A stretch of DNA of 60,048 nt, counting the filler, from Globobulimina sp. (lineage: Eukaryota): the NCBI GenBank assembly GCA_003354225.1. It is 11 parts of 11 records of this genome, joined end to end, with 100 filler letters (N's around TTAATTAATTAA, not from the genome) between each part and the next. Parts side by side here need not be neighbours in the genome. Positions count along the whole stretch, not along the records: positions 27,389 to 32,757 come from PIVH01000611.1; 10 more parts are not named here. One strand, 5' to 3'. The translations under genes were made by a program, and so were the position numbers. Below the pieces are notes generated by a model that saw only the letters and a list, made by a program, of their open reading frames with translations, searched no databases and was not told where the DNA came from. This document shows, one piece after another, positions 1-60,048 of this stretch (its first letter is position 1; every line of letters starts with the position of its first letter).

Positions 1-393
1 CTAAAAGAGCCAATCAAGCACATACAAACAGAGGAAGTCTGGATACAAAGTTCAGGGCCAAAATATGAAATCAAAGTAGTTCTAACAGACAAACAAGTTA
101 CCAATCAAGGGATGCATTGTCCGGATCCAGAACCTGTGGAAAAAGATATGGCTGTTACGCAGCAAAAAATAGTTTTACCCGGTCCTGATAAAGCTGTATT
201 AATAAACAACCCATTGAATGACATCAGTGTATCTGGAATATATATATTATGTAAAAAGACTGCACATGGATGGTGGAGGACAGTGGGTGTATTTAATCAA
301 CCTTTAAGTCATCAACTGATTCTTGATTGGGATGATTCTGATCCTGGAACTCCAACCATTGAATCAAGTGATTCATATATTCATTTTAATTGA
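1..393 (+). CDS. Hypothetical protein, 5'-partial
   Basis: Frame 1 is open from base 1 to TGA at 391-393; no recognisable motif. Confidence 0.5.
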   Translation, partial: LKEPIKHIQTEEVWIQSSGPKYEIKVVLTDKQVTNQGMHCPDPEPVEKDMAVTQQKIVLPGPDKAVLINNPLNDISVSGIYILCKKTAHGWWRTVGVFNQPLSHQLILDWDDSDPGTPTIESSDSYIHFN

Positions 394-404
394 TATACTT
401 AATA

Positions 405-2925
405 CTACTTAGACATTTTCCTCAATCTTGCACAGTAATATTGACAAAACAAACAAGTCAATACTAAAATAAATGTGGCAATATGCCAAGGAGTCCGTAA
501 ATAGGAGCCATCAACGACCACAATGGCATCATCTGAGATCTGTTTGCTCCACATTTTGCCACCATCGATAGTGTAACAAACGCGGTATATCGCAATTCCA
601 TAATAATTCCAAACTAAATCACCTGTTGTTTGAGAATATTTGTCAATCGGAATTGATATTTGTGGTAATCTGCAATCACTCCGTTCTTCGTCGTCCAATA
701 TAAATCCGATTCGAATTAAATTACTATCGCCGTGAATTGGTGGGTATACTGTCCAGATTGTATCGATATTACTTAATACATTGCGAGGTTGAATATTTTG
801 AATAATATTATCATTCCAATTTGATGCCCTTTTAATCGCAATAAAATATCTTTGCTTATTAATCCGATTTGGCGCTGTAATATTAAATGAAATTAATGTT
901 TGTTCAACAATATGATGTGAATGAATTGGTATTTTATAATTATTTTCAAACTTAATTTCATTCGCATCTATAAAAACATTCATTGTTGCTTTGGGCTCAA
1001 ACGTTTTATATTTGATTTGTATATCTTTCAGGGAATGGTCTGAGTATATAATATTATTACAAATATGTATGGAAACATTGCCATTTTGAAATGGATCGTA
1101 TAATTATACCTAATACACCTAAATAATGAAAAATATCAGGATGGAATGGTCGGTTTAATTCCACTCCAACTAATTTAATAAATTTTAGTTTAGCATTTGC
1201 TGCGCCTAAATCTGTAGAATATCCAGTAATGGTTAAATGTGGACTTATTTGTAAGGTCCAATGTTGACCATAATCGTCACTAAAACATATATCAAATGTA
1301 TCGAATGTTTGCAATGTAAATATTATTTTATTTTTATCCTTTTCAATATATTCATCCATCATAACAGTATTGCATCCATCCAACGATAAACCAACTTTCT
1401 TGCTCCAGCCATCGCCAATCAGTGTGCCATTCCCTCTCCCTTTCAACTCAAAAACTGTTCGCTTACCTTATCTCATAATAAGAATTTTTTACAACATGTT
1501 TCTGGATGAAAATAATATAGATTTATATATACCTAAAATAGACCAGGTCGGAATAATACCAGTTATGGCATGTCTCGATGTTGCCGTGATATCAACAATA
1601 GCATCGTTATTATCTTGTAACCAAAACGTATCTCCACCATCACCACTAAAGCATATCATTAATTTGCCTAAGTCGTCAAAATTAAATACAACAAACACTT
1701 TACTGCTCCGATACTGCAAATATGAAGGAGATAAAATTGATTTTGTATCACATATTTTCCTGGTAAACCCAACCAATTTATAAAAATTATCCCCTCGAAT
1801 ATGCGTATTTAAATGTAATAACGTCCTCTGATTAGCTACTACATAATTTGGATAAACTGATAATATCGCTAAATATATGTTTTTTTAATCCACCAATCTT
1901 CAGAAAAACAGATATCGTTTCTCAAACCTTCAGTGTTTCCGCGAGTACTTTGATAAATTGGTGAAGCACTTAATATTAGCGATGAATCTTCAGATGTCGT
2001 CTTTAATGGAGGCAGTGTAGAAGTTGCACAAGACACAGTATACCGCGTAGCCATTGATAGATTTCCTATTTTAATCACTAAAGTATGCCTTATATCTTCT
2101 CGTGGTGCATACATATCTGATCCTAAAATTGGTGGACTATAAAAACCAATCGAATATTCACCATAGTTCGTATCATCCAGTTTTGGATTGGTTAATGCCC
2201 AAAATTTAGCAAAATCTGTAAATGCATCAAAATCAATATGCTTTGCAGCAATGCAACGGATGAACTCATTCTTAATTACATTGACAGAGATATCTAATCG
2301 ATCAGGTGTTGCAAATAACAGTTTTGGTGGATGGTTGGCAATGAAACCTGCACCGGATATGGATAAAGTTATGGGTGCGTTTTGTGGTTGCATTGGTTCA
2401 ACGAATATAGAATTTGATGATGTGTCTTGTAATTCATCCAATGTACTCTGTATATATGTACATGGATTATGTATACGTATAATATTTAATTTGTTTTTCC
2501 GATGATATATGTACAAAACAAACAGTAGAGCCAGAGCACAATATATCCCATGTTGGGTTTACATTGGTTTGCAAATCTTTAAACCATATAATACGTTTTG
2601 TATTCCTCCCGACAGCGTTTGCATCTTTAACATATATTGGAGAGACAACATTTGTTTGCCTGATTATTTCATTTGGTGAATATGTCCAAAAATTCTTTAT
2701 TAAAATTGTTTTGTTTGGATTTGAATAGAGCAGCCATGCAATGCATCTTGTAATTGTATCTGGAGATGTTATAATTTCTACAGCAAATGATTTAGATGTT
2801 GCGTATTTTGCTGTACTTTCAAAATATGCACTCATTGATCCATTTGCAAATATTACAATGTTAGATGTGGAGGCCAAACACCATAGATTTATTACGCAAG
2901 ATAACAGTATGCGTGACAACGCCAT
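405..2925 (-). pseudogene. Disrupted secreted/type-I membrane protein with BNR/Asp-box-like repeats
   Basis: Signal-like N-terminus MALSRILLSCVINLWCLA; Asp-box-like motifs CFSGDGGDTFW, CFSDDYGQHW, CYTIDGGKMWS; C-terminal TM (IATFILVLTCLF). One plausible GT-AG intron (~2449-2514), but also a frameshift at the homopolymer near 1880-1886, two in-frame TAA near 1468-1491 and another frame change near 1100. Confidence 0.55.
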
Positions 2926-3044
2926 GTTTGAGGTGAGAAGTTGCTGTTTTTTATTATATCATTTTCTTGACATTTCTTGTGTTTTAACTTTAACTAAGCA
3001 GAGGGTGACAAACTGTGTATCATTCGCGTTGACATTCAAAATGC

Positions 3045-3711
3045 TCATTTGCAAGCATAAGATAAAATGCTTAGACTATCATTCTTTCGATACAAAAATA
3101 CAACAATAGAATATCCATACTTTGTTTCTTCGACAATGAATGCTTTTTGTGGCTTTGTAAATGCTGTACCAAATAACAATGATTTATCACTCATATCCAA
3201 AATAACATCGACTATATCATGAGTTTTAAATTCTTTTCCAAATTCTACATCTTGTCCACCAGGACCTCGTTTGTGACCAGTATAGGAATTATATGCATAA
3301 TGTAAAGTATCTTTGTTACCGCCAGAAAAATTGGCATCAACCCATTTATGATTTGCCTCATCAATCCCGATCATACATGCTCCTTCAAATAAACATTCAA
3401 TTTTTATCCTCCAATGATGTACTCGCTCGTCCTTGTAATCCACCACTATCGATCCATAGCAAGATCTGCCTTTATTCGAATCTGACTTAAGAAGACATCT
3501 GTTATCATCGCTTATAGTAAACGACTGTTTGTCATAGAATTTAAAGCATTCCACATCACGATAATAAGCCATTATCACATAAGCAATCAAATCCGGAATA
3601 ACAATATGATGCTCTATTCGCAATAAGAATTGCGACTCTCTGACAAATCCGAAGATTAAACACTTGACTGCCACGTCTTGCTGCTTTAAACGTTGTAAAT
3701 CAACTGCCATC
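3045..3711 (-). CDS. B30.2/SPRY-like domain protein with N-terminal GFVR...IP...YY motif
   Basis: HHWRIKIE, CMIGID, YAYNSYTG, FKTHDIVDVILDM and LLFG are SPRY-type strands; probable start MAVDLQ at 3711. Confidence 0.75.
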
Positions 3712-3759
3712 AGAAAAAGTAGATAAATATATAAACAGCTCAAATTTTCAGTTTCCACA

Positions 3760-5381
3760 ATGACTATGTCACTTAATACATTACCGCATATACCATTAAA
3801 TACCACTCGATATTCACCTGATCATTCCTCCATATCCTCTGATTCTTCAAAACCAACATTAACCACAACGAGTAACACATACTCCACATCAACATCCGAG
3901 GCGACGAATATTCCATCAACATATCACTCTCAACAAACAGATACTTATCAAACAAACATTAAAATCGTTAATCCATCACAACAACAGCAACCGCAACAGC
4001 AACAACAACAGTCACCATACACCAATGTGACTGCTTACAATGAATGCGATATTGATCCATTTGGTTTTCGTGATTCGTTTGCAGTGAGTATACTTTTTAA
4101 ATCTGTTTTTATTTATATGTCACACTATTTGTTTGCCATATTATTATATATTAAATATGAAAAAGGACGCATCGTTTTCCTCATTGTATGGCAACATCAA
4201 TGTTCATAACAGAGGGAATCTAGAATTCGATGACCACACAAATGAGAATAACACAAATCCATTCGGTACAAATAGTAACAATCCATTTTCATCCGATAAC
4301 AATATAAATAATAACATAAATATTAACAACACGAATAAGAACAACAATAATAACAATAACAATAATAACAATAACAACAACAACACCTCAAACGACAATT
4401 GTTTTTATTCTCCATTTGCCACTGCCACAAATACTGCAAATGCTGCAAATGCTACAAATGCTACAGGTATTACACAATTATCCTATCCATGCCATGCAGA
4501 GAAACGTCGCAAAATCGCAAAAACTACAATTAAACCACATCCTTTTTCATGTATACAGCATTTCACACAAATTATATGAATAATATGTTTCAAGCGCAGC
4601 AAACCACTCTGACAGCACCGCCGCCGTATTCTTTTATTCACAGCAACAGCAACAACAATTGCAATAACCGCAACACCAACAACAACCCCAACAATAATAA
4701 CAATAATTATTCCTGTACCACTATGGCATATAATAATATATCTAATAACAACATATCCGATCCGAGCATCGTATCTTTTGCGCCTGGCAGACCACGCCCG
4801 GGTGCTTCCTCTCGAATATGTTGTATTACATCAGCCAACAATTCAAATTGCAATAACACCAACAATATCAATATTAACCACAACCAGTATGTACTCTCAG
4901 TCTCTCACTCTCAGTACTCTGTCCATGTTATACAACCACACTAACATAATCAAACTAGTCGCAGGTTTACCGGCATCCAATATCAAACACCGAGCAACAA
5001 TCCAATAAGTCACAGTAACTTTAGTTCCTTACCGAACCTATGCAATAACAGATCGTTGACAGTCACCGTGGCGCCGCCACCGCCAACATCCACCGCTATA
5101 ATAACCCCCGCCACCTCTGTGCCACCCCCTGCTCCGGGCGAGTATGTGTACAATGCGGCTGGAGATATCATTGGCTATTTAGAGAATGCCACCAATATCG
5201 TACAGACCAATGGCGGGCAATGCAATGTAATGCGCCCCTTATTGCTACCCTCCATTGACAAAGACGAGCCTGTCAATACTATGAACACTATGAATAGTAT
5301 GAATACTGCGATACCGCCGCCTGTGACCTTGAATGTGATTAATAATAATAGAGATTGCAATTTTACCGTGATGGAGATAGG
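3760..5381 (+). CDS. Low-complexity Asn/Gln/Pro-rich protein, multi-exon, 3'-partial
   Basis: ORF pieces join in phase through GT-AG introns ~4084-4165, ~4467-4558 and 4887-4958 (the last with a CACTAAC branch point); poly-N/poly-Q tracts. Confidence 0.6.
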
Positions 5382-5481
5382 NNNNNNNNNNNNNNNNNNN
5401 NNNNNNNNNNNNNNNNNNNNNNNNNTTAATTAATTAANNNNNNNNNNNNNNNNNNNNNNNNNNNNNNNNNNNNNNNNNNNN
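5382..5481. other. Artificial contig linker
   Basis: N44-TTAATTAATTAA-N44 (stops in all six frames). Confidence 0.99.
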
Positions 5482-6327
5482 TCCTCTTCCTCTTCCTCAT
5501 CGCTATCATTACGTTTCTTTTTTTTACGTTTCTTTTTTTTGTGTTTCTTTCTTTTTTTCTTATCTTTTTTCTTATCTTTTTTCTTTTTCTTCTTTTTTTT
5601 ATTTTTGTCTTTTTTTGGTTTCGGTCCACCATATTCACACAATGCGTTTCCTTTACTTTTTAAATCTAATTTCAAGTCAAATACTTTGCCAATAATGATT
5701 TTAAATATTTTTTTAACATTTATAGATTGCCGCGACGAACAAAATATTAATGGCGCATTCATTTTGACTGCATATTTTCGCGATTGTTGGATCATATCAT
5801 TTTGGTATAAATCGTCTTCCTCTTCAAATAAATCAAGTTTTGTCCCAATTAAAAACGGCATAAAGGTCTGTTTAATTATGAATACACGATAAAAAATTCA
5901 AAAATTATAATTTAAATAGAAATATACGGCATAGACAAACACTGTTTTCCTTCTTTGCCTCTTTGTACCATTTCTTGACGGAGTATAATGAGGATTTCTG
6001 CGTTAAATCAAAGACAAATAATATAACTTTGGCGTCGTTGCATATCAATGGCATTAAGGTAACAAATTGTTGCTCGCCGCCTAAGTCCCATATTGAGATG
6101 GCGACATTGGCGTTTTTTAATGCTACAATTTTTTCCATGAAATTCACGCCTAATGTTTCCAGATAGCCATCTTCGTATTGGTCTTTAATGTACTTTACCA
6201 TTAAAGTGGTTTTTCCCACACTGGGATCGCCCAACATTCCTACTTTTATTATTACGTTTACTTTGACGTTTTCCTCCTTGAATTCTTTCGAAATATGCTT
6301 GACGCCTTGTTTCGACTCTTCTGCCAT
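5482..6327 (-). CDS. spg1: Spg1/Tem1-family small GTPase (septation initiation/mitotic exit type), 3'-partial
   Basis: GDPSVGKT P-loop, ETLGVNFMEK switch I, IWDLGG, LIGTKLD, IFCSS. Intron 5868-5940 (GTTTGT...CAG) joins ENS to TFMPFLIG. Poly-Lys then acidic tail. Confidence 0.85.
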
Positions 6328-6391
6328 TGAGTAATGAAGTACTTTCAGTTGGGTGTTGATGCAAGTTATTGTTAAAGTTTTTTTGCTTAGA

Positions 6392-7123
6392 ATGTCATCC
6401 GTATACACAGTGCTCCCCATTAACTTATCAGATTTAAACACCGCATTTAAATTATCCGATTGGATAAAGAATTTACCACATTATCATCAATACAATTACT
6501 ACCTTGACAATAAAACTTCTAAGTCTCCAATAGAAGTGAATGAGTCTGACTTGATTGTATCGCAACAAATATCTTGGATTTTCTATGAAAATTATGTAAC
6601 TGGATGCTGCATAAATGCGAGAGATAAATTCTCTGAAAACGAATATCAATCTCTTATTGATTGCTATAAAAACGATTTCCTTACATCGCATGAAATGGTA
6701 TCATATATTTGGCGAATGATTCATAAATCACAAATATATTATCAAGATAACAAACATAATCCAACACAAATAGCTGATAAAAATTGGATATGTGATACTT
6801 ATCATATATTCATCATGCAAATTGCTGAAATATTACCACGTATTAAAGTCAATCTTGATTTACAAAACAGTGTAACACCAACACTCTCTCAATCCCTCAC
6901 TCCCTTACAACATGAATATGATTTGATAAGTTGTATTGAAGAAAATGAATCAGTGCAAGTATGTTAAAATTATATGATATCAAATTTAATTTCTCAAATT
7001 ATCTGATCATTATAATATTTATATTCACATAGACAAAAAATGCGAAGACTGATTGTAAAACTGGTAGTTTCCCAGAAACGTTTGAGCATAGAATCGATGA
7101 TCCAGTGGTACAAATTAAATGAC
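6392..7123 (+). CDS. Hypothetical protein
   Basis: ~190-codon ORF from MSSVYT; likely GTATGT...ATAG intron (~6959-7032) and a short last exon; no motif recognised. Confidence 0.45.
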
Positions 7124-7486
7124 GGTTTTTTTGTTGATAATTTTATTATTTTAGTTTAATATAACAATCCATTGTTAATTTGTATATCATTTTCGATAGT
7201 TGTCTTTTTTTTGTTTTAGTTTATTTTTTTGAATGTTGCAACATGCAAAAGTAAACATACAAATCCGTGTAATTTTGTGTATACCAAATATGAACAGGAA
7301 TTTTTAGTTATTTTCCCTTTGTTTTTTCTTAGACTCGGTATACATAAATAATAAATTTACAAGGATTTGTATGTTTATTCCAGCATGTTGCTAATTGTTA
7401 TGATTGCTTTAGTTTCACTCCACATCGCGATAAAAAAATATAATCGTGCCGTGTCTTCCAAAACTTAAGTCACTAATCATCCAACA

Positions 7487-9365
7487 ATGGGCGCCGATAT
7501 TTCAGTACCAGAACCTGACCAAACCAAAGTTAAACACAACGAGAAAACACCACAAACCAAACGCAAAGTTACCCCGCCAATATCAAAAACCTATGATAAC
7601 TCAATAAACAACACACAGCAAAAAGATAACCCAAAAACAACCGATAATAAACCCAACAAAGCGCCAGATATCGTAGAAAAAAAGCAGGCAAATGTCGTGA
7701 AACCAACAAATAACAGACCGTTTTCCCAGGAGGTCTTAATTGAGCGTTGTTATGGATGTCTAATTGGAGCAGCCATTGGTGACTCAATTGGTTCATTTTG
7801 TGAATTTCGCTCCAATGCGATTGAGAAAGATGAGTTAGATGAAGCCATGCAAATGCCAGGGGGCGGCACCTGGGGCGGCAAGGTCATCACAGGACAGGTG
7901 ACTGACGACACGGAGTTAGCAGTGTCTTTAGCATATGGTTTGATGGCAATTATTGGCAAAGCTCAGCAAATGCGCCGGTTAAAAACTGATCAAAATGTTG
8001 CTAAAAACGAACAGATATTAACAACAAATGACAGTAAAAGTAATATTGATATTGATTGTGATGACGCAGAGACGAAAGAAAATAAAGAAACACATATATT
8101 TAATTTATGTCCGATCGGGATTGAATATAGAAGATGGTTAGATTCGCGGCCATTTGATATAGGCATTTGTACCAGACATACATTGAGAGCGTCTCCCGGT
8201 ATTTCTGAAATGAAAGAATGCGCGTTTGATTATAATAAAAAACAAACGAAGGGCAATGAAGCAAATGGCGCCATGATGCGTTGTATGCCGTTATGTTTAT
8301 ATGGATATCGTTTGGAAGATAAAGATAATTTGTCCAAATTAATGAAGGAAGACGCATCGTTAACTGTATGTATTTACTATTTAATATATATATGATATAT
8401 GTTCCCGTTTTCGTTTTAGTCAAAAAAAAATGAATTTTTGGTCAACAATGGAATAATTTGAAAAACGTAGATTTTAGTCAAAAAAAAATGAATTTTTGGT
8501 CAACAATGGAATAATTTGAAAAACGTAGATCAAATATCCAAACATATATAATGTGCTTAGATTTATTTAAATGCATTTTGGTTTAATAGATTTAAAATAT
8601 CAAGGAAATGTATTCCAAATCTAAGCATTTTATTTGGATGTTATCTTATGTGTTATTTCGATGCAAAATTGATGTTATTTCACCGGAAATTAAAATGCAT
8701 CGATCTTTTAGATGAAAATTAATGCAATTTTGTCAAAAACCATTTTAAATTTCAAAAATATTTAGCATGCGAATAGCATGGTATATTTATCGAATACGTG
8801 CTATGCAATAATGATTCAATATTTATTAAAAGCAGAACCATGTAATGACAAAAGGAATGTTCAAGCCTTTGATGAAGTATTTGAATATTTAGAGACTGTC
8901 ACACAAACAATTGATGAAAACAGTGCAGAATGTAAAGCAGCACAATTATTATTGGATGATTGGTTGACACCATTTCTTAACTCAAAGACAGTGAGTACAG
9001 GGGATTATAGTTTGAGTGATTTAGAAGCCGCCACGGGCAGTCAGGGTTGGGTAAAAATTGCATTTCAAAGATGTTGTTATCATTTGCTACGAGGAAATAG
9101 CTATTCAGAAGCGATAAGATCTGTGGTTGGTGAGGGTGGTGACAGTGATACAAATGCGTGCATTGTTGGGGGCGTAATGGGCGCGTATTGGGGAATAAAT
9201 GGTATACCAAAGCAATATGTTGAAAATATTAAAAATTGCTCACCCATACGGGATAATGCTAGAGATAAATTTCAAGCAAAATGGTATTTTAAAGATAAAA
9301 TTGTCGAATTATTAATTCAAAATGCACCTTCGGATGAGTCCTTAAAGTTTGTTGAAAAATATTGA
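7487..9365 (+). CDS. ADP-ribosylglycohydrolase (DraG/ARH family)
   Basis: GAAIGDSIG, GQVTDDTE, NGAMMR, SLT|H across intron 8366-8765, GDSDTNA metal-binding motifs. Confidence 0.92.
8414..8530 (+). repeat. Perfect 58-bp tandem duplication inside the ARH intron
   Basis: ttttagtcaaaaaaaaatgaatttttggtcaacaatggaataatttgaaaaacgtaga occurs twice in tandem (8414, 8472). Confidence 0.95.
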
Positions 9366-9541
9366 TATTTAATTTTAATATGTCATCACTTTTTCACTTC
9401 TTAATTTTACTATTATTTGATGCAATGGAAAGTTTGTGTTTCATCAAATATATGTTAGTAAAATCTACAGCGAAATCGTTAAAGACAATGGCAATTCACT
9501 CGTGAGGAAACTAAGAACGTAAATTGATATATTTATCAATC

Positions 9542-10651
9542 ATGGCACAGTCCAATGAGTTTGTATGGGAGATCAAAGGTGATGAATGGAATAATTGGCA
9601 AAATTCTAAAACAAATGACCATTTTGAAAGCAAAGATTTTGAATTACATGATGTTGCATGGTCTATACATTGCTATCCTAATGGTACACAGGACAGACAT
9701 GATTTTTTATTGGGTTTGAAATGTAAATCAAAGCAAGGAAATGGCATTGCCATCAATTATCGATTCATATGTGATCAATTACCTGAGGCAGTATTGATAA
9801 TGACAGGTCAATTTACAGAAGCTGCAAAATTTAAATCTGGTAAACTGTGTGATACGTATGAATTGTGTGATTTTGATGAAATTACAATTAGGGTAATTAT
9901 AACAATTATAGACTATGAAAGCAAAAAGGACGAATTTATTTGGACTATCACATCAGATGGCTTTGATGGTGGTAGTATTAAAGGTCCAAGTTTTAAATCA
10001 TCAGATGATGCCCAATGGCGAATATATTGTGGTTGTGATCTAAAATCTGAAAGTCCGCATTTCAAGGTTGGTTTGCAGTTAGTGGAGCATTCTGATGATG
10101 TTCAAGTAATACCGGTTGAATATATTATTGAATTCGTGGAATTAGACATAAAATGTAATCGATAATATCCCTTCTGTTATAGACATTTACATTCATTTTC
10201 CTTATGTGATTTTTCTGAAATGAAGAATTTGGAAAAATGGACAATTAAATGCAAAATCAAGCAATTAACAGAAAAGAAGAATATTAATGCATCAAATTCT
10301 GCATTGAGTTGGCAAATATCAGGTAATTTATTGCAGCGATTTAAAAGAGCGGGATCAAGAGACTCATTTATTAGTCCACAATTTACCAATCATGGTATAT
10401 TCTGGTATTTATTGATTAAACCACATGGACATGATGTTGGTAAAGGATATGTTGGCATGTCACTGATTGGTGTAACGATAATACCATCTGAGGGTTGTGA
10501 TGATGAAGATGAGGATGGTGCAGCTGATGATTACGACACCGATCAAAAAACCACAGTACTCTCTGGCAGTCACACCACTGATTCTCACCAATCTAAACGA
10601 GACTATGACAATCAACGCGCAAATGAAGACTATGACGTACCAGACAAATGA
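9542..10651 (+). pseudogene. Tandem MATH/TRAF-like domain protein with in-frame stop and aberrant 3' end
   Basis: Three repeats of FVWEI...FESKDF...WSIHCYPNG / FIWTI...GPSF...WRIYC / LSWQI...FISPQF...WYLLIKPHG; in-frame TAA at 10163-10165; third repeat breaks into acidic unrelated sequence near 10490. Confidence 0.65.
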
Positions 10652-10653
10652 AG

Positions 10654-10861
10654 ATTTGATATAGGCATTTGTACCAGACATACGTTGAGAGCGTCTCCCG
10701 GTATTTCTGAAATGAAAGAATGCGCATTTGATTATAATAAAAAGCAAACAAAGGGCAATGAAGCAAATGGCGCCATGATGCGTTGTATGCCGTTATGTTT
10801 ATATGGATATCGTTTGGAAGATAAAGATAATTTGTCCAAATTAATGAAGGAAGACGCATCG
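10654..10861 (+). repeat. 208-bp near-identical copy of ARH exon 1 segment (8152-8359)
   Basis: Direct comparison shows 4 substitutions; the copy runs to the contig end. Confidence 0.95.
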
Positions 10862-10961
10862 NNNNNNNNNNNNNNNNNNNNNNNNNNNNNNNNNNNNNNN
10901 NNNNNTTAATTAATTAANNNNNNNNNNNNNNNNNNNNNNNNNNNNNNNNNNNNNNNNNNNN
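10862..10961. other. Artificial contig linker
   Basis: N44-TTAATTAATTAA-N44. Confidence 0.99.
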
Positions 10962-12205
10962 GATATTGATAGGGAATAACGAGGATACTGATGGCATATT
11001 TGATGTTTTTATCTGTAATTGTCGAGGAGTGAAAGCATTTGGATGTACGAAAAGTATCCAAAGCTCCAATCATTCATTAAATATAATGACTATGTTTTTA
11101 GTAACCAATCAAACAAAAATTGAAGAAATGATCGAACAGCATTGTGGTAATAAAATATTTGTATTTATGAACAGATTGATATCAATGTGCTGTGATATTC
11201 CATTATTAATAAGAATGTTGGAATTTTGTTGGTTTTATCTGAATAAATTAATTGATGACAATGATGATTTAAATAAAATGGATGAATTATTGGCGCTATG
11301 TAAAACAACACAGAATTTATTTAACTATTTTTTCTATTTTAATGGAAAAGGATATGGAGTTTGTGATAAAATATTGAAACTATGGGGCGGTTTTCTACAG
11401 ATTGAAGCGAATGAGTATCCATTTAAGGTATTTATGTGTATATACATGCTATATAGAAAACGTTTTGTTTCTGAATTTATTTTGTCCTCATTTCATTTGT
11501 AGCGTATATACATACAAAATATAAATAATTTATATGACTCTGTTGTTGTTACTTTATAAGGCTTTAATAAGTGTTAATTGTCATATATGTACGTTGCAAT
11601 CATTAGAAATATTTGAGATTAAGAATGGACCGATTTTATTTAATTTATTGATGGAGAAAACAAAAGCATATGCAAATAATAACAATATTGGCACTGTATT
11701 GATTGATTTGGCACAAAATAAATTTTGTAAGATATTAATGAATTTGTCGCTGCATTGGAAGGGCTCGGAAATGGAGTTTAGTGTAGGAAGAATTGCAAAT
11801 ATTATTGAAGGGTTAAAATATTTAATTTGTTTGAATCATAATGCATTAAATACGCAGTTATTTGGCTTATTAGCATTTGAGGATAAGAATTATCCATTGT
11901 TTTTTTATTCTGTTTGTAAACTAATAAATGAATGGAAATATTTTGACACTGAAGATATTAAACATTTGTTCATTATCTTAGATTTAGCCAATAATAATAA
12001 TAAATGGAAGAGAATAATTCATAAAAATAGTAATGATCCAAATATTAATAATAATAATAATGATAAAAAAGCAGTTATTCTGTCGTTATTTAAGACGTTT
12101 TATGAAATAATTAAAAAATCTGAAGATATTGAAGAGAGAGCTGAAGCCGCCAAAATATTTATAAAAGTAAAAGATAAAATGATAACACAAACTGCAAGGA
12201 ATTAA
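10962..12205 (+). CDS. Hypothetical helical protein, 5'-partial, two exons
   Basis: ORFs 10966-11502 and 11534-12205 join in phase 0 via GTATTT...TAAG intron 11428-11560. Confidence 0.55.
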
Positions 12206-15200
12206 TGAACTGAATTGATATAAAGCTGATATTTATATCGTTTATAGATATTTATAAATGTAATCCTTCCATTTATAATAACTGACTGGAACTGAGCATT
12301 CCAATCTAATTTCCAATCAATCCATATTCCCAAATATCGCACTTTATCGTATTTCTTAGAGATTGGCTGATTTCCCATTTTTAACTCAAAATATAGTGCT
12401 TTGTGTACTGTATTATTTGATATGGCTGCGATAACCATATAATTCTGTTTTATTGGCTGCAAAAACAGTCTTTTCTTCTTTGCTAAATAAAAAATAAAGT
12501 CTGTCGCGTATTGGAGGTTTGCTTTTAACTCTTCTCCACAGACCGTCCCATCAGAAACGACTGTATTGTCATCTGCATACCCAATGATTATCAAACCTAT
12601 ACGTAATCCATTTACTGCATCAAATTCAATCGTTATAAATATAAATACAATGGGCGACGGGGGCCATCCTTGCGGTATACCGCAAATATCCTGCCTCCAA
12701 TGACAATAATATCCATATATTTTAACTCTGCCCCATCTAAATTCTAGCGCCACATACAAATAATCCAACGCGAAGCCATTAATTCCAATGTTTATCCTCA
12801 TACATTCTATAATTATTTTATGTTGCAACGTATCGAACGCTGCCTTGAAATCAATAAATAATAAGTGCGTATTCTTCTCATTCATCCTATTGTTCCATAT
12901 TAATTCTGTGAGATATGCGATCGCGTCGACACAGCCCAATCCTTTAACAAATCCAAAATGCCTCTTTTTAATTATTTGCATTTTTATTCCATATTTCAAA
13001 TATTTTGACGCCATCCATTTGTCGTAGGGATTGCTACAACTCGATAACAGAGAGACCGGTCTGTAGCTATCCATGTACTTTGCCGGCTTCTTCGATTTAA
13101 GAATAACTGTGACATCCCTTACATTCATCGATAACTCTCTTATACCTAAAATAAATAATGCATTATAGCAAAGATAGAAACCTTGCTTTAAAATATCAAT
13201 TCCATTCTGCAGCATAATATAGTTTGATTTGTCATTATTATTCGCTTTGCCTCTCTTGAACGACATTATGAGAGGTTCCACTTCGTCTTCATTCAAAATC
13301 CCATTTAATTGTTTCAATGCGTCATCATGTTCTTTCGTACCAAATTTCGCTCTGTTTTTCTCATTATAATCATTAATAATTCTGTCAAACTCTTCATTTT
13401 TTCCAATCTCATCCGTTTTATTTTCAATTTCATCCTCGTCGAATCTATGCAAATATGCCATATAATTGTTAGCTTTATCGATTGATTTTGCTGCGTTTAA
13501 TGTGCCATCCACATTATACCACGCTGGGATACATTTTGTTGCGTTGTTATCATATTTAATAATATTATTTATCTGCTTCCACGGCATTCTTCCGTCGTTA
13601 CTGATATTTCTAATTTCGTCTTTTATCCACGCCCTACGTCCAAAGTCGCACAAATCATTACAAATTTTCTTTTTTTCAATCAACAAATTCTTCATTATCT
13701 TCTTGTTCCTGTAACATACATAATCCTTCATCGCATTCTTCATTTCCTTGGTCAGCCAAGGTTTGTCATTTCCAATTCTTTTCTTTCTTAAACCTAATAC
13801 ATCGATCGAAGTGTCTATGATTCTATTTTTAAAAAAGTCCTTTACGGCGTCTAATACGTCATCCCTTGACATACCAATGTAATCTAACAAATACTCCCTA
13901 TTTATACAACAATTCCCATCTCCATACGCCTCCAAGTAATGTGTTACCAATTTATTTAGATCGCTGCCATAGATATCATACCATTCATCCACCGTTTCCG
14001 ATAAATCCTCTCTCCATTGATCCCAGTCTCTGTCCGATCCAGTTCTTATAGCAAATTCAGGCATTTCTGCCTCATACAATTGTCCTTTGTTATAGAATGA
14101 AAACAGTAATATATGATCTGAAAAATATTTCTCTTCTTCTTCCCTCGCAAAGTCCTCTACCCAGAACTTCCAGTCCTCCTCTTTTGTTTTATCATTTATA
14201 AATGCTACATCCGGTGCCGTCCTCTGCTCACTCCTCTGCCTCGTCGGACTTCTATCATTTAAAACGCTGCACTTTTTCTCATAAATCCAATCAGCCAAAA
14301 TCGTGCCGCATTTACTCGCCTCTGACGACCTAATTTTTCCATCGAACCACGCATTATTATGGGCATTCATGTCACCTCCAATAAACATTGGAAATGACCC
14401 ATAATTTTTCGTTGAATTTAATGTTTCCAAATAATCCAATAATAATTCTATTTTTGAGTCAGGTTTGCCATTTTGCGGCCGGTAATAATTATTGACTACA
14501 AACGCTTGGCCCATATCGCTGTCATATACTTTTACCGACAAAACGTATAATTTTGACATTAACAGCAATTTCCTCGCTGCTTTTTCTTTGTCTCCGTTCT
14601 GTTTTTGATTCTCAATTTGTTTGTCAATATTTACATTTTGTGTTATTTTAATATTAATCCTTTCATAATGTATCCCATTACGAATCAATGTGACTACTTT
14701 CCCAAATCCTTTCTTTTTATTTATGACTGTTTGATAATTTTTGATTTTAATCGTCCATTCACTCTCATTCTCATTATAAAATTTATAACATTCTTGCAAT
14801 ACAAAAATGTCCGGTTTCTTTGTCAAAATAAAAAAATGAATATGCGATCTGGTATTTACTGTGAATCCATCAACATTCCATTGACAAATCAATAATCCCT
14901 TCTCGCGAGTTAATAACATATCGTTTCTAATATCATATTCATGCTCAATTTCGTCTAAAATCGTATCATTTTCATCATTAAATCTATTCGCAACGTCAGT
15001 GCTCAAATTTATATCATTCGAACTCTGATTTTGCAATTCAACATTATCATTGTTACAATTATTATTATTACAAATCTCAATTTCATCGAAATTCGTACAA
15101 TCAAAGGTTTCAATGTCATCCACAACGGAATGATTATTGAGACCGGGCTCCTCATTTAAAACAATACCATCAACACAAGAGAAGTCATTGCGTTGACTAC

Positions 15201-15237
15201 TAAAATGACTGTGTGTTTGCTTGGGGCCATCCATCAT
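12202..15237 (-). CDS. LINE ORF2: AP-like endonuclease + reverse transcriptase
   Basis: APE: QWNVDG, LQEC, GGDMNAH, PDVAF, SDHILL. RT: YRPVSLLS, HFGFVKG, IDFKAAFD, GIPQG, GYADD, YLGIWID. Confidence 0.93.
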   Translation of the reverse strand: MMDGPKQTHSHFSSQRNDFSCVDGIVLNEEPGLNNHSVVDDIETFDCTNFDEIEICNNNNCNNDNVELQNQSSNDINLSTDVANRFNDENDTILDEIEHEYDIRNDMLLTREKGLLICQWNVDGFTVNTRSHIHFFILTKKPDIFVLQECYKFYNENESEWTIKIKNYQTVINKKKGFGKVVTLIRNGIHYERINIKITQNVNIDKQIENQKQNGDKEKAARKLLLMSKLYVLSVKVYDSDMGQAFVVNNYYRPQNGKPDSKIELLLDYLETLNSTKNYGSFPMFIGGDMNAHNNAWFDGKIRSSEASKCGTILADWIYEKKCSVLNDRSPTRQRSEQRTAPDVAFINDKTKEEDWKFWVEDFAREEEEKYFSDHILLFSFYNKGQLYEAEMPEFAIRTGSDRDWDQWREDLSETVDEWYDIYGSDLNKLVTHYLEAYGDGNCCINREYLLDYIGMSRDDVLDAVKDFFKNRIIDTSIDVLGLRKKRIGNDKPWLTKEMKNAMKDYVCYRNKKIMKNLLIEKKKICNDLCDFGRRAWIKDEIRNISNDGRMPWKQINNIIKYDNNATKCIPAWYNVDGTLNAAKSIDKANNYMAYLHRFDEDEIENKTDEIGKNEEFDRIINDYNEKNRAKFGTKEHDDALKQLNGILNEDEVEPLIMSFKRGKANNNDKSNYIMLQNGIDILKQGFYLCYNALFILGIRELSMNVRDVTVILKSKKPAKYMDSYRPVSLLSSCSNPYDKWMASKYLKYGIKMQIIKKRHFGFVKGLGCVDAIAYLTELIWNNRMNEKNTHLLFIDFKAAFDTLQHKIIIECMRINIGINGFALDYLYVALEFRWGRVKIYGYYCHWRQDICGIPQGWPPSPIVFIFITIEFDAVNGLRIGLIIIGYADDNTVVSDGTVCGEELKANLQYATDFIFYLAKKKRLFLQPIKQNYMVIAAISNNTVHKALYFELKMGNQPISKKYDKVRYLGIWIDWKLDWNAQFQSVIINGRITFINIYKRYKYQLYINSVH

Positions 15238-16229
15238 AAATTAAAGCGGTTTGTGGATGGTGGTCCGTTATTTTTATTATTTGCTAATTTAAATTGCTCG
15301 ATTCCCGTTAATTTCAATTCTCCGCTCTTTTTTCTACCAATACAGCCATTCGCCATCAATTTATGAATTATATTATCATTCCAATTGCAATAAATCATTA
15401 CTCGCTGTGCCTCATTATAGGAAATCTTCGCATTTGTTTGCTTCTTCACTTTGGCAATAAAACGGCTAATTTGAGCCTCCTGTTGGTCTCTTTTGAAGGC
15501 CGATGAGCTAAACTGCCCTGAATGTGACTCATTGTTTACATTTATCTCCTTCTCCTCACTCTGCATTACAATTTCATGACTTTCGCTATCATTTACAGCC
15601 GCTTTTTGTATATTATTTGCGTCTGAGTCTGCTTCCATATTACTATGCAAATTATTCATATCTGTATCAATGTCGTCGTTCTCCTTCGAAAACGTCAATA
15701 AATTCAATTCTAACATTAAATTTCCAATAATATCTTGCTTATATTCTCTCATTTTACCATTCCAGTTTGCAATAATTGCCGTCGCGTCAAACAATAAAAC
15801 ATTTCCATTCTCATCCAATTTATACAATTTCCTCAATTCTGTCAATATCTCATCCCTATAATTATTTGAATTTATATCCCAAATTATCGCTTTCCTGACT
15901 CCCATTTCTATCTTTTGTTCATTAAAATTCCTCAATTTCGTGTCATTTGTCCATACTTCTCGTTTTTTCTTCGGTGCATTTACTGCAAATTCTGTCCAAT
16001 ATACTCTTTGTCCTGCAACCGTTCTCGCATTTTCTTCGAGCCATTCTAACTTAATGGGACCCGACGACGTTAACAACAGCGATTGACTGATTTTCTTGGA
16101 GATGTCTCCAAATCTCTCGCACGTTATCTTGTATCCTCTATAATTATTTGTAACTATTTGCAATATCTCATTAGCTGCTACATCATCTCCGTACGCCTTC
16201 GAATCATTGGCACCTTTATTGCGGAACAT
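15234..16229 (-). CDS. Putative LINE ORF1
   Basis: 331-aa ORF directly upstream of ORF2; its TGA overlaps the ORF2 ATG (ATGA); same strand composition. Confidence 0.7.
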   Translation of the reverse strand: MFRNKGANDSKAYGDDVAANEILQIVTNNYRGYKITCERFGDISKKISQSLLLTSSGPIKLEWLEENARTVAGQRVYWTEFAVNAPKKKREVWTNDTKLRNFNEQKIEMGVRKAIIWDINSNNYRDEILTELRKLYKLDENGNVLLFDATAIIANWNGKMREYKQDIIGNLMLELNLLTFSKENDDIDTDMNNLHSNMEADSDANNIQKAAVNDSESHEIVMQSEEKEINVNNESHSGQFSSSAFKRDQQEAQISRFIAKVKKQTNAKISYNEAQRVMIYCNWNDNIIHKLMANGCIGRKKSGELKLTGIEQFKLANNKNNGPPSTNRFNL

Positions 16230-16337
16230 AAGTGTGGAGCTTTTGTAGTTGTGAAACAGATTTGCGGCAGTCTAAAAACTTTTCCGCAAAACTGTTTGTA
16301 TGGTAACATTAAATGCCCGACATTAAATGCCCAATGT

Positions 16338-16437
16338 NNNNNNNNNNNNNNNNNNNNNNNNNNNNNNNNNNNNNNNNNNNNTTAATTAATTAANNNNNNN
16401 NNNNNNNNNNNNNNNNNNNNNNNNNNNNNNNNNNNNN
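16338..16437. other. Artificial contig linker
   Basis: N44-TTAATTAATTAA-N44. Confidence 0.99.
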
Positions 16438-16530
16438 AAATGTATTGCCGTTTAAAAATAACAGACCAATCACAAAAGCCAAACCCACCAAAAGAAGATC
16501 CTCCAAGGTGCCAATTAAACGCAATAAAAA

Positions 16531-16965
16531 ATGATAAAAAAGTTGTATATTAGCACACGAACATTAGCAACCAGTCAAGTCTCGAATTGTATTATATATC
16601 ATAATTTATTCTCTTCCCTTTTAATTAATATAATAATTCTCTGCATTAATTTCTTTTATTACTCCTGTTTATGCCATTCCGTTATTTTTGTAATTGATAC
16701 AAAAGACAGAGACCATTCTGCTTTTACAGATTTGCTAATTGTGATTCTTTCCCATTGCAATCTGACAATATCAGCAGAATACTCTACTTTATCTGTATAT
16801 GATTTGAATTTTTATTTTAAGTCCCCCAATAACTCTGTATATCAATTAATAATTCAATTACAATTCCTTAGTTATGACGGTGCCGTTTCTGAAACACAAA
16901 ATAAAAATCTAAGTAAAACTAAGTCCACTCACAAAAGTTCAAAATCAATCCCTTGTTATGGTTAA
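16531..16965 (+). CDS. Small hydrophobic ORF inside the LINE, overlapping both neighbours
   Basis: 144 open codons in AT-rich DNA; ATG overlaps the TGA of an upstream basic ORF (16439-16534); stop overlaps the ORF2 start by 8 nt. Confidence 0.5.
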   Translation: MIKKLYISTRTLATSQVSNCIIYHNLFSSLLINIIILCINFFYYSCLCHSVIFVIDTKDRDHSAFTDLLIVILSHCNLTISAEYSTLSVYDLNFYFKSPNNSVYQLIIQLQFLSYDGAVSETQNKNLSKTKSTHKSSKSIPCYG

Positions 16966-19900
16966 ATATAATATATTACAATACAATGTAAGTGGGCTAA
17001 TAGGCCCAACAAATATGTCACAAGAAAATAAATGTCGGAGAATTAACCAAATAATGACATCTCGACAGATTGACTTTCTGCTAATCCAAGAATGGAGTGC
17101 GACTTTAAGATATGCGGTAACTCCGAATAACTCCGTATACCTTGACAAGCAAAATAAATCCCATACACTCAAGTTTCCGATAAGATTCTTCCCAAACTAC
17201 AAAGTCCATTACACAGGCACCGAAACTGCCATTTTGTATAGGGATACTTTGTTAGTTACACCATTAAATTCGCCACCAAATTATAACCATAATAATCGCA
17301 CAAAAAACTGCCACATAACAAGCGTTATCCTCCATAGTGATGACCAAGATATAGGCATCCATTCGTTATATAACTGCCCCCGAAATCTGAATATTGACCA
17401 GCTGTTTGATTATCCCTTACATGCAGACAGAAACATAATTGCCGGCGATTTCAATATCCCGAATGTAGTTTGGGGCAGCAATCGATCAACAAATGAGTCT
17501 GATAATTTCATTGATGGCCTAAATTACCTCGGAATGCAGATCCTAAACATAACAAATCCGTCCTATACACATATCCATAAATCCTGCCATACCAAATCCT
17601 CCATTGATCTAACTTTAATATCCAATAACTTAAAACATACAAATTGGTCCATTCTCCATACATTGTATGACAGAAACTGCTCGGACCACGTTCCCATTGT
17701 AACCACCTTTGAAGTAGATAATGTTTTCGGTTTTAGCGAAACAAAAAAAACCTGGAACCTCTCAGATTCAAAAAAGTGGAATAAGTATACAAACTTATTG
17801 GAAACTAATATAAAAGACACTGCCTTTGATGCAGACCCAAACGCATACACAGAACAACTTACATATCTTATCCTATATACTGCAGAACAGTCAATAGGAT
17901 ACAAACATTACTACCGTGGCCATAAACCATGGTGGAATAATAAAATTAAAAAACTAAAAAAGCGTTGCAAACGCCTTAGACGCCGAATCCAAAGAATGAA
18001 GAAAAAAGCAAAACGTAATGCCACTGCTTTCCACATTTTCCCCAAATATAAACGATTAAAACCTCTGTTGAATGATTTACAATCAAAGAAACTGAGAGCA
18101 ATAAGAGTTGCCAAATACCAATATAACTTACGTATAAATAAATATATCCAAACATGTAAAGACTACGGCCGCCGTTTCTGGCAAACCGTATCTAATAATA
18201 AATCAAATGGAATTAATACAAATAATATTCCCCCATTGCAGTATAAAAATGAAAATAATATAATTAATCCATGTAAACAAGCAAAAGTATTACAGGAAGC
18301 AATGACCAGACCCCCTAAACCAAAAATAAGTGATAAATACAATGAATGGCATAAATATATCAATACATTTGTCCCTAAATTCCTTAAAAACCATAGAAAA
18401 ACACCAATAAATGATAAAAATGACATACACAATATAACCAATGATAAAATTAAACAAAATAATAAATCAGAAATCCAAACTCCCTCACAAATAAATACAG
18501 CAATCCCAATACCAAATAATGAATATAGAATATTAAATGATCCGATATTAAAATATGAAATTCGATCTGTAATAAGAAATCTTGACACACATAAAGCATA
18601 TGGACCTGATAGAGTCCATAACCAAATGATAAAACACGGCGGAGAGCCGCTCATCAACTGCTTACTTCCTTTGTTTAATAAATGTATGACTGAAGGTGTA
18701 TTCCCAAACTATTGGAATTTCTCACACCTTCTGCCAATACCAAAGCCAAATAAAGACCACAGCAACCCTAAAAACTACAGACCCATTGCAATATCTTCGT
18801 GCCTCGGTCGGGTTTTTGAAAAAATCTTAGCAAATAGACTGCAACACTTTTGCGTTGAAAACAAGATATTCAATAACTATCAATGTGGATTTCAAATAAA
18901 TCGTTGCTGTGATGATGTGTTAACAACTTTCATAACTGATATACAAACATCTTTTGATATGGTCAGTGATACTGACGCTGTATTTACTGACTTCTCTAAA
19001 GCCTATGATAGTGTGTGGCATAATGGTTTATTATATAAATTAATTAAAAATAACATAAAAGGAAATATATTAAATGTCCTTGCTTCCTTCATACAAACAA
19101 GGTACACGAAAGTTATTGCCAAAAAAGCGGAATCCAACTGGGTGGCACAGCCAATTGGTGTTCCACAAGGATCAGCACTATCCCCTATCCTATATATCCT
19201 ATTTACAAATGATTTCAAATTAAAATTTCCAAACTTTGTCCATTTTGCTTGCTTTGCAGATGATACTGCTTTTTGGACAAGTCCGGGTTCCAAAGATCCA
19301 ATCCGTTATAAATTCCTCCAAAAAGAACTAAATAATTTCGGAGATTGGTGTGTAAAATGGCAACTAATGATAAATCCGTCCAAATGCCTTTCCATGAATT
19401 TCTCGCATAGCAACTCCCTAAAATTCCATCCAAAATATAAGAATAAAACTGATCCTGTCACCAATAAGCTATCCCAAATAAGTAAATATAATATTCATTC
19501 GATCCCAATAAAATATGAAAAAACTGCCCGGTATCTTGGAATATGGTTTGATGAACGCCTCAATTTCCATGCACATTTCGCCAAAATAAAGGCTAAAACT
19601 ATGCGAAGTTATTGGCGACTCTACTTTACAATGAAAAATGGCATAAAACTATCCCCAATATCCATAGCGATCCTATATAAATCCCTCGCTCGCTCCAGAA
19701 TAGAATATGGGTTATCTCATTATTACCCATATGATTCTAAAAATTTGCTAAAAATCCTCCAAAATAAATTCCTCCGTTTGGCAATCCCATGCAGACTGGA
19801 CTCACCAATGGATATTATCCAATTCCTCCTAAAAATTGAACCAATAACATACAGAGCCCATTACCTAACAATGAGGCAGCTCGCTAGAGTCTATTATAAC

Positions 19901-21274
19901 GATAATTATCACCCTTTAAATAAAACGTATAATGCACTAAATAAATATAAACAAACTATCCAATCCTACAAATACAGAAAATCCAATAAAACCAAACCAA
20001 ACTCCCTTACCAATCTAAATAAAAACCCGTTAATAATTGCAACTAAATATTGCCAAAATAATAATGACATTAAAGCATTATCTCAGGACCTAAATAAAAT
20101 GAATAAATTGCAGGTGACCTCCTCTCCGGCTTACAACCTTAAAATATTACCCGCTAATTTTGATGTAGATACAAGCCCGGCAAACCCGTCAATGCCTGCA
20201 AATGCTGAACTTATCATAGCATTTACAGACGGATCATGCGATCCAAACCCAGGAAGAGGTGGAGCTGCCATCTATATCCCATCCCAACCATCCCATCCAG
20301 CTGCAATTAAACAAACATATTACTTCAAAATCCCAGTAACGATCACCACCGCAGAGATCGAAGCGGTCCATATGATATTAAATTATATTCTAATCTCCCC
20401 AACAAACTCCAGAATCCATTATAAAATCTATATTGATAACTTACCACTCCTCCAATTCATAAATGGTCAGAACTATCCAAAATATAATGATACAAAAATA
20501 TTAATAGAGAATATATACATTAAACTCACTCAAATAAATCAAAACAAACCTAACATATTTATTTCATTCATAAAAATAAAATCACATAATAATAATATAT
20601 TTAATGATGAAGTGGATAGATTGGCCAACTTTGCAGCAAAACATACAAAATATGACCAATCATTATATCATCAAATTTCATATAATACCACAATAACGCA
20701 GCTACACAAACAAATAAATTACAAATGGAACAATCAATGGATTAATCGAAATACAAAACCAATCCAGGATAGCTACAAAATGAACAAAGCAAATCCTACG
20801 CTACATAATAAACTAAATAAAATAATACGATTTCTCAATAAAGATGAAGCAGCAATGATGAACCGCTTCATCTCAGGACACGTCGAGCTAAACGCGTTCC
20901 TATTCAAGCATAAATTTAAAGATTCGGATCAATCAGAAATAATTTCGCCAATTTGCGCACAATGTAATAATAATAAGCCAGAATCCATCTACCATTATTT
21001 TATCAAATGCAACGCTTATATCCATCAACGAAAGCGTATGATTGACTCTTTCCATGATATCTGGATTGGATTTCGAAATGGTAATAGGTTTAGCCTAAAT
21101 GAGCTATTCTATCCATATACAATCCGGCGACCTCCAGACATTGACGAAGAGCTGAAAATAGAGACCCAAGTAAATATTTGGAAAAACCTTCTAAGATTCA
21201 CAAAAGAAACAAAAAGATTCCAGAACCTATACCAAGTGGACCTAATGAATCTATATCCGATCCTTATGGATTAG
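16958..21274 (+). CDS. LINE ORF2: endonuclease, reverse transcriptase, RNase H, CCHC zinc finger
   Basis: QYNVSG, IQE, AGDFN, SDHVP; YRPIAISS, QCGF, DFSKAYD, GVPQGS, FADD, YLGIWFD; AFTDGS...AEIEAV...YIDN...KSH...NDEVDRLA; CAQC...ESIYHYFIKC. Confidence 0.96.
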   Translation: MVKYNILQYNVSGLIGPTNMSQENKCRRINQIMTSRQIDFLLIQEWSATLRYAVTPNNSVYLDKQNKSHTLKFPIRFFPNYKVHYTGTETAILYRDTLLVTPLNSPPNYNHNNRTKNCHITSVILHSDDQDIGIHSLYNCPRNLNIDQLFDYPLHADRNIIAGDFNIPNVVWGSNRSTNESDNFIDGLNYLGMQILNITNPSYTHIHKSCHTKSSIDLTLISNNLKHTNWSILHTLYDRNCSDHVPIVTTFEVDNVFGFSETKKTWNLSDSKKWNKYTNLLETNIKDTAFDADPNAYTEQLTYLILYTAEQSIGYKHYYRGHKPWWNNKIKKLKKRCKRLRRRIQRMKKKAKRNATAFHIFPKYKRLKPLLNDLQSKKLRAIRVAKYQYNLRINKYIQTCKDYGRRFWQTVSNNKSNGINTNNIPPLQYKNENNIINPCKQAKVLQEAMTRPPKPKISDKYNEWHKYINTFVPKFLKNHRKTPINDKNDIHNITNDKIKQNNKSEIQTPSQINTAIPIPNNEYRILNDPILKYEIRSVIRNLDTHKAYGPDRVHNQMIKHGGEPLINCLLPLFNKCMTEGVFPNYWNFSHLLPIPKPNKDHSNPKNYRPIAISSCLGRVFEKILANRLQHFCVENKIFNNYQCGFQINRCCDDVLTTFITDIQTSFDMVSDTDAVFTDFSKAYDSVWHNGLLYKLIKNNIKGNILNVLASFIQTRYTKVIAKKAESNWVAQPIGVPQGSALSPILYILFTNDFKLKFPNFVHFACFADDTAFWTSPGSKDPIRYKFLQKELNNFGDWCVKWQLMINPSKCLSMNFSHSNSLKFHPKYKNKTDPVTNKLSQISKYNIHSIPIKYEKTARYLGIWFDERLNFHAHFAKIKAKTMRSYWRLYFTMKNGIKLSPISIAILYKSLARSRIEYGLSHYYPYDSKNLLKILQNKFLRLAIPCRLDSPMDIIQFLLKIEPITYRAHYLTMRQLARVYYNDNYHPLNKTYNALNKYKQTIQSYKYRKSNKTKPNSLTNLNKNPLIIATKYCQNNNDIKALSQDLNKMNKLQVTSSPAYNLKILPANFDVDTSPANPSMPANAELIIAFTDGSCDPNPGRGGAAIYIPSQPSHPAAIKQTYYFKIPVTITTAEIEAVHMILNYILISPTNSRIHYKIYIDNLPLLQFINGQNYPKYNDTKILIENIYIKLTQINQNKPNIFISFIKIKSHNNNIFNDEVDRLANFAAKHTKYDQSLYHQISYNTTITQLHKQINYKWNNQWINRNTKPIQDSYKMNKANPTLHNKLNKIIRFLNKDEAAMMNRFISGHVELNAFLFKHKFKDSDQSEIISPICAQCNNNKPESIYHYFIKCNAYIHQRKRMIDSFHDIWIGFRNGNRFSLNELFYPYTIRRPPDIDEELKIETQVNIWKNLLRFTKETKRFQNLYQVDLMNLYPILMD

Positions 21275-21464
21275 GAAGTAATATACTCTGTATTTGCTTC
21301 AAATATTTTTATTTACCTTTGTTCATTGGCTTCGCCCCCAAATAAAAGGGCCTGTATCCTCGTTTGTTTATACTATTTATTTAGTGTTCCCTACTTGTGT
21401 ATTAGGTGAAATCTTTAATTGATTTCTTAGTGTTTTGAAGAAAAAAAAAATTGAAGTTTCTATC

Positions 21465-21813
21465 ATGTCGCCGTGGTTCCCACGTACATTATGGATAATA
21501 CTTTTAAGAATTGTGTGTTCTTTAAGTTATGGATGTTTTATGGATGGATGTAATCCTCAACGTGATTTTTGTTTAGGTGGTGCCTATGTTCCCTATCTAA
21601 ATAAACAATCTTTAAAGTTAAACTGGACATTTACCACTGTCAATTTCACTACAAACACTACAAACGATACAATTATTACTAACATTGACAATGCATATGA
21701 GGGGGACCGCTCCAATGTTGGTCAATATCTTGGTTGTACAACAAATGTTGAAAGTGGGATATCAAATGCAGTCACTTGTTTATTCAATACAGGTCTATTC
21801 ACATTATCAGAGC
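21465..21813 (+). CDS. Secreted protein, 3'-partial
   Basis: Signal-peptide-like MSPWFPRTLWIILLRIVCSLSYG; several N-glycosylation sequons (NWT, NFT, NTT, NDT). Confidence 0.55.
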
Positions 21814-21913
21814 NNNNNNNNNNNNNNNNNNNNNNNNNNNNNNNNNNNNNNNNNNNNTTAATTAATTAANNNNNNNNNNNNNNNNNNNNNNNNNNNNNNN
21901 NNNNNNNNNNNNN
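21814..21913. other. Artificial contig linker
   Basis: N44-TTAATTAATTAA-N44. Confidence 0.99.
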
Positions 21914-23072
21914 TAAATATATATCACCAAACCGGCAAAAATCATCACATAGCCATAGCAATGAACATCATCCACCATCATTAATATCATCATTAGGTTC
22001 TGAGTCAAGCTCATTGTTTACACCAATTAATGCTACCAATGATGATAATAAGTCGAGTCAGTCCTCAACGTCAACGAAGAGGAAGAAAAAGTCGTCGTCG
22101 TTATTCCATTCACAATCACAATCAGTGTCGCGTTCTTCTGTGGCAATATCAGCACATTCTATGTTAGCAATCAGCAACTCTGCATTATCATTACTGGACT
22201 ATGGCATCGAACGCACCGATGTTGAAGCGGCCTGTATGCAATTAATGGATTTAATTTTTAGTATTGGCGCGGTTTGGGTGGTAGCAAGACCCATAGACCG
22301 CGCATCTATGGCAAGCCAAAAATTCATGCATTGGTGCGTTAAGATTCAAGCAGAGCCCGCCTTAATATCTATGGACTTTTTCGAATCCGCTGGGAAAGGC
22401 GCATTTGGTATTTCGTCAGTTTGTGCGTCATGGACTGAGTTGGAAGATTTCTTAACATATTACATGACCCAATATGAGACTGGCAAACAAGTCAAAAAAC
22501 CATGGAAAATATTATCATCTGTGGTACCCAAAAGATATGAGAAAATAACAAATTTACAGAAACATATGTTGCCGCTAGAAATTGGTAAACAAAAAATGAA
22601 TGTTAACGATAAAAATAATATAAATAAAATAAAATGTGATTATAAAGTTCGAGATATTGCAGAATTTATTGAAGAATGGGTTGACGATCATAAATCATAC
22701 AATACCATCGGCACAAATTGTCAACGATTTGCTTATGATCTTTTTAAATTTATAGTTGGTGACTATTATCCACACAAAGTCAAAGTATTAGATAAGTATT
22801 TTCAATCACCATTGGATCGACAAAAGGAGAAATTAAATCGAATCAAAAATAATGAGAATCCAGATTTAGAATCAAAAGAAACGATAATTATAACTGACAT
22901 TGAGACAGTTGATATTGATATCGATATCGAGAATGATAAATATAATCCAAACAACAAAAATAATCCAGAACCTAGGATATTGATCGAATCTCTTGATGGT
23001 ACGGCATTGACATTTATCGAGCAACTCGATGACAACAAAAATAAGAATGATAATTCAGATAATTCAGATTGA
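21914..23072 (+). CDS. Permuted papain-like (PPPDE/LRAT-type NlpC/P60) protein, probably 5'-partial
   Basis: MHWCVKI (His) precedes YNTIGTNCQRFAYDL (Y-N-x-x-x-x-N-C-Q-x-F, Cys), the permuted catalytic order. Confidence 0.65.
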
Positions 23073-23156
23073 ATGAATTTATTTGAATGTACGTGTTTAA
23101 ATTTATTAAATGTAAGTGTGTAATAATAAAAATAGTGTGAGTCTTATTAAATACCC

Positions 23157-23855
23157 TTGACTTATACAGGTGAAAAATGTATTTGTGAAAATTGTGAAAA
23201 CTGTAGAGTTTACAAACCGAGATTCCGAGTCATGACTGAGTTGGATGAAGACACTGAACAGTTACAAATCTTTTTGAATAAATTATTGCCAGAATGCATG
23301 GAAAAATGTGATGAATATACAAAACAAGTGATAATTGATGGTCACAAACAAATGGAATCGCATTTACTAACCAAATGTCAAAATATTTCGAAAGAGAAAC
23401 TTTCAAAGGATATGGAAATTACATCTTCAGAATTACAACAAAGAATATACCAAAAATTTACAAAAAAATATCAAGATTTTGTTTTTAATCATATTTTAAT
23501 TTTTAAAGATGATGAATCTGTGACAAATATTATTATTAAACCATCAAAAGATAAATATCAAAGTTATTATGAAAATTTAGCAAAACAAAAAAATGAATTA
23601 TATCTCCAATATACTCAAAAACAAAAAATATTAAAAAAATTAAATGAAGAAACAATTCAATTACAAAATCAATTTAACAATGCATTACAATCTATAAATA
23701 ATAATTATCAATCGATGAGATCTCAAATTGATCAAAAACATAAATTATTAATATCTCAATTGCAAAGACAATTTAATGACAATCACTCATCACAACGGAC
23801 ACAACCACAGCTACAACCAATTGATATCAATCAGATAAATTATGCAAAAAGTTAA
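23157..23855 (+). CDS. Coiled-coil hypothetical protein
   Basis: Long ORF with heptad-like Q/K/L-rich C-terminus; start uncertain (possibly MTELDED at 23232). Confidence 0.55.
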   Translation: MTYTGEKCICENCENCRVYKPRFRVMTELDEDTEQLQIFLNKLLPECMEKCDEYTKQVIIDGHKQMESHLLTKCQNISKEKLSKDMEITSSELQQRIYQKFTKKYQDFVFNHILIFKDDESVTNIIIKPSKDKYQSYYENLAKQKNELYLQYTQKQKILKKLNEETIQLQNQFNNALQSINNNYQSMRSQIDQKHKLLISQLQRQFNDNHSSQRTQPQLQPIDINQINYAKS

Positions 23856-24312
23856 CAATTTCTTGTTTTTTTTGTTTTTCTGCGCACACAAACGTTTGTT
23901 GAATATATTATTTTGCTTTAAAAGGAGAACAGAAAACAATATCACAATGGGGAGATGCTGAAATATCTGCAATTTTACCATTATAATTTAGGATAAAATG
24001 GGGGCTATTTATTGATTTCTTAGTATTGTCAAGCTTTATACTTTATCCTTGCACTTTAATTCATGCATCACTGCTTGCAAAAATCCTTTTATTTGTCGCA
24101 CCACTTTTTTTCACAATTAAAGGTATTGCGTATGTCGTATGATTGCAACGTATCAAATCCTAAGAATGATTTTGCAACTTTTGGTTCATATGATCATAGA
24201 TTTTAGTTTATTCTTATATAAAGTATACTGAATTACTGAATGTATAAGAACACCAACAAGAAAAAACTTTGTAGATGATATTCCTGATAAAATCACAAAA
24301 TAGACTAAACTA

Positions 24313-25067
24313 ATGACAGAATCAGAAGAAGACTCGGAACAGGAGTCGGAAGAAGAAGCAGTAGTATCACTGGATGCTGTACAGAATCAATTTCACGCAA
24401 ACGTTGGACATAAGCCACATTCAGTTCAACAAATGCTTGCTTTTTGCAAACAAAATGACATTCCATGGAAGTTTAGTGATATAAATAAGTGGTGGCCAAC
24501 GAGACCTGAACCTGAAGAGAAACCAGTTGAAGTTGCTGTGAATGCTGATGATTACAAAGGTATACCCAATCACACACTGTATATTAAAATACAAAATGTA
24601 TATTTAAAAATACAAAATATATTAGAATTAGACGGAGACCCAGACGCAGACGCAGGTGATAAAAGTGATCATGATAAAAGTAATAAAAGTGATAAGGAGG
24701 ATGAGGATAAGGATGAGGATGAGGAAGAAGATAATGATGACAATAAAAATGTGCCAGAAAAGGTTGAACAAGCGCCAAATGATAAGGACAATCAACAAGA
24801 CGATGAAGAAGATACTGAGGATGAAGATGGAGCTGAAGAGGAGGAGGAAGCACCACAGCAACCGCAGGAAGCACAGCAACCACAGCAACCAGAGTTAAGT
24901 GTGATATTTCTGCGATTTTGCGATTAATTGTATAAATATGGTTAATATGTAGATCACCGGCACCGGCAATTGATAATAATGACGATGCTGATGAAGAAAA
25001 TGATGATTCGGAGGATGATTCAGAAGAAGAGGAGGATGCGGATGAAGATGGAGATGAAACTGATTGA
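24313..25067 (+). CDS. Acidic low-complexity protein, multi-exon
   Basis: D/E-rich ORF; in-frame GT-AG intron ~24560-24625 and second intron ~24894-24952 leading to a final acidic exon ending TGA 25067. Confidence 0.6.
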
Positions 25068-25337
25068 TTTCAATTTAATTACAGTGACTCTGACTTTTTG
25101 TTTTGATTCCATTGTTTTTTTCATTAACTATCATATCATATCATTGTACATTAACTTCCCTTATTTTTTTTTCTTGTAATTCATTATTTCCTATTTTTAA
25201 TTTTTTCAGTTAATTACACTTGAATTGATATGAATGATCACCATTTCATATACAAACATCGGAATATTTCATATAGAAGCATTGGGGGGCTAACTCTCCC
25301 TAAACTCATCGTTTCAGTAAACTCTCACTAAACTCTC

Positions 25338-27288
25338 ATGTCGTCGTTTCAAGGGCTGCGGCGAATGCAACACACAGCATACAACAAACTTATCCATCAA
25401 CAAATTCGGACACTAATTCCAAAAGATTTAAAGTTCGGAGTATGAGAAATTATCTGAAAATTCAACACACTATTTACTATTTACTATTTCTTGTAACACC
25501 GTTATACAGATGCTCGTAAATCATTATTAAAAGGAGTAAACATTATGGCTGATACAGTGGGTATGACCTTGGGGCCAATGGGTCGTAATGTAGCCTACGA
25601 ACAGAGATCATGGGAACCGCCACGTGTCTCAAAAGATGGTGTAACAATTGCAAAAGAAATAGAATTATGTGATCCCTTTGAAGATTTAGGTGCATCATTA
25701 TTATATCATATAGCATCAAATACCAATAAGTCCGCTGGTGATGGCACCACTACTTCCACCTTACTGGCACGTGAATTATTTGTCGGCGCAATGAAAGCAA
25801 TCAGCGCCGGTTTTAATCCAATGGATATTAAGCATGGAATTAATATATGTACACGACAAATTATCGCCTTTTTACAGTTGCTCAACGAGAATTTTTGGGA
25901 TAAAGACCTAATATTACGGGTCGCCTCTATTTCTGCCAACGGTGATGAAGAGATTGGTGAATTGGTAGCGGCCGGCATTGAACTAGTTGGCTTGGACGGC
26001 GTACTGCAGATTGAAGATGGCCACTGCATCAAAGATGAATTGGAAATTGTGGAAGGCGTACAATATAATTGCGGATATTTATCACCATATTTCATCACTG
26101 ATTCAAATAAATATATTGTACAATATGAGAAACCATTGTTTCTGTTTTACGACAAACCTATCACCGATAAGGAGAGCCATACCATATTGAATATTTTACA
26201 ACAATGTCATAATGCGAACCGTGCATTAATTATATTCACTGAAAAGATTGACAATAACTCCGCTTTAGAATTCTTAGTTAAAAATAAATTAAAAGCCAAG
26301 TGCAAAATATGTGCCATTGCCACCCCGGGGAGTGGTGATTATAAGAAACATAATTTGCGAGATCTAGCAGTTATAACCGGCGGTATTGTATTTACGGATA
26401 GTTATGGTGCGAACAAAGGGGATGGTATTCATATCAATGAATGTGTGTTGGCCGATTTAGGCGAAGCTGAAAACATTATTGTATATAATAATAAGACAGT
26501 TATCTTTGGCGGGAACGGTGATTTCAAAGCGGTGCAAGATCGAATAGACGCAGTCAAATATAAACTAGAGAATTGTTATGCGTATGAAAGAGCAAAACAT
26601 GTGGAAAGATTAGGCAATTTAATGGGTGGTATTGGCATAATCCGTGTTGGCGGAACGTCGGATGTTGTGATCCAAGAAAAAAAAGATCGTGTGATTGATG
26701 CGTTAAACTGTGTGAAAGCAGCCATTGATCAGGGCATATTACCGGGGGCTGGCTTTGCCTTATTTTATGCGTCTTTGTTTTTGAAAAATATAGCACTCAA
26801 ATTAGAGAATCAAGATCAATGCGTTGCAGTCGACATTGTACGCAAATCTTTGCAGATTCCAACCAAAAAAATTATAGATAATGCGGGACAAAATGGTGCT
26901 TGGATTGTACAGGAAATGGAGTGTCGAATCGAGGAGTTTTTAGCTGAAAATAAAGATTTTGAACCATGGGTTTATAGCAAATTGCAGGAAATTGAAGAGA
27001 AAAATAAAAAACAAAGGATTATAATCCATAGTCATGGGGATGATGAGTATGATAAAAATTGTGTCAATTACAATAATGTTGACACCCAAGTTTTATATGA
27101 GATAAATAATGAATTAATGGATGCAAGTTTCAAGAATGAAGAGGATGAGATAATGGATGAATCGCAAAGAGATAAAATCCGACAACTATTCCATTATGGA
27201 TATGATGCAAAATATAAAGAATATTGTAATTTGATGGAGTACGGAGTGATTGATCCATTAAAAGTGACAACCAACGCATTGATTGATG
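25338..27288 (+). CDS. hsp60: Divergent mitochondrial-type chaperonin 60 (GroEL/Hsp60), 3'-partial
   Basis: Presequence-like N-terminus plus KDLKFG; TLGPMGRNV, KDGVTIAK, AGDGTTT, GYLSPYFI, DRVIDAL, GVIDPLKV. Confidence 0.92.
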
Positions 27289-27388
27289 NNNNNNNNNNNN
27301 NNNNNNNNNNNNNNNNNNNNNNNNNNNNNNNNTTAATTAATTAANNNNNNNNNNNNNNNNNNNNNNNNNNNNNNNNNNNNNNNNNNNN
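27289..27388. other. Artificial contig linker
   Basis: N44-TTAATTAATTAA-N44. Confidence 0.99.
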
Positions 27389-27622
27389 CATGGTTGAAAC
27401 TCTGTAGCATTCAAGTTTTTTTTCGATTACTGCCCTGAAAAAAAAATTAAACGGTTTTTATGATTTCAGTGTGTCAGCAGATTTAGTGTCTGTGCAAGGA
27501 TAATATGACATGCAGCTGCAACTCTGTGATTTCCGTGCAATGTTTGAAGTTCCGTGCAAAAAATCTGTGATTTAAACATTGTTTATACATTTTATACTAA
27601 CTCTACAGAATTGAAATAAGAA

Positions 27623-30600
27623 ATGGTCAAGTCGATTTTACAACAGAAGGCGATTAAGAAACGATTCAAATATCTTACTCTTTATAAAATTGGAAAGAAA
27701 CGAATCCGTTTTAGAAAGAAAAAGAGAAAACCATGTAAACAAATTATTGAAAAACCACATTGGATTTTACAAATGTTTATTGACTCTGAAATTTTATTTT
27801 TTCGTTTTATGATAATTATTTGTGGATTTTTATTGAATATTATTAAAAAAATTTGGTTTTCTGACACAATGTATTATTTATTTGGATTACTACATAGTTT
27901 ATATCATTTAGATGGAAAATTAGCATCTATTGTTATATCAGAATTAATAAATATTTGGGGAAAGATTTTAATTGGTCCACATTATTTAAAATTTATTAGT
28001 AATTGTACAACAATCAGTACTTTTCTTTGTTGTTTGCAATATTATAATATCGTAGATATTACTATGCGTTCTTTACATATTTTTCGATTTTGTAGCATCA
28101 ATTATTTTTACAACATTTGGTTTTTTTTATTTATAATTAACGGATATCCAATATTTTCGAATTTGTTTCCATTATTGATCAAAAATATTATTATCATATA
28201 CGATTACATGTATTATGTTAATAAACCAATTTACTTAATATTGAGAGTAAAATCATTGAATGGTAAAATTACAAAATTTAAAATGAAAAATAATACAATC
28301 ATGCAAAAATTAATGGATGCATATTATTCAAAATTTAAACAGAGACCAACAAAAATACATTTTTTATTTGATGGCGATATAATTAATCCATTATTAACAC
28401 CGCGAAATTTGTGTATAAATAATTGTGATATAATTGATGTAATTAGACGGCAACATGGTGGTGGTGGTAGTAATGACAGTAATAAAAAAAAATCAAATCA
28501 CGGAGGAATACGCACCAAAAAAAAACGGGGTACAAAGCGAAAACGTGATTATGGTAAAAACATTAACCATGAAAAGAGAAAGAATAAAAATCACAATGAT
28601 CAAAGATATTATCAACAACGAAAAAAACAAAAAAGACAAAGTTCGAGAAAGCATTCAAATACACATAAAGATCTGGGTAATATATTCAAACGAGATTGGA
28701 ATACTAAGCAATTTATGATTGATACAGATTGGGAAAAGTATAAATGTAAAATGGATTATTATGATGTTGGAAAACCAGAACATCCATGTGAGTTTTGTGG
28801 AGCATTATTTTATCATGATGAGAGAAATAGTCCAAAAAATTCTACAAAGCATGTATTTGGAAATAAATGTTGTAATTATGGTAAAATCACCGTTAATATT
28901 CCAAAACAACCACCAAAATATTTGAAAGAATTGTTATATGGTAATTCAACGGAAGCAAAATTTTTCAGAAAGAATATTCGTTCATTTAACTGTTTATTTA
29001 CTTGGGTATCAAGCAGCAGTAAATGGAAACCACCAATTAAAAATAATATAACTCAAACTAATACTGATGGCATAGTAAAACCATACGTGTTTAAAGCAGA
29101 CGGTGAATTATATCATACATTTGGTTCATTATGTGCACCAACCAATCAAACACCTAAAGGACTACAAGTTTATATGCATGATCCAGATGCACAAATTGAA
29201 TATCGATCAAATATGTTAAATATAGAAAATAAAAAATTAGGTAAAAAAATTGTAGAAAAAATTCAAGATGAATTATTGAAAGTAAATAATTGGATAAAAA
29301 AATTTAAAACATTATATGATCGAAATAAAATGAAAGAAAACGTGGATGACATGTCATTTATTATTGACCCAAATCCAAATATCAAACATGGAACGTATAA
29401 ATCACAATATAATCGCGGAACATCAAAAAGTACAATTTCAGCATTGATCAAAAAAAATACACGGATAAATTATCAGCCACAACATTATGAAATGTTATTA
29501 CATTATAAAAATGGTAAAATAGATCAAATTAAAGAAGGGCATGCTATGCGAGATCCGGCATGTTTTCCTTTATTGTATCCTTATGGTGATTGTGGTTGGA
29601 GTGAAAATATAGGAATTAGCACTATGCAATATTATAGATATTTATTATATGAAAGAAAGAAAACACCCAATGTTTTACATCATGGTGATAAATTATTTCA
29701 ACAATGGTGTGTTGAGCAATTTGTAAAAATAGATCAAATCAGATTAAATTCATGTAGAACCAAGACAGCTCAAAAAAAATATCGGAAATACTTTATTCCT
29801 GAGGTTCAGAAAGCTATTGATGAAGGGAAAGATATCAATCAAATTGGTGTAAAAACAATATGTCCATCTTCATATAAATATGGACCACGTGATATGTATG
29901 AAAAACAACAAGATGCTTTGGCAATTGTACGAAAATATAAAAGAGCACATTATTTTATCACAATGACAATGAACCCAAATTGTGACGAGGTTAAACGAAA
30001 ACTCAAACGTGGAGAATCTTCTACATCGCGTCCAGATATAGTTGAACGTGTATGGGAACAAAAAAAACAATTGTTGCTGCATGTAGTTTGTAATAAACAC
30101 GTTTTAGGTAAAGTAGCAGGTTATGTTTGGAGTCAAGAATATCAACGTGAAGGTTTACCACATTTACATTTGATTGTAATATTAGATCCTAAAGAAGCTC
30201 CTACACAAATCCATGAATACGATAAATTTATCAGTGCTCAAATACCAAATAAAACAGTGGACAAAGATTTATATGATTTGGTAACGAAACATATGGTTCA
30301 TCGTGATTGTGAGCGAATGAATTGGGCTTCATGTCGTGATGTAAATGGAAAATGTAGGAAAAAATTTCCTAAACCATATTCGCGCTTTACTACACATAAA
30401 AAAAATAGATACCCAGAATATAAGAGACTTTCTCCAAGAGAGGTATGTGAGATAAATTCTGTCATTTTTTTTTTTTAAATTAAATGTGGTTGTACAGGGT
30501 GGATTTACATTTGATGATGGTAAACGTATCGTTGATAATTCATCTATAGTTCCATACAATCCAGCATTATTAAAATTATTTAGATGTCATATTAACGTTG

Positions 30601-32757
30601 AATGTGTTAGTGGTATTGCGTGCATTAAATATATTTTTAAATACGCGCTAAAAGGATCAGAACGTGCAGGTGTGAATATAAAGCGTAATAATAATAAAGA
30701 TGATGATAATAAAGATGATTCAGAAAAACCAATAAATGAGGTTCAAAATGTGATTAACTGTAGGAGAGTAACACCGTATGAATCATGTGCCAGAATATTT
30801 GGGCGACGACAAAACGATAATTATCCTGTAGTTGAAAGATTAAAAATATTTAATCCACATAAGATGATAATATATTGGGATGAGAATAATCCACACACAA
30901 TCCATAATGGTACATTATTAACCAGAAAAAACACATTAACTGAGTTCTTTAGAAATAATGCTATTGAACTGAAAACACCTTTAAACAAAAAGAAAAGAAG
31001 TATTAAAGGCAAATTAGGACCTCATGGATATGAATTATTATATAATGAATACCCACAATATTATAGATGGAATGTAAAAAATAATGAATGGATTAGACGG
31101 ACAAGTGAAATACAAGAACCTGCAATTGGTCGTATATACTTAACAAAAATTACAGAACGAATACGACATTTTATGAGATTATTATTGTTAAAACGCAGAG
31201 GAATTACCAGTTTTGAAAATCTGAAAACAATTATTAACATTAACGGTGAAACAGAAATATGCAAAACGTATATTGAAACATGTGAAAAATTAGGATATTT
31301 ATTTGAAGATAAAGAATGGGAACGAACTATTGATGAAGTCTCAAATTTTGCAGGACCAAAAGCATTGCGTACATTATTTGTAACAATATTGAATGAATGC
31401 CAACCAGTACACCCAAAACATTTATGGGAAAAATTCAAAAAACAATTATGTCAGGATATATATAATAAACGAACATATAAATATGATGAAGAATTGCATT
31501 CTGTAAGTTTGGATGATAATGATCAAGAAATGGAAAAAATATATAATACTGGAAAACGCAAAATTCATGAACAATTACAAATATTAGGGAAATCGATTGT
31601 AAATTTCGGATTTGAAATACCTGAGTTGGATATTTGTTTAGTGGATACTGCAATGCCAATAGAAATTGAACAAGAGAGGGAATATAATATAAAAGAGTGT
31701 GTCGATTATTATACAGAATGGGAAGCAAAATTTAATGTTAAACAAAAAGAGATATATCAAACCATTAAAGATGCAATAGATAAAGGAGAACGTGGTTTTG
31801 GTTATTTTGTTAATGGAATTGGTGGTGCTGGAAAATCGAAAATAGCAAATGCATTATTATCTTACATTCGTTCAAACAAAGAAATTGCTTTAGCTGTTGC
31901 CGGTACAGGAATTGCAGCGAATTTATTATTTGGCGGACGAACATTCCATTCACGATTTAAAGTACCAATAAATATAAATGATTTGGGCGCAGAGGTTGAA
32001 TGGTATAACATTCCAAAAGATAGCGGTTTAGCGGAATTAATTCGTGAATCCAAATTGATTGTATTTGATGAAATTACAACAATTTCTAAATATGCATTAG
32101 AATGTTTAAATAATACATTGAAAGATTTATGCAGTAATAACGAATTTATGGGTGGTAAATTGATTGTTTTAATGGGTGATTTTAGACAATGTCTTCCAAT
32201 TATTAAATTTGCAACACCAGCTGATGTGATTAACGCATGTATGAATCATAGCGATATTTGGCACAATTTCAAACAACAGACATTAGAAACAAATATGAGA
32301 TTGATTGGTAAAGACAAATTGTGCTTTGATTATGCTGAAGATATTTTAAAAATTGGTAATGGAAGTTTCCCTGTTGAAACTCAATTGGGTGAAGATATGA
32401 TAAGAATTCCAGATGATTGGCTATCACACACAAATAATCTATCAGATTTTATTGAAGAATGTTATGAAAATATAGACACTAATTATAAAGATCCAAATTA
32501 CTGGAAACAAAAAGCAATATTAAGTCCATTAAATGAAGATGTAGATTATATCAACGAAATAATTTTAGATAAAATGCCTGGTGAAATACATATAAAAGAG
32601 AGCACTGACACACCATTGGATATGGGCAATCCAATTGATATAGAAATGGAAGATATTTGGAATCATAAAGAAGGTGGTTTGCCATTGCATATACTCAAAC
32701 TAAAAGAAAATGCACCTGTAATGTTATTGCGAAATTTAGCAGCACATAAAGGTTTAT
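27623..32757 (+). CDS. Helitron RepHel: hydrophobic leader + SUMO-like domain + Zn-finger + HUH Rep + PIF1-type helicase, 3'-partial
   Basis: CEFCGALFY...KCCNYGK; Rep motifs YFITMTMNP, EYQREGLPHLHL, KYIFKYALKG; helicase GIGGAGKS, IVFDEI, GDFRQCLP, ETNMR, PVMLLRNL. Intron 30443-30497 (GTATGT...CAG) joins SPRE to GGFTF in frame. Confidence 0.93.
28226..28462 (+). other. SUMO-like (Rad60-SLD/ubiquitin-2) domain within RepHel
   Basis: LILRVKSLNGKITKFKMKNNTIMQKLMDAYY...IHFLFDGDII...TPRNLCINNCDIIDVIRRQHGG matches SUMO hallmarks (FKIK..T...KLM.AY, FLFDG, TP..L, D.IDV...Q.GG). Confidence 0.88.
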
Positions 32758-32857
32758 NNNNNNNNNNNNNNNNNNNNNNNNNNNNNNNNNNNNNNNNNNN
32801 NTTAATTAATTAANNNNNNNNNNNNNNNNNNNNNNNNNNNNNNNNNNNNNNNNNNNN
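32758..32857. other. Artificial contig linker
   Basis: N44-TTAATTAATTAA-N44. Confidence 0.99.
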
Positions 32858-33321
32858 CGAAATTGTACATAGAATAATAATATGCGTACTGCAAATACCA
32901 TTAATTTGCAAATATAATATGGACAAATAGAAACAATACACCGTCGTATGACAACGATATACTGTCAGATAGAAACAATAATAAGATATTTGCTGGACAT
33001 TTGTGACAAGTTTATAGCAACTTTGCATCCTTCGTATACAGTCCATAATTACATACATTTCAGGTTTCCGGGATGACTCCGAAATTTTATGTCATACAGT
33101 ATCTCAAAATTTAGTTTGACGATTAGCAAGGTTTTTGGGTTAGCTAGAGTGGTTTTCAAGTTAGGTTGAAGATTTCTACATATAATAATTAAAAACAAAA
33201 ACACATTGAAAAACATCTACAAACCAGAAACACTAAAAACATTCTAAATGATAATTAGAAAAAAATCCAATAAAAATTATAATTAAGACTAAACGACTAA
33301 TCAATGATATTTGTGGATACT

Positions 33322-34875
33322 TTAAAGTAATTGAAGTGAATAAATATCAGAATTTAATGCAACAGCTAACGAATATTCCTTATTTAAATCTAAATCATAA
33401 AAAGCTATTCCAAGATCTTCATCATCCACAGAAAATTTAACCACACCGCCATGTCTACCAAGATTTCTTTTTGAATGAGCTTTGATATTTGTTTTTGCCG
33501 TTGTTTTACCACTCAAATCCATGCCTGGTGTTAAATGCATATCCAATTCAATTCCAATCACACTTCCAACATAAAATGGAATCCCATATACTTTGCCGCG
33601 TGTTTTTTTATGAAATATTTTACCATTCCAACCTTAAAAACATGCAAATATATAACACAATTACAATACATATATTATATATGCAATACCATAAAGGCCA
33701 AATCCACCAAACGGTTTCAACCAAAATCCACATTGTTTATCCTGCGATTTCCGTTTATCAGATTGGATTACACCCAACACCACATCCGCTGGTTTGCGCT
33801 TTCCAGCTGCAGTTCTTTTTTCTTTTATCCGTTGGCATATCTTAATATTCCAGCGTTTACTTTGTGATTTGCGCACTTTTATACTTCCAAAAGCATTGTA
33901 CCAACCACCTTTAATTGCAGCAGTACGCCACAAATCCGCATCATACGTATTGTATACGATATGATTTAATTGAAAAGCATCCCACCATTCTGTCGATAAT
34001 TTAATATCGACATCAATCAATCTGCATAACTCTTTACGTGGCACAAATAAACGGATCTTATCATGTTTGCTATATTGTGCTTGTACTGCGATATCATTAT
34101 CTTTATTGTTGCGCCATGAGTCAATATATAAGCTTGCTTTTGATTTTGCTCTGGATGCATTTTCTGCAATTTTCGTAGCAAAAATGGATAACCTCTCATA
34201 CTTTGACATCGCTTCGGGCTCTCTGTCGTTATTATTATTTGCTAACGTTTGTGCTGCTTTTTCCTTTTCTTCTTCTTCTGCTTTTATACGTTGTTGTTCT
34301 TCAAATTGTTTTTCTCGTTCGATTTCTATTTCTAATCCTTTTTCAGTTAATTCATTTTTTAATTCTTGAATGCGTTGCAATGATTTCTCTTTTTGTTCGC
34401 TATAAAATATATTCAGTTTATATATTAACAGCGATTTTTTATTGACGATTTGTTCAATAATTTCGGCAAATTGTTGTTCCATTAATGCTTCACTATGTTT
34501 TTGCTCTTGTTGTGATTTATATATTTCCTGTTGCAAGGAACGTATTGCTAAATGAATACTATTCATATATGATGATTCTTGGTATTCTTTTTCTTCTGCT
34601 TTTATGTTAACGTTAGCGGGCTGTTCTGATGTTGTTGCTTCGCCATTTGGTGCTGCTCCTGGTTCGTTGCAGGGAGTTAGGTTTGGGTTAGTATCATCTA
34701 CGAAATGTTGTCCAGGTGTTTTAATATTTGGGCTGCGTAGTGTATCACCGGGAGCCGGTGTCACATTACAAATACCATCATCGTTATTGTATAATTCAGA
34801 ATCACCACTCGATGATAATTCAGATATAGGTTCTTGAGAATGATAGCCTTCTTCTTTATATTGAGGTGTGGCCAT
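33322..34875 (-). CDS. Coiled-coil + SPRY-like domain protein, two exons
   Basis: Coiled coil followed by NAFGSIKV, RWNIKI, VVLGVI; intron ~33633-33689 restores LYG-WNGKIFH...VIGIELDM...VKFSVDDEDLGIAF. Confidence 0.7.
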
Positions 34876-35035
34876 TTTTATATTTAACTTTTTGATTTTG
34901 AAAGAAAAGAATTGTTAAAAAACGCTTTAAGCTAACTATATATATAATTAATTATTTAATATAATTACACCACCTTAATTATAAGATTAATAAAAAAAGA
35001 AGGTATGAAAAAAAGAAACGGTATGAAAAAAGAAG

Positions 35036-36710
35036 CTAAAAATCATATAAAAAGGGATAATGATACGAATGATGAGCTAAGTGATTAATAACTTTGTGTT
35101 GTTGATGGCATGAAAACATTTTCTTAACAGCTGAATGTTTTGGTGTGTTTGTATATTGTTTATTATATATTTTATTCCAATCAATAATTTGAAAAAATGG
35201 ATGAGATTTAATATCATTGATATCATTATTTAATGAATTTTTACCGAGTCTGTTTTTAGGATTTTTACTTAATAATCCACAAACAATATCTTTTAAGTGT
35301 TGATTCTGAATATCTGAATGTGTATTTACTATATTACCAATGTTATGACTTATAATATTTGTATAAATTGTAACAACATCGTCGGCCTCAAATGGCGTAA
35401 ATCCAGTAAACATTTCAAATATCAAAATGCCCAGCGACCACCAATCAACACCCACCGAATACCCTTCTTCACTTAAAATCATTTCTGAAGCTAAATAATC
35501 CGGTGTACCACATAACGTTTTTGTTAAATAGTTTGCATTTTTATGTAGTTTTGTGCTGAAACCGAAATCGATGAGTTTTAAATAGCCATCATTAGAATAC
35601 ATTAAATTTTCTGGATATATTTTCATGAGAACACATTTCATGAATTCACGGAATCACGGTACATATTTGTAAAACGATTGTTATTCAATTACAAATATTT
35701 GAGCAAGTAATAAGACACTGCGCAAAAATAAACATACAAATGTAAACTGATTCGGTTCATTTGGTATACACAATGCAAGTGTTTACACGGATTTGTGTGT
35801 TTATCGTGGCACATTGTCATAAAATGTGTTGTCAGTCGAATGGGCGAAATACCTGGTTTTAAATCTCTGTAAATTATATTTTTCGAATGTAAATATTCAA
35901 ATATTAATACAATTTGCGAGGAATAAAAGACACACTGAGTAACACTCAAACCATTATATGTTTGTAATAAATCAAAAAATTCACATCCCATTGGTAATAA
36001 TTCAAATGCCAAATAAACGTAATTTATATCTTCAAATGATAATAATAAAGATATTATAAATGGATGTTTTAAACGCGTTTCTTTCAATATTTCACACTCA
36101 TTTTCAATATGTTTCTCTTGTTTCATTTCAATTAATCTTTTTTTATCCAATATTTTTATTGCATATTCTTTTCTTGTTTCCTTATGTTGGCATAAACGAA
36201 CAATGCCAAACGTTCCTGTTTTTGTTGTGTATGTTTTCGTGTTTAATTACAATGTATACATAATCTCAAAAACTAACCTGTTCCCAATATACGTTTCAGA
36301 TTAAATTCAAAGATTACTATTTTTTTATGAAAACATTGCAGACATAAATTGATTATAACAGATGGTATTAAATAATGTGTCTGTAATCTTAAATATCCAC
36401 AAATTAATATCTCATCAAATATTTTTTTGTTTTCAATGTACGAACAGACTGCCTTCATATTTGTTTTTATTGTTTCTGGTTTTATATCTTTGCAGAGTCG
36501 TTGAATATATTTGCAATGCGTTTCATTGTAGCGAACTTTTAACCATTCCCCTTCTGAATCATTAATAATCTGTAATATTTTCCCATTGTACCAGCATTTT
36601 TTTGATCGTGAATAAATTCTACATAATGACCCTTCCTTCCATAAGTTACGAATGCGTAATTCTGGTGAATCATTCAGATACGCTGTTGTGGCAGCTGCAG
36701 TGTCTGTCAT
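35036..36710 (-). CDS. AGC-group (PKA catalytic-like) Ser/Thr kinase with N-terminal extension, three exons
   Basis: LGTG|TFG, YAIKIL, HPFII, YRDLKP|EN, IDFGF, TLCGTPDYLASE, VDWWSLG. Confidence 0.88.
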
Positions 36711-36919
36711 TATATTCAATATTCTAGTTGTTGAACAAAGAAGTTTTCATTAAGATTAAGGATTGCTTGGAAATTATAATTAAGTAGAATGACATAGAAA
36801 ATAACTAAAACAATCATTAATTACACAATGGAAAGAAAAAAAAACAAACGAAAATAATAAATACATGCATGTAAAATGATAAAATAATAAATAATAAGTA
36901 GAGAAATTGAGTTTTATTA

Positions 36920-38225
36920 TTACTGAGTTTGATTTTTAAGCCATTGACTTTCTTTTTGCATTGAAAATAACATAGCATTTGTTTGTTGTTGTCTTAATTG
37001 TGCCTGTTGCTGTTGCCTTAATTGTGCTTGCCGTTGAGGCCTGAATTGTTGATTCATGACTTGATTTATTGAATTATTTATCGAATTTAATTGATTTACA
37101 CTATTAATCTCAGTGATATTATTAATATTTTGTATATTTTGTATGGTTTGATAATGAATGTTTGGTGGATTAAATATTGGCCGTATTGCATTATTTCTAT
37201 TTATTAATGGCAGTCGAGGTATGATCGGCGGTGCAGGCAATGTACTTAAATCCGGCACCAATGGCAATAAATTATTATTATTATTACATTTTTTCTTAAT
37301 TTCTTTGGATTTTACCCGCGATATCGATTTACTTTTTTTCTTACAATCTTTATCTTTTTTACTTTTTTTCTTTGCTGATTTTTTATGTTTCCTTTTCTTT
37401 TTGTTTTTCTTTTTTCTTTTTGACATTTCATAGTCAGAATCACCATCTTCTTCATCTTCCGTCCGTTCTGAATCAGATAACTCTTGCTTTCCTCTCTTTT
37501 TTTTGGTTATAATAAATTCGTCCTCCGAATCATCGTCTTGATCACGACGTTTTTTTCTCTTTTTTTTCGTTTTGGTTTGTTTCTTTTTTGCTTTTTTAGG
37601 CTTTTTCATCAATGGATCATCAAAAGCAACAATTTTTTTGCTGCTACAGCCGACCTTGCCGCTCCTTGAGCTCCTCGACCGCGTATTCCTTAATCCGTAA
37701 TATTGATATTCTGGCAAGGTTTGCGTCCATTTATTTGTATCTGGTTTCCATGCATGGTCAGATATGTCCTCATCACCGTCATTGTCCTCTGATGACTCAA
37801 ATAATTTATCCTCGCTATGACCACTCGATGACGACGCCGTATCTACATATTCTTCAATATCATACCTTATATCCTCATTATTGTGATCCACCGCTATTTC
37901 ATGTGTGATTTGTTGGATTTTAAATTGCTTATCCTTTTCATATCGGTTTTGTACTTTTTTCTTCCTGATATCCAAATTATACTTCCTCGCACCAGGCGGA
38001 TACGCATAAATTACTTTTTTATGTTCCCATTCGGTGCCAATCAGTGGCGATTTGTCATTTAATTCGGTTTTCAGAAAATCAAAGGACGGCGTACCTTTTA
38101 ATTGTTTGGTCAACACCCGATTGCCTCTATTTTTTGTATAGATTCTATGATTTTTAAGCTAGAAGCCGTGCTGTTTTTGAATGGGCGCATTGTTCCATGT
38201 ATGCGGAGACATATAGCCCGGATAT
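36920..38225 (-). CDS. Lys-rich/acidic low-complexity protein, likely 5'-partial
   Basis: ~400-codon ORF with K-rich tracts and Q-rich tail; no domain recognised. Confidence 0.6.
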
Positions 38226-38325
38226 NNNNNNNNNNNNNNNNNNNNNNNNNNNNNNNNNNNNNNNNNNNNTTAATTAATTAANNNNNNNNNNNNNNNNNNN
38301 NNNNNNNNNNNNNNNNNNNNNNNNN
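38226..38325. other. Artificial contig linker
   Basis: N44-TNNT-free linker N44-TTAATTAATTAA-N44. Confidence 0.99.
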
Positions 38326-39089
38326 ATTCCAGACCTTCCCCAATATCAACGACCAGCAAACAGAAAATATTGTGGCGTCCATCGTTACAAATAATATATA
38401 ATGATGAATTATTGTTGCATACATTAATTAAATTTATGCGACAATCATATAATTCTGAAAACATTTTATTTTTATTATCTGTCCGAAAATTACAAACTGT
38501 TTATAAAGCAAACGATGCAAATTCTGAAATTGTTTCAATTTATAATTTATATATTAATCAAAGTTCAACCTATCAAATAAATATTAGTTCTCATTGTTAT
38601 CTCAATATAATGTCCAAACATCATTTATGTCATACTTTGAGCATCAAACAACAACATTGTATGTTTGATTTATGCGTGGATGAAATTGAAAGGTTAATGA
38701 TAACGTCAATATTGCCATCCTTTTATAGATCGCCATTGTTTCAATGTAGTGCTAAGCAATGCAGATATTATGGACGTAATTGTCTTGAAACTCCTTCAAA
38801 AAATTGTTTACATTCATATTCAATTCGAACTGAAAAGAAAAGCTCTACGCCTTCGTTGCGAGCATATAAAATGAGGATAAATGAAATGGAATATGGTGAT
38901 ATTATAAATTGCGAACACTTTGTACAACCTCTATTTGTGAGGGAAAGGAGACCATGTTTCTTACTGCATGTTAAGTGGAACCGTATCTGTGTGCTTTTTT
39001 ATGTTTGCGATATATATTTATATTATTATATGCAGAGCGTTACGGACATAGCAAAGGATGTGGATATCGATATAGATCAAGACTTTTAA
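38326..39089 (+). CDS. RGS (regulator of G-protein signalling) domain protein, 5'-partial
   Basis: LIKFMRQSYNSENILFL, IYNLYINQSSTYQINIS, FDLCVDEIERLMITSILPSFYRS. Confidence 0.8.
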
Positions 39090-39442
39090 GTGAAGTATAA
39101 AATAGGATACAAATATTATTCTCTACCACTTTTACCAATATTTGTAAAATATAGGTTTTATGTGTTGACTGTAATAATGTTTCCACGTACTATTTTTAAT
39201 TACATTTTATATATAGTTCTTCGCGCCAGTTACAAACACTCAGTCAGGAATCAGGATGTAAATCCGACTCCAGCTAGGCTTACAAATAAGTATACGTAGT
39301 AGCAGTGTTTCCGTTTTTTCATTTCTATCGTCTACGTAAAGGTTTCTGAAAATATTTATAACATTTAATTAGAGACGTACAGTGCAGTATACTTCCAGCA
39401 GAATTTTGTTTTTTTGTGAGGGAAATATGATTATCAAACCTC

Positions 39443-39610
39443 AATAAAGTACTGTACATTGTGTATACAGTAAATAAAGTACAACTAAATATATACAGCC
39501 AATAAAGTACATGCGTGTACAGTGTAAATCACGTTGAAAAACGTACATTATGTAAAATGTACTGTACATTATGTAAAATGTACTGTACATTATGAAAATG
39601 TACTGAACAT
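39443..39610 (+). repeat. GTAC-rich degenerate tandem repeats
   Basis: 21-bp unit gtacattatgtaaaatgtact about 3 times (39543-39610), preceded by three aataaagtac-led ~29-bp degenerate units. Confidence 0.8.
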
Positions 39611-39741
39611 TTGCGAGATCACTCTTAAAAACACAAAAACAAGAAATTAACATTTAAAATTTACATTTAGCATAAAACGGTATTAATATATATTTAAAAT
39701 TAAAAGAAATATGTAAATCAGACAAACGTACGTTAATGTTT

Positions 39742-40404
39742 TCATTCTTCAATGTAGGTTTGGTTAAATTTTGTTAATTGAACGGAACAATTTTTTCTCA
39801 TTCTCACACCAAAATAATATGTACCGGTTAATGAAATCTTACACTCCGTACATTCGTCAGCATCATTGATAAAATATCGTAATATCCGCTGTTTGGTATT
39901 AATCTGCAATGTCACAATATCATTAATATCAAACTGATGGGCATAAATTAGACAGTTTTCATTTTCATTTTCAATCACACCATAATTGGAATACCCGTAA
40001 CAAATTTGCTTGAGTCGATATGAATTTGCAATGCCAATTGTTATCAGGGAGCCGTACGTATTTTGAGGCAACTTTAATATTCGAATATTCCATTCATAAA
40101 TACATGTTTTATTGAAATCTATTAACAATGAACCGTAAACAATATGGTGTATCTTGGCATGCGGTGCTTGTAAGATGGACACAATCTGATTTTTTGGGTT
40201 CAATTTGATGATTTCTTTTTTGTATAAGCTTCTGAAACTTTCACGTTGATAATAATAATCTAATACAAGATATGTAATTAATAAAGGTATGTTATAAAAT
40301 GCAATATCGCCTGGAAACAGCTCTTGTTTTTTTCGAATATAACCATTCACACAATATTTTGTGCGGTGTGGAACAAGGTTGATCCATTCGAAAGTTGTTG
40401 TCAT
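39742..40404 (-). CDS. SPRY-like domain protein with N-terminal GYIR...IP...YY motif
   Basis: VYGSLLI, YEWNIRI, ITIGI, YGYSNYG, FDINDIVTLQIN, LRYFIND. Confidence 0.75.
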   Translation of the reverse strand: MTTTFEWINLVPHRTKYCVNGYIRKKQELFPGDIAFYNIPLLITYLVLDYYYQRESFRSLYKKEIIKLNPKNQIVSILQAPHAKIHHIVYGSLLIDFNKTCIYEWNIRILKLPQNTYGSLITIGIANSYRLKQICYGYSNYGVIENENENCLIYAHQFDINDIVTLQINTKQRILRYFINDADECTECKISLTGTYYFGVRMRKNCSVQLTKFNQTYIEE

Positions 40405-40527
40405 TTTGCAAGTAGATAAATTTGTAGATATGTAGATAAATCTGAAGATATACTAGTTAAAGGTGAATTAAAATGTTGTTTTCGGTTTATCTGTGCATCA
40501 AAAAAAACAAAACATTTACTCAACATC

Positions 40528-41085
40528 ATGGTAGAAAGAAGGTTACAATTTATTAAACATGGTTTAATGCATAATGCGATATCTGATGATAAAATTAAAT
40601 CTTTTATGAAAAAAATGGATGATAATGGATATGATTACGATGCAATAAAGGCGGATGTGGCTAATAAGGATTCATCATTTTTATTGAAGTTCTGTCGTGA
40701 TGAACTTATTTCGAATCAATTGTTCGACATATTGCTGCAAACAATTAATAATATAGAAAAAAGTGTTAATATTGAAATTCCGCAATTGAAAAAGGTGGAG
40801 GATCGCACTCAATGCACAGTATTTGGGTTCATTCGAGAATGTGAATTATCATTTAGCAATATGCTGATTCCGCCATTGATATCTTATATATGTTTGTCGT
40901 ATTACTATATTCCAATTGAACCGCTAAAATTATCAAATAATGATTCAATATACGATCTATTAGAAGAAGGATATCGATATAGCTGGGATACCGATTCTAT
41001 GCTTGTTGCAAAATCGCAGGATTTGAGTTGTGAATCAAAAATATTTTACAAGAAACAAAAAAAAAAGCGATGCGTTATAATGTGA
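40528..41085 (+). CDS. Hypothetical protein carrying two recurrent lineage motifs
   Basis: NGYDYDAIKADV...SFLL and VFGFIRE...IPPLISYICLSYYY; 3' part may be truncated. Confidence 0.6.
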   Translation: MVERRLQFIKHGLMHNAISDDKIKSFMKKMDDNGYDYDAIKADVANKDSSFLLKFCRDELISNQLFDILLQTINNIEKSVNIEIPQLKKVEDRTQCTVFGFIRECELSFSNMLIPPLISYICLSYYYIPIEPLKLSNNDSIYDLLEEGYRYSWDTDSMLVAKSQDLSCESKIFYKKQKKKRCVIM

Positions 41086-41095
41086 TAAGTTAATA

Positions 41096-42235
41096 ATGAG
41101 TGTTTGCTGTGTTTTTTTGGTGATTACGAATTTTGTGTTGTGTTTGAAATTCCCGTTTGGGAGAAATATTTTGCGAATTACAAATGTGTTACCCACAAAA
41201 AAAAACTTAAGTTCACTTCTTGGAACATCCAAACGCAATCAACGGAACAGACGGCAAAATGAAATTAATTGTTTCAATGCTACTTCTCAATCAATTGGCA
41301 CAATCTTTCAAAATGGGTACATTGATAACATGGTTCGTCCTATTTGCACAGATTTGTATACCAAATATATTATGTTACTGCATATAGTCTTGAACAAAAT
41401 GTAGAAACTCCATATGGCTTTAAAGAAAAAGACACGTGGGGCAATGCACTAAGTATAGAATGCGACGAATATCCTGATTTATGTAAAATATATGCTGAAC
41501 AAGAGCCATTCGCCGGCGAGGGAGATGTTTGTGGTATGTGACTTATATGGATATATATATATAAGATAAGAAATTAATTTGTGGGAAACAGATCATACAG
41601 ATCCAATATCAGCGACAACAAGAAATGCTTGCAAATTTGCAGTAATGTTTGGTGAAGAAATCGACGAAGAGAGGACTTGGTCATGGAAATGTGCAGAACT
41701 CAGTCAATGTCCATTGCCAGGACGTGTAGGATGTTTAATTACAGATAAACGTATAATGTGTTGCTGTCAGGATGATTTTTGTACATCGGATCCACTGTAT
41801 GCACAGTATGCGGCGTGGGGAAGACCTGATCATTGGCCACCAAATTATGAGGAAATACTAGCGATTGACAGTGGTGATATTGTTGTTGAAGTGGATATTC
41901 CTGGATATGGAAGTGTAGAATCTTCCGACGAATCATATGAATCACACGAATCTGAACAACAATCGCCAGAATCACAAGAATCGGGTCCAAATTATAATTA
42001 TGACGATGCGCGATTGTATTTATATGCAAAACAAGGAAGAGAAAAAGTGATTGAACATCCAGCATTTGTATCGAATAATAATGGTGAAATTATCTCTGTT
42101 GCTCAAATATTATTAATATTTACATATTTTATTGTGGGTATATTCTGTATGGGAACTGGTGTTTTTATTGGATCAAAATGGGGAAATAGTGTTGTTCAAA
42201 AACAACAAGTAAAAAATGAATTTGGTGATTTATGA
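41096..42235 (+). CDS. Cys-rich single-pass membrane protein (Ly6/uPAR three-finger-like end motif), three exons
   Basis: Signal-like N-terminus; plausible introns ~41317-41388 and ~41534-41591; Cys-rich region ending CCCQDDFCT; C-terminal TM ILLIFTYFIVGIFCMGTGVFIG. Confidence 0.55.
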
Positions 42236-42481
42236 AAATTATTATACTTTGTAATATGCTATGACTTTGTATATTTATAATGAATTATTACGTTCAATTC
42301 ACACATTACTGTATTGAGTCTATTGACGTACGCGTTCTTTTCAAAAAACGTTGCTTGGATCCATGTTTTTAAGGTTTTCTTAATTCGTAATCTTTGCGCA
42401 ACTTGAAATTCATCATTATTCGTTAATCCTTGCGCAACTTTATAGTTATAATATGTCTTTGTTTGGTGTCAAAGTCGATAC

Positions 42482-43143
42482 ATGGGCATGTTACTATACT
42501 CATACATTTTTATATACAATGACAATAAAACCAACAAAACAAACAAATCCCAGGCAACGCGCGAGACGACGGCTATTTCAACAATGGTCGTTCAATCTGT
42601 GTGCTTATTAATATCATTCACTTTGTTATGTATTCGAACTAGTCATATCATCAAACAACGAAAACAGATTAGGAAGAATAGCAGACTCGCTTTGCTCACA
42701 CTCTCTCAATTATTAATGATGATATTTAGTTGTTTTTACATGTTCACACATGAATGGAATTATATTCATTTTTATTATTCCTCCAACTCGTTTGATTGTG
42801 GTTTATGGTATGCATTACTTATGACATCTTTATGTTTCACTCCATTCTTTTGTTCATATTTTTAATGCTACGCTCAACCTTCGTTTTTGAAGGCTCATTT
42901 TTTGACATTTCATTAAAAATTAGTATATTCATCATTGTTATTACAACCGTCGGCAATTTACTGTCGTTAACGTTAATTATTATTGATTTTAGACCATATT
43001 TATTGTTACCAAATGTTGGATTTTGTTGGAGAACACTGGACAGATCGGTGTTGGTGGCATGGCAACGTTCCATTTATTCAATTGTGTCATATGTTAAGTG
43101 CAGCCAAATAAAAACACTTAATTCTGAAATCACCCTTGCCTGA
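42482..43143 (+). pseudogene. Multi-TM (GPCR-like) gene fragment, frameshifted and truncated
   Basis: Four TM-like segments with a Cys at the start of the third; frameshift near 42830; sequence character changes near 43060. Confidence 0.5.
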
Positions 43144-43237
43144 CGACTTTCTTCTGCACTACTCATACGTACATTCCCTAAAATTTGTTTAGTTTACAAT
43201 ACCCTTCGCTTATTACAGGATACCATAGCAGCAATTA

Positions 43238-43686
43238 TTAGAAGGTTCCACACACTTGATTGCGTCCACCTTCCTTTGCCTTATACAGATTTTTGTCGGC
43301 TGCTTCTAACAAACCGTCTGGTGTTTGACCTTCCGCTTTTTCTGCAACCCCTAGACTTACCGATACGGTATTACCAACCCGAGAGTGTGTATGGGGTATC
43401 GCCTCATCATTTACCGCCTTCCGTAGGCGTTCAGCAACTAACATCGCACCTTCAATTGAGGTATTAGGTAATAAAACAATAAACTCTTCACCACCGTACC
43501 TTGCAACAACATCTGCAGGTCTCAATATGCATGAGTTCATTGCTTGGGCGACTCGGCGAAGGCAATCATCGCCATCTACGTGGCCATAATTATCGTTGTA
43601 TGCCTTAAATGAATCTATATCAATCATTACAATAGAGAGCGTTGCGCCCTCCCGACTAGCACGCCCCCACTCTCGCCCATAATTCA
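43238..43686 (-). CDS. Bacterial-type diguanylate cyclase (GGDEF), 5'-partial
   Basis: REWGRASR...LSIVMIDIDSFKAYNDNYGHVDGDDCL, RPAD I-site, RYGGEEF, VSVSLGVA, ADKNLYKAKEGGRNQV; intronless and more GC-rich than flanks. Confidence 0.95.
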
Positions 43687-43786
43687 NNNNNNNNNNNNNN
43701 NNNNNNNNNNNNNNNNNNNNNNNNNNNNNNTTAATTAATTAANNNNNNNNNNNNNNNNNNNNNNNNNNNNNNNNNNNNNNNNNNNN
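43687..43786. other. Artificial contig linker
   Basis: N44-TTAATTAATTAA-N44. Confidence 0.99.
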
Positions 43787-46700
43787 AACACGGATATTAA
43801 AATCACGCAAGTTCGGATGTTGACGTTGGTGATCGCAGTGAGGTTATTACGGACCAATATTAACCACTTAATATCATGGAATGTGGACCCATATTCTGTA
43901 GGTTTGAACAGTCAGAAACGCGATGAGCTGGGAATGCAAATAAAAGCATCCAAAACGGTGCGTGAGCGCTACGTGGATTTGTTGAATAAGTTAGTTTTTT
44001 TTAAGCCCACATTGGAAATCAGTAAGTTGATAGAAAAGGACATTCATTCCGATTGCTCTGAATGTTTAAGTATCGGACTGAGCGTGTTTTTCACCGACCC
44101 GTCAGATCGAGTACGCATTTTAATCGAACATGTGGAGAATCTGCTAATTGAAGCGAACCCGCTGCGGTTATTGCTGGCGTCGCGATATTTTAATTCGTTG
44201 AAGAAACCGCATAATTTGATTGCGTTGGTGCCTGCGTTGAAAAAGCAAGCGGCGAACATCAAACATGGCGGTGATAACTTGTTGTTATTGTCGCCTATCT
44301 TGGAACTGGTTTATAATGATTGCAAGAAGGAATTGTACTCATTTTTAGCGCAGCCGCTCACTGCAAAGGACAAAGACGACAACGAAGTGGTGGATAATGA
44401 CGAAAGCAATTTAATTGGCACATTGCGGCAGTTTTTAACTCGAATCTCAGTCTGCATGTTCAACGACAATGACGCGTTTATTTTGGAAAACTATACGTTT
44501 CCATATTGCTTCAGTTTGATGAATAAATGTACGCAGTTATTGCAGTATGCGACGAAGCAATGCATCGCCAAACGATTCAATCTCGAGCAAAAGGCCAAAA
44601 TTGTAGAGATATTTCGATACAAATTAGCCGAGCTGTTGTCTCCCATATTAACCTGTATATGGTCGCTGGATTTGGACCAAAATTTGAAGCTTTGCTCCAA
44701 AATATTGCCGCCGGTGTACGAGTTTATCAGCACATTGAACGATTTTATTCGCGATTTGCCCGACTGTTTGTCGGCAGAGCATGAGTTTATAAACAGTAAC
44801 TTCAACAAAATCATCGTGAAAAGAGACATGATTTCCGAGTCTAACCATCCCGTTCAACGCGGTTTTACCGAGAAACATATATTTATCCCAGGCTCCAAGT
44901 CGTTGAAATTAAGCATTGACAAACAAACATTTAACAGCCAGCAAAATTCAGTTGGCTGTTCCTTGTCGTTTTATAAAAAGTGTGGCCAAAACGAGCTCAT
45001 CGCTTCATTTACGTCGCAACCCTCCAAATCGTTGAATATTAGCGGTGATTCCGTGTACGTTGTATTTAGCTCTGGTTATTCTAACAATGCCTGGGGTTTC
45101 AAAATCGCAGTCAACGCCAAAATCGAAGAGGTACAGTTCCAGCTGCCATGGATTTTAGATTTAGCTAAAAATGCATCCATTATCGCTTCCAAATGTATCG
45201 GAGCCTTTTTGTCCGCCAAAATCAATCCAAAACACCTATTCAAAGACAGTGCTCATAAAACACAATCGGCCACATCCACGCCGACCAAATCGACGCCAGT
45301 CAAATCCAGGCGGAAAAAGGGCAAAAAAGAGAAAAAAAGCCTCGAAAAAGAAAAATCGATATTAAATTTACCGCGCACGGAGGCACACTGGTTATCGTCG
45401 GATTTATTGTCCTCTGGCATATTATTCGAGGATGCCAACAATGTCAAAGAAGTGCAATATGTCCAAAGTATACTGCCTAGCCACAAATATTTCGGGTATA
45501 CGGAAGAGAAACAGTCTGACGATTTCATCGAAGATAACCAGATGAGCTATGAACAGATTATCTCCATCGCGGATTCGTTATTTCCGCTGTTGAGAAATGT
45601 GCGTTGCGCTAAGATCCCCACACCGAAAGATGTGGCATCCTTTGTGGATAACTGCACCATCCACGTCTTTGCTGCTTTATTGCTACATAACAATTTGCTG
45701 AAAGTAGCGCTGAAAGTGATCAATGACAACGACTGTGAGGTGCATAACTTACCCGAGCCAATCATCCGTATTTACAAGACCTCGCAAAAGAATTTCTCGC
45801 AATGGCTATTGCAGAAATTCCAGACAGAATATGCCAAGAAACAGCAGGAGCTGCAGAAGAAAAGAGAGGAAGAGCTGAAAAAGAAAGAAGCCAAAAAAAA
45901 GAAGAAGGCCAAGCAAAAGCGAGCGAGCGTGTTATCGCCGTCTGCGTTTAAAGCAGCATTTGGCATTAATATCGGAGAGGAATTGAAACAGCCACCCTCG
46001 CCGCAGTTGGACGCGTTAGTTGGTATGAACCAAATGTTGGATGATCATGGATTGCCGGTACAAAGTGAGGAGAAACAGGGCGTGGATGGCGAGGAAAAAA
46101 AAGATGAGATGCATGTGATGGATGGTGAGGAGGAGAAGGATGAGGGCTTCAGTGCGGATGATGAAGATGACGACGATGACGACGACGAGGAGTTGCTATC
46201 GACGCTGATGTTGAAAAAAAAGAAACTGGCAATGGTTGATGGTGATGATGGGAGTGACAAAGAGCAGAAAAAGAAGAAAAAAAAGGACATTGACCATAAC
46301 CTATCCACTATCAAATCAGCAGCGAATATGTCCATATCTGGCACAATGGCACCAAAACAGGATAAAATAGCAAAGAAATCGAATGGAACAGCAAAGCTAA
46401 CCAATATAGGCAGTAAATGGGAGGTGAATAAGAAGGAATTGTATGAAGAGATATGCAAAGATATCGAGAATCGATGCAAGTTTTTGTTATCTGTGCTATC
46501 CGTACAACCCTCGATACTCAACATGCCAATGGGATTGACACGGAATAAATCCATGGATAAAGCAGCGGGCAGTGCTGCGGAGAAAACCGACACTAAAACT
46601 GCAGCGTTGACCGCCTGGCAACACATGCAATCGAACGATTTAATGACGTTGAAATATGCGACGCCGGAACAGCGACCGAGTTTGGTCTGGAAATATGTGC

Positions 46701-49143
46701 TGTCATTTTTGGACGAAAAGGAAATTGATTGCGATTTAATGATCAAACGGGTGAGATTTGATCGGATCAAATCTCGTTTGCGAGCTTATGGGTTAAATAT
46801 GTTGCGGGTGTTTTTACTGCCACAATGTACAGGTTTTGCCATATTGCGGAGGGAGTTGATCCATTTTTTAATGCCGTCGTTGTACGGCATGCATGATTTG
46901 GCATTTTGCGGCAAGCAAATCAATATTCTGAACGGATTGACCCCCATTGGCGGGAAATTAAGCAATGCGTTGTCGGTGTCGTTGAAGAAGTTGATGTATT
47001 TTCTGAAAGCGTTGTTGTTGAAACCGGCAGAAATCGGCAGTAATTTAATAAAATGTATTCTGTATTGTTTTTCATTCCGTTATGATATCTGTGAGCTGTC
47101 GATGGTGATCAATGAGATTAAGTTATTCGAAGCCATTGAAACGCTGTTAAATGTTAAGGACTTTGGCAGGAAATGGATTGGATTCAAGACTGCGGCATGG
47201 TGTATGATGGAGATGTTGACTACGAATATATTACAGTTTAAAAACCAACAATATGCGCAGCGGAATAGTAACACGTTGATAATCTTCGATGAGTTTTTAA
47301 ACAATGTGCACAGTTTACAGATCCAACAGTTGTCGGACATCGCGCAGATTGAAGCGTATAATTTCTCCAATTATGTGCCGGAATTGCCCAAAAAACATCA
47401 CATTACATTCAAATCCACCATACAGGCCAACAAAGAGGAAGATGACGACGATGATGATAAGGAGGACGAGCAGGAGGATGAGGATGACGCGGAGCTCAAC
47501 AAAGAGGCATTTAATGTGCGTGTGTTGTCATTTATGTTACATAGTTTGTCTTGGGATGATAATAAGGCCCAAATCAAACTCTTTTGTGGTGCCAAATCGT
47601 TGCAAGCATTGCTAAAATTATCATTCAAATCGTCCTCGCCGCGGACCCGGAATGTGAGTCTGCGGTTATTGCGAGAATTATTGTTGAATGAGAAGTTGAT
47701 ATCGATGAACAAACAGGAATTTATTGAGAAGTTATTGTCAAATATCGGACAGTCTTTGTTGTCGCCGGTGATTTCGTCGTATTTTATTGACTCTAACAAT
47801 GATAAGCGGACAAGCGAGGATATGTTGACCTATTTGGCCTCGCTGCGATTGCCAGAGTTATATTCCATTGATGGATGCTCGATTTTTAGTGAACAGATAA
47901 TGATCATTCGGTATTTAGTGCGAATGAGCAAATCCTGGTCCATTGTGATCAGCGATATTATTAAAAACTATTTAAATAAGTATTTGACATTGAACTTGAA
48001 CAATATCACCATCAATGAAGAGGAGCAATGGATATTTAAGTTATTTGGCTGTTTGGGCGTATTTGGCGGCTATACGGATACCTTACGCGTCGGCACCAAA
48101 TGTTACTATGTGTCTGAAAATATTATGGCGTCGATCACCGCACGCAATTTTAGTAAAAATAAAGTGAGTTTGATACGAGAGTCGGAGCAGACGCATATTG
48201 ACAATGTCTCGATCAATGAGATTATATGCATTGGGGATGAGATATTTGCACCAAATCTATACTCGTTTAACGATTCCGAATATATACAATTAATTGCAAA
48301 TATAATCAGCATTACATCGCAAATAAAACACACAAAAACATTGACCACAGAAAATATAATCTCGCATCGGTTGTTTTCTTTATGTTGTTCCACGTTAAGC
48401 TCCTTGTTATTGAATGGGAAATTATTACAATTATATTTGGATAACTTTGACATATCATATTTAACATCGATTGCGTTTTGCAAAACCTCTGTAAACAATA
48501 AACTATCATTTCCCACATCGATATTAAATGACAGATCGCATATTATATCGTCGATATTGTTGAATAGATGTCGTAACTATGAAAATATACAAATTGAGCT
48601 GTACCATTCCTCCAAAAATATAAAAATTGCGATAAAAAATCCAAATATTGAATTCAAGGCTGAATTTGCCAAATTTGGAAAGAAATTAGAGATGAAAAAA
48701 CAAGGAATTACCGGGCTGTCGCAGTCGACCAAAGGCAAATTGAATGGATTGTTGTCATATATTAGACTCTATGGAAAGATAACGGCAAACAAATGCAAAA
48801 ATAAAATCGTTTGTTTGGATACGTATTATAAGCGAACCTCATTAAAATCCAAACTGGCACAGATTAAAAACTATGGCGCCATTGCGGTGGTATTATTGTT
48901 GCATTCAAAATGTGTGAAAGAGGAAGGATTGGATATAACTGCAGAGGATGAGGACGACGAAGACGACGACGACGATGATGAGGACGATGAGGAAGATGAT
49001 CAGAAAAAGAAAAAGAAAAAGAAACGCAAAAATAGCCGAGATATTGTGGACATTGCCGCAAATTCCGCATTGCGGTCCATATCGCAGCAGAATCAAATCA
49101 TCGATGAAATGAATGAGATGATGATATTTGAAAATTCAATGTT
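43787..49143 (+). CDS. Internal fragment of a giant protein with a CUB-like domain (HECT/HERC-type E3-like, tentative)
   Basis: Single >1780-codon open frame; SESNHP...IFIPGSKSLKLSID...ISGDSVYVVFSS...AWGFKI resembles the CUB-like modules of giant E3 ligases; no catalytic domain visible. Confidence 0.6.
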
Positions 49144-49243
49144 NNNNNNNNNNNNNNNNNNNNNNNNNNNNNNNNNNNNNNNNNNNNTTAATTAATTAAN
49201 NNNNNNNNNNNNNNNNNNNNNNNNNNNNNNNNNNNNNNNNNNN
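49144..49243. other. Artificial contig linker
   Basis: N44-TTAATTAATTAA-N44. Confidence 0.99.
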
Positions 49244-49491
49244 AAAAGACATCAATAAATACAAAAGAGTCTCGCAATTATTGCAATTTTTTAGCGACCT
49301 GAAGGAATTAAGAAAAGATGATTATGAAACCATTCAAAACTCTCATCTGGAAAACAAAAGACAAAAAAAATGATATATTTAATATATGATATTCAAATAT
49401 TGACTTTGCTTATTTAACTCAAAGATTGTTTCAATTGTTTCAATTCGTCCATACAATTAAGTGCAAGGATGCAACAAATAATAATCATTAT

Positions 49492-51240
49492 TCAGTCAGT
49501 GTTGCAATTGGCGATTTTTGGTTCAACAATAAATAACGTGCTGTTTGTAGCAGTTCTAACGCCAATAACATTGCCCATATCAGATATTATTTTTGTAACT
49601 GCAGTATTTACCATCCGGGGCGTTTTTATTTCTCGACATGTATTAAACCAACGATTTGGATTAAATGTATCAATACAACATTGATTCATTGTATTATAAC
49701 CCCATGACCATATATCACGTTTATCCGATACCGCAATGCTATGCGTTGAGCCGCAACTAATATCCACAATGTTATATCTGTCCAATGCCATCAATTGCTG
49801 TGGAGAATAGATATGATTTGTATTGCCGTCGCCACAACAACCATATCTACCAAACCCCCATGAAAAAACCTTACCGAATACATCCAGCACTAAGACGTGG
49901 TCGCTACCACAGCATATTTTAAATATTTTTATGTCGTTTTGCTGAAAATATTTGATTTCCTTTGGCTCCCATCGTAATCTTAAATTCCTTTCACCAATCC
50001 CTAATTCACCAAATTCATTTCTTCCCCACGACCATAACTTGCCTTCAACATCGATACAATAACTATTGCTATCACCACATTGTATTGTTTCTATACTTAT
50101 ATTTATATCAATCTTTTTGGGGACTAATAATTGCTGAATACCGGCATAGCCATTATTTTTAAACCCTAACTGTCCCCATTTATTATGTCCGCAGGCATAA
50201 ATATTGCCATTGGAACCCAAAAATAATGAATGTTCGATACCGCACGAAATATCTTGGATTCTGATTGGTGTGTTGGCATGGCCATCTTTGGGATGATGGG
50301 GGATTGGCGTCATTAATGTCGGTGTCATCTCTTTTAAGATTTGCCTGTTTATACCACATTGTCCCCATTCATTCGCGCCATGGCAATATATCTCATCATT
50401 AGTTGTGGTGACAAACATATGATACGCTCTCTTGCCATGCGATACATCTTTGATTTTTAAATTATTTTTTACATAAAACGGGTGTTGTACTGCTATATCA
50501 ACAACATTTTCGCAATGGTTTAGACCAAATTGTCCATATTTATTAAAACCACATATCCATAAATCGCGATTGTCGCTAATATAGGCGATGCCATTGATTG
50601 TGCATGGTATGATCGACGACAATACAAATTCTTGACTTCTTGTGATCCATTCTAATTCTTGCAATTCCATACAATTATTTTTTCCCGGTATGCCAAACTC
50701 GCCGCGGTCATTTCTGCCGACTCCGTACACGGTTATGGTCTGATAATAGCGCACACATAGTTTCATCACACCATCCGGCACTATCCGCATGCACAGATTA
50801 TCATCGATAGCATCGTCAATATCACTCGAGAAATCTTCAAAATCATATATTCGCAAAAAACCATAGACCAACAATTCAGATGGAATATCATTTCTGCAGA
50901 TCATTGATTTCATTTTGGTCAAATCAGATATTTGCGGGTTTAATACATTTTGTATACTTAAACGAAATCTCGATTGTTGTTTTATATCATTTTCCCATTC
51001 AAATTTTTCAGCCATTTCAGAAATTAAAAAGCTGTCTTCTAAATTTTCGATATCGTCTCGTATTGAATCAAGATCAAAATCATTTTCACGGATATATTTA
51101 TCAAATTCTTTGGCAATATTCTCGGTGAAGTTTGCTTTTATTTCTTCATATATGCTATTTAATAAAGTATTAATTGGCAAAACATTTGGGTTTTGTGATT
51201 TTTGTTTGGTTAAAGATGGTGGACCACCGCTCAACATCAT
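49492..51240 (-). CDS. RCC1-repeat beta-propeller protein with N-terminal lineage motifs
   Basis: Repeated ISCGIEHSLFL...IYACGHNKWGQLG, CGSDHVLVL...VFSWGFGRYGCCG, SCGSTHSIAV...IWSWGYN. Confidence 0.92.
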   Translation of the reverse strand: MMLSGGPPSLTKQKSQNPNVLPINTLLNSIYEEIKANFTENIAKEFDKYIRENDFDLDSIRDDIENLEDSFLISEMAEKFEWENDIKQQSRFRLSIQNVLNPQISDLTKMKSMICRNDIPSELLVYGFLRIYDFEDFSSDIDDAIDDNLCMRIVPDGVMKLCVRYYQTITVYGVGRNDRGEFGIPGKNNCMELQELEWITRSQEFVLSSIIPCTINGIAYISDNRDLWICGFNKYGQFGLNHCENVVDIAVQHPFYVKNNLKIKDVSHGKRAYHMFVTTTNDEIYCHGANEWGQCGINRQILKEMTPTLMTPIPHHPKDGHANTPIRIQDISCGIEHSLFLGSNGNIYACGHNKWGQLGFKNNGYAGIQQLLVPKKIDINISIETIQCGDSNSYCIDVEGKLWSWGRNEFGELGIGERNLRLRWEPKEIKYFQQNDIKIFKICCGSDHVLVLDVFGKVFSWGFGRYGCCGDGNTNHIYSPQQLMALDRYNIVDISCGSTHSIAVSDKRDIWSWGYNTMNQCCIDTFNPNRWFNTCREIKTPRMVNTAVTKIISDMGNVIGVRTATNSTLFIVEPKIANCNTD

Positions 51241-51363
51241 AACGTGTAAGATATTGTGTTGTGTTGTGTCGTGTTGTGTTGTGTTGTATACTAAAGTTTG
51301 TGTAACATAAGTAGTTTAAAAACTGCTAAATTAATAAAAATATATTTAAGTATTTTACGAACA

Positions 51364-52257
51364 ATGCGCTCGTTTCGTGGCTTTACATTTTCAAAAAAGA
51401 AAAAACAAAATGCTGATCAGGATGATTATAAATATAGTAAATATACGAGCAACACAAGAGAAGTACGGACCAAAAACTCAAAATATTTTAGCGACCAAGA
51501 AATTGGAAGAAAAAAAAGAAGAATGGTGGTCAATTTGCTATTATCAATGACATTGACTGATGATGTATCCTTGTCATTATTGTATGATGTGTCTCACGGC
51601 TTTGATTTGCCACTAGTTATCGGCGAACAGTTTATTTGCAAATTACATGGAAAAACATTTCAATCGGCCTCATACAATGATTGCTTACAATTTATTTTAA
51701 CTACCTTACATTTGGAAGGATTTCAATTTGCAATCAATATATATTCCACATTAATGGATAAATTGGATGCCAATAAAAAATGTTTGCTTGCTTATCATGG
51801 ATTTTCTGTTAAAACACGAAAATATCATTTTAGTGAATATAAAAATTGTTTTGTCGGTAAAGAAGCAGTGACGTGGATGGTTACAAACTGTTTATGTAAA
51901 ACTAGACAAAACGCTGTTGCTCTGGCACAGTATTGGATGGCTCAAAAATTAATTAAACATGTTACTGATGAACAGAAATTTGAAGATAATAAACATTTTT
52001 ATCAATTCGTATGTCATAATAACAATAATGATAATATTGATAATATTGCAGATAAAAAAGCGGCAACACCACAACAACAACAACAACAAAAACAACAACT
52101 CACTAATATTACATCTGACTATTCTGATTATAATGGCCATGGCGTACTCAGTTTAAAGGAAACACCATCATATTCATCAAGGTTCAATCCTAACAGTCCC
52201 AGATCGAGACAAAAACAAGTTTCTTCATTTACATTGCCAACAATATTAGGATCGTAA
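51364..52257 (+). CDS. DEP domain protein
   Basis: YKNCFVGKEAVTWMV...TRQNAVALAQ...LIKHVTDEQKFEDNKHFYQF; start MRSFRG. Confidence 0.85.
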   Translation: MRSFRGFTFSKKKKQNADQDDYKYSKYTSNTREVRTKNSKYFSDQEIGRKKRRMVVNLLLSMTLTDDVSLSLLYDVSHGFDLPLVIGEQFICKLHGKTFQSASYNDCLQFILTTLHLEGFQFAINIYSTLMDKLDANKKCLLAYHGFSVKTRKYHFSEYKNCFVGKEAVTWMVTNCLCKTRQNAVALAQYWMAQKLIKHVTDEQKFEDNKHFYQFVCHNNNNDNIDNIADKKAATPQQQQQQKQQLTNITSDYSDYNGHGVLSLKETPSYSSRFNPNSPRSRQKQVSSFTLPTILGS

Positions 52258-52370
52258 AATTTATTCATTGTTTTTTCATTGTCATTGTCATTCTGTTAAA
52301 AAGTGTTAATTAATTAAAATGCTTTTTTAAATCTTAGTAAACTACTTAGTACTTACTAGTTTGGGGCTAG

Positions 52371-54598
52371 ATGTCTTCTTCAATAAATGATGAGGAAATA
52401 GAATTAAGTCAATTAACAGATAAAAATCAAACCCAATTAATAATATCGAAACTTGTAAAATTATGTACAACAGCAAATGACAAATATCCATCAGGAACAG
52501 ATTATAGATATTTTTGTTCGTATCCATCATTTAATGAGCAATCAAATAATTTATCAAAGAATGTCTTGACATTACTCAATACATTATGCAATTTCGCCAA
52601 TCCAAATGACAATAAAATAGATTTATTATCGGAAAATAATGAATATCTTCGATGGCAAACAATATCCGACTCAGCAGATCATTGTATTGAAGAAGTTGAT
52701 TTCTGTTTAGATCAAGTAAAAGAAGAAAATAATAATCAATCCTTACATACTAAGAATAATTGTAATTCGTCATCATCATTATCACAAAAACAAAACCAAT
52801 TATTCTCAGTTAAATCCTTGCACTCAATCTCTTTTTATTTGTTATTTAAATAATCTAATTATATAAAACAGGGTGATATCGATATAAATGCCTATAATTA
52901 TAACTCATTGGAATTGTTGTATCCCCAACGCGCATTCTTAGATATTATTGACAATAAACGGATAATTAATACAATGAATGCAACTGATAATAAACATCCG
53001 TATGAGCATGAAATAAATAATATTTGTTACAAAAAAGAACAATTATTGTATAGAAAAGAAGCAATTGAAATTCATGCAATTGAGGATACATTATTTTATT
53101 GGATAGACTCAGAAGAGTCATTGTCAACAATCTGTAATGTGTTGAAGAATTGTAATGAGATTGCGGTTGATTTAGAACATCATAATAAATATACATTTTA
53201 TGGCTTAACCTGTTTAATACAGATATCAGCCGAGCGTAGGGATTATATTATCGATGCATTGGTATTACGTAAATGTATCCACAGTTATTTAAATCCTATA
53301 TTTACAAATTCAAACATTGTCAAAGTATTTCATGGTTCAACGAATGATATTTTATGGCTGCAAAGAGATTTTAGTATTTATGTTGTTAATTTATTTGATA
53401 CTTTTGAAGCAGCCAAGTTATTAAATTTAAAAGAAAAATCATTAAAATATTTATTAAACACATATTGTGACATTGATACAAATAAAGATTTAAGAAAAAC
53501 GGATTGGAGAATACGTCCATTAAGACCTGAATTAATTGACTATGCCAGAAAAGACACACATTATTCATTGTATATTTATCATCATTTAACAAATGAATTA
53601 ATTGCCAAATCTCGACAAAATATGGATTTATTACGCGAATGTTATGCCAATTCAGCAAAACAATCATTAATACGATATAATAAACCATATTTCGATGCGA
53701 ATGGATGGCAGGATTTATGTAAATATAATGGATGGTACTTTACAAACAATAAAAGTTTGGAGGTATTGGCGAAATTATATGAATGGAGAGATAGAATTGG
53801 AAGGCAGTTGGACCAATCCGTTGAGGTCGTTTTGTCAAACAAATTATTAAAAAAAATTGTGACTGGATTACGTTTACCGGTCGACATAAAAAAATATCAT
53901 TTATCTGTTATTGCAAAGAAATATTATAAAGATATATTGGATATTATTAATGAATGTGTTGAAGATGAATTGGACGATAATAATAATGATCATAATAATA
54001 ATAATAACAAGAAGAATGTGAATGATTTAAATGAAATATGTCTTAGCAATGATGGCTGTTTTAGCAATATTTCGGATGAAATGGTGGCGACGGAAATGAT
54101 GGCACCGAAAGTTAATGATTGTGAGAAAAATAAATCATTTTTTCCAATACTTAATCGAGTAAAGGAAGCACATAATAATGCACAAAATATTGTTGATGAT
54201 GTTTTTAATCAAATATCAAATGAACCTATTTTCGGAGAGAAAGAGAAAGGGGAAAAGAAAAAATCAAAAAGAAATAGGAATGAGAATAAGAAGCAAAAAT
54301 TAAAAAATAATAATGTGTATAGTGCAAAACCCAGAAATAATCCATCAAATAAAATATTTGGCAGTCGATATGTTAATACCAAGGCCAAGAAACAAAATGT
54401 ATTTAAATTACCAAGAAACAATAATAATAACCAGAAAAAGAGAAAATCACAAGATGTTGATTTTTATGGTCCAATTTTAGAAAATATCCAACCTGCAAAG
54501 AGACAAAAAGTATCAAAACGTCATCTTCAACGAAGAAGAATAATGCAGGAAACAAATGCAGTGGAAAAGGAATGGCCAATAAACAAAACAAATCAAAA
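52371..54598 (+). CDS. RRP6: Exosome exonuclease RRP6/EXOSC10, two exons, 3'-partial
   Basis: PMC2NT-like N-terminus; HPYEHEI, EIAVDLEHH, TCLIQIS, DILWLQRDF, DWRIRPL, YARKDTHY; HRDC LYEWRDRIGRQLD; intron ~52809-52871. Confidence 0.92.
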
Positions 54599-54698
54599 NN
54601 NNNNNNNNNNNNNNNNNNNNNNNNNNNNNNNNNNNNNNNNNNTTAATTAATTAANNNNNNNNNNNNNNNNNNNNNNNNNNNNNNNNNNNNNNNNNNNN
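54599..54698. other. Artificial contig linker
   Basis: N44-TTAATTAATTAA-N44. Confidence 0.99.
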
Positions 54699-54877
54699 TA
54701 TTCTTTATTTCTGAGATTATTTGATTCACTCGCAATGGATTTTAGTTGTTGGATATGGTTTGCTATTTCTTTGGGAATTCCTTTGGATGAAAAGTATTGT
54801 TTTCTGTAAATATGCAGTGGATTCATATTAGTTGACGAGATTCTATTGCATTCTTTGCAAAGTGTTCTCAAAGCCAT
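54699..54877 (-). CDS. N-terminus of a possibly mitochondrion-targeted protein, 3'-partial
   Basis: MALRTLCKECNRISS...RKQYFSS presequence-like; open to the contig end. Confidence 0.4.
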
Positions 54878-54920
54878 GACAAATATTCAAGTAGTACTGA
54901 AAAGGATAGTTTTTTTACAA

Positions 54921-56269
54921 TCATTTATCAGAATTTGTGCTTTTATTTTCCTTTTTTCCTTTTTCATTTTCAACAAATTTATCAATTCCATGATGATCGC
55001 CTTTAATATTTTTATAATTAACAATTCTTCCTTTAATCATATGCATTGGAGTCACTTCTCCAGCCATACACTGATCGAATCTATTCCGCAATTCGAGGCC
55101 AGTCAATCCTTTCCCCATTAAATAAGACAATTTAGCCACACATGCTTCGATTGTCATATCTCCGCCAGAAATAAGTCCTATTCCATGGAAAAAATTACCC
55201 GCTGCATACACTGACATATTTACATGACCCTTCAAGCATTGTGTTGTGATCACAATATTACATCCTGAATCTATGCATTCTGCAAATATATTCTTCAACT
55301 GATTGGATTGCGGCGCATTCCCCGCTCCGTAAAAACTGACCACAATTCCTTGTCGTTTCTTATTACATAACACATGCTGTAACAGCAGGAAATTCGTACA
55401 TGGAGTCATATAAATAACCACAATATCTCGGAACATTTTGGTAAAAACTCTGAAACCGCGCTTTGAGGCTGGTAACAATAATGATTTGTTTATAAGTAAG
55501 GCAGTGCCAAATGTTGCTAATGGTTTCATGTTTGGAGAGGAAAAGGCGGCGTGCGAGGACTGGTCGTGACGGATGACCCGATTGCCGCGATACACCCTTC
55601 GATCAAAGCATACGCAAACTTCATTTATATTACTTCTGCCAGCAATGATTAAGCTTGATATTAAATTGCTTTTTGCTACAAAAAAACATGCAAATTACTG
55701 TTACAAAATATAGGTAGAAATGTATACAATGTACCATCGTTGAAGGCATGGTCAAGTTTTGTGGTGGAGCTTGTCAACACGACGGATTTGGATAGATTTT
55801 GCAGCATAAAAGACAAATATGAAGAGCAATATGCTAATTTGCCAAGATTTCCTACGATTACAAAGCCGTCAAATTCAAAGTAATATTTTTCAATTGTTTT
55901 GACCAGTTTTATGTAATCAATAATCTGTGAATCATTGTCTTTGGATAAATGTTGAAATTCAGAGATGTCTGTGGTTTGGATTGAAGGCAAAGAGGGATGT
56001 TGGAAATCTGGATCGTATAATATGTATTTGGATAATGTGGTGAATTCGATCATATTGTGTAATTCCATCAAAATAATAAGTATTTGTTTGTCACATTTGT
56101 TTTCAATGTCGTCAATATCATTTTTGCTTTCTTTATGTGACATAAATTGGACAGATGCTGTTGGTAACCTGCGAAGTACGTTCATTGGTGATATTTTACC
56201 CAGAGCCAATAAATCAGTGGATGACGCTGATTGTGGTAGTCGTGGTGCATCCGTTGGTTGTGATGCCAT
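54921..56269 (-). CDS. Type I L-asparaginase-like protein lacking catalytic motifs, two exons
   Basis: FDGFVI...LAYCSSYLSFMLQNLSKSVVLT, EVCVCF, RGNR, AFSSPN, YGAGNAP, TTQCLKG, DMTIEACVAKLSYLMG, GEVT; intron 55676-55734. Confidence 0.85.
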
Positions 56270-56405
56270 GTCAACTTTCAAAGTAGAAGTAACAACTAAC
56301 AAGCTTTGAACCACATCAACAACAACTGAACCACATCAACCACACAAGTTCCATCTTTCGATCCAAATAAAGATAAAGAACATCAAATACATAATTCGTA
56401 TAAGG

Positions 56406-57269
56406 ATGTTCGAACTGCTTTTGGTATTTGTATTTGTATTATTTGCTATTCATTCAGGAGAGAGTGCCGCACTTGTAATTGGAACAGCAACTGCTATATA
56501 TGTTGCTCCCGTGGCAGTAGAGACAGTGGCAGTGGTTGCTCCGGTGGTTGCCGCAACGGGTCCTGTCGGCTGGATCATAGGAGGGGGTATATTGCTCGTT
56601 GTTGGACTTTTTGGATTCTTTGCATGGTTATTTGGCTCCAACTCACAGAACTCGCAGAACGTGAGATATGTGAACGGAAATAGGCACACAACGACGGCCG
56701 CTGTTTATTCAATTTCAGAACAACAAAAACGTAAATTAATCAAAAATGCATTAAAGATTTCATCATTTCATGTTTCCTGTAAATCAGATCATCCATCAAA
56801 AGAAAAGGTAGCCAAAAGTAAATGGAATGCAATTGGAATTGTATTATTTGAATATGGTGGAAAAGGTGATTTTTTTATAAATCATATCCATTGTAAATCT
56901 GGATATATTGTATTGAAAACAGATAAAAATCTGTCACCAAATGGTGAAACATATCATGCCGCGTGTTTTGAAAAAGTATTCGGGAAATCACATAAGAAAT
57001 TGGCTAAAACATTAGTTGGCGGAGGGTTTTCAGTTCAAAATGGAGAATGTGCGTTCAATTCAGGGACATTTAATTGTGGCGATGGTGCTGATGATCGGTA
57101 TCATTTTGGAACACGAACTATGAATCCATTGATTCAGCATCATATTGAATTGGCAGTAAAAAATTGGATTGAAAATTTCAAACAAAATACCTATGTAAAG
57201 GATGCAGGTAATAAAATAAAAAATACATTGTGTGTGCATCCAGATTCACCACTCGCAAACAAAAATTGA
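56406..57269 (+). CDS. Secreted/membrane protein with GPVGW hydrophobic segment and uncharacterised C-terminal domain
   Basis: Signal peptide, Ala/Val/Gly-rich AATGPVGWIIGGG-TM segment, then globular domain with HAACF, GGGF, NSGTFN, YH. Confidence 0.7.
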   Translation: MFELLLVFVFVLFAIHSGESAALVIGTATAIYVAPVAVETVAVVAPVVAATGPVGWIIGGGILLVVGLFGFFAWLFGSNSQNSQNVRYVNGNRHTTTAAVYSISEQQKRKLIKNALKISSFHVSCKSDHPSKEKVAKSKWNAIGIVLFEYGGKGDFFINHIHCKSGYIVLKTDKNLSPNGETYHAACFEKVFGKSHKKLAKTLVGGGFSVQNGECAFNSGTFNCGDGADDRYHFGTRTMNPLIQHHIELAVKNWIENFKQNTYVKDAGNKIKNTLCVHPDSPLANKN

Positions 57270-57701
57270 TCAAGATTATCCTTTCTTTTTTTATATAATT
57301 AGTTACAGAATATAAGTGTAACGTTTTTATAGTTTTATATTTTATGTATTTTATAATAAAAACAAATCGGAGCTAAACCATTGGTTAACCCCTTGGATAT
57401 AACTCATCAAATAAGTAGTATACGTACTTTTGTATATGTTTGCCACTGTATACTTTGCTTTGATTTTGTGCAACAATGTAGCCATTCAATGTGTGAAAGC
57501 ATGGATTAATCATGCATTCGTGATACAATTAGTGTAAAATGAGTTCTATTCAAAAAGAGGAAATTTCCTGCAGAAGATTATTTTAGAAACACAAGAAAAT
57601 TCGCGGACCTTAAACTCAAAACTTTTTTGGTTTGTTTTTTTCAGGAACAGGGAAATAAGTGGGCAAATGTTAGATGTTTAAAAGGTAAAAGGTAAAAGGT
57701 G

Positions 57702-58178
57702 TTAAAGGTCAGATTGATTAGGAATTTTCCAAAATTCAACATAAAATCTCATATCATCCGTGTTAGCCGCTACTTTATGATATTGTTGTGGCGCAGATAT
57801 GGCGCATTGACCTTTTTTAATAATTACTATTTGATTTGTTTGAATATCATTTTTATTCGCAAATATAGTGACTTTTAATTCGCCTTCAACCACATGTATC
57901 AATCCAGTTACTCCTTTTTTAGTATTATGTCGTGATGTTAATCCTCTTGGAATTGTATCTTTATTAAAAATTTTTGTAGTTTTATATGGTTTATGTGCCT
58001 CCGTTAATTTCCAATTTGCGGGACCTATGTAAGCTGGAATTTCCTTTGACAATGTTGGGTTAGAATCATCTGGTTTTGTTGCATCCATTTCATTTTTATT
58101 ATTTTTTGAGCTAAAAAAATAATATGCAGCAACCACACAAATGATACAAATCGCTGCTGTTACTTCCTGCGTATCCAT
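57702..58178 (-). CDS. DUF1971 (YeaR/TehB N-terminal-like cupin) protein with N-terminal TM anchor
   Basis: PYKTTKIFNKDTIPRGLTSRHNTKKGVTGLIHVVEGEL...PQQYHKV...FYVEF. Confidence 0.82.
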   Translation of the reverse strand: MDTQEVTAAICIICVVAAYYFFSSKNNKNEMDATKPDDSNPTLSKEIPAYIGPANWKLTEAHKPYKTTKIFNKDTIPRGLTSRHNTKKGVTGLIHVVEGELKVTIFANKNDIQTNQIVIIKKGQCAISAPQQYHKVAANTDDMRFYVEFWKIPNQSDL

Positions 58179-58227
58179 TATCCTTTAGTACAGTACAGAA
58201 ATGATTTAAAAACTTTTCAAACATAAT

Positions 58228-59803
58228 ATGGAGTCCATGACACCAGCGACAAGCGATCATTGGCTTCTATCCATTGGTTTGTATAGTTTTATTAAATATA
58301 TATACAATTCATTTCTCGTGCTCTTTTGTGACAGATGATGCTATCATATATGTAATGGTTGCTGCAATTATCATTACGACAGTAGTCATTATAATGATTT
58401 TTTCATTTTTAAAATATAAGAAATGTGATACAACACACAATGTACCGTCTGATCAAACCGAGGATAATGTGCAAGTACAGCAACATTTACAACAACAATT
58501 ACCCTCCGAACCACAACAAATAGAAATGTTACAGTCCGTATCACAAGAAGAGGCATTAGCAGATGGATGGAGTGCGCACATGGATGGCAACGGCAGAGTG
58601 TATTATCAAAATAATATCACACAGCAAACGCAATGGGATAAACCATCTATAAATGAGACACAAAATAACGTATCAACTGAACCAACTGAGCAGACCGAAC
58701 CAACTGAGCAGACCGAACCGATGGAACCAACTGACCCATCCGACCAAGCACCAAAACCAATGCAACAGACACATGTCCAGCAACAACAACCCTTACAACA
58801 AGTCGTCGTTATACAACAACCGCAGAAAACAGAAACGTTGCCGCAAAACATCGCGTTACAAATCAGTAAATATGAGTATAAAAAAGAAAAAAAAGGTGTA
58901 TGCTCATATTGTGATTTATTTTATGCCGTAATAATGTTTGTTTTGAGTATATTTGATCACAGTACATCTTTAATATTAGCCAAGGAATGGTTGGGTGGCG
59001 TTTATTGTACTTTGTATGATGAACCAATTGATTTAGGATTAGGGCAAAATGCGCAGGTTTTGCTTGGTTTGGTCTTTGTTGGTTTAATATTTACCGCAGC
59101 TGATATATATTGGACCATTGAACAATTTTTTATTGGCAAAACCTGCTTATTTGATAACAGACAAAATCAACATAACTCATTCTTTTTGTCGTTGTTGGGC
59201 GCAATAATGTTGATATGCGGCGATGTTGCGATAATGTGCATACAATTTGATGCCGGCGCAAGAACTGGATCGCGCTCTGACGCCTGGCAGCGCTCATTTT
59301 ATTTGTCATCTGGCATGATTGCTATTGTGTCACTTAAAGGAATGTATGACGCAAAGCAATTAGTTCGATATAAATGTGCCTTTCTACCGACTTGTTTGAA
59401 CTGTTTTGCTTGCTGTCCAATCAATTGTTGCTTAGTATTAGCTGTATTAATTTTTGGTGGCTCGACAACAATGCTTGGTTCGTCTGGGATTATTGTGATA
59501 AATGATAATGCAATGCCCAATAGTATTGGAGTGGAAGTTGATAGGACTGATTATATGATTGGTGATAAAACATTTGATTTTAATTGTACTCAATGGTCAG
59601 TTGGTGCCGGTGTTAAAAAGTCGCGTGCGGTTGATTGTAACTTTGCGTGTGTAAATAATTGTGATGATGGTGCGGCTGGTATGTGTTCGGAAATATTTAT
59701 TGGAGCAGCACGCATCACAGAAAATTCATGTCAAGTTGGTTCTTGTGGTGATACAGATATCGAAGTATGTTATACGAGATGTGATGGAAAACAAGATCAG
59801 TGA
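58228..59803 (+). CDS. Multi-pass membrane protein with WW domain and Cys-rich C-terminus
   Basis: Exon 1 MESMTP... joined by intron 58277-58334; LADGWSAHMDGNGRVYYQNNITQQTQWDKP (WW); EPTEQT repeats; several TM segments. Confidence 0.78.
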
Positions 59804-60048
59804 TTTGATATATTTCAAAAACAAACATTTTTGTTATTATAATTGCTTCTTTTTTTGATAGATTAATATTATTAAATATTAATGTATATATACAATTAAT
59901 TTGTTGTGAATTCTCGGAAAATAAATTCCTGTCCGGTTGAAGAGCATGCGGTCATTTCTCCAGAAGTGTTCTATTTTTTGACTTTTTGTATCCTCGCACT
60001 CAGTGTACAATTTGTTGGAAGATCCCCTTTATGTGCGAGGATAGAAAA

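Follow-up and report, generated by a model that had tools for sequence, protein, structure and literature searches.

The window analysed here is a 60,048-nucleotide stretch (filler included) of the Globobulimina sp. assembly GCA_003354225.1, made up of 11 pieces of about 5.37 kb each with N spacers between them. A Helitron of this AT-rich protist lies alone on the piece at positions 27389-32757 (PIVH01000611.1), which is itself cut at both ends and cuts the element at its 3' end. The features of this piece, all on the plus strand, are as follows.

27389..27523, +, left flank, present many times over in the source sample (contig depth 122-349 against ~17 over the gene body)
27623..28207, +, N-terminal extension of 195 codons in a stop-free frame, basic at its start and then hydrophobic and helix-prone; the first in-frame ATG is at 27623
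28208..28462, +, SUMO-family domain (Rad60-SLD) with RRQHGG at its end, residues 196-280 in the full ORF (Pfam and alignments to solved SUMO2/3)
28457..28462, +, di-Gly G279-G280, candidate Ulp/SENP cleavage site, followed by GGS (matches the final GG of mature SUMO2/3 in the alignment)
28463..28786, +, basic low-complexity linker (translation)
28499-28507, +, second HGG, within the linker (translation)
28511-28546, +, NLS-like tract RTKKKRGTKRKR (translation), with a presumed role in nuclear import
28787..28885, +, Zn-finger-like CxxC...CC motif of the Helitron N-terminus (CEFCGALF...CCNYGK, kept in relatives P0003 and P0155)
29630..30178, +, Rep (HUH endonuclease) domain (Pfam Helitron_like_N, 6.4e-44)
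30155-30178, +, HxH motif of Rep, LPHLHLIV (translation)
30443..30497, +, phase-0 GT-AG intron of 55 nt between the two ORFs (GTATGT...TACAG); joining gives an uninterrupted frame
30627..30656, +, two-Tyr motif KYIFKYALKG (spliced translation), which we take to be the catalytic Tyr motif of Helitron Rep domains
31731..32378, +, PIF1-type SF1B helicase (Pfam PIF1 5.3e-51, Pif1_2B_dom 2.2e-6)
31815-31838, +, Walker A motif GIGGAGKS of the helicase (spliced translation)

The encoded protein runs from a hydrophobic N-terminal extension through the SUMO domain, a basic NLS-like linker and a Zn-finger-like motif to the HUH Rep and the PIF1 helicase. Pfam places Helitron_like_N (E 6.4e-44) in an ORF at 27620-30478 and PIF1 (E 5.3e-51) in a second at 30456-32813, and once the 55-nt intron is spliced out PIF1 is in one frame with Rep, the helicase C-terminus being cut at the piece end, 32757. 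Read from the ATG at 27623, which has an in-frame TAA upstream at 27617, the spliced frame comprises 1693 codons with 0 stops and is open to the end of the piece. The sequence-only reading had placed a SUMO fold in frame inside the RepHel ORF, and this was borne out, as the domain shares a single stop-free frame with the Helitron core and, after the intron, with PIF1. The intron is found at the same site in a relative, L001, and the gene models P0155 and P0156 terminate by read-through into the intron. Given 1693 stop-free codons and the presence of the HUH, Tyr and Walker A motifs, the gene looks like a working one and not like debris, and judged from its sequence it is apparently an intact autonomous Helitron transposase. 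By third-position composition the SUMO part could not be told from the remainder of the element, nor from genes of the host.

A contig built independently from a public run spans 27508-30642 without a single difference, and therefore the junction between SUMO and RepHel is not a joining artefact of the present assembly. Contig depth in the source sample is uniform and low over the element body (~17), while the left flank is 7-20 times deeper. This is the one hint of multiple copies and of element termini (in Helitrons 5' TC ... CTRR 3', with a subterminal hairpin); to judge from it, the flank may be a terminal sequence common to other copies. Among contigs at least 80% alike in three runs of one sample, no long diverged copy was found, nothing beyond short pieces being placed on the element body. 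Taken together with the low depth of the body, this means that no family of SUMO-bearing copies is visible. A contig joint from 27536 to 32151 has a side of 29 letters in a single contig, and we regarded it as unreliable; a search of the piece for internal repeats gave nothing structured. The weight of what follows is limited by its resting on a single copy in one draft genome.

We found that the 84-residue stretch encoded by 28208-28459 matches Rad60-SLD (PF11976, the Pfam family to which SUMO belongs) with E 8e-11 and 42.0 bits (cut-off 23.8), over profile positions 4-71 of 72. A phmmer search of solved structures gave 155 distinct chains at E<=0.01, the best being SUMO2/3 at ~1e-10, and among the 60 of the 155 chains listed all were SUMO/Smt3 or apparent SUMO/Smt3-tagged constructs, except for one unnamed 98-aa chain. 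The SUMO2/3 alignments run end to end, from query residue ~8-10 to 85-86; counted on the phmmer alignments, 29 of 76 positions are identical to SUMO2, and the best solved SUMOs reach 36-38% identity. The claim of a near full-length SUMO-like fold, made from the sequence alone, is thus upheld at the level of sequence, as is its position at residues ~200-280 (~203-280 in numbering from the ATG at 27623). Profile searching, which had been proposed as a check, likewise assigned the domain to the SUMO family by both Pfam and phmmer; on the same stretch the ubiquitin family scored 25.7 against its cut-off of 25.4. We conclude from these alignments that the domain is a genuine SUMO-family member over its full length.

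Its distance from the SUMOs in databases is considerable. Word-based searches with residues 1-130 against 5.8 billion proteins of 30-408 aa and with residues 1-260 against proteins of 409-1304 aa returned 11 and 180 candidates, respectively, none of them at E<=0.001. When 27623-28540 was modelled by AlphaFold2 without an alignment, mean pLDDT was 44.0 and only strands 1-2 and helix 1 were formed, so that the model speaks neither for a Ubl fold nor against it. The strand-2/helix-1 stretch is well kept against SUMO2 (FK-M-K..T....KLM.AY against FK-I-K..T....KLM.AY). That a domain so far from database SUMOs still aligns over the length of the fold, with its GG and its frame intact, suggests that it has been maintained.

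The translation across the end of the domain reads ...NNCDIIDVIRRQHGG GGS NDSNKKKSNHGG IRTKKKRGTKRKR..., and IDVIRRQHGG aligns to IDVFQQQTGG of SUMO2 with GG on GG and the canonical spacing from the last strand. The di-Gly described earlier as intact does therefore fall on the terminal GG of mature SUMO2/3, with a Gly next; the His before it is unusual in SUMO tails, Thr standing there in the SUMO2/3 alignments. Translation and Pfam also give the same downstream order as had been read before, namely GGS, a basic NLS-like tract and the Zn-finger/HUH/PIF1 core. GG, GGS, linker and RepHel are continuous, so that a Ubl ending in GG is directly followed, in frame, by a cargo protein. The linker contains the motif HGG-[I/S]-RTKKKRG, common to the element and to the Nonionella stella relative P0003.

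The extension ahead of the SUMO domain has 0 stops in the coding frame, whereas the other five have 8-25, and none of 20,000 composition-preserving shuffles was stop-free (mean 17.5 stops). Its hydrophobic segments lie at residues ~48-80 and ~168-186, and it matched no family in Pfam. The relative P0155 also has a long hydrophobic N-terminal part; a resemblance between the two was equalled in 47 of 1000 shuffles and we do not regard them as alike beyond composition. Since the SUMO domain is internal, behind 195 codons of extension, a cut after the GG would remove a large N-terminal piece and not SUMO alone.

The explanation that we favour, at a rough probability of 0.4 and on grounds of sequence, is that the captured SUMO domain is a processing signal for host Ulp/SENP proteases, by which an NLS-bearing RepHel would be released from its N-terminal part. 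On this view a cellular SUMO gene would have been the source of the domain, which has retained the canonical Q-x-G-G tail, and translation would yield a precursor of the transposase. A SUMO-specific protease of the host (Ulp/SENP, clan CE) would then cut after G280, splitting the extension and SUMO from a RepHel that starts GGS... and carries the basic, nuclear-import-like tract, so that the element would have borrowed its processing signal from the protease system of the host. What we infer from this arrangement is the capture from a cellular gene, the cut, entry into the nucleus and whatever advantage the element may draw from them. In its favour are the full-length SUMO-family domain with a GG that coincides with the end of mature SUMO, and the Gly that follows, because in the SUMO-X fusions used for protein expression Ulp1 cleaves whatever the length of X, provided that X does not begin with Pro. 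The di-Gly is moreover retained, whereas unprocessed SUMO-like domains of the Rad60/Esc2/NIP45 type are not known to have it, and the open 195-codon extension is hydrophobic, something that a DNA enzyme acting in the nucleus might plausibly need to shed.

By analogy, the ubiquitin inserts of cytopathogenic pestiviruses offer a precedent. According to PMC8310069, these viruses carry inserted host ubiquitin after which host ubiquitin hydrolases cut, releasing the N-terminus of NS3, and its reference list cites insertions of NEDD8, LC3 and SMT3B (a SUMO) in pestivirus genomes. They resemble the present element in being genetic parasites with a captured Ubl directly upstream of a replication enzyme; however, those viruses have RNA genomes, infect cattle and acquired their strain-specific inserts recently, these being near-identical to the host gene, whereas here a protist DNA transposon carries a strongly diverged domain for which cleavage is only proposed. 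SUMO/Smt3 precursors, which are processed by Ulp1/SENP, likewise have a full-length domain, a canonical Q-x-G-G and extra residues after it, but their tail is of a few residues and their N-terminal tail is short and flexible, where the element has a transposase of >1400 residues and a hydrophobic extension of 195; its low identity to solved SUMOs and the His before its GG also set it apart from them. Natural ubiquitin fusions (ubiquitin-ribosomal protein, polyubiquitin, FAU), from which the Ubl is removed by a dedicated protease, also join a GG-ended Ubl in frame to an unrelated protein, although they are cellular genes with a ubiquitin-type domain at the extreme N-terminus, as against an internal SUMO-type domain in a mobile element. 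Rad60, Esc2 and NIP45 share PF11976 and its embedding in a larger DNA-metabolism protein, but their domains are tandem and C-terminal and are not known to be processed, whereas the element has a single domain with its GG intact. Should the site prove to be cut, host Ubl proteases would mature the product of a DNA transposon much as they do viral polyproteins, and the SUMO fusions of the laboratory would have a natural equivalent.

The sequence-only reading had named absence from sister copies and an unconserved GG as grounds against it, and the relatives lean in that direction: of the 150 Helitron cluster representatives nearest to the element, 0 have a Ubl domain, and a phmmer search of these 150 with the element's own SUMO domain gave no match. 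There are five closer relatives, at 44-57% identity, of which only P0155 and P0003 retain the N-terminal part, and in neither is a SUMO domain detectable (by Pfam, no Ubl in P0155 at E<=10). As these two are only ~45% identical to the element they are no true sister copies, which makes this a weak test of conservation. P0155 reads ...ILGNGPS... where the element has ...QHGGGGS.... We considered a beta-grasp resemblance ahead of the linker in P0155 and rejected it (Smith-Waterman score 25 against a shuffle mean of 27.9, reached by 1446 of 2000 shuffles); alignment-free structure prediction of the residues just upstream of the linker gave a mean pLDDT of 45.1 and again speaks neither for nor against a Ubl fold. 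The start of P0003 as a SUMO remnant was likewise too weak, only RNKHGG/RRQHGG being matched and 102 of 2000 shuffles reaching the score. A metagenome scan matched 163 pattern stretches, one of them from a relative, L001, a frameshifted copy that begins at query residue 160 and so carries no information on the N-terminus. Release by a host SUMO protease is weakened by the 150 representatives, by P0155 and P0003, by the LGNG of P0155 and by the His directly before the GG, and the host Ulp may fail to recognise so divergent a domain. The earlier precursor interpretation thus stands as to the domain, the position of the di-Gly and the NLS-like tract and RepHel downstream, while the relatives lean against a conserved role.

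The same relatives suit a role-free passenger, which we consider possible but less probable than processing. Helitrons often capture fragments of host genes, and SUMO may have landed in frame in one lineage, to be tolerated there and prone to loss or decay; tolerance may come from its being clipped off or from a permissive N-terminus. Absence of the domain from all 150 representatives is what this would predict, as is its being undetectable in the two relatives that keep the N-terminal part, and the low body depth with no SUMO-bearing copy family in the source sample fits too; in the HELIANO paper, extra domains are described as ancient or recurrent non-essential captures. However, the captured unit is near-exact to the domain boundaries, in frame and with its GG kept, and its distance from database SUMOs argues for a long-preserved frame and fold, unless the host SUMO is equally divergent.

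We think it unlikely that the domain stays uncleaved as a SUMO mimic, binding SIM-containing replication/repair factors or the SUMO E2 and so bringing RepHel to replication/repair sites, or shielding it from silencing, in the manner of a Rad60/Esc2/NIP45-like domain. A well-kept part of the domain, the strand-2/helix-1 stretch, is presumably the SIM-binding groove; P0155 lacks a GG at the corresponding position, so that cleavage is no family-wide requirement; and the recurrence of ubiquitin/SUMO-system enzymes (UCH, Peptidase_C48, OTU) in Helitrons suggests some interplay with these systems. Nevertheless, an exposed Q-x-G-G-G behind a SUMO fold should be cut by the highly active SUMO proteases of the cell, known unprocessed SUMO-like domains have lost the GG, and a lasting 195-residue hydrophobic extension would be awkward on a nuclear enzyme. 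If the site is left uncut, a replication-type enzyme would carry a SUMO mimic of its own.

Cleavage by a host SUMO protease also has a more far-reaching form, which we regard as improbable, in which the precursor is sequestered and the cut is a release switch. The hydrophobic N-terminal part, possibly membrane-inserting, would keep RepHel out of the nucleus, and nuclear entry of the transposase would be gated by host Ulp/SENP activity; in yeast and animals a SUMO protease is located at the nuclear pore. The freed N-terminal fragment would end in SUMO-GG and might be conjugated to host proteins. If true, this would be the first known DNA transposon with polyprotein-style maturation by a host Ubl protease.

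That the SUMO part and RepHel are not one protein, by way of a downstream start or an unrecognised intron, is very improbable: the transcript-derived P0003 does have a Met only 20 residues before its HGG-RTKKKRG, but no in-frame ATG after SUMO would yield a complete Zn-finger and Rep, and the frame is continuous and open over the 195 upstream codons too, which would be unexpected under selection if these were untranslated.

In the HELIANO survey 20 domains are listed as stable cargo of Helitron-like elements, OTU, UCH and Peptidase_C48 among them, and in passages of its main text and in its supplement SUMO/Rad60-SLD is absent from these 20, in line with the earlier remark that no description of this architecture was known. 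Our literature search found no report of a SUMO domain in a Helitron transposase, and SUMO as a Helitron accessory domain appears to be unreported. Ubiquitin/SUMO-system enzymes in Helitrons are reported by HELIANO and by the paper on the VTD deubiquitinase. Canonical RepHel proteins with RPA, OTU, VTD, UCH, Peptidase_C48/Ulp1 or AP endonuclease share the Zn-finger-like motif, HUH Rep and PIF1 with the present element, and in those with OTU, VTD, UCH or C48 the extra domain of the ubiquitin/SUMO system is likewise on the N-terminal side; in the canonical Helitrons, however, it removes modifiers, whereas here it is the modifier itself, SUMO with its GG. Helitrons have taken up OTU, VTD, UCH and Ulp1-type proteases repeatedly, and an element with a modifier and an intact processing site ahead of its transposase offers a directly testable handle on this. 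Either outcome would bear on how rolling-circle transposons stand against SUMO-dependent control by the host. Among the Helitron relatives of the element, UCH is found in P0028, Peptidase_C48 in P0084 and OTU in one A3 member.

The frame that is open after the stop at 27617 translates as ...IDVIRRQHGG GGS NDSNKKKSNHGG IRTKKKRGTKRKR..., and the claim of the sequence-only reading that a SUMO-like domain lies in frame within the Helitron RepHel gene, followed by GGS, a basic NLS-like tract and a Zn-finger-like/HUH/PIF1 core, was borne out by this translation and by Pfam. The 84 residues from 28208 gave the positive profile match that had been anticipated to Rad60-SLD, the family containing SUMO (E 8e-11; 42.0 bits, cut-off 23.8), and barely passed the ubiquitin family (25.7, cut-off 25.4). 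Comparison with all solved structures returned 155 distinct chains at E<=0.01, and 59 of the 60 matches listed were SUMO/Smt3 chains or apparent SUMO/Smt3-tagged constructs, the other being an unnamed 98-aa chain. It can be seen that these alignments span the whole domain and that the GG of the element falls on the final two residues of mature SUMO2/3; identity, counted on the alignments, was 29/76 positions to SUMO2 and 28/78 to the best single chain. We conclude from these comparisons that the domain is real, complete and of the SUMO type, with its di-Gly at the processing position.

In the predicted protein the SUMO domain lies internally, as 196 stop-free codons separate the Met at 28208 from the stop at 27617. 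The five other frames over these codons contain 8-25 stops, and 0 of 20,000 shuffles of the 588 bases were stop-free (mean 17.5 stops); therefore this N-terminal extension is kept open, and it is very probably translated from the ATG at 27623. It matched no Pfam family, and has a very basic start followed by strongly hydrophobic segments at residues ~48-80 and 168-186, with helices only being predicted in a low-confidence structure model. Shortly before the in-frame stop and the ATG, at 27596-27609, TACTAAC and then CTCTACAG resemble an intron branch point followed by a 3' splice site, and a 5'-UTR intron may be present here.

The first ORF is open from after the stop at 27617 to 30478, where it apparently closes, and 3' of the SUMO domain it encodes in the same frame a Zn-finger-like CxxC...CC motif and then the Helitron Rep domain (6.4e-44) with HxH. 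The Tyr motif is encoded in a second ORF, in another frame, as is the PIF1 helicase (5.3e-51). A textbook intron separates the coding parts:

30443-30497 (+), intron of 55 nt, phase 0, GTATGT...TACAG

When the exons are joined there are 1693 codons from the ATG at 27623 with 0 stops, open through the end of the piece. A metagenome relative, L001, has an intron at the identical site, and the database gene models P0155 and P0156 terminate by reading into the intron. A contig built independently from a public run spans 27508-30642 with 0 differences, so the continuity of the upstream part, SUMO and Rep is no artefact of assembly.

Cleavage by Ulp/SENP proteases, which recognise the SUMO fold, takes place after the GG regardless of the next residue, Pro excepted, and we know of no SUMO-like domain remaining attached that has not lost the GG. 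In the element the GG is kept and the next residue is Gly; given this rule, the simplest expectation is that a host SUMO protease would cut the predicted precursor after G280 of the full ORF. The cut would free RepHel, with the strongly basic, NLS-like tract following its new N-terminus, and the hydrophobic extension would be discarded together with SUMO. We put the probability of such cleavage and release at roughly 0.4. A comparable and well-documented case is that of cytopathogenic pestiviruses, where cellular hydrolases cut at inserted host ubiquitin, which acts as a processing signal, and so release NS3 (PMC8310069); NEDD8, LC3 and SMT3B insertions are cited in the reference list of that paper.

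To look for relatives, 1.84 billion cluster representatives were searched exhaustively by HMMER with exon 1 as the query, which gave 10,071 matches at E<=0.001, and the best 150 were examined. Pfam detected neither Rad60-SLD nor ubiquitin in any of these 150 (45 searched at E<=0.001, and 41, 48 and 16 at E<=0.0001, the family lists being complete for the 48 and 16 representatives, with 16 and 8 families), nor did phmmer with the SUMO domain of the element match any of them. UCH was present in P0028, a partial Peptidase_C48 in P0084 and OTU in one other, which fits the known carriage of ubiquitin- and SUMO-system enzymes by Helitrons. The best 150 matches, a word-based search and a metagenome scan together provided only five relatives above ~40% identity.

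Relatives of the element above ~40% identity
P0003, 45%, EukProt transcript-derived protein labelled Nonionella stella
P0015, 53%, fragment
P0155, 45%, 1055 aa, from the word-based search
P0156, 57%, fragment, from the word-based search
L001, 47%, frameshifted, beginning at query residue 160

The Rep part of L001 is divided over three overlapping frames (1-1768) and the helicase half (1821-4331) is still open; judged by its frames, it is a decaying copy. The N-terminal part is retained only in P0155 and P0003. The alignment of P0155 begins at G85-G-G-S of the element (domain numbering), where P0155 has ...ILGNGPS..., and neither Pfam at E<=10 nor a Smith-Waterman comparison with shuffles revealed a Ubl domain in P0155. 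P0155 likewise has a long hydrophobic N-terminal part, although its likeness to the extension goes no further than composition. Residues ~40-170 of this gene model include two internal near-exact repeats of ~35 and 17 residues, which are translated tandem DNA repeats in an open frame. P0003 starts with a Met 20 residues before HGG-[S/I]-RTKKKRG, a motif it has in common with the element, in which this HGG is the second, 15 residues past the SUMO GG; the score of its first residues against the SUMO tail was reached by 5% of shuffles. The SUMO domain was thus seen in 0/2 informative relatives, both of which are distant, P0003 being a partial transcript. The SUMO-GG and Helitron fusions that had been looked for in relatives were found neither among the best 150 nor in these two, P0155 having GNG, not GG.

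Processing by a host protease is a reasonable hypothesis, and the absence of the domain from all relatives examined weakens it. That no conservation of the domain was seen favours a tolerated passenger capture with no role, which we regard as possible, if somewhat doubtful. It is unlikely that the domain is an uncleaved SUMO mimic recruiting SIM-bearing factors or E2, an explanation in keeping with the well-kept strand-2 and helix-1 stretch and with P0155 being without GG. That the two parts are translated separately is highly improbable. Evidence of cleavage, or of the domain being conserved between copies, would raise the interest of the fusion considerably.

A separate word-based search (exact five-residue words, 5.8 billion proteins, targets <=408 residues) gave 11 candidates for the domain, none of which scored; canonical SUMOs, as candidates, would have done so. 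Since it has too few exact words in common with database proteins, we conclude on this measure that the domain was not copied recently from any SUMO among the searched collections. It has either had a long evolution in the element with fold-length similarity, frame and GG kept, or the SUMO of the host is itself unusually divergent, and a composition comparison was of no help in telling these apart.

Among contigs of the source sample, no other contig of >=80% likeness was found beyond short pieces. At one loose contig end, next to a match of 36 nt near 30266-30301, the letters resemble Rep-coding sequence when read by eye, which would mean that more diverged Helitrons are present in the sample. 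The depth of source-sample contigs was 7-20 times that of the gene body over the left flank (27389-27523) and ~2x over the final 600 bases (32151-32757), which suggests that terminal or subterminal sequence recurs in numerous other copies, perhaps non-autonomous ones, and that the helicase end is present in a second copy.

The core of the element is that of an ordinary Helitron, and the accessory SUMO domain is the new part. The HELIANO survey describes 20 domains that Helitron-like elements carry stably; SUMO, Rad60-SLD and ubiquitin are absent from those in its main text, and its supplement has 0 matches to Rad60/SUMO. We found no description of a SUMO-transposase fusion occurring naturally in literature outside subscription journals, which was judged mostly at the level of abstracts, and within these sources the view that the architecture is undescribed holds.

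The window is split into 11 pieces of ~5.37 kb each by twenty N44 runs, paired around TTAATTAATTAA.

Spacers, each N44 + TTAATTAATTAA + N44
5382-5481
10862-10961
16338-16437
21814-21913
27289-27388
32758-32857
38226-38325
43687-43786
49144-49243
54599-54698

Because the window is a concatenation of pieces, genes on either side of a spacer are not genomic neighbours. The piece at 27389-32757 carries the Helitron gene alone, with both ends cut, and the remaining pieces hold ordinary eukaryotic genes (Cpn60, protein kinase, RCC1, RGS, DEP and others) and two LINE-type retrotransposons. G+C is ~30% overall, with short introns and a fit to the standard code. Other open frames are as follows:

12205-15240 (-), long, open non-LTR retrotransposon ORF with endonuclease and reverse transcriptase
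16913-21271 (+), long, open non-LTR retrotransposon ORF with endonuclease, reverse transcriptase and also RNase H; 1453 codons, 0 stops
25497-27287 (+), intronless Cpn60-type chaperonin ORF, cut by the piece end
43787-49141 (+), 1785-codon open frame, no Pfam match at E<=1e-6

There seem to be several young mobile elements in this genome. A long insertion rich in Asn, Lys and Glu seems to be present near the C-terminal third of the Cpn60-type ORF, and the piece with the 1785-codon frame has a G+C of ~41-42%, above the rest of the window.
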